DNA of 63,907 bases, the filler included, from Craspedostauros australis (Eukaryota): NCBI GenBank assembly GCA_030167865.1. It is 11 parts of 11 records of this genome, joined end to end, with 100 filler letters (N's around TTAATTAATTAA, not from the genome) between each part and the next. Parts side by side here need not be neighbours in the genome. Positions count along the whole stretch, not along the records: positions 1 to 24,488 come from JALAGF010002685.1; 10 more parts are not named here. The stretch is one strand, 5' to 3'. The first letter of the stretch is position 1, and every line of letters begins with the position of its first letter. The notes beneath the pieces are model-generated. The model searched no databases and was not told where the DNA came from. It was given only the letters and a program-made list of their open reading frames with translations. Below, in pieces: positions 1 through 63,907 of the stretch. The position numbers were made by a program, and so were the translations under genes.

Positions 1-80
1 GTCATGGGTGTGAATGGAGCGAAAGCGGAGGCGCTCTCTGCGAGCAGGAGGCTCATGGCGGCTGTGATTGCGAACTTCAT
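1..80 (-). CDS. 5' end of a nucleus-encoded plastid-targeted protein (partial, runs off the window)
   Basis: The minus strand from ATG at 80 translates MKFAITAAMSLLLAESASAFAPFTPM. This is a signal peptide ending in the diatom ASA|FAP bipartite plastid-targeting cleavage motif, with a CATCACC-ATG start context. Confidence 0.85.
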   Translation of the reverse strand, partial: MKFAITAAMSLLLAESASAFAPFTPM

Positions 81-1165
81 GGTGATGATTTATTTGTGAC
101 TGTTTGTGTCTGTGTGTGAGATTGTGAGAGAGTGATATACTATCGGAATGTTGCTGCTTCTGTTCAAACGTGAGTATCGTGCGTGGGAATGTGGTGCAAG
201 ATGGTGAGTTGGCTCGTTGGTTGACTGATTGGCTTGTTGGCTGATTGAGTCAGAGACTTTGCTTCGGTTTGGGATTTGTGAGAGATGAAGCTTCGCGACA
301 GAGATCCAAGATGGGAGCCAGAGTGGAGTTGGAAGATGAGGGATGAATGACTGAACCGTTCGACCGATGCCCGACTTACAATACCTGAAGACTCGATTGT
401 GATGCTGTTGATGCTCCGAATGTTTTAAATGCTTCTGATGCTTCGTCTGATGATGATGTCCTCTGACGCTGGTGGTGTTATGACTCGATGAGCAGAGATG
501 TGTCAACGGTGAGTGGATGGATTGCTGGCAAGTCTCCGGAGACGAAGGATGAGGAAGATCGTCGAAGGAAGAAAGGAAGAAAGGAGACAAGGGGAAGCGG
601 AGAGAAAGAGAGGTGGTTCAGTCCTTGTACCGGCACTCTACCAATGCTATGCAGCTCAACCCGCAGTCGACAGTTCTCTCGACTCAGCGATGTCAATGAT
701 GATGCGGTTGATGCGTCACAACGTCCACTTCGTCGACAAAAAAAGTTCTCACACAATTCTCATCGCGTACAAATTAAGATCTCTGCTCAACCCGAACTGC
801 GTTGTTGCTGACGGGGATGTGGTGGTGGTGGTGGTGTGCTTGCCATCTCTTCAGGTCATGCGACATCGCCGAAATGCTCGCGCGAGTGAGTAGTCAGAGA
901 GAGGTGGCGGTCGTGGTGGTGGCCGCGCCTTGCCCAATGGGAGCTGTCCGTTGTTTGAGGTGAGGGTTTGTGACTTTGTTTCTCTTGACACCAACTCTCT
1001 GCGTACGCTGATGACTCAGTGGAACTTCCAATGGCTTCAGTCAGGTCACGAGTGATGGCGTCGACTTCAACGTCTCACCGAACAGATGCGTATCTCGACT
1101 TTTTTTGCCAAAATTTCGCCATTCCGCAAGTCCGTCGACGGCAGGTGCTGGCAACACTGACGCTC

Positions 1166-1181
1166 ATCTTCCACCCTCACT
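1166..1181. repeat. Target-site duplication, left copy
   Basis: ATCTTCCACCCTCACT, identical to 10556-10571 and directly abutting the (TAA)n tail. The final T could belong to the tail, giving 15 or 16 bp. Confidence 0.93.
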
Positions 1182-1341
1182 AATAATAATAACTCACAAT
1201 GACTAAACCCATAGAAGGGAATGCCCCGAGGGCTTTAGACTCGCCCGCACACGCCACACGGCTCCGGCTAGGTCGAGTATACCACAGATAATCGCGCCCA
1301 CCACGCTTCCTTCCAGATCGCCAACCCGTCGGCGCCCACCA

Positions 1342-1421
1342 GCCCCATCCGAAGGCTCTCAAGCCCATACACAGGCCGCCAAAGGCGGCCTGTGTATGGG
1401 CAGAGAGCCTTCGGATGGGGC
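1342..1421 (-). promoter_or_regulatory. Long inverted repeat / RNA hairpin 1 in the retrotransposon 3' UTR
   Basis: GCCCCATCCGAAGGCTCTC-aa-GCCCATACACAGGCCGCC-aaa-GGCGGCCTGTGTATGGGC-a-GAGAGCCTTCGGATGGGGC: 19+18 perfect base pairs with a 3-nt loop. Confidence 0.9.
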
Positions 1422-1461
1422 GTTGGCTCGCCAATCCGGTCAGCAACGACTTCACTTCTTG

Positions 1462-4400
1462 TCAACCTCCTATCGTACCCAGCCGAAGGCGCTCTGCCCT
1501 ACACAGGCCGCCGCAGGCGGCCTGTGTTTGGGCCTGGGCGCCTTCGGCTGGGTTACCGTCCACCACCGCCGAACACTGACCCTGTGCACTCGCGTCGGTT
1601 GGTGCCGCTTCTTGATTTCCTGTCGCTGTGACCGGATTGCCGGCAGTCGGACCCAGGTCGCCGATGCCGTCGCCAACCCACGCGTCGGGTCCACCTGTTC
1701 TAACCGCTCGTACGAACCGCAGCCACGCCGACCTTGTATGTTCGCCGGCCATCGAGGCTGCGTCAGATCCATGCTCTGCCACCGCCCTGTCGAGACGGTT
1801 CCAGCCCACGAACCCACGGGAACGCTCGGTCTCCTCTGTCACCGCGTCCATCGACGCCTGCGCCACAGCAAGAGCCTTGACTGTCGCACTCTTGACTCTG
1901 TTACGGCACCTCCACATGCCATGCACGAACCGCCAGCCCGCTAGCACCGCGTCGCGGGCCCAAGACTCAATCGTGTAGAACCGCCGCCCTGTGCCGTACT
2001 GTTCGAACCACTCCGCTTGCTGGTCGCACCACTCCTGCGGGATCCAGCCCAACAGTATGGGCCACCACTGCACGGGCGTCACCTCACTGAAACCATCGCG
2101 CACCGATCGCCCACAGTATGATCTTAGGCTCGCAAATATGTAGCTCACCATAGGCCCGCTCGTTCCGATGAGCTCCAACTCCTCCACGTACTGCTGGAAG
2201 CAGGCCTCCCATGCCGGCCCCGACGCTGCACACCGAACCACGTGCACTGCCGTCTCGGATTGCCCACACCACGGACACGATTCCTCGACACCGTACTGTT
2301 TGAGTTTCGCCCCCACGCCGATGAACCCGGTGGCCATCTTGGCCACAAAGATGCGTTGCTGCCAAGATGCCCTGCCGTGCGCCTTGCGTCGCCCGTGACA
2401 AGCAGTGGACTCGCTGGCTTGTCGAACCACCCCGAGCTTCCTGCCCCAGTAACCTTCAACAGTAGCACCCACGACCTCGTCATGGATGCCAGACGCTGCC
2501 CACGAAGACTTGGTGCCCTGTATCCGCAAGCTCCATTGGAAGGATCCCTCGCTCCGCCACACAGGCTTTGGCTTGCCCACTGAAGCCTCCCAGTACCGTT
2601 TGGCCGCTCCATCGCAGTGAACATTGAGAAGCGCCCAGCGGTCCAGCCGCCCTGGCCCGTCGTCTTGATGCCCACGGACCCAGCGGAACCGTACCTCTAT
2701 CGATAACCGCTGACGCATAGCCTTGATGTGACCGAGCATGTCATAGGACGGCTGGTGCACCTGCGCAACCCCGTCTCGACAGTTCTCCATAGCTCTCATC
2801 CCGTCAAGACCGACGACCACTAGACCCTGCCCTAGACTCCCGCCCTTCTCCAGTTCCAGCAGCTCGCGTAGTACCCCAGCTACTCCCGCCAGTTCACTGC
2901 GGTATGCCGACTGCACTGCCGGCTCCCCGGGCACCACGTTGCACCCTGTGCGTTGTACGCCTGAGTCCATCACACTAAGGACATACGCTGACGTACCGAA
3001 GCCCATTTTGAACGACCCGTCACTGACCGCCAACACATCGCCTCGGCGCAACGCCGCGCGCAATTCCGAGTCCGTTGCATCGCCGGATACATGCCCGCGC
3101 TCCCAATACTGACCTGAATCGAGCCCGTCCCTCTGGAACGTCGAGGGCAAAGTCTCACCCACCCGCTGCCGCTCCAATGCCTCGAGCCTCACCGTAGAAT
3201 GACCTGAGCTCATTGGGGAAGTACGCCGAGCCCTTGCCGGAAGCTCCTGTATCGACGTTGCCGTAGCTTGAAACTCCGGTCGGCGCCCACGCCTGCCCTG
3301 GTGACTTTGCCATACTTGGAAACCTTGGCCCACCCGTCGCCATGCCCTGTACTCGTCGTCAGGATCACGCCACCACACCCAGCCGTGATCGTCGTGAATC
3401 CACGCTTGCATACGCCGCCGGAGCCGCAGGTGGCGGTCCTCCGTGAAACCCTCTATCCACTCTTGCCACAACAGCCAATGTCGCCGGGTCAGCCTTCGAG
3501 GCATGCGCGGGTGGCCTGCTGACGTCGTGGCTCCACTATCTGTCCCTTGGAACGCAACCCGCATGACCCGGGAGCCATCTGCTGTCACCATATCTGAAAG
3601 CGTCCTGACTCTTAGAAACATGCGACATTCGTTCAGCATTCCTTTTTGCCTGTCGTTGAACCCCTGGCAACGCCAGCTGTCCAAGAGAAACACGTCACCG
3701 ACTCGCTGTCTCCGGACACACGGTCCCTTCTCTTCGATCGACACGCCAAACCTCTGCGCGTTCGCCCACACTTGCGTCACCCACGACGCTGTGACGTAGT
3801 TACCGCAATCGGCAAAACTCTGCTTGAACAGAGATCCCCCTCCTGCCGTCTCCATCTTCGCCTGCTCAATCGATAGCTCGATCATTCTGCCCGTAATTGA
3901 TCCTGTGCTAACCTCGTGCGCCATTGCTTGGACCTGAGTAGCCAACTGCCACACCATGGGATTGCGCATGCCAATACCGCCATTCGCCTTGGGTCCAAAT
4001 AACACCGCACGCGGGAATGTCCGGGCCACACCACCGCGCGGTAAGGCTTTGGACCATACTGGCGCGTACACGAAGTCCCACTGACGCTGGTTGAGCGTCA
4101 CTGCCTCCATAGGGTATTCCAATGTCTTGGTTATTCGCGTGGTGATCGCCATCCATATGAGGTCGCGTTGCAACCCTCCCGAGACCACCCTGTCTGCAAA
4201 CTCCTCGGCCTTCCGCCGTAGGTAACTGACTTGAGCCTCAGATGTGCCTACCATGTTCATAAACACTCCCAGGGTTTGTTCAGACTCGTTGGGATCAAGC
4301 CGCCTCAACTCCCTGTTGACACCGTGCGCGTCGCGTACCTGCACTTGCGCCGGAGCTGCCCTTGTTGTTTTCATCTGCCATTTCCCAGCAACGTAGTCGA

Positions 4401-7400
4401 ACGACAAGCCCCACCAGAAGCTTTTTGCCGGGACTAAGGCACCTCCCGTCGACCGTAGTACGCCTTCCCAGTCCTCCAATGCTTTTTGCGTTCGCTGCGT
4501 CACCGTTTCGAAGGACTCACCCGGTCTTGATACCATCAGGTCTGCGTCGTCCACGAAGCTGATGCCCACCAGATCCACTTGCTTGTGGCTGAGAGCTGAA
4601 ACAAAGCTCGCACCGTGACGCTGGGTGCGCATGGCCTCGAACATAGGCGAACTGATGGCAGCCCAAGCCGCTGGCCCACAGCCGTTGCCCTGGGCTAAGC
4701 CCTGCATTGGCACCCATCCCGAATTGCCGTAGGTCCTGGCGGACACCCCGTATGCCGTGCGTATGTGATGTTCCGCCTTTTGCAGAGTGCTAAACATGGA
4801 CTTCACCGCCGACCGCCTGCCGCCGGCATGTACCATGGCCATCGATGCCACACTGTGGACCACCCTGTCGTAGCACGACTTTGCGTCGTTGGAACAAATG
4901 GCCCCATTTTGCCGTTTTTGCCGCATGACGTCGACTACTATTCTCTTGCACAGAGCGGCTGTGGATGCCTTGTGGCCTTTACGGCTACCAAACTGCTCCG
5001 TCGCCATGCGGCCGTTGCTTTCAGCTGTTTGCATCAGATCTCTTCCCAGTTTCTTGTTGTTCATGTTGAAGGCGGGGTGGAATAGCTGGATGGTTCGCAT
5101 CTTCGCCACGTCGAACACTCCAGCCTTCTTGAGGATCTGGAAGTCGGTCATCACTCTCCACGATGCGGGGGAGAATCCTGTCTCATATGGAATCCTACGC
5201 AGGCGGCAGTCGATCGCCGCAAGCCCGTCGTGCTGGGCCGCTGCCTTGAAGTGCCCAAAGTGGGGGGCCGACGGCTCTGACGATGTCCATTCCTTCTGTT
5301 TTGCCCATCCATCAATGTGGTCTTGTTCTGTAAACGAGGTGTTGGGCACCGCGGAAGGGGCGGATCCTACTTGCGTCAGCAGCATACATGGATATTCGCC
5401 CGTCGTTGGCGTGGGCTTCCATTTCCCTTCACATACTCGGTCGGCTGCCGCAGTGTCTGCGAGGAAACCAAATCGACGCCGCAGGTCGCCGGTCATGAAC
5501 GGGGTGCTCGATGTTTGGTTGAACCGTTTCTTGTTCTCCACGATGCACGCCTTTTCGATGGCATGCTTAGTATCGCACACTGTCAACTCCCCGTCGTTCC
5601 TGGTGACTGTGACCTTGGTGGCCAGCGTTTGCTTGGGCTTGAGGCATGCCTTGAGACGCCGGTTGTCTCTAATTTGGCGCTCCTTCATTCTGCGAATATG
5701 GCTCGCCGTGCTTTCCAGTGCCGTACCCCACCTTGCTGATTCTTCCACTCCTTTGCATATCATGAAATCGTCACGCAGTTGGGATGCGGTTGGTTTGGCG
5801 GCTACGTAGGCCTTCCTGGAGGCGTCCATCTTCTCTCTTACTTGTTCCGGGCACAGCTGGCGCGGCCTGTGAATCCTCAGTCGTTTGGCCAGCCTCTTTA
5901 TAAGGGACGAGCTGATGTGGATGTTGTTCTGTTTTTTCCACACCGCTGTCCAAAGCTTGACCTCGTCTCTAAGCCGCTGTAGTGTCGGTGACCATTCCAG
6001 TGCCCCCATTCTCAGCTTTCTGCATTCCGCCTCTGCTTCTACTCGGAGTTGGTCCATCCCCTCATCAATGGCGTTGTACTCCTTGGCTAGCTCAGTGGTG
6101 ACCCCGCCTTGGGTACGGACGGCCTTCTCGAGCTCCTCGATTCTCCAATGGTACCCTCTCTGTTGCGCCTTGCCCCACAGGGTGCTCTGGTACTCGCTTA
6201 CCGCCGTTGCGTCCATCATCCGTAGACGTCTTGGCTCCACTCCCACCAGCGGGTTTAGGACACCAATGGTACTTGACTCTTTGATGTCGGCCCATACCAT
6301 CCTGTGATCGGAGTCAATGGACTCTCCAAAACCCAAGTAGCCGGCCTCCATAAGTTCGACGTCGTTGGTTACGTATATACCGTCGATCGGGATATGGTTC
6401 ATGTTGCGGTGCTGTGTTGCTTGCCTTTGTAGGTTGGGGTGCATGTACGTGGTTGCTTCACGCATACCCAACTCGCTGAACACTTCCGCGCATCTGCCTT
6501 CATTAATGTCTTGGTTTGCGTCGATGCCGACTACCACACTGTCGCCGTCCTGCTTCCACTCACGTATACTCCGTGCGAGGTCGAGAAGCATTGCCTCCCT
6601 TGGCTCCCTTGCATCCCCTTGCCCAAGCAGGTAGGTGCGCTGCTGGGCCCATGTGGAAGTTGGTCGGCTTGATGTGCATGCTCGATAGGCTGCCACCACT
6701 CGTATGTGCTTGCCCTTTCGACCCTCTATTCGCTGCCACACCCATCGCCCCAGATTGTCCGGATCCTCTCCTTCGTCGACCACTCGCTTGGAAAGGTATT
6801 TTGACGTTACGATTCCTGTTCCTCCGAACTGCACTTTGCTCGAGTGTGGGCTGTTGCGGTTGTAGGCAGCGCTAGCCTTGGAGTGTCCTCCCCACTTCAC
6901 CGCTCTTCTGGCCCATGAATCCCCGGTTTTCATTGACTTCCAGTTGAGTCCAATTTCCGCCATCATGAGCACGTGAATGTGTCTTAGTCGTATTTCTTCT
7001 CCAATTTGGCTGTTCTTGCGTCGCCATGGCTCCACCGGCAACCTCCCAATGTTTTGGAACGCGATCCTGATTGCACCCGCGCGCGGTTGCCTCATTGTAT
7101 TGCCGAAAATACCGTCCTCGGGCATGATTTGTGTTGTGTTTGCTGGTGTTGGGTCTTTATCCGCTGGGGCCCGACTGTTGCCGTCGTCTGTCTCGCGTGT
7201 CTCCTGCCTTTTCCGGTTTTTCTGTCTGTTGCGGCCGTTTCGGGCCGGCTGTAAAGTTGTCTCTCTTTGTTTATTTTTTTGGTTGTTAGGTATTCTGATC
7301 CTCTGGAACGGTCGTTGGTCCTCACCTACGCCGGTCTCTGTTCGTCCCGGGATGTGCACTGTCTCCCTACTCGGTCTTGTGTCTTCCCGCTCGTCCTTTC

Positions 7401-7548
7401 TTGTATGTATTTCTCGCTGTCCTTCTTCCTTTGATTGCTGCCTCCCTTTGCCTTGCAGGGTCTCTACCCCATTCTTCCTCCCTCTAACCAGTTGGGTGGA
7501 TTCCGGTCTTGGTTCACCACCCTTGGTTGGCTCTGAGGGTACCCTCAT
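1462..7548 (-). CDS. Retrotransposon ORF2: AP endonuclease - reverse transcriptase - RNase H - CCHC zinc finger (2028 aa)
   Basis: APE motifs IAFQNIG, MAEIG, GIDAN, PIDGI, SDHRMV. RT motifs QFGSRKG, SNDAKSCYDRV, QGLAQGNGCGP, FVDDADL, TLGV. RNase H motifs VSDGS, SAYRSELAG, LDG, RWVRGHQD, NVHCDGAAK. C-terminal CPWC-x6-H-x3-C. Confidence 0.95.
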   Translation of the reverse strand: MRVPSEPTKGGEPRPESTQLVRGRKNGVETLQGKGRQQSKEEGQREIHTRKDEREDTRPSRETVHIPGRTETGVGEDQRPFQRIRIPNNQKNKQRETTLQPARNGRNRQKNRKRQETRETDDGNSRAPADKDPTPANTTQIMPEDGIFGNTMRQPRAGAIRIAFQNIGRLPVEPWRRKNSQIGEEIRLRHIHVLMMAEIGLNWKSMKTGDSWARRAVKWGGHSKASAAYNRNSPHSSKVQFGGTGIVTSKYLSKRVVDEGEDPDNLGRWVWQRIEGRKGKHIRVVAAYRACTSSRPTSTWAQQRTYLLGQGDAREPREAMLLDLARSIREWKQDGDSVVVGIDANQDINEGRCAEVFSELGMREATTYMHPNLQRQATQHRNMNHIPIDGIYVTNDVELMEAGYLGFGESIDSDHRMVWADIKESSTIGVLNPLVGVEPRRLRMMDATAVSEYQSTLWGKAQQRGYHWRIEELEKAVRTQGGVTTELAKEYNAIDEGMDQLRVEAEAECRKLRMGALEWSPTLQRLRDEVKLWTAVWKKQNNIHISSSLIKRLAKRLRIHRPRQLCPEQVREKMDASRKAYVAAKPTASQLRDDFMICKGVEESARWGTALESTASHIRRMKERQIRDNRRLKACLKPKQTLATKVTVTRNDGELTVCDTKHAIEKACIVENKKRFNQTSSTPFMTGDLRRRFGFLADTAAADRVCEGKWKPTPTTGEYPCMLLTQVGSAPSAVPNTSFTEQDHIDGWAKQKEWTSSEPSAPHFGHFKAAAQHDGLAAIDCRLRRIPYETGFSPASWRVMTDFQILKKAGVFDVAKMRTIQLFHPAFNMNNKKLGRDLMQTAESNGRMATEQFGSRKGHKASTAALCKRIVVDVMRQKRQNGAICSNDAKSCYDRVVHSVASMAMVHAGGRRSAVKSMFSTLQKAEHHIRTAYGVSARTYGNSGWVPMQGLAQGNGCGPAAWAAISSPMFEAMRTQRHGASFVSALSHKQVDLVGISFVDDADLMVSRPGESFETVTQRTQKALEDWEGVLRSTGGALVPAKSFWWGLSFDYVAGKWQMKTTRAAPAQVQVRDAHGVNRELRRLDPNESEQTLGVFMNMVGTSEAQVSYLRRKAEEFADRVVSGGLQRDLIWMAITTRITKTLEYPMEAVTLNQRQWDFVYAPVWSKALPRGGVARTFPRAVLFGPKANGGIGMRNPMVWQLATQVQAMAHEVSTGSITGRMIELSIEQAKMETAGGGSLFKQSFADCGNYVTASWVTQVWANAQRFGVSIEEKGPCVRRQRVGDVFLLDSWRCQGFNDRQKGMLNECRMFLRVRTLSDMVTADGSRVMRVAFQGTDSGATTSAGHPRMPRRLTRRHWLLWQEWIEGFTEDRHLRLRRRMQAWIHDDHGWVWWRDPDDEYRAWRRVGQGFQVWQSHQGRRGRRPEFQATATSIQELPARARRTSPMSSGHSTVRLEALERQRVGETLPSTFQRDGLDSGQYWERGHVSGDATDSELRAALRRGDVLAVSDGSFKMGFGTSAYVLSVMDSGVQRTGCNVVPGEPAVQSAYRSELAGVAGVLRELLELEKGGSLGQGLVVVGLDGMRAMENCRDGVAQVHQPSYDMLGHIKAMRQRLSIEVRFRWVRGHQDDGPGRLDRWALLNVHCDGAAKRYWEASVGKPKPVWRSEGSFQWSLRIQGTKSSWAASGIHDEVVGATVEGYWGRKLGVVRQASESTACHGRRKAHGRASWQQRIFVAKMATGFIGVGAKLKQYGVEESCPWCGQSETAVHVVRCAASGPAWEACFQQYVEELELIGTSGPMVSYIFASLRSYCGRSVRDGFSEVTPVQWWPILLGWIPQEWCDQQAEWFEQYGTGRRFYTIESWARDAVLAGWRFVHGMWRCRNRVKSATVKALAVAQASMDAVTEETERSRGFVGWNRLDRAVAEHGSDAASMAGEHTRSAWLRFVRAVRTGGPDAWVGDGIGDLGPTAGNPVTATGNQEAAPTDASAQGQCSAVVDGNPAEGAQAQTQAACGGLCRAERLRLGTIGG
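1477..1553 (-). promoter_or_regulatory. Hairpin 2, a homologue of hairpin 1, overlapping the last codons of ORF2
   Basis: ACCCAGCCGAAGGCGC (1477-1492) pairs with 1538-1553. ACACAGGCCGCC-gca-GGCGGCCTGTGT (1501-1527) forms the apical stem. Confidence 0.88.
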
Positions 7549-10427
7549 TCTTGGCCTGCGATCTTCGAGTCGCTGGCGGTTGAACCTGTTGTGGGTGCAG
7601 AAAGTTCTGTCTGCTTTGTTGGCCGCACAGGTGGCCCGTTGTTGTCTGTTGCTGGGATGTCGGTTTTTGGTCTGGCTTTCTTCATCGGGCTAACCGCACG
7701 CTTCATGGTGGCCTCACCATGGTGGCGCTCCTCTACCTTGGAACCGCAAGCTTCTCTTTCTTTTTTCTTGGCTTGCGCCCTGGTCTTCATTTTCCTGGTG
7801 GTCAGTCGAGGAAACGGGGTCCCTGAGTCATCGTCTGATGAAAGGTCGACCAGGTTGACTACTTCGGCGGGGGCGGCGTTATCCTGTACCTGATAAGGAG
7901 GGGCTGATCCCATCGATACATCGGACATTGACCCGTCATCCTCAGCTTCCATGAAGTCATTGGCTTTGCTCCTGCCTTGCAGTTCCTCGAGTGTCTTGGT
8001 GGCTCTGTCGACGTCCTTTCCTTCCGGGGGCGTTTCGGGTTCGTCGCTGTTGGGCAGGGATACCGCCATGCCTGCCGCGGCTTTGGCTGTACTCGCCGCA
8101 CCGGGACCAAGAATAGCTTCCATCCATTGGGCCCTGGCCTCCGGGTCGATCACTTCTAGCTTTTTCATTGCTTCACCCACCACCCGCATTGTCTCTTTCT
8201 TCGCTTCTGGACATTGCGATTTCATCGAAGTGATGGCGGACCTTAGGGACGCGTCGTCGCAGTTGTGCCACCTTCGCATCACACCCACGGATCCGTGGTC
8301 GCCGTCCATGGTTTTGGGTATGGTCCCGAAGTCTATCGCAAAGGTCATCTTGGGTTGCTTGTTTTCAGGTTCCTCTTTGTCGTCTTCCGGGCGTTGTAGT
8401 CCCATGCTGGCGTACCATTCGTCGTCTACCTGTTTCTTGAGGATGTCCCGTTCCCAATCCGCTTTGATTACCTCCCCGTGCATGTTCATCTCGTAGCTCG
8501 TGTTGGCATCCCAGATGTAATCTGTGAACCAGGTGGCTGCTTTGCCGCCACAGTACTTGTACACCACCGTGGGCAGCAGTGGGATTATCATGCTGGCTTC
8601 CTCTGCGACGTCCTGGCTGTAGACAAACACTGTGTCGCCCCAGTTCCTGCCATTCTCAACAGCCAGAAATAGCACTGACCCGTCCTTATCTCCTGATGTC
8701 GACATGAGTTTGGAGAGGACGTTTCTCAGGGATACCTTGTTCTTTGGTTCTACGTAGTTGAGGCCGTGGATGAAGGAAACGATGGTGGTCTTTGTGTTCT
8801 CCAGGAATTCTTTCTGCTTCTTTTTGTACAGCATCGCGTTGCGCCTGTCCTCGTGTGTTGCTGGGCGTTGTTCATCGGTGAGGTCCGAGATGAATCGGAG
8901 GCGCTTGCCCAGGATCCTGTTCTTGCCCGCTGCAAAAAGTTTCCCCATGAGCTGTTCACACTTGATGGCATCTTCCTTACTTGCAAGGATGTGTGCGGCA
9001 TAAACCTGGTCCTCCTTCTTCACCTTCTCGTACTTGTCCAGCTTGATTGACTGCATGCGTATACCCACCTTGACTTTTGCCTTCACCATGTCCTCCAGGT
9101 TGTTGATGGCCTCTGTTAAGTCGTTGCAATTGGTCGATCTGTGGCTGGCGCAGAACCAGCCTACTGGCACCTCTTCTCTTGCTTGGACTGTGCACTTGGA
9201 AAGTATGATGTCGTTGTCCTGAAGGTGTCCGTCGTCCTGTAGCTCTGCCCACTCCTTGTTGTGTGAGAAGTAGAAACGGCACCATGTTTGCTTGCCCGCC
9301 TTTGTGTACATCTTGTTCACGTAGTTTCTGATTTTGGAAACCGAGGTCACCTTGTCACTGTCGGCTGTCAGTCCTTGGCCTTGTCCATCCCATCGGTGTA
9401 TGATCAGGTCTGGGTCTTGCGTGAACAGGTGCTCCATGAGGGTGGCCATTGCTTCGGTCACTTCTTTCTCCACGGACTTGTCTTTGCCTTTCAAGGTGGG
9501 GCTGCGGAAGGTACAGTAGGTACTGAAATTCCGTCCCAATGCTTCGTTGACGTTGCGCTTGTGGTCCTTTTTCACCATTGGCTTGCTGAGGAAGAACTGG
9601 CTGGCTGGAAGGAGTGTTGGCCCATCTTTACCTGTTGTAGTTGGGGTTGATTTCAGGGCTTCTGCGAATGTTGGAGAACCCTTCTTGTATGGGTTTTTGT
9701 TCGTGCACTCTTGCCTCTTCTTTGCGGTGGTGTTGATAGGTTGGCGCTGCGTAGCCGTGCTAGCTTTGGACTTTGGCTTTTGCTCTGTTTTGCGTGTTTG
9801 TTGGGTGCCTGCTTTGATTGGCGTCATTGCGGTCTTTTCCAGCTTGTTGTCTCCGCTGATTCTGTGTCGCTTCTCTGGTGACTCGATCGATGTGGTTTTG
9901 TTGACTACTCGGGCGGCTATCCATGGGTTGGTCATGATGCTACCCATGATATTCCCTTCTTTCCAGAATACCGGTGGGAACATATCAGCTTTCGTGGCCA
10001 GGAGGCGAGCTTCCATCTGCTGCACCTTCTGGTTGGTGGCTGCGTCCCAATGGCAGGCTTTCCCTTTCTTGAATACCTCGGTCCATTCCTCCATGGTCTC
10101 CAGATCACCTCTTTCGCACTCGAGGTAGTTGCGGATCACTCTCCATGCCGTGTTGATGGAGTCTCCTGCTCCCACGCATTCCGGGTACGGCTTGGCGTTG
10201 CTCATCTCCATCTTCCTCTTGACTTCTTTCTCTTCCGCTTCCGTCCACGTTGCCTGCTTTTTGGCGATACCGTTGTTTGGTGTGCCCGAAATCTCAACTC
10301 CTCCGAAATTCACCTGTTTCTTCCGCTGTTTGTTGCGGGAGGGGTCGCCATCGTCGTCCTGTGTCACTGGCGTCATGCTGGTCTTGTAAGCGCTCTGCTT
10401 CTTTTTAAATTTTATGTGTTTTGTCAT
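7545..10427 (-). CDS. Retrotransposon ORF1 (960 aa; putative nucleic-acid-binding/gag-like, no recognised domain)
   Basis: Long intact ORF inside the TSD-bounded element, immediately upstream of ORF2. Its TGA overlaps the ORF2 ATG (ATGA, 7548-7545). It has a basic N-terminus, a globular-looking centre and a low-complexity C-terminus. Confidence 0.88.
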   Translation of the reverse strand: MTKHIKFKKKQSAYKTSMTPVTQDDDGDPSRNKQRKKQVNFGGVEISGTPNNGIAKKQATWTEAEEKEVKRKMEMSNAKPYPECVGAGDSINTAWRVIRNYLECERGDLETMEEWTEVFKKGKACHWDAATNQKVQQMEARLLATKADMFPPVFWKEGNIMGSIMTNPWIAARVVNKTTSIESPEKRHRISGDNKLEKTAMTPIKAGTQQTRKTEQKPKSKASTATQRQPINTTAKKRQECTNKNPYKKGSPTFAEALKSTPTTTGKDGPTLLPASQFFLSKPMVKKDHKRNVNEALGRNFSTYCTFRSPTLKGKDKSVEKEVTEAMATLMEHLFTQDPDLIIHRWDGQGQGLTADSDKVTSVSKIRNYVNKMYTKAGKQTWCRFYFSHNKEWAELQDDGHLQDNDIILSKCTVQAREEVPVGWFCASHRSTNCNDLTEAINNLEDMVKAKVKVGIRMQSIKLDKYEKVKKEDQVYAAHILASKEDAIKCEQLMGKLFAAGKNRILGKRLRFISDLTDEQRPATHEDRRNAMLYKKKQKEFLENTKTTIVSFIHGLNYVEPKNKVSLRNVLSKLMSTSGDKDGSVLFLAVENGRNWGDTVFVYSQDVAEEASMIIPLLPTVVYKYCGGKAATWFTDYIWDANTSYEMNMHGEVIKADWERDILKKQVDDEWYASMGLQRPEDDKEEPENKQPKMTFAIDFGTIPKTMDGDHGSVGVMRRWHNCDDASLRSAITSMKSQCPEAKKETMRVVGEAMKKLEVIDPEARAQWMEAILGPGAASTAKAAAGMAVSLPNSDEPETPPEGKDVDRATKTLEELQGRSKANDFMEAEDDGSMSDVSMGSAPPYQVQDNAAPAEVVNLVDLSSDDDSGTPFPRLTTRKMKTRAQAKKKEREACGSKVEERHHGEATMKRAVSPMKKARPKTDIPATDNNGPPVRPTKQTELSAPTTGSTASDSKIAGQE

Positions 10428-10555
10428 TGTTGCAACGTACGTTCACGAGTTCCGAAACCGTTGGCGATAACCGTAGTTTCAGTACTGACTCTTACGTGAA
10501 TTCAAAACCTACTGGGTCTACGTACGCCTTTTTAATTCAGCGATTCCAGAAGAGT

Positions 10556-10571
10556 ATCTTCCACCCTCACT
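10556..10571. repeat. Target-site duplication, right copy
   Basis: ATCTTCCACCCTCACT, identical to 1166-1181 and 128 nt upstream of the ORF1 ATG. Confidence 0.93.
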
Positions 10572-10961
10572 CTTCATGAGCAGAAACAAAATGACCATGA
10601 CGAGGGTGACAATGGTGATGGCGACAATGACCATTCCGGCGAGCCCGACAGCCAAATCGCAGCGGAATGCTTTATTGCGGAAGTGATCTGATCCTGTGCA
10701 CTTCGCCAACTCAGCAAGGCCTTGCACATGGGCATGATCAACATCATGATCGCCCAACAGTCGACGGCATTCAAATTCGCCCTACCATTGCGTGCATCTG
10801 ACATCCCAGCATGAAGCATCCGATGTATCGGATCGTTGCCAACACTCCAGTAGCATCGCCGTTGCCGAGCACAAGTATACAACGAGTACGTCTTCTAGTT
10901 TATGAATGTCGCAATGATTACCTACCTACCTACCTACGTATGTGCCTACCTACATTCCTAC

Positions 10962-13261
10962 CTACAATAGGCTCCTGCGCTTCACCTCGCCCAAGGCCTG
11001 CATTGCCTCTTTTCTATTGATGGACCCGTCGCCGGTGATGTCCAGCACGTCCTTCAGCTTTTCCACGACGCTGCGCAACTGATCATGGGACGCGATGTTG
11101 TCTCCCAGAACTTCTATTGCGACGTCCTTCATCACGCACAGCTCTTCGTGAGTGCACACGTGATCGATCATGTCCGTCGCCACGAACTGGACCACCATCA
11201 TGTCCAACGGTGAGATGCGCCCGGTGTTGTCCAAATCGGCGACATTCATGATGGAATCGACGACGATGTCGGACACGTCTTCGCCGAACACCTCGATGGA
11301 GCGGGCCTTGATTTCTTCGTGCGTCAAGTATCCATCGTTGTTCGTGTCGATGCTCTCGAACGAACCCATCTCGAGCCAGATCAGCGCGCTGAACATCTCG
11401 ACGAGAAGCAGCTTCGCTTCGCGACCTGTCTCGTGCAAGTCCTCCAGGTTCACGATACTGCGTGGTTGAAGTTTGCTCCATTCCAACAGTGGTTCGTGGT
11501 TGTCCATTCCGGCGAAGAAATCGCACGGCATGGCGGTCAGGTATTGCTTCTCCGCGTCGAACGGCTCGCCGGCGATGCTACGGATCGTATTCGTATCGTA
11601 GTCCCAATCGATGTTGTCGCAAGCATGCAGATACCCACCGGACGCAACTGGCGGGTTGTGCTCGTAGATGAATCTTCGGGAATGCAGAATGGTATCCTGC
11701 AGCACCTTGCCGGGGAGGTACACCGCGGTCATCATGGTGTGGAAGGGGATTTCGCTCTTCAGATCGCTCCAGGCGAACCACTCCTGGTCATCGTACACCT
11801 TGTTGCCGCGGATGGAGCCGGCATTGAAGATTGCGCAGGTGCTGCGCATGGCCATACGGAGCATGGCGATCAGCACACGCGATCCGTTGGATGGTCCCAA
11901 TCGATTGCTCTTTGTTCCGAAGACGCCTTCTCCGACCTTAGACTTTTTCATCCAGTCCGAAATACGGAATAGTTTGGCCTTCTCCAGTTCGCTCAGGATG
12001 CGTTCATGGCCCTCGACACGTCTCTGGATGGCTGGATCTGCGGCGTACGTTTTTGTGGGCACGAAATCTACGTTGATGGTTGGCTGTTGATGTGACTTTG
12101 CTTTGTCAGCGCCAGCTGCGCCGCCACTGGCGTTGTCCTTGCCGTCGTTCCAAATGATATCGATGACAGCTGTCGTGTGTGCATCGCACCCGGTCTTTAG
12201 TATGCGGCTGCATGCGCCACTATCTGCCCTGATGGTCTCATCGTACGGTTCATGATCATGCCCTCCCAGCACGACGGGGAAGACGTCTGCAAACGTCTCG
12301 GCGAATTCCCGATCCTCCGGCATGCGCTGGTGCGTCATCGGGACGAACAGGTCCGGTTGCTCTTCGCTCTGAATCGTTTGCAAATACTGCTTGGTTGTAG
12401 AGATGATGGGGTCGATCTTGGCGCCTGCAAAGCTGGTGGGAAAGTAGAGCGAGGGATCATCCGTTAGCAGACCCAAGAGCGCGACCTTCTTGTCACCGAC
12501 CTGTACCATCACATATGGCTCTGTCTTCACATCGAGCAGCGTATCCAATTCTCGCATGTTGGTATTGATCCAGCAAAACTTGGATTCTCGTATGCGTTGT
12601 GCAAGTGCTTGGGGCGATACATCTAGAGAGAGCGGAGTAGAGCAGAGCACAGTAGAGGAGAGTATGAGTATGAGTAATTGGTACACACGTATTTGGTCGT
12701 CAGCATCAGATGTTGGCATGCGTAGAAACAGGAGCACAGGTTGAGTGCAAGCAAGTGTTCGCAGGCAAGATGAGGGAGCATCTTGTTGCAGTCATCGCAG
12801 TGTACGATGTATCAATGAGAGCGTCCAAAATCCAGGACACTCGTCGAATAGTCAGCTGTTGATACAATTCTCCAAGCGTGATGCGAGTAGGGTGAAACAT
12901 ACTGCAGAAGCAGGGGAGCCGCCCATGGCAGAATGTTCCTCCCCTGTCATATAATAGATTACATCCATGCAACCGTGCACTGGTGGGCAATCTCACCTGT
13001 CTCATGGTTGCCGATGCAAACATGGGTGACGCTGCAGGCATTGAGGATGTCGACCATCCCACGACCCTTGTCCAAGGAGCTCAGCAGGGAAGGTGCCAGA
13101 AAATCCCCCGCCAAAATGACGAGCGTGTGTTCGATTCCAGCGGATAGGTCCTTGACCAGAGTGTGGAAATGGGGCAGGTAGTCGAGTTCGTATACGTCGT
13201 TGATTTGGAAGATGCGGAGATGCGTGCGCGCGGATGCCTCCGCGGTCTGTTGTCCTTCCAT
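10962..13261 (-). CDS. 5'-nucleotidase/apyrase-family metallophosphoesterase with C-terminal EF-hands; exons 13261-12997 and 12622-10962 (~641 aa; start uncertain)
   Basis: Motifs QINDVYE, LAGDFLAPS, GNHET|D (restored by GT-AG intron 12996-12623), TH, LGGHDH and FNAGSIRG. EF-hand loops DTNNDGYLTHEE, DLDNTGRISPLD and DITGDGSINRKE. Confidence 0.88.
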
Positions 13262-14673
13262 GATGAGAGGTGATATCTCCGACAATTTTGATGCAAACGC
13301 CCGTGCCTTTGTTGAATCTGTGCCTGTCGTTGGGACGTGTGGCGAGGCTGATGACAAGAGTGACGACGAGGCTGATGACTCTCCTACGTCGGTTGTCTTG
13401 GAATATTGCAGGATGAGCGGGAGTACGAGTGAGCCCGGTTGCTTCAGCCACAATCGGGCCAGAGCCTGCTCGCTGCCAACGCGCCACGGAGATCTGTGGA
13501 TTGTCTTCGTTGACGATCCAGCCAGAATCAGATGCAGGTATACCAAGAGAAACGCCAACCAAAGACCAACGGCTGGATGGCCCAGTCGCCCGCTTGGTGC
13601 GCAGAGACGGAGACGGAGACGAGGAATGTTCGTTGTAGTCACGATGGACGTCGTGGATGGCGGTGTTCAAGTTGTTGATATTGTTGCTGCTGCTTGTGTT
13701 AGTGTTGGTGTTAGTGTTGGTGTTGGTGTTGGTGTTGGTGTTCCGGTCAGAGGCCTGATCTCCGTTTGGGCGCCCTGGGCATAGAGTTGTGTGAATGATC
13801 GAAGCATGATGGATCGCGCCGCACTTGCTGCCCGCTTCCTTTCTGTCCAGAGAAACGAGTCCGGTTCCGGGGAAGGCGAAGATTCGCTTCGTTTCACGCT
13901 CGAATCGCGAAGGAATCAGTTGAGCTGTGCGATGCCATCAATCGTGGATACGAATCACGATGGCCACAGCTATTTCATACAGTCCTGAGCAGTATTCATT
14001 CACGCAAAATAGCCTGTCGACCCAACGGAATGTCTTCTTGCGGGAATACATTGTTCGTGATTCACACTGGTTTCGCGCCAATTTTTTCATGGACAAGACC
14101 CGTAGCAGATTTCGTTTCGTGTTGTCGTCAGGTTGCAGAGTGGAAACACGCGGTGGGATGTTTCGCGCCTGCTCAGGGCGACGACAAGAACAGAACAGCT
14201 TGGGCGACAAGATCAAGAACAAGGGCAAGATCAAGATCATAGTTGCACCAACGGCAACGGCAATCCCACACACTCTCACAGATACATGCACCAAGGTGCG
14301 CGGAGGTGAATGAATAGCGGATACTCTCTGGAGAGAGAAAGCAGACAACGGTGGCGAGGATCGCAGAGAAGACGAGAGCAAACGGTTCTGGCGCTGACCA
14401 AGAACGCATCGAAGCAGCATTGACAAGCAAGTTGCCATTGTATTAGTCAGAGTGCTGGTGCAAGGTGGGGCACCGATCCAAACCAACGGAGACTGGCAAG
14501 CGATATCACCGTCACAGCAGGATTAGCACAAAGCACTGTTGGAAAGGCATCGGCCGGTGCGTTGGTCAGGACGTCCACAAGCAGCGGGGTACCACACAAC
14601 GCAAGCTGGCAAGCAACAAGGCAAGCAACCAAGAAGGCTAGGCAGCTAGAAAGCTAGACAGCGAGAAAAGAGC

Positions 14674-17600
14674 ATGGGTTCGACAAGAAGATCATCGCGA
14701 GCACGAAAGAAGGTCTCCAGCTTCTACGACGATGATGCGGAACGGCTGAGACGAGAGGCAGAGGAAGCGCAGGAACGGCGTGCCGCCCGGCGTCGAAGGT
14801 GAGTCGTCTCGCACTGTTTCTTGCTCTTGGGCTTTGCGTCGCAGGGTTCTCTTCATCAGAGTATAGTACGCCAGTTCAGAACCATGGAGGGCATCGCGCT
14901 CATGCTCTTGCTTTCTTCAACTGCGCTTGAGGTGTGAAGAGGTGTGGAGAGAACCAATGCAAGGCAAGGCAAGGCAACAAAGAGGCGAAGAGGAGGAGGT
15001 TGCAAATCGTTCTGCGAGTCACACGATTCTCATGCTCTGCTCCATTTCACATTGGACATTACACATTGAACATTGCGCTCTTCTGTACTCTGCGTCATTC
15101 GCCATCGAAATGCCCGTGTACATGTAAATACGCACGGATATCGCACCATGCGTACAGCCAAAGAAGCATCGTTTCGGACAGCGACAATGGAGACGAGGAG
15201 GAAAGTGAACAGCACGAAGCGGAAGAAGTGGACGAAAACACCGCGTCTCAAGATGAAGATGAAGAGCAAGAAGAGAGCGGAGCTGAGAACGTGGACGAAG
15301 CAAGCATGTCGAGCAGCGATGAGGTAGACGATGATGACGAGAAGGACGAGGACTACACTGCTGCACCAACGGCCGCGGAGAAGAAGAGACAGCTGGCCAA
15401 GGCCCGCGAATCAAAGAAGAAGACACAGCAGCCTGCAGCCAAGGGTGAGACTGCGAGCAGAGCCAATCGTGCGAAACGTCAAGGGGCATCAGGGATGGCT
15501 ATTCGCGCCGCTGGACCAAAGCAAATCCAGCGAGCCTTGGCCAACGTCGCTCAAAAAGTACTCGTCACCGCAAAGTCGCCCAAGCGCCGTGCCTCGGTCC
15601 ATGATGATGCGTCAGCGGCCGTCTCAGCGCACCCAGATGGCAGCACTATCGCGAGTGGCGCAACGCGCAAGAAGCCCACCGAGAGCGAGGTTCCCACGAA
15701 CAGCCTCTTCGCCGCCCTGCTGCATTCTGCGCAACGGATTCCGAACTACCCTCGCAACAGCCTCACCAAGCAACGTGGAAAGCTGGCACATCCCATGACA
15801 CAGTTCACGCCGCAGTTGGAATCTGTGGCGCTGTTCTGTGCTGACCTGCTCCAGAAAGATGCCAACAAGGCCCACATCATGCTCCTCAACCTGCTCTTCC
15901 GCAGCATCGGTGGGTCGATGGATGCCACCATCGCGGCGGACGGTTCCGTCGACCTGGAAAAGATGGAGGACTCCGAAAGAGATGCCGTCATCACAAAAGT
16001 TGTCCATGCCATGCGCATAAGTCCCAACCAGACCCAAAGCTCGGACTCCACCACCACCGACAACAGTCACGACTACATTTACCTCCTCACCACCCATCCG
16101 AACTCTCAGCAGCCGACCAAAATAGCAATGCTGGCAGCACGAGAGTATCGTAAGATATACATTGAGTTCTGGTATCGTCTCGGCCGCATGATTCTGCAGG
16201 GAGTCTCGATGATGCCGAACACGGCAGAAGACAATGACGGCGATAACAACATGGACATGCAAGAAGACGATGACATTCGCGACGACAACGACGAGAAGCC
16301 ATCGCAGTCCTTGGATGGACGGTCCATGACGGTGACCTTCTCACCGAGTCGCCTGGATATCGAAACCGTGCGTGATCTGGTCATGCGCTTTACCGAGATC
16401 AGCACCATGGGACAGCCCGATCTGCGTGGGGGTGTCACGTTCGCGATTCTCCAGCTCGGCCTCGCCTGCGCCGAACGATCCGTGGAGTATGAGGAGAAGG
16501 TCTCCACGGTGCAACGCCAGTATGAGGCCGCCGTGAAGAGCCGCGCATCCAGCACGAAGGCGCAGGCTCTCAAGACGCAGATGGATTCCTGGAAGCGCAT
16601 CCAGCTGGAGCTTGAGGAACTTGTGGACGGCCCCATCCTGAAGGCCGTCTTCATGCACCGGTACCGCGATTCGAATCCGCACATTCGCGCCTACTGCCTG
16701 CATATGCTGCAGCAGATTGTCCTCATGCGACCCGATCTGTTCTGTCGCGACAAGTACCTCAAGTACTTCGGGTGGATGTGCTCTGACGCGGAATGCGTCG
16801 TCCGCGTCGCAGCCCTTCGGGGCATCCTGGCTCCGTTCGAGGTGCATGAGATGGCGTCCAAGGGCATCGCGAAGCAAGGCGCACACAAAGACTCTGTGCT
16901 CAACATGCCCACTGCTGCTGCCGTTGCATCCAAGATTCTGAACCAACGACCGCGCAGCAAGGTGACGATATTGAACGTCGAGCTGGAACGAATGCAGAAC
17001 GTGTGCCACAAATTCCTCCCCCGCATCGTGGAATGTGTGAACGATGTTGACGACGACGTGCAGGAGATCGCGATGACGTTGATGCTGAGAATGCTCGATC
17101 GCGAGTTCCTGGATGACTGGGATGACGACGATGGTTGGAACGCCATCAACTTGAAGGCCGTGGATCCAACGGCGACGCCGACCGTTCGCAAAAATGCGCT
17201 GTACTTCATCATTGATCAGCTCGATGCATTTGATGACATTGGCGAGGTGGATGCTGGCAGTTCACTCGCTTCAGACGGCCAAATTGCATCCCAAAAAAAG
17301 CAGGTCGATCGCCTGGAGGGTATCGCGCAATGGTAAGCACGGTGTATGTTGTACTGCATGGCACTCCGTCACAGCCACTGCCACAGGCACCGCTCCACAC
17401 TACTGTTCCCATCATGTATGCATCCATGGGGTGACTTGGGTGCTGTTGATTCTTGAACTCGCAAGGTCAATCACCTCACACTGTTGTTGCAAATCTGTTT
17501 GTTCGCGCTCATATGCATCTCCACGTCCTATTTGTAAAGGCTTGCGCACCATCTCTGCGCGGGAAAGATCCCGATCAGCAAGATACGGTTGGATCGTGTC

Positions 17601-20600
17601 GATTTCATCGTCGAGTCGATGATCGGAATGGAAGAACATTCGTACCTCGTGACTTCCTGGCCAACGCTCCTGCGCGCGATCGGCAACAGCGAGAACCTGA
17701 CACACGGCCGGCAGCCCAGCCGCGATGATATTGCGAAACAACGAGTGCTGTTGCGGATGTTGTCGACGTCATCGCGGTTGTCATGCGGCGAGGATGAGAC
17801 GGTTCGAAACAGAGTGAATGGCATCCATCCGGCATCACGGGACGCGGCGGAGAAGCAGAAACAAGGCAGATCGAAAAAGAAGGCCAAGAAGACAGGATCA
17901 GGGTCGGGCCAGGGAGGTGACGAGGACCCCGCGGAGGCGCTTTCTCAGGCCTTGCTAGCCTCTCTTCCAGACCTGCTGGTCACCTTCACGGGGGATGTGG
18001 TGGCCTTGCGAACTTTGACGGAGATCCCCCGATACTTGATACCCAGCATTTACGCTGCAACAGTGCACAAGGTTGAATTCCTTGCTCTTGTGAAGGCCAT
18101 GTGCACCCTCTTCGCCGAATCTACCGACGAAGCCGTCCTCGAGAATGTGGCTCTGGCGCTGTCGATGTTCGCCCAGGGATCACATGAGCGTTCCTCCGAT
18201 GTGACCGTCCACCTACGCGGACTTTCGGCCACCTTGCAACAGCGCCTCATGCGACTCGTTGGTGACGCTGATCCGAAGCAAGGCAAAACCACGGATATTG
18301 CCAACAACGACGATGGTGGAACGCAGATATCCACGGCCACTTCCCGATCATCCAAGAAGCGGCGCGGTCGCCATAGCGGTAGCTCTCCGACGCGAAAGCG
18401 ACGTCGGCGGACAAGACAATCCCTGGCATCGGCAAGCGATAGTGAGAGCGCAGGTGCTACCTCCGCAACACTGACCACCTTTGACGACGGCAGCAACATT
18501 GATGATCATGGTGATGATGGCCAACCAACCTTGGCTGACAAAGAAAACTCCGTCCAACTGTGCCTTCTTCGGGTGTTCATATTCACCAAGAACTGCCCTC
18601 TACACGAGGTGTTCGCGCCGACTGGTGATGCTGATGTTACGGCGGAGGAAATGCTATTCAACAAAGTCTACGCTGCGATTGCGAAGCGGCTTGAACAACG
18701 GCAACCGATCCTCCGCAGAGCCGGGGACGATCGCACCGACGAAGCCTCGTTGGCCCAGAGCACCAGGGCATCGACGATCGCCACCGGGGACATGGTCGGC
18801 GTTGAGAATCCAATCTGGAAGTCAGAGGAGTACCTGGAAGTCCATGGAATGGTCGCCCAATCGATTGGAAATGGATTGCGCGTCCTTTTGAACATCCTGG
18901 CGTGGACATTCCGCGAAATGTTTCCGAACTACGGAAAGAAGATCGAAGCCGACAAGCAATCGGCGCGTGCGAATAGAGGTGGGAGCAAGGAGAATGCAAA
19001 TGAAGGATCAACGAATGAGGGCAAAGATGCCGAAGCAACCGATCAGACCGCAACTGGCGGGAAGAGCGGCAAAGATGCGGGCACGCAAGATCAAGTTGAC
19101 GAAGAGCACGACAATTCTGCAGCAGATTCGGTGGTTCGCATTCGTGACAAGCTCATCATGCTGCTTTGCATGTCCTTCGATCAGTGCGTGGATGGGTTGG
19201 ACGAAGCAACACGGACGGAAGAACATAGCGCGTACTTGCTCGAGGTCGTCCATCACACGCGAAGCGTAGCATGCGACCTGCGCTGTCTGTTCCCGAAGGA
19301 ATGGTTCGAATTCGGCAAGAGCAAGCTGCTGCAGGCGCTTGCAATTGTCGATGACTCGCGTCTGGCTGCGGGCGTGATGGGCACCATGCGACTCAACGAT
19401 GCCATGTTCGAGGAAGTTGGCAAATCCAAGATGAATAGCAAGCAAGATGATCGAAAGGCGTTTGGGGCGCTGGCTCCCGTCGCCAGAAACCTTGCCGTCA
19501 ACTGGACTTCGGTGACGCGACGAGAAGCTGGGGGCATCCTGAAGTACCTCACAAGTAACGGGCACGTCGCGCATCAGGTGGCACATTCGGTTGCCCGAGT
19601 GATGAAGAAGAATGACGTGGTGCGATTCTTGGAGACGCAGATGGCGAGCCTGCGATTGGGATTCGATCGATGGTTGGACAGCGAGCCCGACGGCGTGACA
19701 AGCGGTGTTCCCACCGACGAGGAGGTCGAACAGTATGAAGCAGACATCAAGGAACACACTGAGATGGTGAGACATTGCTTTCGCAGCTGCATCGGAGTAT
19801 GATGGCCTCGCGCATCCACGTTTGTCGGTCTGACTTGACTTGTATGTTGTCCGTATCTGTACGAGGATGGTATCATCTCATCTGTTTCCCCATCCGACTC
19901 ACAACCATGCCCATTCACCGACCGCGTGCCCTGCCACGCTATTCCGTGATACATTGCATTCTACTGCACTGGACTGTACTGGACTATTATATCGCACTAC
20001 GATTTTGTCCGACCATCACAGTTCCATGCTCTCGAACTCCAGGCATCCAAGCTATCCTCCATGTTGGGTGTGGGAAAGCTCTCACCCAAAATCTCGCAGG
20101 GCCTGCTTGGTTTTGCGCACGAGGGAATTCGCTTTGCATTCCACGGAGCGAAAGGAAGGGACGATGATTTGATCATCGGAAGCCGCCTGCCGTTCCTCCG
20201 TTTGGTCGGCAAGTATAGCGCTTGGATCAAGAAGGACAGGGAAGGTTTGAGCACAATCAAGCGGTATCTCATTGAGAATGAGGAGGCCATGGAACGGGAC
20301 GAAGAATTCGATCAGGTCCACCCTGACGATTTGAAGGCGCTGGCGGCTTTCCGGGCATCCCTTGGAATGAAAGGCAAAGGAATCGCAGCGATTGTCTCCA
20401 AAAATGTCCGTGGCAACGACGATGATCACAGTGAGCCTGCGGAGACCAAGGATGATGCGAAAGACGATCCCAGCGAAGTCGGAGATGATGGGGACAAGGG
20501 TGGCCTTGAAAGCGATGCGGAATCCAGATCTGCTGGAAGCTCCGCCAAGCGTGCAAGACGCCAAACACGAACCCCTCAGCACCGCCCACCAAGATCGTCC

Positions 20601-20795
20601 ACCATGTCAACACAAAGCTCCTTGTCGCCACTGGAAGAGATTACCGCAGAAGCCGATGAGACGAAGACTCGAACAACATCGCTTTCGATTGATGGTCGAA
20701 GTGGGATGGATGATGTCGGAGGACCCAAGAGCGCGAAGGAACTACCAGGAGTTGGCGACGATGAGAGCACGATGATGGATGTTGACGAGCGATAG
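14674..20795 (+). CDS. SCC3: Cohesin subunit SA/Scc3 (stromalin/STAG)-like protein; exons 14674-14798, 15158-17332, 17540-19766, 20022-20795 (~1766 aa)
   Basis: Stromalin conserved-domain motif FMHRYRDSNPHIRAYC...DKYLKYFGWMCSD...VRVAALRGI. Three GT-AG introns join the ORFs in frame (total 5301 nt, divisible by 3). Confidence 0.8.
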
Positions 20796-21156
20796 CGTCA
20801 TGTCCAACAAAGATCATCTAATGCCGACAGACGACAACGAAGGCAGAACGTGGGGCTTCGTTTTGCATGCACATGGCAGGTCCGGTGGAGACAGAACTGG
20901 ACAGGACAGCCATGAAGCAGCATCCGAAGCCTGGGGAAAGGTGGATCACATCATATGATGATGTACTGGCAATAGTATTAGAGTTTGATCGTAGTCGTAC
21001 CGAATCGTCGCATTCCAGTTTGGATGATTTTGCTTCATTGCCTTGTGGTGACGAAAGTAGAAAGTGCTTGGTCCTACTCTCCCACCCTCCACATCGAGGG
21101 ACGCAGTACCCACATACCAAGCACAGGATTATATAATACCACGCAGTGCTATTATC

Positions 21157-23571
21157 CTACTCCTGCTTGAGCATGTCCTTGATCCTCTGTTGACGTTTCT
21201 TCTCAATCTCGAGCATTTCGAAGGTGATCTCCTCATCCTGGAAGAACAGCGACTTGTAGATCTCACCCGGATCTTCCTCCGTAGCAAGGTTGTCCTTCAG
21301 AGTATTTACGTACTGCCGGACGAACTGGGCGAAGAGCCCACCGGTCTCCACGTTGGGGTTCAGCGACTCTGACCGCAGAGCCTGGTCGTTCGCTGCGAAC
21401 GTCGTGTTGCTGAATCGGACAGTGCGGAAGGTGCTATCGAGCATCTCCTTCGCCACGCCATGCGCTTCCAGGTGCTTTATATCCTCAGGATCGACGTACT
21501 GCTCCCAATTCTTCAGGTTGTCCAACAGCTCCTCCTCTGACCTGGCTTGGCGCACCTCGCGTTCGATCTTCGTCAAATCCTTGACAGCGCTGATGATGAC
21601 GGTGTCCAATCCCAGACCATCCACGCGGCGCTTGGGGAAGGCCTCGAGGACTGCCTCCATCTCGCCACCTTCGTCGAAACCGACGTATGCATGCCCTGTG
21701 CGATGGCCGCTCTCACATGTGACAAACTCAACAGACCCTTCGACGTCGCGGGGGAACCTGCAGAAGGGTTGAAAGAAGGCGGCGATGTCCTTCTTGGTCA
21801 CTGAGGGATCCAAGTTTATGAGGTGGACGGTGTCGTAGTGAGAGATGTAAAACTTGCGTGTCGGCATGTCCAGGCCATCCACAATGAGACGCTCCGATGG
21901 CACTCGCAATCTCTTCTCGTTCGCCGCTCCACCGTGCCTGCCTGTGTACTTGAGGTTTCGTCGCGCCTTCATAAATCGCACTGGATGGCGGCCAAGCTCA
22001 ACGAGCCTGTCCTGCAGCTCAGTCGATGCCAGCGTTGCCTCCAGCAAGTCGGGGGACTTCAATCGAACGATGGCGCTGTTGGGCGTTTTCATCACAACGT
22101 CGCTGTTCGTGATGTCGCCGTAGACATTCATCATGGCATCGTCGGCAGGGAACAAGGTTCGGGCAACCAGACTGGCTGTCGATCCCATGACCAGGTTGTC
22201 GACGACGACGATGGAATCCTCCACGCCGTTGCAAAATGCAGCATCCCTCTCCGTTGGCTCGTACTTGGCAATGCGGAGCGGGCTCTCGATGACGCTCTGG
22301 TTTGGACCAACATCCAGAAGGAACATGCGGTCCTCTCGGGTGGTCAGACCGATGAATCCGGATGTAAGATTCGCCGCATGTACCTGCTCGGGTTCCAGTC
22401 CGAAGATATCGGCGATCTGTTCCTGGATGGCGTTGCGATGGAGCGCATTGTCCATGCTACCGGTCTCACCATCAACCACGAGCGGTGGCAAACCTGTGAC
22501 GAAGAGAAAGCGCATGTAAGTCTCCAGAAATTCTTTGGGCGGATCCGATCTGTTCTTTGGCATGCGGGGCCGTGGTTCGCGCTTGCTCTCGGCATGGTTG
22601 ATGGGTTGGCGGACTTCCGCGTACCTTGTGGGATGGAAGACCATGGCTTCGACAGCATTTGTGATGGTCGGTCCGTCGGGATTGAGCGGGGTGATGGTCT
22701 CGAATTCCTTGGAAGGTTGCTTCGGTTGCTGTTCGGTCGCCACCCACTCGGCGATGTCCAGATGCTTGTCATGATTGATGTCGGCATCCTTCTTCGTTCC
22801 ATCTCCTGCAAGTTCGTTAGCCTCGTTGCTCGATTCGAGGCGCTCGGTGAAGTAGTTGTAGACGTCCTCATCCACATCGGCCACCTTGGCGCCCTTATCG
22901 TCGGTTTCTATCGCATCATGCAGCCTTTGCGCCATGGCATTGTCTTCAGACTTGGTGAGGTGGTCGTAGTCCTCCTCCTTCCAGTAGTAGTGCTCAACCT
23001 CCTCGGTGTTTCGCAGCGCTTCGTAATGCTGAAGGAAGCGCTTGACTTCATCTAGGTCCTCGGCATTCAGCTCCTCGATGGGACTTCCTTCCGCAATCGT
23101 CCCAGTCTTGCGACCGCCGCCACCGCCGCCACCTTGGGAACCTGGCATGCCGAACACGCCGCCATCCATCGACAGCATATCGCCATCATCGAAGTCGCCG
23201 TCGCGACCCCAGGCGCCATCATCGGAGCTCCGCGTCCCGTGTCCCTTGGGACGCTTTCCGACAGTGCGGGGGACTCCGGATTGGTGGTTCTTGTTGAGCT
23301 GTCCTCGGGCGGCCGGTTCCAGACGCTCCCGGGCAAAGTTCGACTTCCTCTGGCGGTTTCCATGACGGCCTCGGCTTTGGTTCCTGTTCCCGCGATGGTC
23401 GCCGCCGTAGGAAGAGAAGCATCGATGGTCGGCGGGAAGGCATGAGAGACGATCCGCAGATGAGGATCCTTGGCCTCCGCTGCCGCCCGCGACGACCGCC
23501 GCCCAATTCTGTCTGCCAGCGATCTGTGCTGCCCCGATGGCAGATCTTCTCGCCACGAAGTGTGACCACAT
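21157..23571 (-). CDS. Uncharacterised protein with degenerate RRM-like domains and a probable mitochondrial transit peptide (804 aa)
   Basis: Intronless ORF. The N-terminus is Arg/Ser/Ala-rich and acid-poor, ending near RCFSS. RNP-like segments are LFVTGLP, VHLINLDPSVTKKDIAAFF and GHAYVGFD. Confidence 0.7.
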   Translation of the reverse strand: MWSHFVARRSAIGAAQIAGRQNWAAVVAGGSGGQGSSSADRLSCLPADHRCFSSYGGDHRGNRNQSRGRHGNRQRKSNFARERLEPAARGQLNKNHQSGVPRTVGKRPKGHGTRSSDDGAWGRDGDFDDGDMLSMDGGVFGMPGSQGGGGGGGRKTGTIAEGSPIEELNAEDLDEVKRFLQHYEALRNTEEVEHYYWKEEDYDHLTKSEDNAMAQRLHDAIETDDKGAKVADVDEDVYNYFTERLESSNEANELAGDGTKKDADINHDKHLDIAEWVATEQQPKQPSKEFETITPLNPDGPTITNAVEAMVFHPTRYAEVRQPINHAESKREPRPRMPKNRSDPPKEFLETYMRFLFVTGLPPLVVDGETGSMDNALHRNAIQEQIADIFGLEPEQVHAANLTSGFIGLTTREDRMFLLDVGPNQSVIESPLRIAKYEPTERDAAFCNGVEDSIVVVDNLVMGSTASLVARTLFPADDAMMNVYGDITNSDVVMKTPNSAIVRLKSPDLLEATLASTELQDRLVELGRHPVRFMKARRNLKYTGRHGGAANEKRLRVPSERLIVDGLDMPTRKFYISHYDTVHLINLDPSVTKKDIAAFFQPFCRFPRDVEGSVEFVTCESGHRTGHAYVGFDEGGEMEAVLEAFPKRRVDGLGLDTVIISAVKDLTKIEREVRQARSEEELLDNLKNWEQYVDPEDIKHLEAHGVAKEMLDSTFRTVRFSNTTFAANDQALRSESLNPNVETGGLFAQFVRQYVNTLKDNLATEEDPGEIYKSLFFQDEEITFEMLEIEKKRQQRIKDMLKQE

Positions 23572-24390
23572 CTTGCGTTTGGCACAAGTATTGAAGCACT
23601 GAAGTATTGAAGCACTGAAGCACTGACGCTCCTTCTTTTCTCCTTTTTTGTTGCTGCTGCGGCGTCGTCCAGGACCGTGCAGAGCAGATGAATGAGTTGG
23701 GTGCTTTGCGGTTGTAATTGTCTAGTGCCCCCTGTTGCTCCTGCTCTTGTTCTTGCCCTTGTTCCTGCTCTTGCTCTTGATCTGACCCATCACTTGGGCT
23801 CGTGCTTGTGCCAATACTGATAGTCGTACCAATAGTCGTACCATGCGTGCACCCAACACACCGCAACCACAAGATCGCCATCTCTCTTCCACAGCAGAGA
23901 AGAACACGTCGGATCATGAGGTTGTGATGGCCACAGAATGTTGTCCAGCTATTTGACTCGTCCGATTCTAATCGTCGCATCGCGGGCAACTACAGTGAGT
24001 GTAGCTCTTGTTTCTCAATTGTTGTCTGTCATGTACGATTAAGAGCCCGATCAGTGAGTCGACCTGCACTTTGTTATGGGACTCAACAACATTTTTATAG
24101 TAGATCCAAACCAACCGCATATTCATAATCCTCATATTCTAAAACCAAATACTGGTACAAATTACTTTTCGGTTAGACCTTATTTTAAGTTTTATGGGCG
24201 ATCAAAAGTGTTTTTTAGTCGTATGGGTCGCACCTCATGAAACTCCTGCTTGTTTCTCAGAAAGTTCTTTGATGTTCTCGTTTATTTATCGTAAGGTATT
24301 CAGTCACGGAGACGACGTCGAAGATGTCGTTCGGTTGGTACGCGTTAAATACACGTTAGCATCTGCGACATGATCTCACATTTTGCTCGT

Positions 24391-24488
24391 CACAAAACAC
24401 ATCACACAAAACACATCACACAAAACACATCACACAAAACACATCACACAAAACACATCACACAAAACACATCACACAAAACACATCA
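24391..24488. repeat. Minisatellite (CACAAAACACATCA)7 at a contig end
   Basis: Seven exact 14-bp units running into the N gap. Confidence 0.95.
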
Positions 24489-24532
24489 NNNNNNNNNNNN
24501 NNNNNNNNNNNNNNNNNNNNNNNNNNNNNNNN

Positions 24533-24544
24533 TTAATTAATTAA
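24533..24544. other. Artificial contig-joining linker TTAATTAATTAA (also at 26265, 39458, 40735, 42415, 44367, 46154, 52667, 53844, 62356)
   Basis: Identical 12-mer with stops in all six frames, each embedded between runs of about 44 Ns. Confidence 0.98.
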
Positions 24545-24588
24545 NNNNNNNNNNNNNNNNNNNNNNNNNNNNNNNNNNNNNNNNNNNN

Positions 24589-26220
24589 TTCCGCGGCTGG
24601 GCACCAGCACCGAACATATCCAACAAAGTAGGAACAACGGACGCAGACGGCTTCACAACCATTGGACGGAAGGGAGCAATGCCAAGGACGGCAACACGTC
24701 GAACATCAGAAGCAAAGAGAGTATCTTTCGCTGACAGCAACAGGTACTACATCCTATCGGACAGCAACGATGCGGATGATGAGAACGATGGAGCAGTAAC
24801 CCAACTAATCCATAACAACGACGAAGATCGGAGCGAATCCAATCATGAGGATGACAAGATCACACCATCCGGCGACGAAGCTGACGATGACACAGGCATC
24901 ATTCCTCCAAACACACCAGCCAGGTCTACACATGACACACCATCCAGACCTCCACCGAGCAAACCAAGCAAATGTGACATAGCCAGAAAGGAGAGAATCC
25001 AACGTCACGAATTACGAGGCAGGAAGGGAGAAGCTAATCCCAAGCCAACTACAGGGAAGAGTATTCCCAGAGCTCTGCGTGAGCTCGCAGACTTCAACAA
25101 ACGAGGTCGAAAGGAAGAAGGCTATGAGAGCGATCCATCATCCAATGAGGCGAGTGACGAACTCAGCGACGAGACGATCGATGATTCCAACAACGAAACT
25201 ACAGATGACGAAGAAATCGCAGATGAAGGAGAGATTGAGATCACTCACTATAGTACAACAGGACTGTACGGAATGAATGCAATCATTACCGAATCACCAG
25301 CGATCGACATCGGATTGTCGATGCAGGACGAGAACAAGGAACCAGAGAAGCACATCGAACCTACAACATTCGATGGAGCCTTCAATCACCCAGATCCTAT
25401 CCATCGGAAGGGATATCGAGCAGCCATCAAGACGGAATTCGACTCCATGGATACATGCAAGGTGTACAGCAAGATCAAACGAGATGCCATTCCACGCGGC
25501 CGCAGATGCTGCAAGTGCAAATGGGTCTTCAAGCTGAAACGTGACGGCACACATCGAGCGCGGCTCGTTGCATGTGGCTATTCACAANNNNNNNNNNNNN
25601 NNNNNNNNNNNNNNNNNNNNNNNNNNNNNNNNNNNNNNNNNNNNNNNNNNNNNNNNNNNNNNNNNNNNNNNNNNNNNNNNNNNNNNNNNNNNNNNNNNNN
25701 NNNNNNNNNNNNNNNNNNNNNNNACCTCGACGAGGAGATCTACATGAACTGTCCCAACGGGATGGATCATCAACCAGACGAAGCTCTGACCCTACATAAG
25801 CCAATCTACGGACTTGTACAGAGTGCCAGGCAGTGGTTAAAGATGTTGGTATCGACCCTCAAGAATATCAACTTCGAACAGAGCGCAGCGGACCCGTGCC
25901 TGTTCTACAGGAAGACAAACAAAGGAAGCACAATCGTGGCCATCGACGTGGACGATTGCTTCTGCTGCAGAGACTCCAAGGCACTGGAGACATTCCTGAA
26001 GGACATCCAAGGCAGCAANTTCAAGGTGACAATCGAGCGCGGACTCGGAGATTACCTCAGCTGCAACATCGAACTGAACCATGACAAGACCAGAGCGACA
26101 TTGCGTCAACCATATCTCATCCGACACCTCATCGAAGAGTTCGGAACCAAGGTTGAGAAGATGCAACGCTACGCGACACCGGGAACCCCGGGCCAAATCA
26201 TCGTACGACCATCCGAAGAT
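24589..26220 (+). mobile_element. Ty1/copia (CoDi-type) pol fragment: integrase-RT linker and RT N-terminal half, degenerate
   Basis: KWVFKLKRDGTHRARLVACGYSQ, LDEEIYM, IYGLVQSARQW and DPCLF are present. The catalytic YVDD reads DVDD. Confidence 0.9.
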
Positions 26221-28573
26221 NNNNNNNNNNNNNNNNNNNNNNNNNNNNNNNNNNNNNNNNNNNNTTAATTAATTAANNNNNNNNNNNNNNNNNNNNNNNN
26301 NNNNNNNNNNNNNNNNNNNNATGCTGGCGAGGCGCTCCCAACCAGTAAAGTACGCGTAGAGAATGCAACAAGCAGCTTGTTGCGTCAGCACACGAGTGGA
26401 CGGAGACGGCAGTACGGTGCGGGCATGGTACAGATTGGATGCATGAACACAAGGAAGCACAAACGACCTCGGGTCGTGCAAAATCTGTTTCGCTCCCTGA
26501 TGTGGCGCTGATGATGCGATGTGGATGGTACAACGGGCAATGAATAGAACAAGAAGAGGGGAAGCATAGATCTGGGGACGGTTGTTGGTATTATATCATA
26601 CTTGCTTGGTTTTTGGCATGCTTTCTGGAATCTGAACGGCTGTGATTTGCATCAACACTCGTCCAACACCACGTACCACGCAGTGCGCGATATGACCATG
26701 CAGTCTCTGCCATCAGCATCGCTACAATGCAATCCGCAGATGCGCGTGATGGTCCTTCTCACCACGCTGATTCGAACATATCTGGTCCGGTTCACAAGAG
26801 GGCGAATGTTGCATTCTCACTCACACCATGGCAAGTGGCATTAAGCAACATGCTGTATCATCCAAATAGGGGCTGGAGCAAGACGGCCGTTGGATTCATC
26901 CTCACTTAATGATGAAATTCTAAATGCGATCATACGAAGAACTCGATGATATCTTGCAGCCGCCGTACCGATCCCTGAGGAGAAGATGAATTGTACACAA
27001 GTGTTTTGATGCAGAGGCAAGATGCGATCATGGATGTGTGTCGACGGGCACACAAGAAATTGGAATGTGAGCGTGGATGGATGGATGCGTGCATTGATGG
27101 ATGGATGGATGGATGGATGGATGGAGATGCAGCAACACTTCACGGTGCTTCCATCCATGCAGCCCATGAAAGGTGGCAGACGAGCTCAAACTTTCCATGA
27201 GGCTGCTGGCGGACTCAACCATGAAAGCATCGCTGACGATTGCATGATATAATACACCACTCATCATCTGGTGTTTGTCGGTTGTTCCCCACGCACATCT
27301 GGGTGTTCGGGCGACATCATCCCTTGATCAATGACAACACGAAGTTAGACAACGTCGGCCCAATGCAACATGAGCACATTCAGATTGCGAGGAATGCAGA
27401 GGCATCCGCGAACAGGACCGTGGGATTTGATCAGCATCGAGCAACTCCACCATGGACAGCCACGATGGCGATGCTGAGAGAATTGGCGGACACAAGAACA
27501 GGCCAATGAGCAGGCCAACGTATCGGTGAAATGGCGCCAAGCTCTCCAACAAGGCGCGCGGTCTCTCGAAACACCTCTTCTCTTCATCACGGTCACTCTT
27601 CTCTACACTGACAATGCTGCCTTCGTCCAACCGCTAATGCAGCAGAGAAGCAGGATCGTGGTCTGCGTGAACCAACAAATGGTCGGTCGAATCTCCCAGT
27701 ATTGGATGGGTGTGGAAATATTCTATTCTATGTACCAATGTGGCGCCAAAATAGCGAGACGGTCAACAATTGAGCGCAGCACAAGGTGAGTGGGGATACG
27801 AAGAGAATACAAGCTGCAGTCCATGGCGATTGTGGGAGGGCAAGGTATCGATGGCGGTGGAATCTCAGCATTGAGCAGAGTATCCAAGCGCCGCAGCATG
27901 ACCCCAAAAGCAATAACCACCGTCACGCAAGAACGATTGCCCACGAAATCGTTCGGTTGTTCGTCTCTGTCATGGATGGAGACCGTGGTGGTGGAGCCTC
28001 ATCAAGGAGGTCTGATTTGTGCGACCATGAATCAAAACGTCATTCGTGTTTGGCTTCAGTCGAGTCCCATGAAGGTGAGAAAGGCGGAAAACGCCTCCTT
28101 TTGTGACGGAAGAAAGAGTTTCGGGAAGAAGAGGCAAGGAGAGGAGCAAACGATGATGTTCCACCGGCTTCATGGTCCTGTACCGGTTCTGCCACGGAAG
28201 CACTTTGTGGGCACGAATCAAACCAAAGCAGACCAAAACAGACCAAAGCAAAGCCAAAGAAGACGCAGAAGAAAGGGATCACAACCAAGATTTGTCTCTC
28301 TTCGAAGCACTTGGAGCGCTGTTGGAGAGACGTTGTTGACACCTGGCGTTGCAATCGTCATCATAGACAACAGCATCCATTCGAGGAGGCCATCGTCCCA
28401 TACTCGTACATACATCCTCGTAGATCACGCCTCGTTGGCTGTGGAAGTGGTTCCACGACTGCAAACACGCAAACGAAGCGGTCATCTTCCGAGTCAACAG
28501 AGACATCGGTGAAAGGCTCACCACCAGGCATTCCAGAATCAGTCCATCAACCAGCCAAAAGGCGATCGTGACG

Positions 28574-29911
28574 ATGACCGAGTTGGACTGTGTTGGCAGC
28601 GACGCAGCACACCGAGACGCCGGTTCGCTGGAGTCTGCTCATACGATGACGACGACGACAACGACCATGATGAGAACGTTCTCACATGACGACGACTATG
28701 GCAATCGCAGATGCGATGGGGGCTGCGATTACGATGAGATGGACAGCATCCTGATGAACGACGAGCTGGCTTCCATTGATCATTACGCTGGTGGTGATGA
28801 CGAAGACGAAGACGATGACGCGTATGACGAGAACAGGCCCGGTGATGAGCGCCATCATGGTATGGACAATGACAAGCACGATGATGATGACAACGACGAG
28901 GAAGAGCCATTCTTTCTCAATGGCGACATCCCAAGGCCCAAGCAACAGCGAAAGAGGTGGAAGTGCGCTCGCAACAAGGATGCTGAGGAGGCATCGTTGC
29001 AATCGCCGACGGATCGCCGACGTCAGCGCCGCCGCCAGATGCTCGTGCGCTGCATCATGACGCCAATCATCATGTTCGTTTCCGTGTGGATCGGAGCCGT
29101 CACGCAGCGCATCAAGACACAGCGCATTCCCGATACCGTTTCGCTCTACCAGACCGGGCACGTGTGCGCGGTCGAATACCCGCAGCAACTCATGCAGCAG
29201 CTGGAACGACAGCAGCACCAGGAGATGCCGCTTCATGCCGCCAACACGACGGAGAATCATGTCCTTGGTGGAGGCGTTTCGGGCGGTACGTCGGAGCAGG
29301 CGCTGGAATTTCAGTACGCAACGCCACTGGAACCCATCGCACACCTCAATCTAGATTCTCCGGAACAGGCCAACGCCGCGCAGAACTTGACCGTCGCGCA
29401 TTGCGGAGACTGCGGATATTGCAGCAACCCCCACGACATCAAGATCTACGACGACACCAAGGACACCCTCTTCCAGGACTCCTTGGCGTGCTCCAAACTC
29501 GCCGTCCTGGGCGGCGCCGACGACGTGCGAGACTGCCTGCAAGACCGCATCGGTTTCACGCAAGGCTGCAACGACTGCTGGGTCGACAACATCATGTGCG
29601 ACGTGCGCAACTGTCTCTTCGTCTGCATGTGGCAGGCCATGTTCTCCACCGTCGATGCCGACAAGAACACCAAGAGCGACCGCACGCAGCAGGACCTCAA
29701 CGCCTGCACGCAGTGCGACGAGAAACGCTGCGGGCCCGCCTTCGTGCAGTGCGCCGGTGCCAACCGCCGGCGGTCCGGGATCGTCTCGGAATTCAAGCGC
29801 GACGATCGCGATGAGGTCTGCCATTCCGTGCAGGTCGGCTGGTGGCAGAACGAGGCCGTGCAGCAGTATTATCGGCAGCAGCAAGCCGAGGAAGAAGATG
29901 GATTGGTGTGA
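28574..29911 (+). CDS. Single-pass membrane protein with a Cys-rich C-terminal domain, function unknown (~445 aa)
   Basis: Acidic N-terminus, then basic RRRQRRR followed by a hydrophobic helix (type II anchor). The C-terminal domain is Cys-rich (HCGDCGYCSN...CAGANRRRSGI), with strong GC3 codon bias. First in-frame ATG is at 28574. Confidence 0.8.
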   Translation: MTELDCVGSDAAHRDAGSLESAHTMTTTTTTMMRTFSHDDDYGNRRCDGGCDYDEMDSILMNDELASIDHYAGGDDEDEDDDAYDENRPGDERHHGMDNDKHDDDDNDEEEPFFLNGDIPRPKQQRKRWKCARNKDAEEASLQSPTDRRRQRRRQMLVRCIMTPIIMFVSVWIGAVTQRIKTQRIPDTVSLYQTGHVCAVEYPQQLMQQLERQQHQEMPLHAANTTENHVLGGGVSGGTSEQALEFQYATPLEPIAHLNLDSPEQANAAQNLTVAHCGDCGYCSNPHDIKIYDDTKDTLFQDSLACSKLAVLGGADDVRDCLQDRIGFTQGCNDCWVDNIMCDVRNCLFVCMWQAMFSTVDADKNTKSDRTQQDLNACTQCDEKRCGPAFVQCAGANRRRSGIVSEFKRDDRDEVCHSVQVGWWQNEAVQQYYRQQQAEEEDGLV

Positions 29912-30414
29912 TTTTGAAAGTCATCTTGAAGTGGAGGAGAGCGCAGTGGAGGACACGAGTAGGAATGGAATGGAAGGAATCTGATGTGGATCTCCACATG
30001 TCCACCAGTAATCGTGCCAATAGTCGTACGACTCTCATCTACCAAAACAACCTGATTGCACTGTGTGCATGTCTGTCTGTATGTACTAGGAAGAGCATGT
30101 ATGTACTTGCGACTGCAAATACGTTCAACGACGAGTGTGGAGCAGAGTCGAGCACTCAGAGTAGAGACTCCTTACGTTCGCAGTCTACTCGACTCGTGTA
30201 CCCATAGCTTCAAGATTGCCCGACTGTCCAGCTCCACTGCACAAGTATGCAGTAGACGATCCAACGACGCAGATTCACGCAGACGACAGCTACATGCCAG
30301 ACTCCTGGCTGAGCAAGACCTCTATCTTCTTTTGCGATACACGGTTCTCTACTCGTGCCAGTGTGGTGCACGCTACAAGCACGCTCATTCAGATGCAAAG
30401 TATGGTATCCATCC

Positions 30415-31653
30415 TCATTCCAAGCTGTTGCCATACCGCCGGCCGTCTCCATACGAGGAATCCATTCTCCTTTTCCTGTTCTGCTCCTGATGCGTCTGAT
30501 GGAACTCTTCCCACTTCTTCAGGTACATCTTCCCGGCCTGAATCCGCAACCACCGACCCATGAATTCGTTGCCGTCCATCTCGATTGCCTTCGCCACAGC
30601 CTTGGGACTCGTGAACAGCACGCCGCAATATCCCTTCGACCGCTGGCTGTCCTCAAAGGTCGGAAACGTGATCTCCACTATCTTGCCGCAGTCCTGGAAG
30701 TAGTTCTCGATGTCCTGCTGCGTCGTCTCGTAGTTCATGCCAAACACGCGCACCGACAACGGCTGTCGTTCTTTGTGCTGCTCCTGCTGCTGCTGTGTGG
30801 TGGCCTCCTGCGATTTGCGTTTGGCGGCCTTCTTTTGCAGAACCTTTTGGCGCAATGCCTCATCATGGCGGTAGGGACAGGTTTCCTTCTTCTTGCATTT
30901 GCCTTTGGTCTTCCACGAGATGCAATCCTTCTCCGCGTTGGATCGTTTCGTGGTGGATTTGGCGTCGTCCACTTTGGGTGTGGCAACGTCATGCGAAAAG
31001 GGACAATCATCGCCGCGCGAACACTTGCCGGTCTTCTTGAATTGGAAGCATTTCTTCTTCTTCTTTGTCGCCGTCTTGTCTCCCAGCAGCTTGACGCCGC
31101 CAGGACCGACGTGCTGGAATTTGCAGGCGTCGCCGTAGGGACATCGGAATTCGGACCACAGATAGCAAACCTCCTGGCGAGTCTCATCGGCCTTGTCGAT
31201 GACTTGGTACGGGCGCAGGTACATGGTGTGCTGCTTGTGCGAGGCTGGTTTGCGTCCACCACGGACGGTTGTGTGATCCCGCAGCAACGTATCCAGCACT
31301 GCCTGCGATGACACCGTCACGAACCCAAATCCGCGATGCGTCGGCTTTTCATCGCCATGCTCCCCACCATGTTCATGGTTGCTGTTGTCATTGCTGCTTG
31401 CGTTGCCGGAGTACTCATTTTCGTTCGATTTGTTGGCATCGTCATCGCCAGAGGGATCTCTGGGGTAGATCAGCACGACCTCCGTGATGGCATCCTCCTG
31501 CTTCAGCTCATCTCGCAGGATCCTCGCAACGATGTCCTCATCGAACGATGTCGGAACCCGTGAAATGTGGAGCTTGAATTCCTTCGCTTCAGCATCATCG
31601 TGGATGTTTGTTTCCGCGGCATCGGCGGTGGCGGTATCATCGGTAGCGTCCAT
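30415..31653 (-). CDS. RNA-binding protein: RRM - 3x CCCH zinc finger - RRM (~412 aa)
   Basis: RRM motifs LHISRVP...RGFGFVT and VRVFGMNY...KGYCGVLF. CCCH fingers CYLWSEFRCPYGDACKFQH, CFQFKKTGKCSRGDDCPFSH and CISWKTKGKCKKKETCPYRH. Confidence 0.9.
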   Translation of the reverse strand: MDATDDTATADAAETNIHDDAEAKEFKLHISRVPTSFDEDIVARILRDELKQEDAITEVVLIYPRDPSGDDDANKSNENEYSGNASSNDNSNHEHGGEHGDEKPTHRGFGFVTVSSQAVLDTLLRDHTTVRGGRKPASHKQHTMYLRPYQVIDKADETRQEVCYLWSEFRCPYGDACKFQHVGPGGVKLLGDKTATKKKKKCFQFKKTGKCSRGDDCPFSHDVATPKVDDAKSTTKRSNAEKDCISWKTKGKCKKKETCPYRHDEALRQKVLQKKAAKRKSQEATTQQQQEQHKERQPLSVRVFGMNYETTQQDIENYFQDCGKIVEITFPTFEDSQRSKGYCGVLFTSPKAVAKAIEMDGNEFMGRWLRIQAGKMYLKKWEEFHQTHQEQNRKRRMDSSYGDGRRYGNSLE

Positions 31654-34307
31654 AATAATGCAGTTTCTTGTCCGGCGTGTGTGCGGATGGATGGATGTGG
31701 CAGTGGATGTGTGTGTTGGTATGTGCAGGTATTGATGAGGATGCCCCAGGGTTCGGGAGATGGGGTGCTGCCGATGCGCGTCCGCCGAAGACGGGCAGAG
31801 AGAGCAGAGAAAGAGAGACGTGTCGAGGTCGCGGTTTGGGGTGGATTGTTTGCCATCGCTTTTGGTTGGGCATGGTATCATGGTCTGCCCGTCGTTCGGT
31901 ATCCTTCGTACAATCGAGTCGTGGATAAATCGACCATTTGTGCTGAAAGCGCCAACACAACCAATTGGTGCTCACGTTTTGGGCCACGGCTTGGTTTGAC
32001 GTTCCTCGCTGTTCGTTTCATTTTCAGTGGCGGCGGAAGGGAATGAGAGCGGGCGAGCACAGGAATGTGCATGCCACACGCTGCACAGGTACGAACTATT
32101 AGTGCTCTGGATCCAGGGCATGGAAGTGCGAGTATGGCACGAGGAACAATGAGCCTACCCGCGAGAAGCGAGATGGAGGAGAAGACGAGCTTTCAGGAGG
32201 TGGCGTCTTTGTGCAGGATTCGAACAAGATGCCCTCGCCATGAGATGATGGCATCTGTCCGGACAGAACTGCAGCCAGGCGGCGCTCCGTTCCTTGCAAC
32301 CCGTGTGCTCTTATCGGAGTATTCCATAAATCCAAGGAACGTGATTGGGATCAGAAGGTTGATAGGGGAAGAAGGCTGTTTTCGAAAGCTCAATGAACAC
32401 ATTGAGACGCGCATGATGCGTTCTGTCCGTTCCAGGCAACTTCGTACATGCCCGCCAGGGTAGAAGTGGCCCCAGCGTGCCGTGATACGCTTCATCTGCG
32501 ACGCACTCAACCCACATCCAATACCGCAATGGCCCATCAGAAGCGGAACCGTAGCATCTCGAAGGGCCATTGATCCCATTCCGCGAACAGCACGACCTAT
32601 TCTAGAGCTCGCGCATGGATCTACGAGTACGAACTTGCCCCGGAATTGCAGAAACCTGGGATCCATCGCACCGATGAGCACGAGAACGACAACAGCAACA
32701 GCAACAGCAACAGCAACGACATGGACATCGACAAGGATGCGGAGGCGATAGCGGCAGCAATGACGTCCACAGCCGCACGCGCAGCCGTGGTGCTCTGCCG
32801 TGCCGCATACCTCCCAGCTACGGATTCATTCTTAAACGCCCGCGGATGTCAGCGTCTTGCATCAATGACCACTATGCATCACCTCGACGAAACGAAGTCT
32901 CGGTCAGGCGTAGTCTTCGGTTTGTCAATGTCCCTTTGCATGGACCGGCGCTGAATGCGTCGGTCTTGGCTGACTGGCATCTAACGATGCCTGTTGACGA
33001 GCGACTGTCGCCAATGGTCATCAGTTGGTTTCATCCATCATCCATCATCTTGTGGGTCGCCCTTGTGGCACCTCTGCATTCGTTCCATGATCATCCAGGA
33101 GCGGATTGATTGAGTGGTATGTATAGTACAATACGAGCGATGGTGTCAGACGCGATAGCACTCAATGCAGAACGCTCCCCCTCCCCGAAGAAAGAGGAGG
33201 TTCGTCATGGCTTTCTGCGAGGGTGCATCCTCTCTCCGCGTTAGTACGAATACGGGCTACGAACTGCTCTGACCGATTCTCTGGCCACAAATTTCTCTCA
33301 GATACGCATGGCCGCCAATACAAATCCGCTCTCGCGCGTACATTCCTGTGAGGACGAAGTAGGATAAATGCTGATACCGTGTCCTCTCCTTCAAAGAGAC
33401 TTTACCATCAAGGAAGACATTGTGAAGGTAGTGGTTTTGTATCAATCCACATTGGTTGCCGCTCTGATTTCTTTCTGCTCTTGCGCGATCCGTGCTTCTC
33501 GCGCAAGGGGAGGAATGTCATCGGTGACGTCCACCGTACACACCACCTGCGCTTCTATGATTCTGGGGAGCGCAAATAAATCGCGCCCAAGGAATCATCG
33601 TCTCATTCTGGTCAACCAGCCACGAACACGGGCATGAGTATCGTTTTGGGTTCGTTTGGTGTTGTGGGAGATGCTCTCGTGTCCTTACCAAATGGCACGC
33701 AGAGCATCACGAGAATTTTCCCAGTAGGCGATGGGAACTGCGAAGGGACGCTTATGACTCTCTGATTGCGAACGGAATAATCCACTTTACAATCGCGTGG
33801 AGCCCGATGAACGACCAAAACGACGACCCAAACAAGAACTCCCAATCGCGTTGATGTTCTCTTCTGCTCCCTCCTTTGGGCCCATTCTGTGCATTTCTGA
33901 CTTCCCTGGGGGAGGGAACGAGGGGTTGTAACGATGACTGTTGGTGGTTGAGCGCGATGTTCGTGACGATGGGAGCAAGGCCTGTCACCTTGACACGACC
34001 TCCTTCTTACGGATGCTGCATGTACCTCCATCATCCTCCGACATACCGGTTCGACGCTGTTTATCAAGCGACCCTCACGCATTTGGACGCGTGATGGCAA
34101 AGCGGGTTCGGGGAAAAGCCAAAGGAGGAAATTGTAGAGAACAAGTAGAACAGAGATCACCAGCAGCTGCAGGAGAAACCGATTGTGCTCACAAATCGCA
34201 ATCATCGACAATCAACAGCATCAAGAAAAGCACCAACGAGAAGGCAAAGCAAAGCAGACCAAATTGAACATCAAGAGCAAGCTCGGACGGAAAGCAAAGC
34301 AATCATC

Positions 34308-37300
34308 ATGAAGCGACCGGACGAACGCATGGGCCACACGGGGAACTATGCTGACGATACCACGCCTGATTCCTCCGATGGAGATGGGGCCGCATCCGTC
34401 GGATCGGACAGCGGCGATCAATCATCGTACGCCTACAGCATGAGCGGAAGGCAGACAATCTCTTCGTCTGCATCCACGGCGTCCGAGGAGAAATCAGTAG
34501 GGAGATGGAGGCCATCCAGGTGGCTCCTTGGCTCGAAGACGATCATGTGCGTCATCCTCCTGCTGGCCGCAGTGTCAAGCGCGATTGTCGTCTACAGGGT
34601 CGCGAGCGACGAGGAGCATCAAGGCTACAAGACAAGGGTAAGTCCATGCATGCGTGCATCATCACGCACACATTCATCAATAGCCCATCGAATCAGATCA
34701 TCTCGCCATGGTCAAACGCGATGGTATCGTACGTGTATTAGTATGCTGCTGATCGCATGGGGATCACGGGATACCCCGTTTGGTACACGAACGATGCACG
34801 CCCAGCGACCAGGCCCAACATCACGACGAACTCGATGGGCTTCCACGAACTCACATTCTCCTTCTCCTTCCCGTTTCTCTGCTTTTGTGCTTGTGTGGCA
34901 CACGATTGAATGTGCCCATGTTCGTATGATGCGAACATCTCATCGTGCCTCTCTCCACCGGCCTATTCATCTCCTACCATACGTACGTGTACCGCGCTCT
35001 ACCATCACCCATCACCCGCTACCCACTACTGATGAGAATGCCCACAGTTCAGGGATGTTGCCAACAGTCTCCATGACGTCTCGGAACTGAACGCCAAGGC
35101 CATTTTGGAGACCAGCGAGGCGGTCGCTCTTCAGATGACCGCCTTCTTCGAGATCCAGAACGTAACCTGGCCGTTCGTCTCCATCCCTACCTTCGAGGCA
35201 CAAGCACAACAGCTGGCCGAGTTCACGGGGACGAACTCTGTCGGCATCAACGTGCTGGTGAAGGAAGACGAGGTCGACGCCTACGAGAAGTACGTCAACG
35301 ATAACTTGGATTGGCTGGATATGGCCAAGAAGTTCGAAGGTGACGAAGGCGGCGAGCGGCCGCCGTATTCGCCAATCATATACGTCACTGCTGGCGGAGG
35401 TCTCGTGAAGGGTGCAGAGCGAACTGACACGGGCTACTTCGCACCCTACCGTCACGTCAGCCCCATTCGGCTCACTCCGTACGCCTACAATCTGGATGCG
35501 CTCGCTGTAGAGCCAACCAAGACCACCATCGAGAACATCATGAAACTCAAGACGACCATCTTCTCGACGGTTAACAATCTCGACAACCCAGCCGAAATCC
35601 GCCGGAAGTGGCCATCCTCCTTCCTCGGCGTCCCCATCTTTGATTCAATCTTCGAATCCGAACGGGCGCTGAAAGCTGTCCTCAGTGTCAATGTGAATTG
35701 GCATGAATTCTTCGAGAACGTCGTGACCGAAGACATCGACCAGGTGTACGTGGTCATTAGCAACACGTGCGGACAAGAGTTCTCCTACCTCATCGATGGT
35801 CCTGAGGTCATGTACCTCGGGAATCACAGCATCCACGAAGACCTAGACGGCAACGTCGAGCATGTGTACGATTTCAGCGCCATCAAGAGCTTCGAGGACT
35901 GCACCTTCCAGATGCACGTCTACCCTTCATCCGAATTCTACGACACATACCACACCAGCGAGCCTCTCAGAAGCACACTCATGGTTATCGGCACCTTCCT
36001 GCTGACCGCGATCGTCTTCCTCATGTACGACGTCTTCGTGGAGCGGCGTCAGGCCTACGTGATGAAGAAGGCCCAGCGCTCCGACGCTCTGATCAACTCG
36101 CTGTTCCCAGCCAGCGTCAAGGATCGTCTAATGCCCACCGCGGCCAAGAAACCAGAACCAAGGTTCTTCCCATTCCGCTCACATTTTGGCGGCGCAGCCA
36201 ACCCAGAGTCCTCATCCGACGAAGGCAACAAAGGTCTTGGCAAGGGCCAGTTCATGGACCCTGGATTGGATCTGATGGCATCAACAACGAACAAGCCAAT
36301 GCCCATCGCCGATCTCTTCCTCCACGTTACTGTCATGTTTGCGGACATTGTGGGCTTCACAGGTACGTGAGCAAGATCAATCATTCCGTGGTTCCTCTTG
36401 TGTTGTGCTGTGTTGGTGCAGTCACAGACAAGCTTTCCATAGTACGCGGAAGGAACACGCCGCAAACCCTCGTCTACAAGAAGAGCACCACGGGCTCCAA
36501 TCCCCCGCAGTATGTTTGTCCCTTCTTGTCAAACATTAGCGCGCGGTACTCCCAACTTGGAAACACTTGCCCTCGCATCACGCTCCAATCACCCTCCGAT
36601 CACTTAACCCCTGTCGATCACGAGATATCTCGAACCCTCACACATTCCTTCACAACTCATGGTCCACTTTCTACTTGCATCCTTCGCATTGGTCCATTCT
36701 CGTACCTTGAACGCAATACCAAACCGAACACGATACGATACGATGACACACGGTACGACGACACACCACACTATTCGACCATGTGATACAACAACACAGC
36801 CTGGTCAAGTATGCGAGAACCGGCGCAGGTCTTCTCCTTGCTGGAGACGCTGTATTCGTCCTTTGATCGCATCGCGAAAAAGCTCAAGGTGTTCAAGGTC
36901 GAAACGGTGGGCGACTGCTACGTGGCTGCGGCTGGATTGCCAGATCCAACCCCCGACCACGCTGTCATCATGGTGCGCTTTGCGAAGCTCTGCGTCTCGA
37001 AGCTGCGAGTCGTCATGAGGGATCTGGCTGCCAAGCTGGGCCCAGACACCGGCGACCTCACTATGCGTTTTGGACTTCACTCCGGCCCAGTGACCGCAGG
37101 TGTCCTCCGTGGCGAGAAGTCAAGATTTCAACTCTTCGGTGACACCGTCAACACCGCCGCACGTATCGAGGCGCTCGGAGCGCCCAACAAGATCCAGGTG
37201 TCGCAGGACACTGCCGACGCCCTCACTGCCGCTGGCAAGAAGGCTTGGCTGGAGCCACGCGCGGACCGAATCTGCGCCAAGGGTAAGGGTGAGCTCCAGA

Positions 37301-39092
37301 CATATTGGATCATCCAGAAGATCCACGAGGAGATGCCCATCCTCCAAGCCATGGATACTGTCATCATGAATCAGGTGAAGGTTGGCAACGCACACCTCCA
37401 TGTCGATACACAGCACGAGTCATCTGAGCAATCGGCAACATCAACAACGCACGATTCTTCCAGAGCTTTGGCCAAGAAAATGTCGAGCGAGTCCCTGAAC
37501 ACATTTACCGAGCAACATTCGTCTGGGAATCCAAAGCACACCAACTCCTTCGTGGGAAGGCGATACGGAGCGATGTCGAACACCTCGCAGCTGGAGGTCC
37601 AGTGGAATGCCGATGTGATGAAGGGCATGATCAGGCGAATCCTTGCAATGCGCTCGAAGGACCAGCTCAAGCTGCTCAATAGTCCCAAGAGCCGCCATGG
37701 TGACATCAAGTTGCCCCAACGCCATGGAACAGCCCTCGACGAAGTGCAGGAAGTCATCAAGCTCCCCAGCGAATCGCTGCCGTACCAGCAGGATCCGTCC
37801 GCGATAGAGCTGAGCCCCGCCGTAAGGTCGCAGGTCGATCACTTCGTCTTCACCATCTCCCAAATGTACCGATCCAACCCGTTCCATTCCTTCTCGCATG
37901 CCAGCCACGTGGTCCAATCCACCGTCAAGCTCCTTTCCCGAATCGTGAGGAAGGAGGCGATTGACTACAACGACATGTGCTACAAGGAGAGCAACGGAGA
38001 CGCGCTTCACAAGTTCACCTTCGGCATCACGTCCGATCCCATCACGCAATTCGCATGCGTGCTTGCTGCGTTGATTCATGATGTTGATCACACCGGCCTT
38101 CCCAACTCCCAGTTGGTGAAGGAGGGGGTGGATATCGCCAGCAAGTACAAGAACAAGAGCGTTGCAGAGCAAAATTCCTTCGATATTGCATGGGATCTGA
38201 TGATGTCCCCGCAGTACCGTGAGATGCGAGAGTGCATCTACTCCACCAAGCAGGAGCTCATGCGATTCCGCCAGCTGCTGGTGAACGCCGTGCTTGCTAC
38301 GGACATCATGGACAAAGAGCTCAACGCCCTCCGCAAAGCCCGTTGGGCCAAAGCATTCGACAAGCCACAAGCCAAACACACACGCTTGGACCATTCCGGC
38401 ACCCTTACGAGCGATTCATCGAAGGGAAGCAACAGCGAGGAAGATGCCAACCGAATGGCCACCATTGTCATTGAGCATCTCATCCAGGCCTCGGATGTCT
38501 CGCACACGATGCAACGTAAGTCAGATCGCTTTGTGACAGTTTCGTGAAATGAGTTGAGTTGATGTGATGCATGTGATGTGATTGTGTGATTACGTGCTTG
38601 CGGGTTCGTGTGTGCTCGAGCACCTCTTTGGCAGCATGCCAGCTGTACGATCACGATTCGGCAGCAACATGATCTCAACTATATTTCCCTTTCGCATTGC
38701 TCTACTCTACATATCTTGACATTCACGCACTGCCTGTGCTCCGATTGTATCCCTGCCATTCATCCTCTCCAACCTTCTGCTGTGCAACCACAGATTGGCA
38801 CGTCTACCAAAAGTGGAATGAGAAGCTGTTCCATGAAATGTACGTCGCGTACAAGGCCGGCAAGGCAGAGAACGACCCATCCTTGGGTTGGTACAAGGGC
38901 GAGCTCGGGTTCTTCGATTTCTACATCATCCCGTTGGCGAAGAAGTTGAAGGATTGCGGCGTGTTCGGCGTATCGAGCGACGAGTACTTGAACTACGCGC
39001 AGGCCAACCGCCAGGAATGGGCAACACGGGGTCAGGACGTGGTGGCGAGATATATCCGTAAGGAAAGTTTCGGTCCTCAGGAGGACATTTAG
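34308..39092 (+). CDS. Receptor-type class III nucleotidyl (guanylate-like) cyclase - phosphodiesterase fusion; exons 34308-34637, 35048-36362, 36800-38515, 38794-39092 (~1219 aa)
   Basis: TM1, an extracellular sensor region, then TM2. Cyclase motifs FADIVGFT|AWSS, KVETVGDCY and RFQLFGDTVNTAARIE. PDE motifs NPFHSFSHASHV, IHDVDHTG, ATD and QASDVSHTMQ|HW. Three GT-AG introns give 3660 nt in frame. Confidence 0.92.
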
Positions 39093-39862
39093 TGCTATCT
39101 GTCCTCCTGAGGACATTTATTTTTGACATGCATCGTAACTGTNNNNNNNNNNNNNNNNNNNNTATCTGTCCTCCTGAGGACATTTAATTTTGGCGTTTGA
39201 CTGGTTGGAACACGTATCCACGACACAAATTATGAGTGTCGCGACAATTCATCGCGTTGTGGCTGGTGCCATCTGCTTCGTTCTTTTTTGCCATCTGCAC
39301 ATCCACACGCCAATCTGTTCAATAGTATTCCAGAATATTATTCTATATTATTATATTCTATAATGTTCTACAACATCTGCTTTCAGTTGCGTCACTTATG
39401 GGTGTTGGGGGGANNNNNNNNNNNNNNNNNNNNNNNNNNNNNNNNNNNNNNNNNNNNTTAATTAATTAANNNNNNNNNNNNNNNNNNNNNNNNNNNNNNN
39501 NNNNNNNNNNNNNGAGTGACAACGGAGACAGTCTCCTCCCATAAATCCATCATTAGCACACACACACACACACATCCTCCCGTACAGATACTGACAAAGG
39601 CATTACAGCAAAATCGGCGTCCACTATGATTCTTATATTTCTTTCTAGTTTATGAACATGTGGGTGGCTGGGTCGAAAGCCCCGTATCTTCGTATCCCCT
39701 CCCCCCCACCCCCCGCCCCACGCTCTGCCCCGCTACCCCACCCACCGCCGCCCCCCCAGCCACCACACACAAAAAGAAAAAAACAAAAAACGAACTCCGC
39801 TCTACTTTGTTTTTTTTTTTTTTTTTCTTTTACTTTTGCGTGGGCGGGGCGGCCGCCCAACG

Positions 39863-39893
<31 letters not shown>

Positions 39894-40816
39894 AGGACCG
39901 ACTGCAGGTCCCGTCACTCAAGTGGGTCCTAACTCGACCTCCTCCCTCCATGTTACCCACAACAACAGGATGAAGCGATGGAAGCACTGTCTACCTGTGT
40001 GTTTTAGATTGCACGACCAGTACCCTGTGCTACACTTGTGCCTACCTATGATAGAACTGAATGGACAAAAGTTGAGGAGAGGAGAGTAGATTGGAAAAGA
40101 GTACTCCAGGGTGAATGTTGACAAGACCATGACGGATGAAAGGATCAACGGTTTCCCGCAATTACGTGCACGTTGCTTTTCTTGATTGGCGCGGATCCTC
40201 TTCTCCACTCACGACTTTCATGCATGCACCTGCCATGGCACCACGAGCATACTATACACAGTCGGAGAGAGAGAAACGCGACATCTCCAAATCAAACTGC
40301 CAACTCTCTCTCTCTCTCTCTCTACAGACCCAACGAAGGTTAAAGACTATCTTCTAAATTCAAGGAGGTTGACTACCTGGTCTCTGCTCCTCGCATGCCC
40401 CAAGTCTCCATCTTTGACCGTTTGCCAATGTGGTCTTCTGGTGCCCTGCGCATCTTACCGTCCATCCTGTCGCGCCCTGTTGTGTCAATGACAGACGGTG
40501 CGGTGGACGAGGCGTCATCGCTCTCTAGGGGACGCAGACATCATTTCGGTCACAACACTGTGTGCAGCATGTGCAATCGGTCTCCGGAGGCAGGATGCCG
40601 TCGCCTGGTTCCTTGCAGTCTGAACTAAACAAAGAGAATTGGAATGATCCATCGCAAAACATTTCGGTGAGGTTGCCTGTGATCGAGTTCNNNNNNNNNN
40701 NNNNNNNNNNNNNNNNNNNNNNNNNNNNNNNNNNTTAATTAATTAANNNNNNNNNNNNNNNNNNNNNNNNNNNNNNNNNNNNNNNNNNNNTGCAGCTCAC
40801 ATTTTTCTGTGTCACA

Positions 40817-42370
40817 ATGATCAAACGTGGGAGTTGCGGTAATGTAGAATATCCCGACGTTCGGCTCCTTACTCTTGGGAGGTGCGGCAATATGGTGTTT
40901 CAGAACACTCGATTCCTGACAGTTGTTACTGTGGTGTTTCTCGTCGTCGGTGTAGCTGGTGCCATTGCAGCAGGAGTAGTGTTCTCCCCCAGTGGCGAGA
41001 ACAGCAGCAACAGAAACATAGATGGCAGCAGGAGTAATCCGCCCACCGCAGATGGCCCCCATGATCGGCCATCACAAAATCCAACCCACACACCCACGGA
41101 TATACCGAGCGATCTACCCCCAGATATACCAAGTGGTCTGCCCTCGGATATACCAAGTGGTCTGCCCTCGGATATACCGAGTGATCTACCCTCGGATGTA
41201 CCAAGTGATCTACCCTCAGATGTACCGAGTGATTTACCCTCGTCGAACCCAACTCACACACCCACACATATACTGAGTGATCTACCCTCGTCGAACCCAA
41301 CCCTCACACCCACGCATATACCGAGTGATCGACCCTCACAAAGTCCAACCCTCACACCCACGGATACACCGAGTGATCTACCCTCGTCGAACCCAACCCT
41401 CACATCCACGCATATACCGAGTGATCGACCCTCACAAAGTCCAACCCTCACACCCACGGATACACCGAGTGATCTACCCTCGTCGAACCCAACCCTCACA
41501 CCCACGCATAAACCGAGTGATCGACACTCGTCGAACCCAACGTACAGCTTCGATCAATCGAATGCTTTCTTCACCATTTGGGAGGTGCTCGCGCCCATAC
41601 TCCAAGAAGAGCCTACTTTCGTCGATACAGCCATACTCGCCAGCACAATCAGTACCGCGCATCGAACGCTGGACAGGATGGCAAACATCAATCACCCATA
41701 CCTCACATCAATGATCGCGGAAGATGTACAAGCCAATGCCAAGAGCCTACTGAAGTACTATGCAGTTGTGAGCATATACTTTTCACTCGATGGAGCCAAT
41801 TGGAACGACAAGATGGGCTTTCTATCAGATGCTGACGTGTGCGACTGGCAATCTTCCTCTGGTGGTGTGACATGCGTTGATGGTCATGTGGTAAAAGTAG
41901 CTTTGGGTGACAGAAACATGCGGGGCACGCTCGATCCGGCCCTGTATCATCTCTCACACCTTGAGAAATGGTCAATGGAAATGAATTTCATCACTCGCGG
42001 ACAGATCGATGGTATCATCTTCAGTCATATTGGCATGTTGAGCATGCTCTCAGAGCTAACTCTAAAATACATGGGACTGCAAGGTGCGTTTCCGTCACAA
42101 ATGTATCAACTTCCACAATTGACACATCTTGACCTGGCTGCCAACCACTTCGCTGGACCCCTTCCTTCTCAGATTGGTCGATTGACAGCTTTGCGACATC
42201 TTGGCCTGGAGAAAAATGCCTTCATTGTGCGTCTTCCATCCGAGATTGGCCAACTCACAGCTCTCACCACTCTTGATCTAGGATGGACTGACTTCACTGG
42301 GCAGCTTCCATCCGAGATTGGTCAACTCACAGCTCTCACCACTCTTGATCTAGGATGGACTGACTTCACT
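40817..42370 (+). CDS. Leucine-rich-repeat surface protein (N-terminal TM, Pro/Ser/Thr stalk, LRRNT, plant-type LRRs), truncated by contig ends
   Basis: Hydrophobic helix FLTVVTVVFLVVGVAGAIAAGVVF and PSDLP repeats. LRR cap W...CDW...GVTC, followed by LPSEIGQLTALTTLDLGWTDFTG repeats. Confidence 0.88.
41098..41540 (+). repeat. Coding tandem repeats: 24-bp (PSDLPSDI) units, then alternating 48-bp units forming a 96-bp higher-order repeat
   Basis: PSDLPSSNPTLTPTHI and PSDRPSQSPTLTPTDT alternate, with near-identical DNA. Confidence 0.9.
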
Positions 42371-42470
42371 NNNNNNNNNNNNNNNNNNNNNNNNNNNNNN
42401 NNNNNNNNNNNNNNTTAATTAATTAANNNNNNNNNNNNNNNNNNNNNNNNNNNNNNNNNNNNNNNNNNNN

Positions 42471-44322
42471 CAAGCGGATGCCCGACGGCACGGTAAAGAA
42501 GTACAAGGGACGGTGGTGCTGCAGAGGCGACATGATGACTGAAACGGAAGCAACTTACGCCCCGGTCGTTGCCTGGTCCTCTGTTCGCGTCTTTCTCATC
42601 CTTTCCATTTTGCTTCGCTGGGTCACGACGTCAATTGATTTCTCAAACGCCTTCGTACAAGCCGACATCCATCGTCCGGTATACCTACACCTTCCACGCG
42701 GATTCCGATCAACCAACGGACCCGATACATGCCTCAAGCTGATCAAAAGCCTCTACGGGTTAACTATAGCTCCCAAGCTATGGTACCAACACCTTGTGCG
42801 TGCTCTCCTCGCGGAAGGATTCCACGCGTGTGATCAAGAACGGTGCCTGTTCATGCGCGATGGGATGATGATCGTCCTCTATGTGGACGATGCCGGCATT
42901 GCTTCGCGCACGGAAGAAGAAGCAGACGCATTCATTAAGTCCATGCGTAAGCGCGGATTTGATCTCACACGAGAAGGCACCTTCACGGAGTTTCTGGGAA
43001 TATCGCTACACAGAGATCCCAAGAACAACACCATCCACCTCAAACAAACCGGCCTCATCAACAAAATCATCGACGCCACAGGCATGCAGAACTGCAAACC
43101 CAACGTGACACCCACAACACAACTTGCCCTTGGAACATCAATTGATCAACCTCCGATGAAGGAGGCATGGAACTACCGCTCCGTCGTTGGCATGCTACTC
43201 TACTTGACTACGAATACACGCCCCGACCTGGCCTTCGCCGTCTCTCAAGTGGCGCGATTCAGCAACGACCCTCGCCAGCCACACGCAAAGGCAATCAAAA
43301 TGATAGTACGCTACCTTCGCCACACCAACACCATGGGAACCATCGTGCGACCGACGGGTCAACTCAACCTGGAATGCTACGTTGACGCCGATTTCGCAGG
43401 CCTGTACAAGCGCGAGGCCGACGACTCCCCAAACGCAGTACGCTCCCGCACAGGGTATGTTATCATCCTCGGCGGCTGCCCACTTGTGTGGAAATCGAAG
43501 CTGCAGACGGAAATTGCCTTGTCCACAATGGAATCGGAGTACGCCGCGCTGTCTCTCGCTATGCGCGCCCTCATCCCGATGCAACAACTCATCAACGAAG
43601 TGAAAGCATCAACCAACCTCAACCAATCGCTGCAAACCAATATCCAATGCACAGTGTTTGAGGACAACGAGGCGTGTATCTCATTGGCAACGAATCACAA
43701 GGTGACGGCACGAACCAAGCATTTCCTAACCAAATGGCACTTCTTCTGGCACTGGGTCAAGGAAGGTTTCATTCGGATCCTTCACGTGCCGACACCCAAC
43801 CAAATTGCCGACATCTTCACCAAGGGCCTCGCGCGGGACGCATTTGAGCATCTGCGCCGTATGCTCATGGGGTGGTGAGGGCATCACAAATTGTGAACTG
43901 TTGATCGAACGATGGAGGTTTTTACACCGGGGACATGCTTCGCACTACGCCGAGAGGGAGAGTTGGGACAGACTAGCTCCGGGACTGACTCGGGAATTGA
44001 CTGTCCATTCCGCGTACACGGTACTCGGTACCCAATACCGATACTGTGATGAAAGGCTACCACACCCACGATGTGTAGTTGAACTGCAATCCTTGCGTTG
44101 CTCGCCCTCCAGCTCATGCACCCCTGCCACCTGTCCACCTCGTCACCCTGCCGAACATGCATTTGTATTGAAGCATATCCATGCGGATGGATCAGCTACC
44201 GCTCTACGGGTGATGATACTGGAAGACTGTGTGTGTGGAGGATCACCACGGCATGCTGCTGCGCAACAAAGAACGGCTGAAGTACGACAGCACGAACCCC
44301 ACCTTTTTACTCGATCGTCCTA
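42471..44322 (+). mobile_element. Ty1/copia (CoDi-type) 3' half: intact RT-RNase H frame (to 43878), polypurine tract 43952-43962, probable 3' LTR downstream
   Basis: DFSNAFVQ, SLYGL, LYVDD, TRPDLAFAV, YVDADFAG, SRTGY, STMESEY, FEDN and QIADIFTK. GAGAGGGAGAG follows the stop. LTR limits cannot be determined from one copy. Confidence 0.93.
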
Positions 44323-44422
44323 NNNNNNNNNNNNNNNNNNNNNNNNNNNNNNNNNNNNNNNNNNNNTTAATTAATTAANNNNNNNNNNNNNNNNNNNNNN
44401 NNNNNNNNNNNNNNNNNNNNNN

Positions 44423-46109
44423 CTCGAGAGTCTACGATCGCGTCTCCACGATGTCAAGTACGAGATCACGGACGAGGAAATGATCATGCAAATCCTCAGC
44501 ACGGTGCGCAACGAATACAGAACTCACATCGTGAACTTCCAACACCAACTCACGTTCAATTCGGAACTGGTTACCATCAACACGATCAGAGGAGTACTCC
44601 GCACTGCATACGCCACTCACAGAGGAGGCAAGGCATACGTCGACAACTTCCAAGACAGCAACACGAAGAGCAACGATACCGGCTTCACAAGCACCGGTAA
44701 CTTCAAGGGTACTTGTCACAACTGTGGCGTGTATGGCCATAGATCCGCCGATTGCCCAGAACGCAAGAAATCGAACAACAAGAAAAACAACAACAACAAC
44801 AACAACAACAAAATGAACGGAAAGCGCAACAAGGGAAGCGGCTTCAAGGGCAAGTGCAACTACTGCGGCATCTTTGGACATCGTGAGGCGGAGTGCCGAA
44901 AGAAGAAGTTCAACGAAAGCAAAAAGAACAACGAACAAGCCAACGCGGCTACGGAAGGACACGACAAGAGCGGGCACGAGATGGTACTCTCTGCGAAGGA
45001 TATGCCGCTCTGCATGTTGGTGTCCGACGACTACATCGAAGACTCCTTCTTCGATAACTTCGAGTGTGTCGGAAGTGACGACGAAGTACAGGACGATGAG
45101 ATCGTCCCGGAGTGGCTCAGCGAGGAGCCAATCATCCACGAGGTGGATCCAAGACGCGAAGTGAGCTACGAATGCTGCTTCAACGCGCATGACCTGATCG
45201 GTTCATACGGCGACGAAGCTGAGATGGACGACGAGGCCAACGATAGCGACATCGAAGAGGCCATGAGCGATGACGACGACAACGACGATGCCGACGAGGA
45301 CGGCGCAGATGAAGACGACGAAACGAACCACGCCGCGGCGCCGCCTCCTCCAGCGGCGGGGAACAACAGATCGGGCATCTTCGACGAAGATGACAGCGAC
45401 GAAACTGAAGACCATCCAGACGACAGCTTCAATCCAAACGAGCGTGTCGTCTATCCAGCGAATATCGACTTCCCGGATATTGAGGATCCCAACAGTGTCG
45501 ACTACCTCCTCCGTCACAGCGTCACCCCAAACGCGACAGCAACAGCGTTGATAATCCAGAAGCAACTTATCTTCGATGCCGTAATGGAAGCGGGGATGCG
45601 ACTGTTCGCAGGGACCGCACGAGGAGTGCTCAGACCGATATGGGTGAACATGATGGGATCCATCCTATCCGAGAGCTTCGGATCAATCGAAGAGATCCTC
45701 ACCAATTCGGTCGTCATCAACCGCATACTGGAAGCGGACAACATGGAAACGATCCCAGAGACGGATTTACATTACATCCTTGGAGAATGTATGCGTGTAC
45801 TCTTGCGAGAGCGATCACGCGTCCACCCATACGATCCAGCCACAGGATCACACCGAAGCAACACGATTCCATCGGACTACGCGCAGCTACCCGATGAGAC
45901 CGACGACGAACATCACGAGAATCCATGGAACGAATATGGAGTTCACGTCGACGAAGAGGACGAAGACAACATCATGACCGATACAGCTGCAGCAGCTGTG
46001 GAGCAGCTCCATGAGCTGAGCACTCGATACAAAGACAAGGTCAACAAGGACACCTGGCTCGCCGACAGTGGAGCTTCGTGTCACATCGTCAATTCAGACG
46101 CCGCTCTCT
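44423..46109 (+). mobile_element. Ty1/copia gag-protease fragment with two zinc knuckles
   Basis: CHNCGVYGHRSADC and CNYCGIFGHREAEC (CX2CX4HX4C), with the protease motif WLADSGASCHI at the contig end. Confidence 0.9.
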
Positions 46110-46209
46110 NNNNNNNNNNNNNNNNNNNNNNNNNNNNNNNNNNNNNNNNNNNNTTAATTAATTAANNNNNNNNNNNNNNNNNNNNNNNNNNNNNNNNNNN
46201 NNNNNNNNN

Positions 46210-48037
46210 GAAATAGTTTCTTGAAATCTGGATGAGTGAACAGTGTATTCTCATGTTCACCTGCCATTCTCATTGCTGCATCCTTCAACACCAAGCAGTT
46301 GTGTTGATCGGCAAATATCAACACATCTATCATGGTGTCCTCTGTGAGATGCTTGTGGGTCAATTCTGCTTCAAGAGCAAGCTTGAGTCGCCAAAAGCCG
46401 AACTCATTGGCCACAAAGACGAGCTGTTGCAGATCGTCCTGTCCATTGAGGGTGGGAGTTGGCTGGTGAGAGGCATCATCGTCAGTGTCGATAGGGGTGT
46501 TATCATCGAAGGATATCTCACCGGTGTAGATGCATTGGAGGACATATCGGACGTGTTTTGGTTGAAGGTTGGGGAGAGGGATGGTTGTTTCGATGGGGAC
46601 CGCGCCGTCTTCGGTGCCATCATTCGCGTGCTGGTGTTGGATTCCAGAGTTGATCAGTGTCTGAATGGATGGAACAGTGACCCTGAGGACTCCGGAGTTG
46701 GCTTTGATTGGTTGTTGTTCGTCCCCTTGTCCACACAGGAAGGTAACGTCTGCGATGGCCTCGGTACGAAAAGCAGCGTGACGATCTTGGTCGATGCTGA
46801 TCTTGAGATGTTGTTTCAGCTGCCGTTTCAGTTGTTCGTTCTCTTGTTGACTTTTCGAGAGCATGTGCTGCATTTCTTCCTTCTGCTGTTTCAGCTGTTC
46901 ATTCTCTTCCTCCTTCTGTTTCTTCTCTTCCTCCTCTCGTTCCAACTGCTGTTTCAGTTGTTCATTCTCTTCCTCCTTCTGTGTCTTCTCTTCCTTCTCC
47001 TGTTCCAACTGCTGTTTCAGTTGTTCATTCTCTTGCTCCTTCTGTGTCTTCTCTTCCTCCTTCCGTTCCAACTGCTGTTTCAGTTGTTCGTTCTTCTCCT
47101 GCAGTTGTGAGTTGCGGTGACTCAGATGATCGAGACGTTTTATCATCTTGATTTGAATTGTTGCATCGATCATATCGAGGGGCGTTTTGTTGTCTTTGTT
47201 TGTAATGTCGGTATTAGCATTGGCTGATGCAACGAGGTACGCAACACACTCCAGGTGGCCGTTGTAGCATGCCCAATGAAGGGGAGTCCAACCATCGCTG
47301 TTTTTGCAGTTGATGTCCGCCTCACATGATTCGATGAGGTACTTGACACACTCCAGCTGGCCGCTGCAACATGCCTCATGAAGAGAAGTCCAACCATGGT
47401 TGTGGTTATTGCAGTTGATGTCCGCCTCACATGATTCGATGAGGTACTTGACACACTCCAGGTGGCCATAGCGGCATGCCCAATGAAGGGGAGTGCGACC
47501 ATTGCGGTCTTTGCAGCTGATGTCTGCCTCACATGATTCGACGAGGTACTTCACACACTCCAGGTGGTCGTTGGAGCATGCATCATGAAGGGGAGCGTTT
47601 CCATTGTTGTCTCTGCAGTTGATGTTCGCTTCACATGATTCGATGAGGTACTTGACACACTCCAGGTGGCCGTTGGAGCATGCCAGATGAAGGGGAGTGT
47701 TGTCTCTGTTGCTTTTGCAGTTGATGTCCGCCTCACATGATTCGATGAGGTACTTGACACACTCCAGGTGGCCGTTGGAGCATGCCAGATGAAGGGGAGT
47801 GTAACCATGGTTGTCTTTGCAGTTGACATTCGCTCCACATGATTCGATGAGGTACTTCACACACTCCAGGTGGCCATTGGAGCATGCCAGATGAAGGGGA
47901 GTCCAAAGATCGTAGATTTTGAAGTTGACACCATCTCCTTCATTCTGCGTATTGTTCTGCTTCTTCCACTCCTTCAACACTGACAAGTCACCGGCCTTGG
48001 CAGCATGAAAGAGTTGGTCGTTCGTAACATTCGGCAT
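46210..48037 (-). CDS. Ankyrin-repeat - coiled-coil - BTB/POZ protein (3' truncated)
   Basis: Start MPNVT at 48037. Seven near-identical TPLHxACxNGHLECVKYLIESCEADINCK repeats, then 21-aa EQLKQQLEREEEEKTQKEEEN-type repeats. BTB-like ADVTFLC...LQCIYTG...ANEFGFWRLK and BACK-like LIFADQHNCLVLKDAAM follow. Confidence 0.9.
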
Positions 48038-49369
48038 TTTGAGAGTGTGGTGGATGGACGATAGACGTTGGACGATAGACGTTGGACGTTGGACGATTGG
48101 CGTTGGATTGGCTGTCGAGGATGTCTGTGGTCGGAGCTGCCTATGGAAGAGATATCGATGTTTGTGTATGCAACAGCTTGTATTAGTATTAGTATGAGTA
48201 TGAGTATGAGTATGAGTACCATACGCTGTGTGATGATTATGAGTGGCAATTCGATGTCTGTTGTTCACGCGGTTGAGTATGGGGTTGAGTGGTGTGTGTG
48301 CTGTTGTCTTGTTCGCATGGCCTCCTCCTTCTGTTTGCCTGTGTTTGTCTCCTTCTCTTCATCAAACGCGTCTGGTTCGCGCGGATTGGATCTTTCTGTT
48401 CCCATCCATCACGAAAATGCGTGCGACCAACAACAAGAAAGAAGCACCACAACAGAGTTCTCGTTTGGCCACAATCAACGCAACACCAATCCGAAGCAAA
48501 CAACGTCAAAGTCTTCGGAAACAGAGAGAGCTGTCATCATCACCACCACCGCCGCCACCACCATGTGCACCATGGCCCACGCTTGCTTGCGTCATCGTGG
48601 CATCTGCAAGACCGCTGACCCTCGTCCGCCTGCCATCGCAAGCACCAACTTGAGGTGTGAGCCAATGCCTCGAACAACCATGAAGCCACCAATGTGACTG
48701 CCTTTGTTGATTGCCTGTGTTGGTTGCAACCCATCTCATTTGGACTTGACTGGTTGCCATCCCACCACATTGCAACCATCACCATCCGCATGGGCAACAA
48801 GAGTCCCCAACATCCAACCAACACCACAATGCATATTGGGATGGCTTGGCACCTTCAACAATCAACAGGCGGAGCGATACTGTGCCACCTCCACTGTTCC
48901 TGCCACACGGACCACCAACACACAACACCATGCACGTTCTATCAATAGGCATGAGCGCCGCCGTCTTGGCTCGTGACTTCCAGAGCATCGATGCTCAACA
49001 GAGGTGATCGACAGGACCATCCGCTTCACGAACGAAGTTGGGATCACCACAAAGGAGGACATGTGGGCATACGGTGCTCATGGGCCATGGATCGCTGACT
49101 GTGTGCTTCCTGTACCAAAATGGATCTCTGTGTCAGCCATGATCCGCAATACAGTACTCGCACTCTGCATGGGGTTGGTTCGTTGGTTCGTTGGTTTCTT
49201 CTTTTGCTCGTCAAGCTCTCTGGATGCTTGGACTGCGCTACCTCGTCGGTTCTTGTCTTTCCACCACGCTGGCATTGGTCGCTTCGAAGAATGGAATGGA
49301 TGGTGACCCTGGCATTTGTTGCTTCAACAGCAAGTGATTGCTCCTCCTGGGACTTGGTGAGGGTCTCAA

Positions 49370-52330
49370 CTACAGTGTTGGCACAATGGTGGGAGTGCAA
49401 CTCATGGTGAGATGAGGACAATAGCACGATACGGGACGGTCAATGGAACCGCACAGCAACCATGCTCCTCGCGGCTTCTCACCATTTCTCTCTGCCTTGT
49501 TCGCCATGTGTTCTTCGTAGATCGTCTCTTCCAGCAACTTGGATCGACTGGCATCGGCACTGTCGTTTTCATTCTTCTTGGTAGTGTAACTTGGAGTGGA
49601 GTGCTCTGTGTGTGAATCCGGTGGCATGGTGACGACCGCATGGCTTGTGAACATGCTGCTGCCATGCGTCCTTTGTCTGCGCAATGAACCAACAACGATG
49701 CTGATGGCGGAGTGTGGATGGAACCACGGACGTCCAATCTGCTTGTGAATGACATCGGCAACATCCTTGTGTGCGTTTGTATCGCAGAGGGCGCACACGA
49801 GTAGTCGTAGACAAGGCGGAGGCAGCGTGGGAGCAGTATCCAGCCCTTCAATCTCTTGAAACATCCGGTGACTTCATCATAGCATTCTATTGCACGAGCA
49901 GATATAGTGCATGCGGTACTGTTCCAATCCTACATATCATAGAACATTACAATCCATTCGTAGGTGTATTACATACAGGGATGTGGATCTACCATACCTC
50001 TATGAGTATGATACGAGTACGGAGCGGCCCATCCATCTCATCTCATTCCATCCCAACATGTCGTGATGCATCACAGGGTAGGAGTTTTGGTACCATTCAT
50101 CAAGGGATGGCGGCACTGAGACGCGCTCTTGTTCCTGACTGCTTTCTTTGATATGAGTTGCAGTGGCTTTGTGCCGGACAGCTTCTCATGGTAGACAGCA
50201 TCGCGAGTTGACGATCTGCTTCGTCCACGGCGATTTGATTGAAGGGCCCCGCGTGATGATGAACGTTTGTTGGCATGTTGTTGTTCGCCATGCCATCCAT
50301 TCTCATCTCGCTCATTGCTGTGCTGTTCGACACTGTAATTTCGATATCTTCTTGATCTGCTTCGTGGTCGCGCCGATGGTGATCGTTCATGAGAGGACTT
50401 CCTTCACTGATCTTCGGCACGTGGTATCAATTGGCTATGGCCACGTTGATTTGGCCTTTGCGAACTTCCTCGGACATGCTTTTGGGAAGGTGAGCCCTTG
50501 CGCCGTTGCAAACCAGTACCAGGGGAGTGCGCATTTGAGTTGGTTTCGCGTGAACTCGAGGCTGCGTTCATATCATCCGAACTGCCAGATGTTCCTTGTC
50601 GCCGTGATGATGGCGATGAGTCCATCGATACTTGCGCAGTTCTTCTACGGCCATGATCGGATGGGCTTCGACGACTCCACGCCGATGACGAGCCGCGGCT
50701 TCTTCCAGAGGAGCAAGTGTGAATTGCTCCGTCACGACGATGGCGCAATGATGTCGAATGCTCCACACTCTTTGATCTTGACAATGTTGAATGCAGCTTG
50801 CCACTGGTGTGCTGTGCGCTTCTCCGCCAATGCCGTGGAGACAGTGATCTCGATGGTAATATCAATGGTGATGACACGTCTCTTGTTTTGCTGGAGTGGT
50901 GACGTCGGGGCCCATTGCCAAGCACCTTGGAGATCCTTTCCTTCATCTCATCGCACAGAGCACCCGTGCTTCATTCGCGTGAAGGTCGTTGCTTTGAGTC
51001 TTCACTTGGGCGCAACGAACTGCATGCAGATCTGTTGTGAGAAGGAGCCACCCGGTGCTTCTTGATCGATTGCAATTCGATTCCCAAACTCAAGGCTCCA
51101 GGACTGGATGGGGCTTGGGGTTGTGGCCGAGACACCTCCGTGTCCGCGTTCGAACTGTTGAAGATTGAGTTTGGATTTGGACTGTGATGATGATGACGGT
51201 GGCGACGATGATGGCGCCTTTGCGGATGCTTCAGTCAAGGCAAGATCGGCCAATTGCGATGGTCGGGATTCGAGAGATGGCCGCTGCTTCGATTTGGGAG
51301 GATTGGTCGACGATACTCCACGTAATGATGATCGTTTGGCCTTGAGGATGCTTTCCAACGTCGACCTGCGCTTGTTCAACGACCAAGACTATTGTCTCTC
51401 TTCATGTATGTGGCTGAAGGGAAAGGGGGCTGGTGTAGATGCTGAGCTCCGACCTCCAGGCGTGACAGGGGCCACAGAGCTTCTCCCACCATTCGTTGCA
51501 GCAGCACTTGTCGCAACGTCGACGCTGTCGTGGAGACTTGGCAGATTGGAGCGTGGCTCCAGGCTCTTACTGCGTGACGTCTCCGTTGTCGCAACGCGAG
51601 ATAGAGCGGGGGTGCTGGCCGCACTCATCGCGCCTGGTGTGTCTGATGTGTCTGATGTGCCTGGCATGTTGTGTCCGTCCTTCGCGAATTCCAACAATTC
51701 CAAACTCTTGCTCCTCGATTTGGCGCTGCTGGTCGTTCCGTTGGAATTCGTTTGTGTCCTTGGCCTGCGTCTCCGACTCTGCGCAAGCATCATCTTGTCT
51801 TGGCTGCTCCATTCGCGGGTTGCGCCAAGTGCTGGGGCTGTGGCGAAGCTGAGTCCACCTGGGATGTTTGGCACCGGTATGGATTCATTGTTGTTGAACT
51901 TGCTGGGATCAAGGTAGCTGAATGACATCTCGTGAGCTTGCATGTTGAGCATGTCCAGACTCTTCGCACGTGATGGTTTCACAGCTGAAGCTTTCGCATC
52001 TTTCGCTGTACTTCTATTGGCACTGCTTGGTGTATCTGTGCTGACACTGGCACGACAACCTGATTTTGCAGCTGCTTTGGCCTCTTTTGCAACGCTGGTG
52101 GGCTTGCTCGCCTTCGATTTCGTGTCGGCCTGTTGCGGTTGCTTGGTCTCCGTTTGTTTCTCTGCTATCAGTCTGACACCGTCCTCTTCCAGCAACTTCG
52201 ATCGTCATGATCACATGACCGCACGGGCTGGACGAAGGTTCGAACAGAGTATCTATAAGGCTGGACGCTTTGCTGTGACAACTCCCAGAGTAGATCGTAC
52301 TCATGGAAGGTTCCATAGTAATACTCATAG
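49370..52330 (-). pseudogene. Probable decayed gene encoding a Ser/Arg-rich low-complexity protein
   Basis: Collinear minus-strand ORF pieces share internal motifs (RSKSLE/RSKLLEE/RAKSLD, SKQRPS). They are separated by in-frame stops (TGA 52207-52205, TAG 51391-51389, TGA 50973-50971, TGA 50406-50404) and at least one frameshift. Confidence 0.45.
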
Positions 52331-52722
52331 TCGTACGACGAGTGGATCAAGGTGCGGAGCAACTGGCGAGCCTTCCCACAGTTCCTCTTGGATGTCGATG
52401 ACTCATCATCTTGTCTGATTGTTTGTGTTGGTGTTTGCGTCGGTGGTACCAATTGTGAAGGGATACGGCACTGTTGGAGGGGTTGCCATCGCCATCATCA
52501 TCGTCAAACAGAGTTGCATTGCGCGAAGACAACAGCGAGGTGATGTTCGTTGTGAGTGTTTGTGTGCGTCACTGGTTGAATGAACAACGGATGGCAGACA
52601 GACGAGTACTCAACAAACGCGCNNNNNNNNNNNNNNNNNNNNNNNNNNNNNNNNNNNNNNNNNNNNTTAATTAATTAANNNNNNNNNNNNNNNNNNNNNN
52701 NNNNNNNNNNNNNNNNNNNNNN

Positions 52723-53610
52723 TGAGTTTGCGGGAGACAAGGATAACCGGATCAGTGTCGGGGGACATCTCGTCCTATTGCAAGGGGTGCCCATCGTATG
52801 GAGATCAAAGGCACAACGAAGTGTAACTCTCAGCTCAACAGAGGCGGAATACGTCGCCTTATCAGAAGCAGGAAAGGAGATTCGCTTCCTCACGCAACTG
52901 ATGGAGGACATCGGCTTGACGATGACCAAACCAGTGGATGTGTATGCGGACAATGTGGGGGCTATCTTCATTGCCTCCAATCCGTCTACATCATCGCGAA
53001 CGAGACACATCGATATACAACATCATTTCACTCGGGAGCTGATAGACAACGGAGAGGCACGAATTCAGTTTGTGCGCTCAGAGGACAACATCGCAGACGG
53101 CTTCACCAAGAACACAAAGAAGGAGATCTACGATAGACACAAAGGGAGTATCATTCAATTGAGGTCGACCATGGATTAATGGGACAGAAGAGATGAGTGC
53201 GAGAGCGAGACAAGGGAGTGTGACAGGAGATGATTTGTGAGTGTGAGTGAGTATGGTGGTGCGACAATGGAAGGGTGTCAGGAATCGGGGGTACGACTTT
53301 GCAAAGATACCCTATTCTACCGCAGCTCCCATGAGGACTGACTGGAACCGGAGTGGTATTATGTGCAAAGGTACCCATGATTGCCGCAACCCCCAGTAGC
53401 ATCTCCCAGACAAACCGCAACCTAGCAATCGACCAGTTGCACTCAGACAGCCCAATGGCCTTACCTGTCTTATGCGACATCCAAGCACCCTCATCCAGTG
53501 GCCTACTCGGCCATGTTCCAATAACGGTCGGGAACCGAGAGGTCTATGACGATGGCAACACACCAGCCCTGAGTGAATCGAATGAGCGCGACAACCAATA
53601 TATCTGAACA
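52723..53610 (+). mobile_element. Ty1/copia RNase H C-terminus (to 53179), PPT GGAAGGG (53269-53275) and putative 3' LTR 53276-53610
   Basis: FAGDKDNRISVGG, WRSKAQRSVTLSSTEAEY, DNVGAI, RTRHID and NIADGFTK. The PPT is followed by TGTCAG...CTGAACA; the LTR end is tentative. Confidence 0.85.
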
Positions 53611-56272
53611 AGTCGACGCGTCCCTGAGAACCTAACGTGAGAAAGCGAAACAGAGGCGATCCCTATTCACCCAAGACCACGATCCAGATGACAATAAGTT
53701 CCAAGCATCCAAAGGCAACCATCGAGATGACCGGAGGGAGGAACTGAAATGAAGTGGGACCAGTGAAGTGACAGGAGACCGAAGGAGAGGTACCTACAGN
53801 NNNNNNNNNNNNNNNNNNNNNNNNNNNNNNNNNNNNNNNNNNNTTAATTAATTAANNNNNNNNNNNNNNNNNNNNNNNNNNNNNNNNNNNNNNNNNNNNG
53901 AGTTGAGATTCAATGAGGGACAGACTACCACCGGACACGGTATCAACCAGATGGGAAAAATTCTCGTTTTGGCGCGAAATCCTCCGACTTGATCGACCAC
54001 AAAATCTTTTTCTCCTCCTTTCTCTCCTCCATTCACGAATCCATCATGACTCAAACATGACCGATCTGACTCACACCTCGCCTTGGGAACTATATGCTCC
54101 TCAGATCCTATTACTACAACATACCCCGATTCCCTTCACTCTGACGGCTACTGCATTATTGCCGTAGTCTTAACATGTGAATCCAACTTGCTTCAACCTG
54201 AGCAATGGAATCCGAGGGTCAGCTCCAGCCACAACCATTGCTTCATGACTGTCACCAACATGGTCATGGCCTACACTACAGTGTATCTACATGTGCGAAG
54301 AGCAAGGCACTGCTATGATCATCTACCCTGAGCACTGAACCAAGTATATCAGTGCAGGGTCTCGCCAAGTTGTGTGGCATCGTTTCTTCACCCTACTAAC
54401 ACCACTAGCTAACTCATAATAAACACAGACAAGGATTAGCTACAAAGCACTCTACTTCTCATCGTTACAAGTTATAACTCTTCAATCAGTACACCTCTCT
54501 TGAACTGCATCACACGGCTATCCCGAAGCTGGCAGATCCAAGAGACATCCTCCGCCGATTCGCGCCAACTACGCCCGAATCCTAACTGAACGCATTGATG
54601 ATAAAAACCTGTCGTATAGACACACAGCATGGTATCGCATTCTGCTGTCGTGGTACTTGGCACCGACAGAGACGAGAGACGACCACACGAGTTTTGAAGG
54701 AAGGAAGAGTCACTAAAAACAGGCGATTTGGTTACCGCTCCCCCCACTTTTGATGACGTCGTTAGTGTCTCAACACATGTCGCAAAAAAGATAAGTTGCA
54801 ATCATTTCGGAACGGAGGAATAGAATATAATATTCCATAATAGTGTTATCCCACCATCCTCTTGTATTATTGCATTCAGTTAGGATTCGTGTACGTTTCG
54901 TAGACGAGCCGGAGAAGGCCTCGTGGACTGCCGGCTTCAGACGAAGGCCAATTGGTGCAGTTCACTGGCTTAGACGCTGTTAGCAGGGTAACTTGTAATC
55001 AATGAGTAGAGTAGTAGTGTTGTACTAATCTGAGCTTGTTGTTAATATGAGATAGTACTGTGGTATTCAGGATGAAGAAACGATGTTCAACGTGTTGGCA
55101 CGGCTCTGCACTGACCCTTATGGTTCAGTGCTGAGACGGAGCTTTACCTTCTCTCAGTCCTTCTCCTCTTGGGTGCTGACGATGTCATGCAGAAGGCCTT
55201 GTGGCTTCAGCAGCTGTTGACGTGATGTGAACGATGCTGCAGGTGTCAGAGGTTTGGATTTTGTATTAGGATTCCATTGCTGTCATTGAAGCAGTTTGGA
55301 TTGCCCATGACGGAGCTGGTGTAGTCAGCGGATGTCGCAGCAGCAAAAGGGAATTCTGGTGAAGTCCATCTGACAGGGTCGGAGGGGCATGTAGTTCCAC
55401 ATGCGTCGATTGGATAGACGGACCGTAGCACTTGTAACGGGATTAGTTCGTGAATGACAAGAGAGGAGGACAGAAGAAAGGTCTAACCGTTGTCGGGCTT
55501 GGACAGTTGCGCGCCAAAATAGATTTCAAGCAACGACACGGGACACTCCAAAGAGAAAGTAGTCCGTTCTTAGTTGACTTGCAACTCATTCGCAATACTT
55601 GACAGGAGTCATGTGTCAGAAACGAAATCGTTTCTGATGGGAAAGAGCTCAACTCGAAGGATGACAAGGGGAAGAGTTCACAGTTTGAGGAAAACGAAGC
55701 GGAGAGTCCACAATTTGAGAACCACATGTCGAAACAAGAGAGGAGGAAGAGCCCACAATTTGAGGACAACAAGGGGGAAAAGATGGACATGAAACAACAC
55801 AAGGGCAAGAGCTCACGATTCCAGGGACAAAACATGGAAGGACAGAAACAACAACACCAGCAGCAACTTGACGCAAGATAGCAGGATCATCTTCCGTGTG
55901 TCTCGATGTATTGTATCTCCTTCGCATCAATAGCATCTACCAGCCAACAAGTATGAGCTTCATTCCCCCAATCTCCCACACCATGATGGCATAAAATCAA
56001 CACAACAACAAAACACAACACAAAGCGCATAACATAACACAAAGCAAAAGGAAAAGCACACACGCCCCAAATTCAAACGTGGTCTTGTGATATCAGTGCT
56101 ATTGCTCACGTTGCCATCAAGACAATAGAAATCCAACCAAGTCGTCAACACCATCGATCATCGTCCATAAACTATTATATTTTCCATCGACGTCAATTGA
56201 GAGTCAACGGTAAACATCCAACAGTCAACAACCATCAACCAAGCAGCATCGTCTATCAACCATCGAGTTACC

Positions 56273-58966
56273 ATGATCTACATCAAGGCATACTTCATCG
56301 CGTTTCTCGCTCTCGCCAACACACCATCAGCCCGCGCCATGCTCCGTGGCAGCAGCAACCTCGTGGACCCAACAGAGGAACTCCACACCATGATGAAGAA
56401 GACTCGCATCCTGAAGAACGACAACGGTGCCGCGAAAACTAACAAAGGCAACAAGAACAACCTCGTGCCACCTACCGACAACCCAGATGACCCAGAAACA
56501 ACTGCGCCAACTGCATTACCCACTGGGCCACCGACTGCCAGCCCAACTGCCACCATTCCCACGCACCCACCAACCTCGTCTCCCACAGATGAAGTGACCG
56601 GACCGCCAACGGGATCTCCAACTGAGACGCCCTCAATGCCGCCCGTCGCCCAGACAGAAGCTGACCCAGCCATCTTCGATTCCACCATCTCGGTTGTCTG
56701 CAAGCCAGACGGTGACACCTTCCTCACACAACAAGAAGCAAGTGCCAAGACTATCATCTGCAACTCTGCCAAGCCATCCTGCCGCGAGGCCGTCACTGCC
56801 GTGAAGGAATCTGCGGGGCTGCAGAACTTCTTCGCATGCGCAGGAGACCTTGGCGAAGGAGCAGCACGCAAGCTCTTCAACAAGTACGCGTCCAACGATA
56901 TGCTCGCTGGTCAACTCACGACGATCGCCTCCACCAGCGCGATCCTCGTCACCGAACGACCAGATGCAATAAACGCAGCATGCGCGGCCATCGCGGCGAT
57001 GCAATCGCCTCGTGTCGCCACCCCATGCTGCCAAGGATCCTCGGGATGCACCTCAGTCACTGGTTCTGCCTCCAACTCTCCTCCATTCATGACCATCGCC
57101 ATCACCGCATGCACCGGCGACAGTGCCTGCAAGGACATGGGGCCCAATCCCCTCATTCTTGATTCCTCTTGCACTGGAGACAGCGCATGTGAGTTGATGA
57201 ATGAGAATGAGATCAATCCCTTCATTACAGGAGTCACCTTCGTCGGTGAGATGTCATGCACCACCTCTCAATCTTGTGAGGGAGTGGGACGCCGCTCCCA
57301 TGGTGATGTGACCATCCAAACTGGCGCATGCATCGGATCAGATGCATGCAATGCAGCTGGACGTCGCGTCAAACAGTCAGCACCATCCTTTCGCTTCCGC
57401 AGTCACATCGACATCGGAATGAATGCTTGCATTGGTAGCAATGCCTGCAAGGATGCCCATTCCACTGTCAACCATGGTACTGCTGGCAAGTATGCAGGAA
57501 GTCTGACCGTTGGCGATGGTGGCTGTGCCGCCGATGGGTCATGCGAAAAGATGGGCTTCAACGATCTGATGAAGACGGACATCATTGTCCCTCCTGGTGG
57601 ATGCGGCGATGCCGAAGGCTGCAGGGGATGCATGACGAAGACGGAGTGCAGCGCTGATGAGGTGTACCTGATCAGTGACGTTGATGGTGCCTGTCCCAAG
57701 GGAGGCAGGGACACCAACTGCAATCCAACGGGGGACAAGGTGGATGAGTATTGTGTTGGTAAGGACACGTTGCCAACAGAGTGTCCGACATTCTTTCCGA
57801 CCCCTTTCCCGACACCTACAACATCAGCTCCAACCAGCGATCCAACATTAGCTCCAACATCAGCTCCACCACCGGCTCCAACGTCAGCCCCTACGTCAGC
57901 CCCTACGTCAGCCCCTACGTCAGCCCCTACGTCAGCGCCGACTGTATCATCCTTTACCGTGGGATGTCTTCGAGAACCTGGCAATGGCTCGTCAACCTTC
58001 AATCAGGTTGAAGGGAACGTCTTCTGCGATGGCTCATCAGACACGTGCGCAAACTTTATCTCCATGGTCAATGCTCTTGATGTGGAGAAGCAACGGATGA
58101 TCAAGAGCATCTTCGGATGCAATGGGGACACGCGCCCTGTTGGGGTGGGAAGGGCACAAAGGCGGTTCGACAAAATCAAGAACGACGCGGACGTCACCAA
58201 AGCATTGTTGGACACAGTGGCAACCAAGAGGCTCTTCACTGGTCAATGGTCCAAAGTTGATGCCGCGTGTGGCAATGACTGCTGCACGGGCATCATACCT
58301 TGCTTCAGTACTGGCGCGATAACGGTGAGCGAGGGGTCTTGCACTGGGGATGCTGCCTGCGGACTTATACCTCCCGAGACAATTGTACTTGACAGCTGCA
58401 AGGGTGCCAACGCCTGCCAATTCTTGGGCAAGTTCTTCCCAGAACAGCCAGCTTCGACTGTCGAAGTCGGGCACAGGGTGATTGGACCAAGAGCTTGCGA
58501 GAAAAAGAAGAGTTGTATCAACGCTGGAGAAAATGTGTATGGCAACATCCGAGTGGGAGAACGAGCATGCAGTGGAAAAAAGGCATGTTTCCATCTTGGC
58601 GGACGCGCCAACCAACACTCTACTACGACGCCAACCGTGGCAAACATCCTCGTTGGAAAGAATGCATGCAACGGAGACAGTGTTTGCGAAGGTTTGCATC
58701 GACGAGACTGGAGTTCAGAAACTGCAGGAAGTTTGGTTGTTGAGGAGGATGCATGCCGCGGGGAAGAGGTTTGCCGCAAAATCGGCAACAACAAGGGTGC
58801 AAACATTGACATAATCATCCGGAAGGGAGTCTGCACGACAAGCGCTACTTGTAAAAACTGTGCCAGAGCAGAACTGTGTGCTGGAGATCCCACAAAGACG
58901 TACGTGATCGACAGCGCAGGCACAGACTGCCCCGGACCAAGCCAAGATGCCTGTGAAGCCCTTTAA
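56273..58966 (+). CDS. Secreted Cys/Gly-rich repeat protein with Pro/Thr linkers, putative cell-surface/cell-wall protein (897 aa)
   Basis: Signal peptide, then an LRG...RIL pro-peptide-like segment and a PT-rich stalk. Two homologous modules are built of (I/V)GxxACxGxxAC repeats and separated by (PTSA)n. Confidence 0.85.
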   Translation: MIYIKAYFIAFLALANTPSARAMLRGSSNLVDPTEELHTMMKKTRILKNDNGAAKTNKGNKNNLVPPTDNPDDPETTAPTALPTGPPTASPTATIPTHPPTSSPTDEVTGPPTGSPTETPSMPPVAQTEADPAIFDSTISVVCKPDGDTFLTQQEASAKTIICNSAKPSCREAVTAVKESAGLQNFFACAGDLGEGAARKLFNKYASNDMLAGQLTTIASTSAILVTERPDAINAACAAIAAMQSPRVATPCCQGSSGCTSVTGSASNSPPFMTIAITACTGDSACKDMGPNPLILDSSCTGDSACELMNENEINPFITGVTFVGEMSCTTSQSCEGVGRRSHGDVTIQTGACIGSDACNAAGRRVKQSAPSFRFRSHIDIGMNACIGSNACKDAHSTVNHGTAGKYAGSLTVGDGGCAADGSCEKMGFNDLMKTDIIVPPGGCGDAEGCRGCMTKTECSADEVYLISDVDGACPKGGRDTNCNPTGDKVDEYCVGKDTLPTECPTFFPTPFPTPTTSAPTSDPTLAPTSAPPPAPTSAPTSAPTSAPTSAPTSAPTVSSFTVGCLREPGNGSSTFNQVEGNVFCDGSSDTCANFISMVNALDVEKQRMIKSIFGCNGDTRPVGVGRAQRRFDKIKNDADVTKALLDTVATKRLFTGQWSKVDAACGNDCCTGIIPCFSTGAITVSEGSCTGDAACGLIPPETIVLDSCKGANACQFLGKFFPEQPASTVEVGHRVIGPRACEKKKSCINAGENVYGNIRVGERACSGKKACFHLGGRANQHSTTTPTVANILVGKNACNGDSVCEGLHRRDWSSETAGSLVVEEDACRGEEVCRKIGNNKGANIDIIIRKGVCTTSATCKNCARAELCAGDPTKTYVIDSAGTDCPGPSQDACEAL

Positions 58967-59590
58967 TCAGCACATGTACAACTCTAGTGACACATAGAAT
59001 ACTATACACAATGTAATTTCGTTTTCGACGCTCGCGCCGTGTACACGTACTGTCTCTAGTCGCATGGTACTCGTACCATACGTCTCCGAGGCTGTCCATT
59101 CGACAGCTTTCTGCTGGATGATTTTGGTTGGTGCCGTGGTTGCTGGATAGTCACCAAAAATGAAACTGCAAATTGTGAGGCAGTTGCAGGTGTCCAACAT
59201 GTGTACTGCACGACTACCGGCATCTTCCCCTCGCTTCTCGCTTGAAGAGCACAAGACCCAACATTGGAATTAGCTTGCGTCAAAGTTTAGGGTCGAGCCT
59301 GACGTCTGAATGTATGGTATTATCCTCCAGAGACAGTCCCATCAGTTCCAACGCACTCCAAGTCATACTCGCATGGAACCGTACTAATACATTCAGAATC
59401 TGGCTTTCGTCCATTTCTATAGTTGTTATATTTATGAAGATATCTGTCTATCTACCCATTGTCTGTCTCTGTTGTTCTCTTTCATTATGCATGTGTACGA
59501 GGATGTATCATTGCCTTGGGACGCGAAGATTTGTCCTTCTTCTCGACCATATCCTTCCTCCACCGACCCCATCCTGCGTGCCTCTCTCTA

Positions 59591-62311
59591 TCAGGCTGCC
59601 TGGTTGGCTGTTGTGTTGCGGCTTGCAACCCTATCCCCATGAGTCGATGTTGTCATTTGCTGCCACGACGCGGGCATGTTGTGCAAAATCTCCGTCGATT
59701 TCAACGGGTCCGCATCATTCCAGCTCGCCAGGACGTCTTCTGTTTCGTCCGCAGCTGCTGCCTCCAAGGATGCCACCGCCACATACTTGCCCCAATAGTC
59801 CTTCACGATGTCCTCACCACGTTGTTCCCATTCGATGCGGTTGGCCTCCGCGTGGTTCAGGTACTCGTTCGATGTCACACCAAGGACGTTGCAGGCCTTC
59901 AATCTCTTCGCCAATGGAATGACGTAAAAGTCGAAGAACTTCATTTCGCCTTCGTACCAATCCTTCGATGGATCGTGGGCGATGTGCCCATCGCGGAAGG
60001 CCTTGTACATTTCTTGGAACAGCCGCTCGTTCCACTTGATGTACGTGTGCCAATGCTGCATGGTGTGTGCAACATCCGCTCCTTGGAGCAAGTGCTCGTA
60101 CACCACAGTGGCTTGGAGATTGGCTTGGTCGTCCAGATGCGAGGCTGGCGCATGTTTTGGACTGGATGTGCTCGATCTGCTGGTAATGGGCATCGCGGCT
60201 GGCTTGCCCTCCGCAACAGCAGCAGCAGCAGGAGGACCACCGCTTCCAATAGTTGTGGAGGAAGGATTGACGTCGTTGGCGAACGCAGCCTCCCAACGTT
60301 GTCGTCTTGCCCCGTTGAGCTCTTTGTCCATGATGTCCGTGGCCATGACGGCTTGGACGACGAGCTCGCGGAATCGATCCAACTCTGCCTGATCGGTGTA
60401 GATACATGCTCTGAGCTTGGTGAACTGTGGTTCCATCAGCAGATTCCATGCCAAGTCAACGGAATGCTGCTCGGCGATGGACTTGTTGTTGTAGAGCTTG
60501 GCGATGGTGTGCTGATGCTCCGTCAGCGTGGAGTTGGGAACACCGAGATGATCGACGTCGTGCACCAATGCGGAGAAGACGGCCGCGAATTGGACCAACG
60601 GATCGGAACTGAGACCTTCGATGACGGGAAGGTTGGGCTCTTCGAGATCGCCGCTCGAGATGCGCGAGAACAGGATGCGGAGACCCTGCACCACATGGCT
60701 GGCGTGCGCGAAGGAATGGAAGTCGTTCTGACGGTAGAGGCCGGCGACTGTCCTTACGAAGTCGCTCAGCTGCAGCAGGACGTCATGGGAGAGATCGATC
60801 GTCTCCGGATCTTGATGATGGGTGGAGTTGTCCGCCCCGTCTCTGAATGGCAGGAAGTTGCGCACTTCGTCGATGGTCGTCGTTCCAAACGGATGGTCGA
60901 TGTCGAGGTTCTTGATCACAGCAGCGCGGCCAATCCGTCCATCACGTGATGCGACTAGCCTCTTGAGGAGCTGCTCCAGCACCTTCGCATTCCATTCAAC
61001 ATGATGTTCAAGTTCCAATCCACCCATGTTCTTCCTATTCTCCAAAGCTGGATGGATGGCCGATTCGTTGGGGCTGTCCTCGGAGTTTGCATCCGAGAAG
61101 CGATCGTTTGGACTGGAAGCGGAAGACGGTTCGCCCTTCAAGACGCCCCAGTATGTCTTCATCTGACCCTTCCCCTTCGCAGTCACCATATCCTCGCGAG
61201 GACGGACCCAGACACTCTTGCCGTGCTTCACAATCTCATCTGCGGTATCCTGTGACATGTGGATACGATTGGGAGCTCCGGAGCTTTCGACTCGAGCGGC
61301 CGTGTTGACGGTGTCGCCGAAGAGCTGGAATCGTGACTTCTGTCCTCTCAGCACCCCGGCTGTGACAGAACCTGAGTGCATGCCGAATCGCATGGACAGC
61401 TCCGCCGTGTCGGGACCGAGTGAGCCGGCGAGATGATGCACGATGTCGTTCATCTTGGCGAGGCAGTGACGGCAGAAGCGGAACATGACGATGGCATGGT
61501 CATTCCTGGGCTCCGGTAGGCCGCACGCGGCGACGTAGCAGTCGCCGATGGTCTCAACCTTGAAGACCCCCATGCGGACCGCAATCTTGTCGAATGCGTT
61601 GTAGATAGACTCGAGGAGGGTGAAGACTTCGACTGGTTCCCGTGTGCTGGACCATGCCGTGAAACCGACGATGTCGGCGAACAGCACGGTGGCGCTCTCG
61701 AAGAAGTCCGCAATTGGGCTTGAGTGAGAGTTGCCTCCATTTGCAAGTTGCGCCTCGTGGTCGTCGGGATGGCGATGGCCGTTGCCGATGCGGAATGCAT
61801 CCAGCCGCTTGCCTTGATTGGGCTTGGTGGTGTCCGGCCCTTCGTTGTCGAGCAGACGGTCGCGGACATTCTCAGGGAAGAGGCTGCTGACGATGGCGTG
61901 GGACTTGGTGGCCGTGGTCAGCACCTTGTTTTGACGCTTCTCCACCACCTGATCGTACAAGATGAAGAACATTGCTGTCATGAAGAAGATGAGCACCACG
62001 ACGACCGTGTTGATGATGGCTTCGCTGTCCCTGTAGGTGTCGCGGAATTCCGTGGATGGGTAAAGATGGAAGGAGTACGTGCACTCCTCTGTGCTTCGGA
62101 AAGCAGTGAACTTGGTGGAGACCTCCAAGTAGTTGTAGGTCGTCTCATGAAGGTCGCCTGTTCCCAGGTATTCAACCCTGGGTCCATCGATGAGGTAGGT
62201 GAGGGATTGATCGCAGGTATTGCGGACGACCATGTAGATGCCGTCGATGTCTTCAGGGACGAGGTTGAGGAAGTAGTTGTGCCAAGGCATTTGGGCTGTC
62301 AGCTGGCCCAC
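59591..62311 (-). CDS. Second cyclase-phosphodiesterase fusion paralog (5' truncated, no introns in the visible part)
   Basis: TM helix, then cyclase motifs FADIVGFTAWSS, KVETIGDCY and RFQLFGDTVNTAARVE. PDE motifs FHSFAHASHV, VHDVDHLG and QGADVAHTMQHW. Confidence 0.93.
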   Translation of the reverse strand: MGQLTAQMPWHNYFLNLVPEDIDGIYMVVRNTCDQSLTYLIDGPRVEYLGTGDLHETTYNYLEVSTKFTAFRSTEECTYSFHLYPSTEFRDTYRDSEAIINTVVVVLIFFMTAMFFILYDQVVEKRQNKVLTTATKSHAIVSSLFPENVRDRLLDNEGPDTTKPNQGKRLDAFRIGNGHRHPDDHEAQLANGGNSHSSPIADFFESATVLFADIVGFTAWSSTREPVEVFTLLESIYNAFDKIAVRMGVFKVETIGDCYVAACGLPEPRNDHAIVMFRFCRHCLAKMNDIVHHLAGSLGPDTAELSMRFGMHSGSVTAGVLRGQKSRFQLFGDTVNTAARVESSGAPNRIHMSQDTADEIVKHGKSVWVRPREDMVTAKGKGQMKTYWGVLKGEPSSASSPNDRFSDANSEDSPNESAIHPALENRKNMGGLELEHHVEWNAKVLEQLLKRLVASRDGRIGRAAVIKNLDIDHPFGTTTIDEVRNFLPFRDGADNSTHHQDPETIDLSHDVLLQLSDFVRTVAGLYRQNDFHSFAHASHVVQGLRILFSRISSGDLEEPNLPVIEGLSSDPLVQFAAVFSALVHDVDHLGVPNSTLTEHQHTIAKLYNNKSIAEQHSVDLAWNLLMEPQFTKLRACIYTDQAELDRFRELVVQAVMATDIMDKELNGARRQRWEAAFANDVNPSSTTIGSGGPPAAAAVAEGKPAAMPITSRSSTSSPKHAPASHLDDQANLQATVVYEHLLQGADVAHTMQHWHTYIKWNERLFQEMYKAFRDGHIAHDPSKDWYEGEMKFFDFYVIPLAKRLKACNVLGVTSNEYLNHAEANRIEWEQRGEDIVKDYWGKYVAVASLEAAAADETEDVLASWNDADPLKSTEILHNMPASWQQMTTSTHGDRVASRNTTANQAA

Positions 62312-62976
62312 NNNNNNNNNNNNNNNNNNNNNNNNNNNNNNNNNNNNNNNNNNNNTTAATTAATTAANNNNNNNNNNNNNNNNNNNNNNNNNNNNNNNNN
62401 NNNNNNNNNNNAGCGAGAGAGGATCTCGCGTACCGACTCATAGTCGGAGACTGAATCTACGAAACAGATTGAAGCGCCGAGAGCATCGGGCAAGAAAACG
62501 GCGTACACCGAGAGCATCGGAGTAGCCAAGTAATGAAATAGCAAACAGACGACTATCAACCAACACCATCTTCCACAATCGTAGGTTACCGTGAGCGGAA
62601 CTTGCCAACAGTCGACGTCAGTAGGCGTCCTTCTGCTCTCCAGATGTCACGTTCCATTGGTGATGCAGTGCTCTGTCAGATGGTATCGTCATCTCAGGTT
62701 TAGTTGGGAAGTACCTCGAGATTCGCTTGGTACCATACGTTTCCATTGATGGATGGACGGACGATGTTTCTAATTCTCTCAGAAATCGTCGATTGCAAAT
62801 TTCCTCCAGAAATTTTGCTCATTTCCGTGTGTTCCATTTCCTCTGTAATTCTGACGAATCACAGCATACTATTGACACGAATGTAGTTGTACCGTCCAAG
62901 TGCGTATGAGAGAATAACAGGTGAACGATGCACATACACGTACATCTCGACATATGCTCACATGTACGTCTCGACG

Positions 62977-63400
62977 CCCTTCCTGTGTGCATTCGGTCAT
63001 TCGAATGTTCTTGATGTGTCAAGGTACAACTTCTCATGTTCACGTTGTAAGTCAGCCTTGATGTTCTTGGTGAATCCATCGCTTGTGTTCTGCTTGGATT
63101 TGACGAAAATGATTTCGATGGTTTTGTTGATTACCATGTTCCTCACATAGTGATGGCGCACGTCGATGTGCCACGATCGCTGTGATGTTGATGGGTTCTT
63201 GGCGATGAAGATCGCTTCGATGTTGTCCACACGGACCTTGATCGGTGTCTTCACTGGGACGCCCACACTTTCGAGTAGCTGCATGACGAAGAAGATTTCC
63301 TTTGCCGCTTCGGAAAGGGCGATGTATTCTGTTTTGGATGAGCTGAGTGTGACAGCCTTCTGTGGCTTGGATCGCCAAAGGATTGGTACCTTGCACAGGT
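62977..63400 (-). mobile_element. Degenerate Ty1/copia RNase H fragment with PPT AGGAAGGG (62984-62977)
   Basis: YLCKVPILWRSKPQKAVTLSSSKTEYIALSEAAKEI...DNIEAIF...RSWHIDVRHH...NTSDGFTKN. It is of the same broad family as 52723-53179. Confidence 0.85.
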
Positions 63401-63907
63401 ATCCCTTAATGGACCAGCCATAAAGGATCTGTCAGATCCATTATAAAGCCTCCGTGTTAAATTTCTACGACTTTTTCCTACCATGCCCTACGTATGAAAA
63501 CTAGTTCTGTACCTGTCTCTAAACTGGATTTTAGACTGTAATGGTCAGTTCACTTTCGTCNNNNNNNNNNNNNNNNNNNNNNNNNNNNNNNNNNNNNNNN
63601 NNNNNNNNNNNNNNNNNNNNNNNNNNNNNNNNNNNNNNNNNNNNNNNNNNNNNNNNNNNNNNNNNNNNNNNNNNNNNNNNNNNNNNNNNNNNNNNNNNNN
63701 NNNNNNNNNNNNNNNNNNNNNNNNNNNNNNNNNNNNNGTCCCTGCTGATGATCTCCTTGTGATCTTCGAATCTCCCCTCCAACCTCGATCTGGGCAGCTT
63801 TGGAGAGCAGGGGCTCATCCGACTCCTTGTTCGAATGGTGTGTGGGACTCTCTGGTGGCTTGCCCTTGTTGCCATCAAATCTGCTTCATTCCCTTTGCGG
63901 ACCAGAG

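Follow-up and report, generated by a model that had tools for sequence, protein, structure and literature searches.

Duplicated long hairpins at the 3' end of a LINE from Craspedostauros australis: a possible enlarged recognition module

To our knowledge, the means by which a LINE protein selects its own RNA has been worked out in only a few elements from animals and amoebae, where a small stem-loop serves as the signal. R2 is site-specific, has a single ORF and uses an endonuclease of a different type. In Bombyx mori, its 3' RNA is described as a multi-helix structure that the element's protein binds selectively as the template for target-primed reverse transcription, with a binding affinity that depends on two stem-loops (PMC11194090). 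Stringent LINEs depend on a 3' stem-loop to which the cognate ORF2 protein binds and without which they do not retrotranspose (PMC4176376); the recognition stem-loops described so far consist of a stem of 8-10 bp, a loop of 5-7 nt and, 4-6 bp away from that loop, a bulge (PMC5135761). UnaL2, ZfL2-1 and ZfL2-2, all from the L2 clade, are reported to combine a stem-loop in the 3' UTR with a short tandem-repeat tail instead of poly(A). In Dictyostelium, the C-module of TRE5-A, a stretch of ~54 nt at the very 3' end that also acts as an antisense promoter, is predicted to form a 3'-terminal hairpin with a dG of ~-20 kcal/mol; a reporter assay showed this hairpin to be essential, mobility being abolished by point mutations in its stems (PMC3159450). 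A young, intact LINE with two duplicated duplexes of ~35 bp would widen the known range of recognition signals.

The window analysed here is a stretch of 63,907 nucleotides from the Craspedostauros australis assembly GCA_030167865.1, in 11 parts joined by linkers, and its minus strand holds a full-length LINE (Table 1). Between the two flank regions searched, no exact match is longer than the 16-mer that brackets this element, a perfect target-site duplication (TSD). This duplication sets the end of the element at 1182, which bears out the claim of the initial annotation that the hairpins described below lie at the 3' end of a retrotransposon. The tail that adjoins the TSD reads (TTA)4 once the first A of the TSD is counted. 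Together with the TSD and this simple-repeat tail, the element has a reverse transcriptase domain in a long ORF (RVT_1, E 3.8e-08, 33.7 bits with the cut-off at 29.6, spanning ORF2-frame residues 855-1074) and lacks terminal repeats, self-BLAST having revealed no long terminal repeat; these are the marks of a LINE. An I/Ingi/Tad-like layout would place an apurinic-type endonuclease N-terminal to the reverse transcriptase and an RNase H C-terminal to it; matches to Exo_endo_phos (E 0.015, 15.5 bits) and RNase_H (E 0.085, 13.5 bits) were weak, falling under the respective Pfam cut-offs of 24.5 and 25.8, and no Pfam family matched ORF1. The LINE is intact and recently inserted, and it was probably active in the recent past. 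It had been called Ambal-like at the outset, Ambal being one of 32 LINE clades (PMC5753468).

Table 1. Features of the LINE and of the structured region at its 3' end, by position in the window.
Feature	Position	Strand	Description
TSD, 3' copy, 16 bp	1166..1181	.	16/16 identical to 10556-10571
LINE (non-LTR retrotransposon), full-length, 9,374 bp	1182..10555	-	TSD, two long ORFs and RVT_1
3' tail, (TTA)3TT on sense strand	1182..1192	-	adjoins TSD
Spacer after H1	1286..1341	-	weak repeat of 1645-1700; local alignment
Hairpin H1, 3' UTR	1342..1421	-	19 bp + AA/A internal loop + 18 bp, 3-nt loop
Spacer after H2	1422..1476	-	also resembles 1645-1700; local alignment
Long-range stem, RNA 3' half	1432..1452	-	11 bp (1432-1442) + 7-bp extension (1444-1450)
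ORF2 stop codon, between H2 and H1	1462..1464	-	open frame
ORF2 frame, 2,075 codons stop to stop	1465..7689	-	open frame, RVT_1
Hairpin H2, diverged H1 copy	1477..1553	-	16 + 4 + 12 = 32 pairs on minus strand
Long-range stem, RNA 5' half	1621..1639	-	1629-1639 + extension 1622-1628
ORF1, 960 codons from first ATG	7548..10427	-	open frame
TSD, 5' copy, 16 bp	10556..10571	.	16/16 identical to 1166-1181

Two long hairpins, H1 and H2, stand in tandem ~133 nt apart near the 3' end of the element, with recurring motifs beside them. H1 lies within the 280-nt 3' UTR and ends 160 nt from the 3' end of the element; it has the 37 perfect pairs that had been claimed for it, with a folding energy of -83.1 kcal/mol on the minus strand and -82.3 kcal/mol on the plus strand. 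H2 sits at the end of the ORF2 frame, in codons that are not conserved. The loops of both are 3 nt long, and both stems are interrupted by unpaired bases at the same position, 18 bp (H1) and 12-16 bp (H2) from the loop. Not one of the 69 pairs (37 + 32) on the sense strand is a G·U pair. The apical motif that the hairpins share occurs twice, against 0.00 expected in shuffles.

This arrangement resembles the 3' ends of UnaL2, ZfL2-1 and ZfL2-2 in that the 3' UTR holds a stem-loop (H1) followed downstream by a tail of short tandem repeats, (TTA)3-4 at 1182-1192, but its size and shape are not those of the stringent type, the stems being 37 and 32 bp long with loops of 3 nt. Moreover, the stem-loops described for stringent LINEs are near the 3' end, whereas here the hairpin is duplicated, with one copy inside the ORF2 frame and the other, H1, 160 nt off. 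The likeness to the TRE5-A hairpin, as that is described, is one of a predicted secondary structure at the 3' end of a LINE; each hairpin here is four times more stable and internal to the 3' UTR. The 3' RNA of R2, which we liken to the present case by description and not by comparison of sequence or structure, does not consist of paired, duplicated, near-perfect palindromes. In open-access papers and bioRxiv we found no account of a LINE whose 3' end carries long or tandem hairpins.

Folding of positions 1182-1700 gave z-scores of -10.08 on the minus and -12.92 on the plus strand, and none of 100 shuffles did as well on either strand. The centroid folds of this region include a long-range stem that encloses H2. 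When the 362 nt with the hairpins masked were shuffled 300 times, 3 shuffles reached its 11 perfect pairs, which the initial annotation had claimed; the 7-bp extension past one bulge is likewise present. This extension includes one pair that reads G·U on the minus strand but A·C on the other, as the strand argument made earlier had it; the argument is balanced, however, by a T·G wobble in H2 that pairs only on the plus strand. The twin-hairpin structure is thus confirmed as real and far beyond chance. Outside the helices, the minus strand showed no excess folding (z +1.96 for 1182-1341 and z +0.39 for 1554-1644), so that what had been termed a large RNA domain is reduced to three helices, H1, H2 and the long-range stem, and nothing more.

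The ORF2 stop codon lies 12 nt past H2 and 40-41 nt ahead of H1, and the 3' half of the long-range stem lies 10-30 nt past the stop. ORF2 had been said to run through the structure, and its frame does so for 58 codons, from the upstream half of the stem to the stop, but this tail is unmatched in the 150 relatives listed. Homology to related proteins ends at residues 613-627 of the 699-residue query, at about window position 1700; among the 150 relatives listed, 16 extend to residues 618-654 and none past 654, whereas H2 corresponds to residues 670-695. The last ~45-75 codons of ORF2 are without a match among these 150, and the last 110 residues, used as a query on their own, found no homologue in the protein libraries. 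Since homology stops at about 1700, the structured module begins where conserved ORF2 ends. That a frame stays open through H2 we did not take as a sign of coding, because five of the six reading frames are open there. For the same reason, and because none of the 150 listed relatives match it, the ORF2 tail is better read as non-conserved read-through into sequence resembling a 3' UTR.

The relatives found for this LINE are distant. The best of 1,582 representative protein matches were 24-40% identical, the nearest being unnamed proteins, and a word-index search yielded 4 proteins, 24-31% identical; a PDB sequence search with the endonuclease-reverse transcriptase region gave no match. Close relatives were absent from scans of genome, viral and metagenome contigs and from the protein libraries. 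A single-protein query found no related locus in the contigs, and a narrower alignment used as the query found one in the genome contigs (L010) and none in the viral contigs. The 3' end of L010, a distant relative at 33% identity, has no inverted repeat, no unusual folding (z +1.63) and no match to the covariance model of the hairpins, so the hairpins were not inherited from an ancestor of the wider group, a comparison of 3' ends that draws on this one distant relative and on one copy of the LINE. A pattern scan for the 25-nt apical motif returned 5 loci in genome contigs, none in viral contigs and 4 in metagenome contigs. We did not accept these 9 loci as relatives; they have only the motif in common, being short GC-rich hairpins on bacterial or metagenomic contigs, and covariance model matches on them were limited to model positions ~24-58 of 81.

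Aligned with each other, H1 and H2 are identical in 64 of 81 columns (~80%) and differ in the other 17; they share the same apical 12 bp and the same 8-nt outer motif. H2 had been regarded as a diverged homologue of H1 with substitutions mirrored on the two arms, and this alignment agrees. Both changes quoted at the time (CATCC/GGATG to CAGCC/GGCTG, and GGCTC/GAGCC to GGCGC/GCGCC) are present, and a third double substitution, from a terminal G-C to A-T, is joined by a two-sided 1-bp deletion that also preserves pairing. In a placement simulation, the chance of at least three double substitutions was P ~4.5e-5; we used this simulation in place of a shuffle control, which on two sequences bottoms out at ~1 in 8 (57/500). 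Controls in which the partner was slid contained no double substitution at any offset. The arms therefore do co-vary, but their co-variation does not by itself establish the further claim that the compensatory changes mark a selected RNA, given the absence of G·U pairs and the position of all four two-sided changes inside one contiguous 16-bp perfect block of H2. Because they share this block, a single copying event from arm to arm could explain every two-sided change without selection at the level of RNA.

The spacers align poorly, with 34 of 67 columns identical against 64 of 81 in the hairpins. Homology of spacer to spacer is not significant (its score was reached in 148 of 2000 shuffles), and for this reason we do not claim a duplicated unit of exactly 133 nt. 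The spacers after H1 and H2 also resemble positions 1645-1700, with local alignment scores reached by 9 of 2000 and 6 of 2000 shuffles. Set against the 16 of 16 identical positions of the TSD, the 17 of 81 columns in which H1 and H2 differ imply that divergence and re-pairing are older than the insertion, and these two counts suggest that both processes took place in the propagating lineage. Since the structure lies inside a TSD-flanked element with intact ORFs, it was either copied along in the latest RNA-mediated cycle or arose only afterwards.

We tentatively favour the reading that the hairpins and the long-range stem form an enlarged 3' module, specific to this lineage, by which the RNA is recognised for target-primed reverse transcription. 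Such a module would have originated by local duplication of one long palindromic hairpin together with adjoining sequence. In the sense transcript, which is the minus strand, the hairpins would fold into long duplexes, and the element's own ORF2 protein may recognise these as the mark of its template, as in stringent LINEs. Recognition would bring the protein close to the (UUA)n tail, the point at which target-primed reverse transcription would begin. A terminating ribosome would free the new ORF2 protein beside H1 while that hairpin is still folded, an arrangement that would help the protein to act in cis. The complementarity of the arms may persist through arm-to-arm copying by template switching as well as through selection, the two not being exclusive.

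Several observations sit uneasily with a recognition module. H1 is 160 nt from the 3' end, and those 160 nt are unstructured (z +1.96). Pairing without a single G·U in 69 pairs, on strands that fold equally well, has the look of a palindrome at the level of DNA and is untypical of a stem selected as RNA. The two-sided changes may date from one event, and L010 is without the structure. Long perfect duplexes in an mRNA are, moreover, expected to attract RNA interference.

A somewhat unlikely alternative, which draws on several of the same observations, is that the hairpins are neutral passengers, palindromes made or re-perfected by template switching of a DNA polymerase or of the element's reverse transcriptase and then duplicated in tandem. 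Template switching is reported to produce perfect stems and multibase compensatory changes in one event (PMC8794818), and the hairpins described in that study resemble the present ones in their perfect reverse-complement arms and clustered "compensatory" differences; the study concerns ribosomal and other RNA genes copied in DNA replication, whereas here the element's reverse transcriptase is also a possible copier. Pairing that is purely Watson-Crick and folding that is strand-symmetric are both in keeping with such an origin. So is the pattern of divergence: the four two-sided differences share one 16-bp block of H2 and stand beside uncompensated differences in mid-stem, and two of the three double substitutions are T-A to G-C double transversions, which have no wobble intermediate. 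The lack of the structure in the distant relative agrees with this as well. Yet the module has persisted in a lineage that keeps ~9 kb of coding capacity intact, and from one copy to the other the hairpins are far better conserved than the spacers. The stem interruption has been retained at the same place in both copies, and H2 is enclosed by a further stem that shuffles seldom match. Reverse transcriptase must, in addition, cross hairpins of about -80 kcal/mol in each cycle, and a useless obstacle of this kind would be expected to be lost. Were the neutral account true, mirrored substitutions between palindrome copies would by themselves be no evidence of a functional RNA.

It is unlikely that the hairpins serve chiefly as a source of small RNAs, in which case a Dicer-type enzyme would cut the duplexes of 32-37 bp and the small RNAs would act on the element, either in self-limitation or as a handle for the host. 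In length and overall shape the stems are within the range of microRNA precursors and resemble transposon-derived hairpin-RNA loci, and pairing free of wobbles would suit a need for true duplex RNA. No Rfam family reached its gathering score anywhere in the window; the 13 sub-threshold matches were all to microRNA precursor families, the best being MIR477 with 40.1 bits against a required 65. Unlike microRNA loci, however, the hairpins are within the transcript of a protein-coding retrotransposon and not at a dedicated locus, and small RNAs directed against the element's own transcript should be selected against where the ORFs are intact. A bolder combination, and a distinctly long shot, is that H1 and H2, set astride the ORF2 stop codon, provide a two-site landing pad by which two copies of the protein are loaded onto their own RNA at the moment of ribosome termination, and at the same time a Dicer-type substrate whose small RNAs limit copy number; they would be kept perfect by arm-to-arm copying during reverse transcription and would have replaced the usual short stem-loop. 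With a TSD that is defined, ORFs that are intact and two copies of the hairpin that have diverged naturally, such a LINE would offer a clean system for swap experiments, which could pull apart three usually confounded effects: selection for RNA pairing, palindromes being re-perfected mechanically through template switching, and exposure to RNA interference.

Less probable still is a device linked to translation, in which H2 before and H1 after the stop codon would slow or park the ribosome and so tune termination or the output of ORF2, without any involvement of recognition by the reverse transcriptase. The argument for it is one of geometry, with H2 12 nt before the stop, the stem 10-30 nt after it and H1 ~41 nt after it; the frame through H2 is not conserved, and with five of six frames open there the position of the stop may be accidental. 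It is highly improbable that the hairpins are an unrelated foldback or MITE-like insertion in the 3' end of the LINE, or an artefact of assembly, to which their palindromic shape and the uneven assembly quality of a window made partly of short contigs joined by linkers might point, because neither hairpin is directly flanked by a TSD or has a direct repeat right beside it (the recurring motifs are 6-17 nt off and imperfect), pattern search, BLAST and the covariance model found no further copy within the 64-kb window, tandem copies ~133 nt apart with recurring motifs fit local duplication and not two insertions, and both hairpins are inside the first 24 kb, a contiguous stretch, with every linker far away. 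The initial annotation had named a MITE-like insertion found elsewhere without the element as one outcome that would undo its reading, and the results support the view that the hairpins are part of the LINE and not a dispersed insertion. As for the proteins related to ORF2, they have in common an invariant DGS...D...H...D pattern and a C-x2-C...H...C motif, and one of them carries the name "ribonuclease HI" from its source.

Two long minus-strand frames, 7545-10442 and 1462-7689 from stop to stop, make up the LINE retrotransposon; the latter contains an RVT_1 domain (E 3.8e-08), and matches to endonuclease and RNase H were weak and sub-threshold. We placed the limits of the element by its target-site duplication (TSD), a perfect 16-mer that directly adjoins a sense-strand (TTA)3-4 run. 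The element inserted ~400 nt beyond the end of a host gene. Within the 3' end, hairpin H2 stops 12 nt ahead of the ORF2 stop codon (1462-1464), and hairpin H1 begins 41 nt past that codon, in a 3' UTR of 280 nt, and ends 160 nt from the tail.

Positions of the LINE and of the paired elements at its 3' end
Feature	Position	Strand	Description
LINE element	1182-10555	minus	9,374 bp, full length, both frames open
TSD copies	1166-1181 and 10556-10571		
H1	1342-1421	minus	19-bp stem, AA/A interruption, 18-bp stem, 3-nt loop
H2	1477-1553	minus	16+4+12 pairs
Long-range stem	1432-1442 with 1629-1639		encloses H2

The initial annotation described H1, H2 and the long-range stem as one large RNA domain. 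Direct reading of 1-2400, together with a repeat finder, bore out the pairing: all 37 perfect pairs of H1 are Watson-Crick, H2 is a diverged homolog of H1 (identical in 64/81 aligned columns, a much higher share than the 34/67 of the spacers), and the arms of the long-range stem are exact reverse complements, with 7 further pairs past one bulged base. An unpaired interruption occupies the same stem position in both hairpins, whose starts are 132-134 nt apart. The region 1182-1700 folded to -288.1 kcal/mol on the minus strand (z -10.08) and -261.6 kcal/mol on the plus strand (z -12.92), with 0/100 shuffles as good in each case. The apical motif common to H1 and H2 occurs twice vs 0.00 expected in shuffles. 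Among dinucleotide shuffles of the sequence with H1 and H2 masked, 3/300 contained a perfect inverted repeat of 11 bp. On the minus strand, 1182-1341 (z +1.96) and 1554-1644 (z +0.39) were without unusual structure; thus, the large domain reduces to H1, H2 and the long-range helix.

The reported mirroring of substitutions between the arms is real. H2 keeps 31/37 H1 pairs as they are. In three others both bases differ without loss of pairing (one G-C replaced by A-T, two T-A by G-C); H2 also lacks both bases of one pair, has a substitution on only one side of another, and leaves two adjacent pairs broken. When the 3 and 5 substitutions seen in the two arms are placed at random, at least three pair-preserving doubles arise with a frequency of 4.5e-5, and slid-partner controls yield none; therefore, the mirrored changes are not due to chance. 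The further step to a selected RNA is weakened, however, because template switching is documented in excerpts of PMC8794818 to yield, in a single event, fully paired stems and compensatory changes at several bases. Moreover, all four two-sided differences share one outer block of H2, 16 bp long and perfectly paired, and no wobble (G·U) pair is among the 69 that the hairpins form on the sense strand. For two of the three double substitutions, both changes are transversions and no wobble intermediate exists; four independent events are not demonstrable. A neutral palindrome that template switching keeps intact is a possible, if rather unlikely, explanation. The strand argument proved balanced: one G·U pair in the stem extension (A·C on the plus strand) favors the minus strand, whereas the one-sided change in H2, a T·G pair on the plus strand that reads A·C on the sense strand, favors the plus strand.

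Because the TSD copies are identical (16/16) and the ORFs open, the divergence between H1 and H2 far exceeds post-insertion decay. We therefore place duplication and re-pairing before insertion, in a lineage that kept propagating through RNA. Two spacers, 1286-1341 following H1 and 1422-1476 following H2, are each similar to 1645-1700, where the conserved coding region ends, with scores reached by 9/2000 and 6/2000 shuffles, respectively, which hints that local duplication acted more than once around a single ancestral hairpin. The likeness of 1286-1341 to 1422-1476 was not significant (148/2000 shuffles).

A HMMER search with the last 699 ORF2 residues returned 1,582 relatives, all distant. 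Among the 150 listed (23-40% identity), 16 match up to query residues 618-654 and none extends beyond; the upstream half of the long-range stem corresponds to residues 641-645 and H2 to residues 670-695. The last invariant column of an 18-sequence alignment is W613 (about window 1725), the last 110 residues as sole query found no homolog, and 5/6 frames are open across H2. Judged by these comparisons, the module starts at the end of the conserved protein, and the ORF2 frame, previously said to run through the structure, merely stays open into it.

Pattern searches, BLAST and a covariance model derived from H1 and H2 found no second copy of the hairpins in the 64-kb window, which also lacks any other long GC-rich hairpin. 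The sole other compact hairpin flagged by the model (39073-39114; E 0.26; 20 bp, 90% complementary, 2-nt loop) is unrelated in sequence. Pattern scans of three public collections (genome, viral and metagenome contigs) gave 9 loci sharing only the 25-nt apex. The only relative with DNA, L010, is a 2.5-kb contig (1-2472) whose RNase H region is 33% identical to that of the LINE and whose ORF ends at 1523. Because L010 lacks inverted repeats of at least 12 nt, shows no folding beyond expectation (z +1.63) and gave no covariance-model match, the structure is not a general feature of the wider group. L010 is filed under a Bacteroidota metagenome-assembled genome; it encodes RNase H and C-terminal ORF2 sequence of a eukaryote-type LINE, and is probably a mis-binned eukaryotic contig.

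Excerpts from the literature present 3' stem-loops as the recognition signal of stringent LINEs (PMC4176376), R2 binding as dependent on two stem-loops (PMC11194090) and the TRE5-A 3' hairpin as essential (PMC3159450). By analogy, the most likely role of the module, put forward tentatively from one copy, would be that of an enlarged, duplicated template-recognition signal acting together with the (UUA)n tail. H1 and H2 fail the size and shape definition of stringent LINE stem-loops in the excerpted part of PMC5135761; the module at best works like that class and is not a member of it. A source of small RNAs is improbable, a translation-linked device still more so, and a foreign insertion or artefact very improbable. 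Our literature search, covering open-access papers and bioRxiv, turned up no account of long hairpins arranged in tandem at the 3' end of a LINE.

ORF1 (7548-10427, minus strand) is unusually long at 960 codons and matched no Pfam family at E 0.01. Its frame overlaps that of ORF2 by ~142 nt (7545-7689, minus strand), and the first ORF2-frame ATG beyond the ORF1 stop lies ~420 nt downstream of it; frameshift, reinitiation and internal start are candidate routes to ORF2 translation. In the ORF2 frame, some 190 basic, low-complexity codons precede the endonuclease region. Ten N runs (24488-24589, 26219-26322, 39414-39513, 40691-40790, 42371-42470, 44323-44422, 46110-46209, 52623-52722, 53800-53899 and 62312-62411), each split by an identical 12-base linker with stop codons in all frames, appear to chain short contigs from ~24.5 kb onward, which leaves only 1-24487 as an unbroken stretch. 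The LINE landed in the downstream region of the host gene (10966-12400, minus strand), which ends ~400 nt upstream of the LINE 5' end and is followed after its stop by a (TACC)n microsatellite (10919-10965); the C-terminal part of its product reads like EF-hand calcium-binding motifs.
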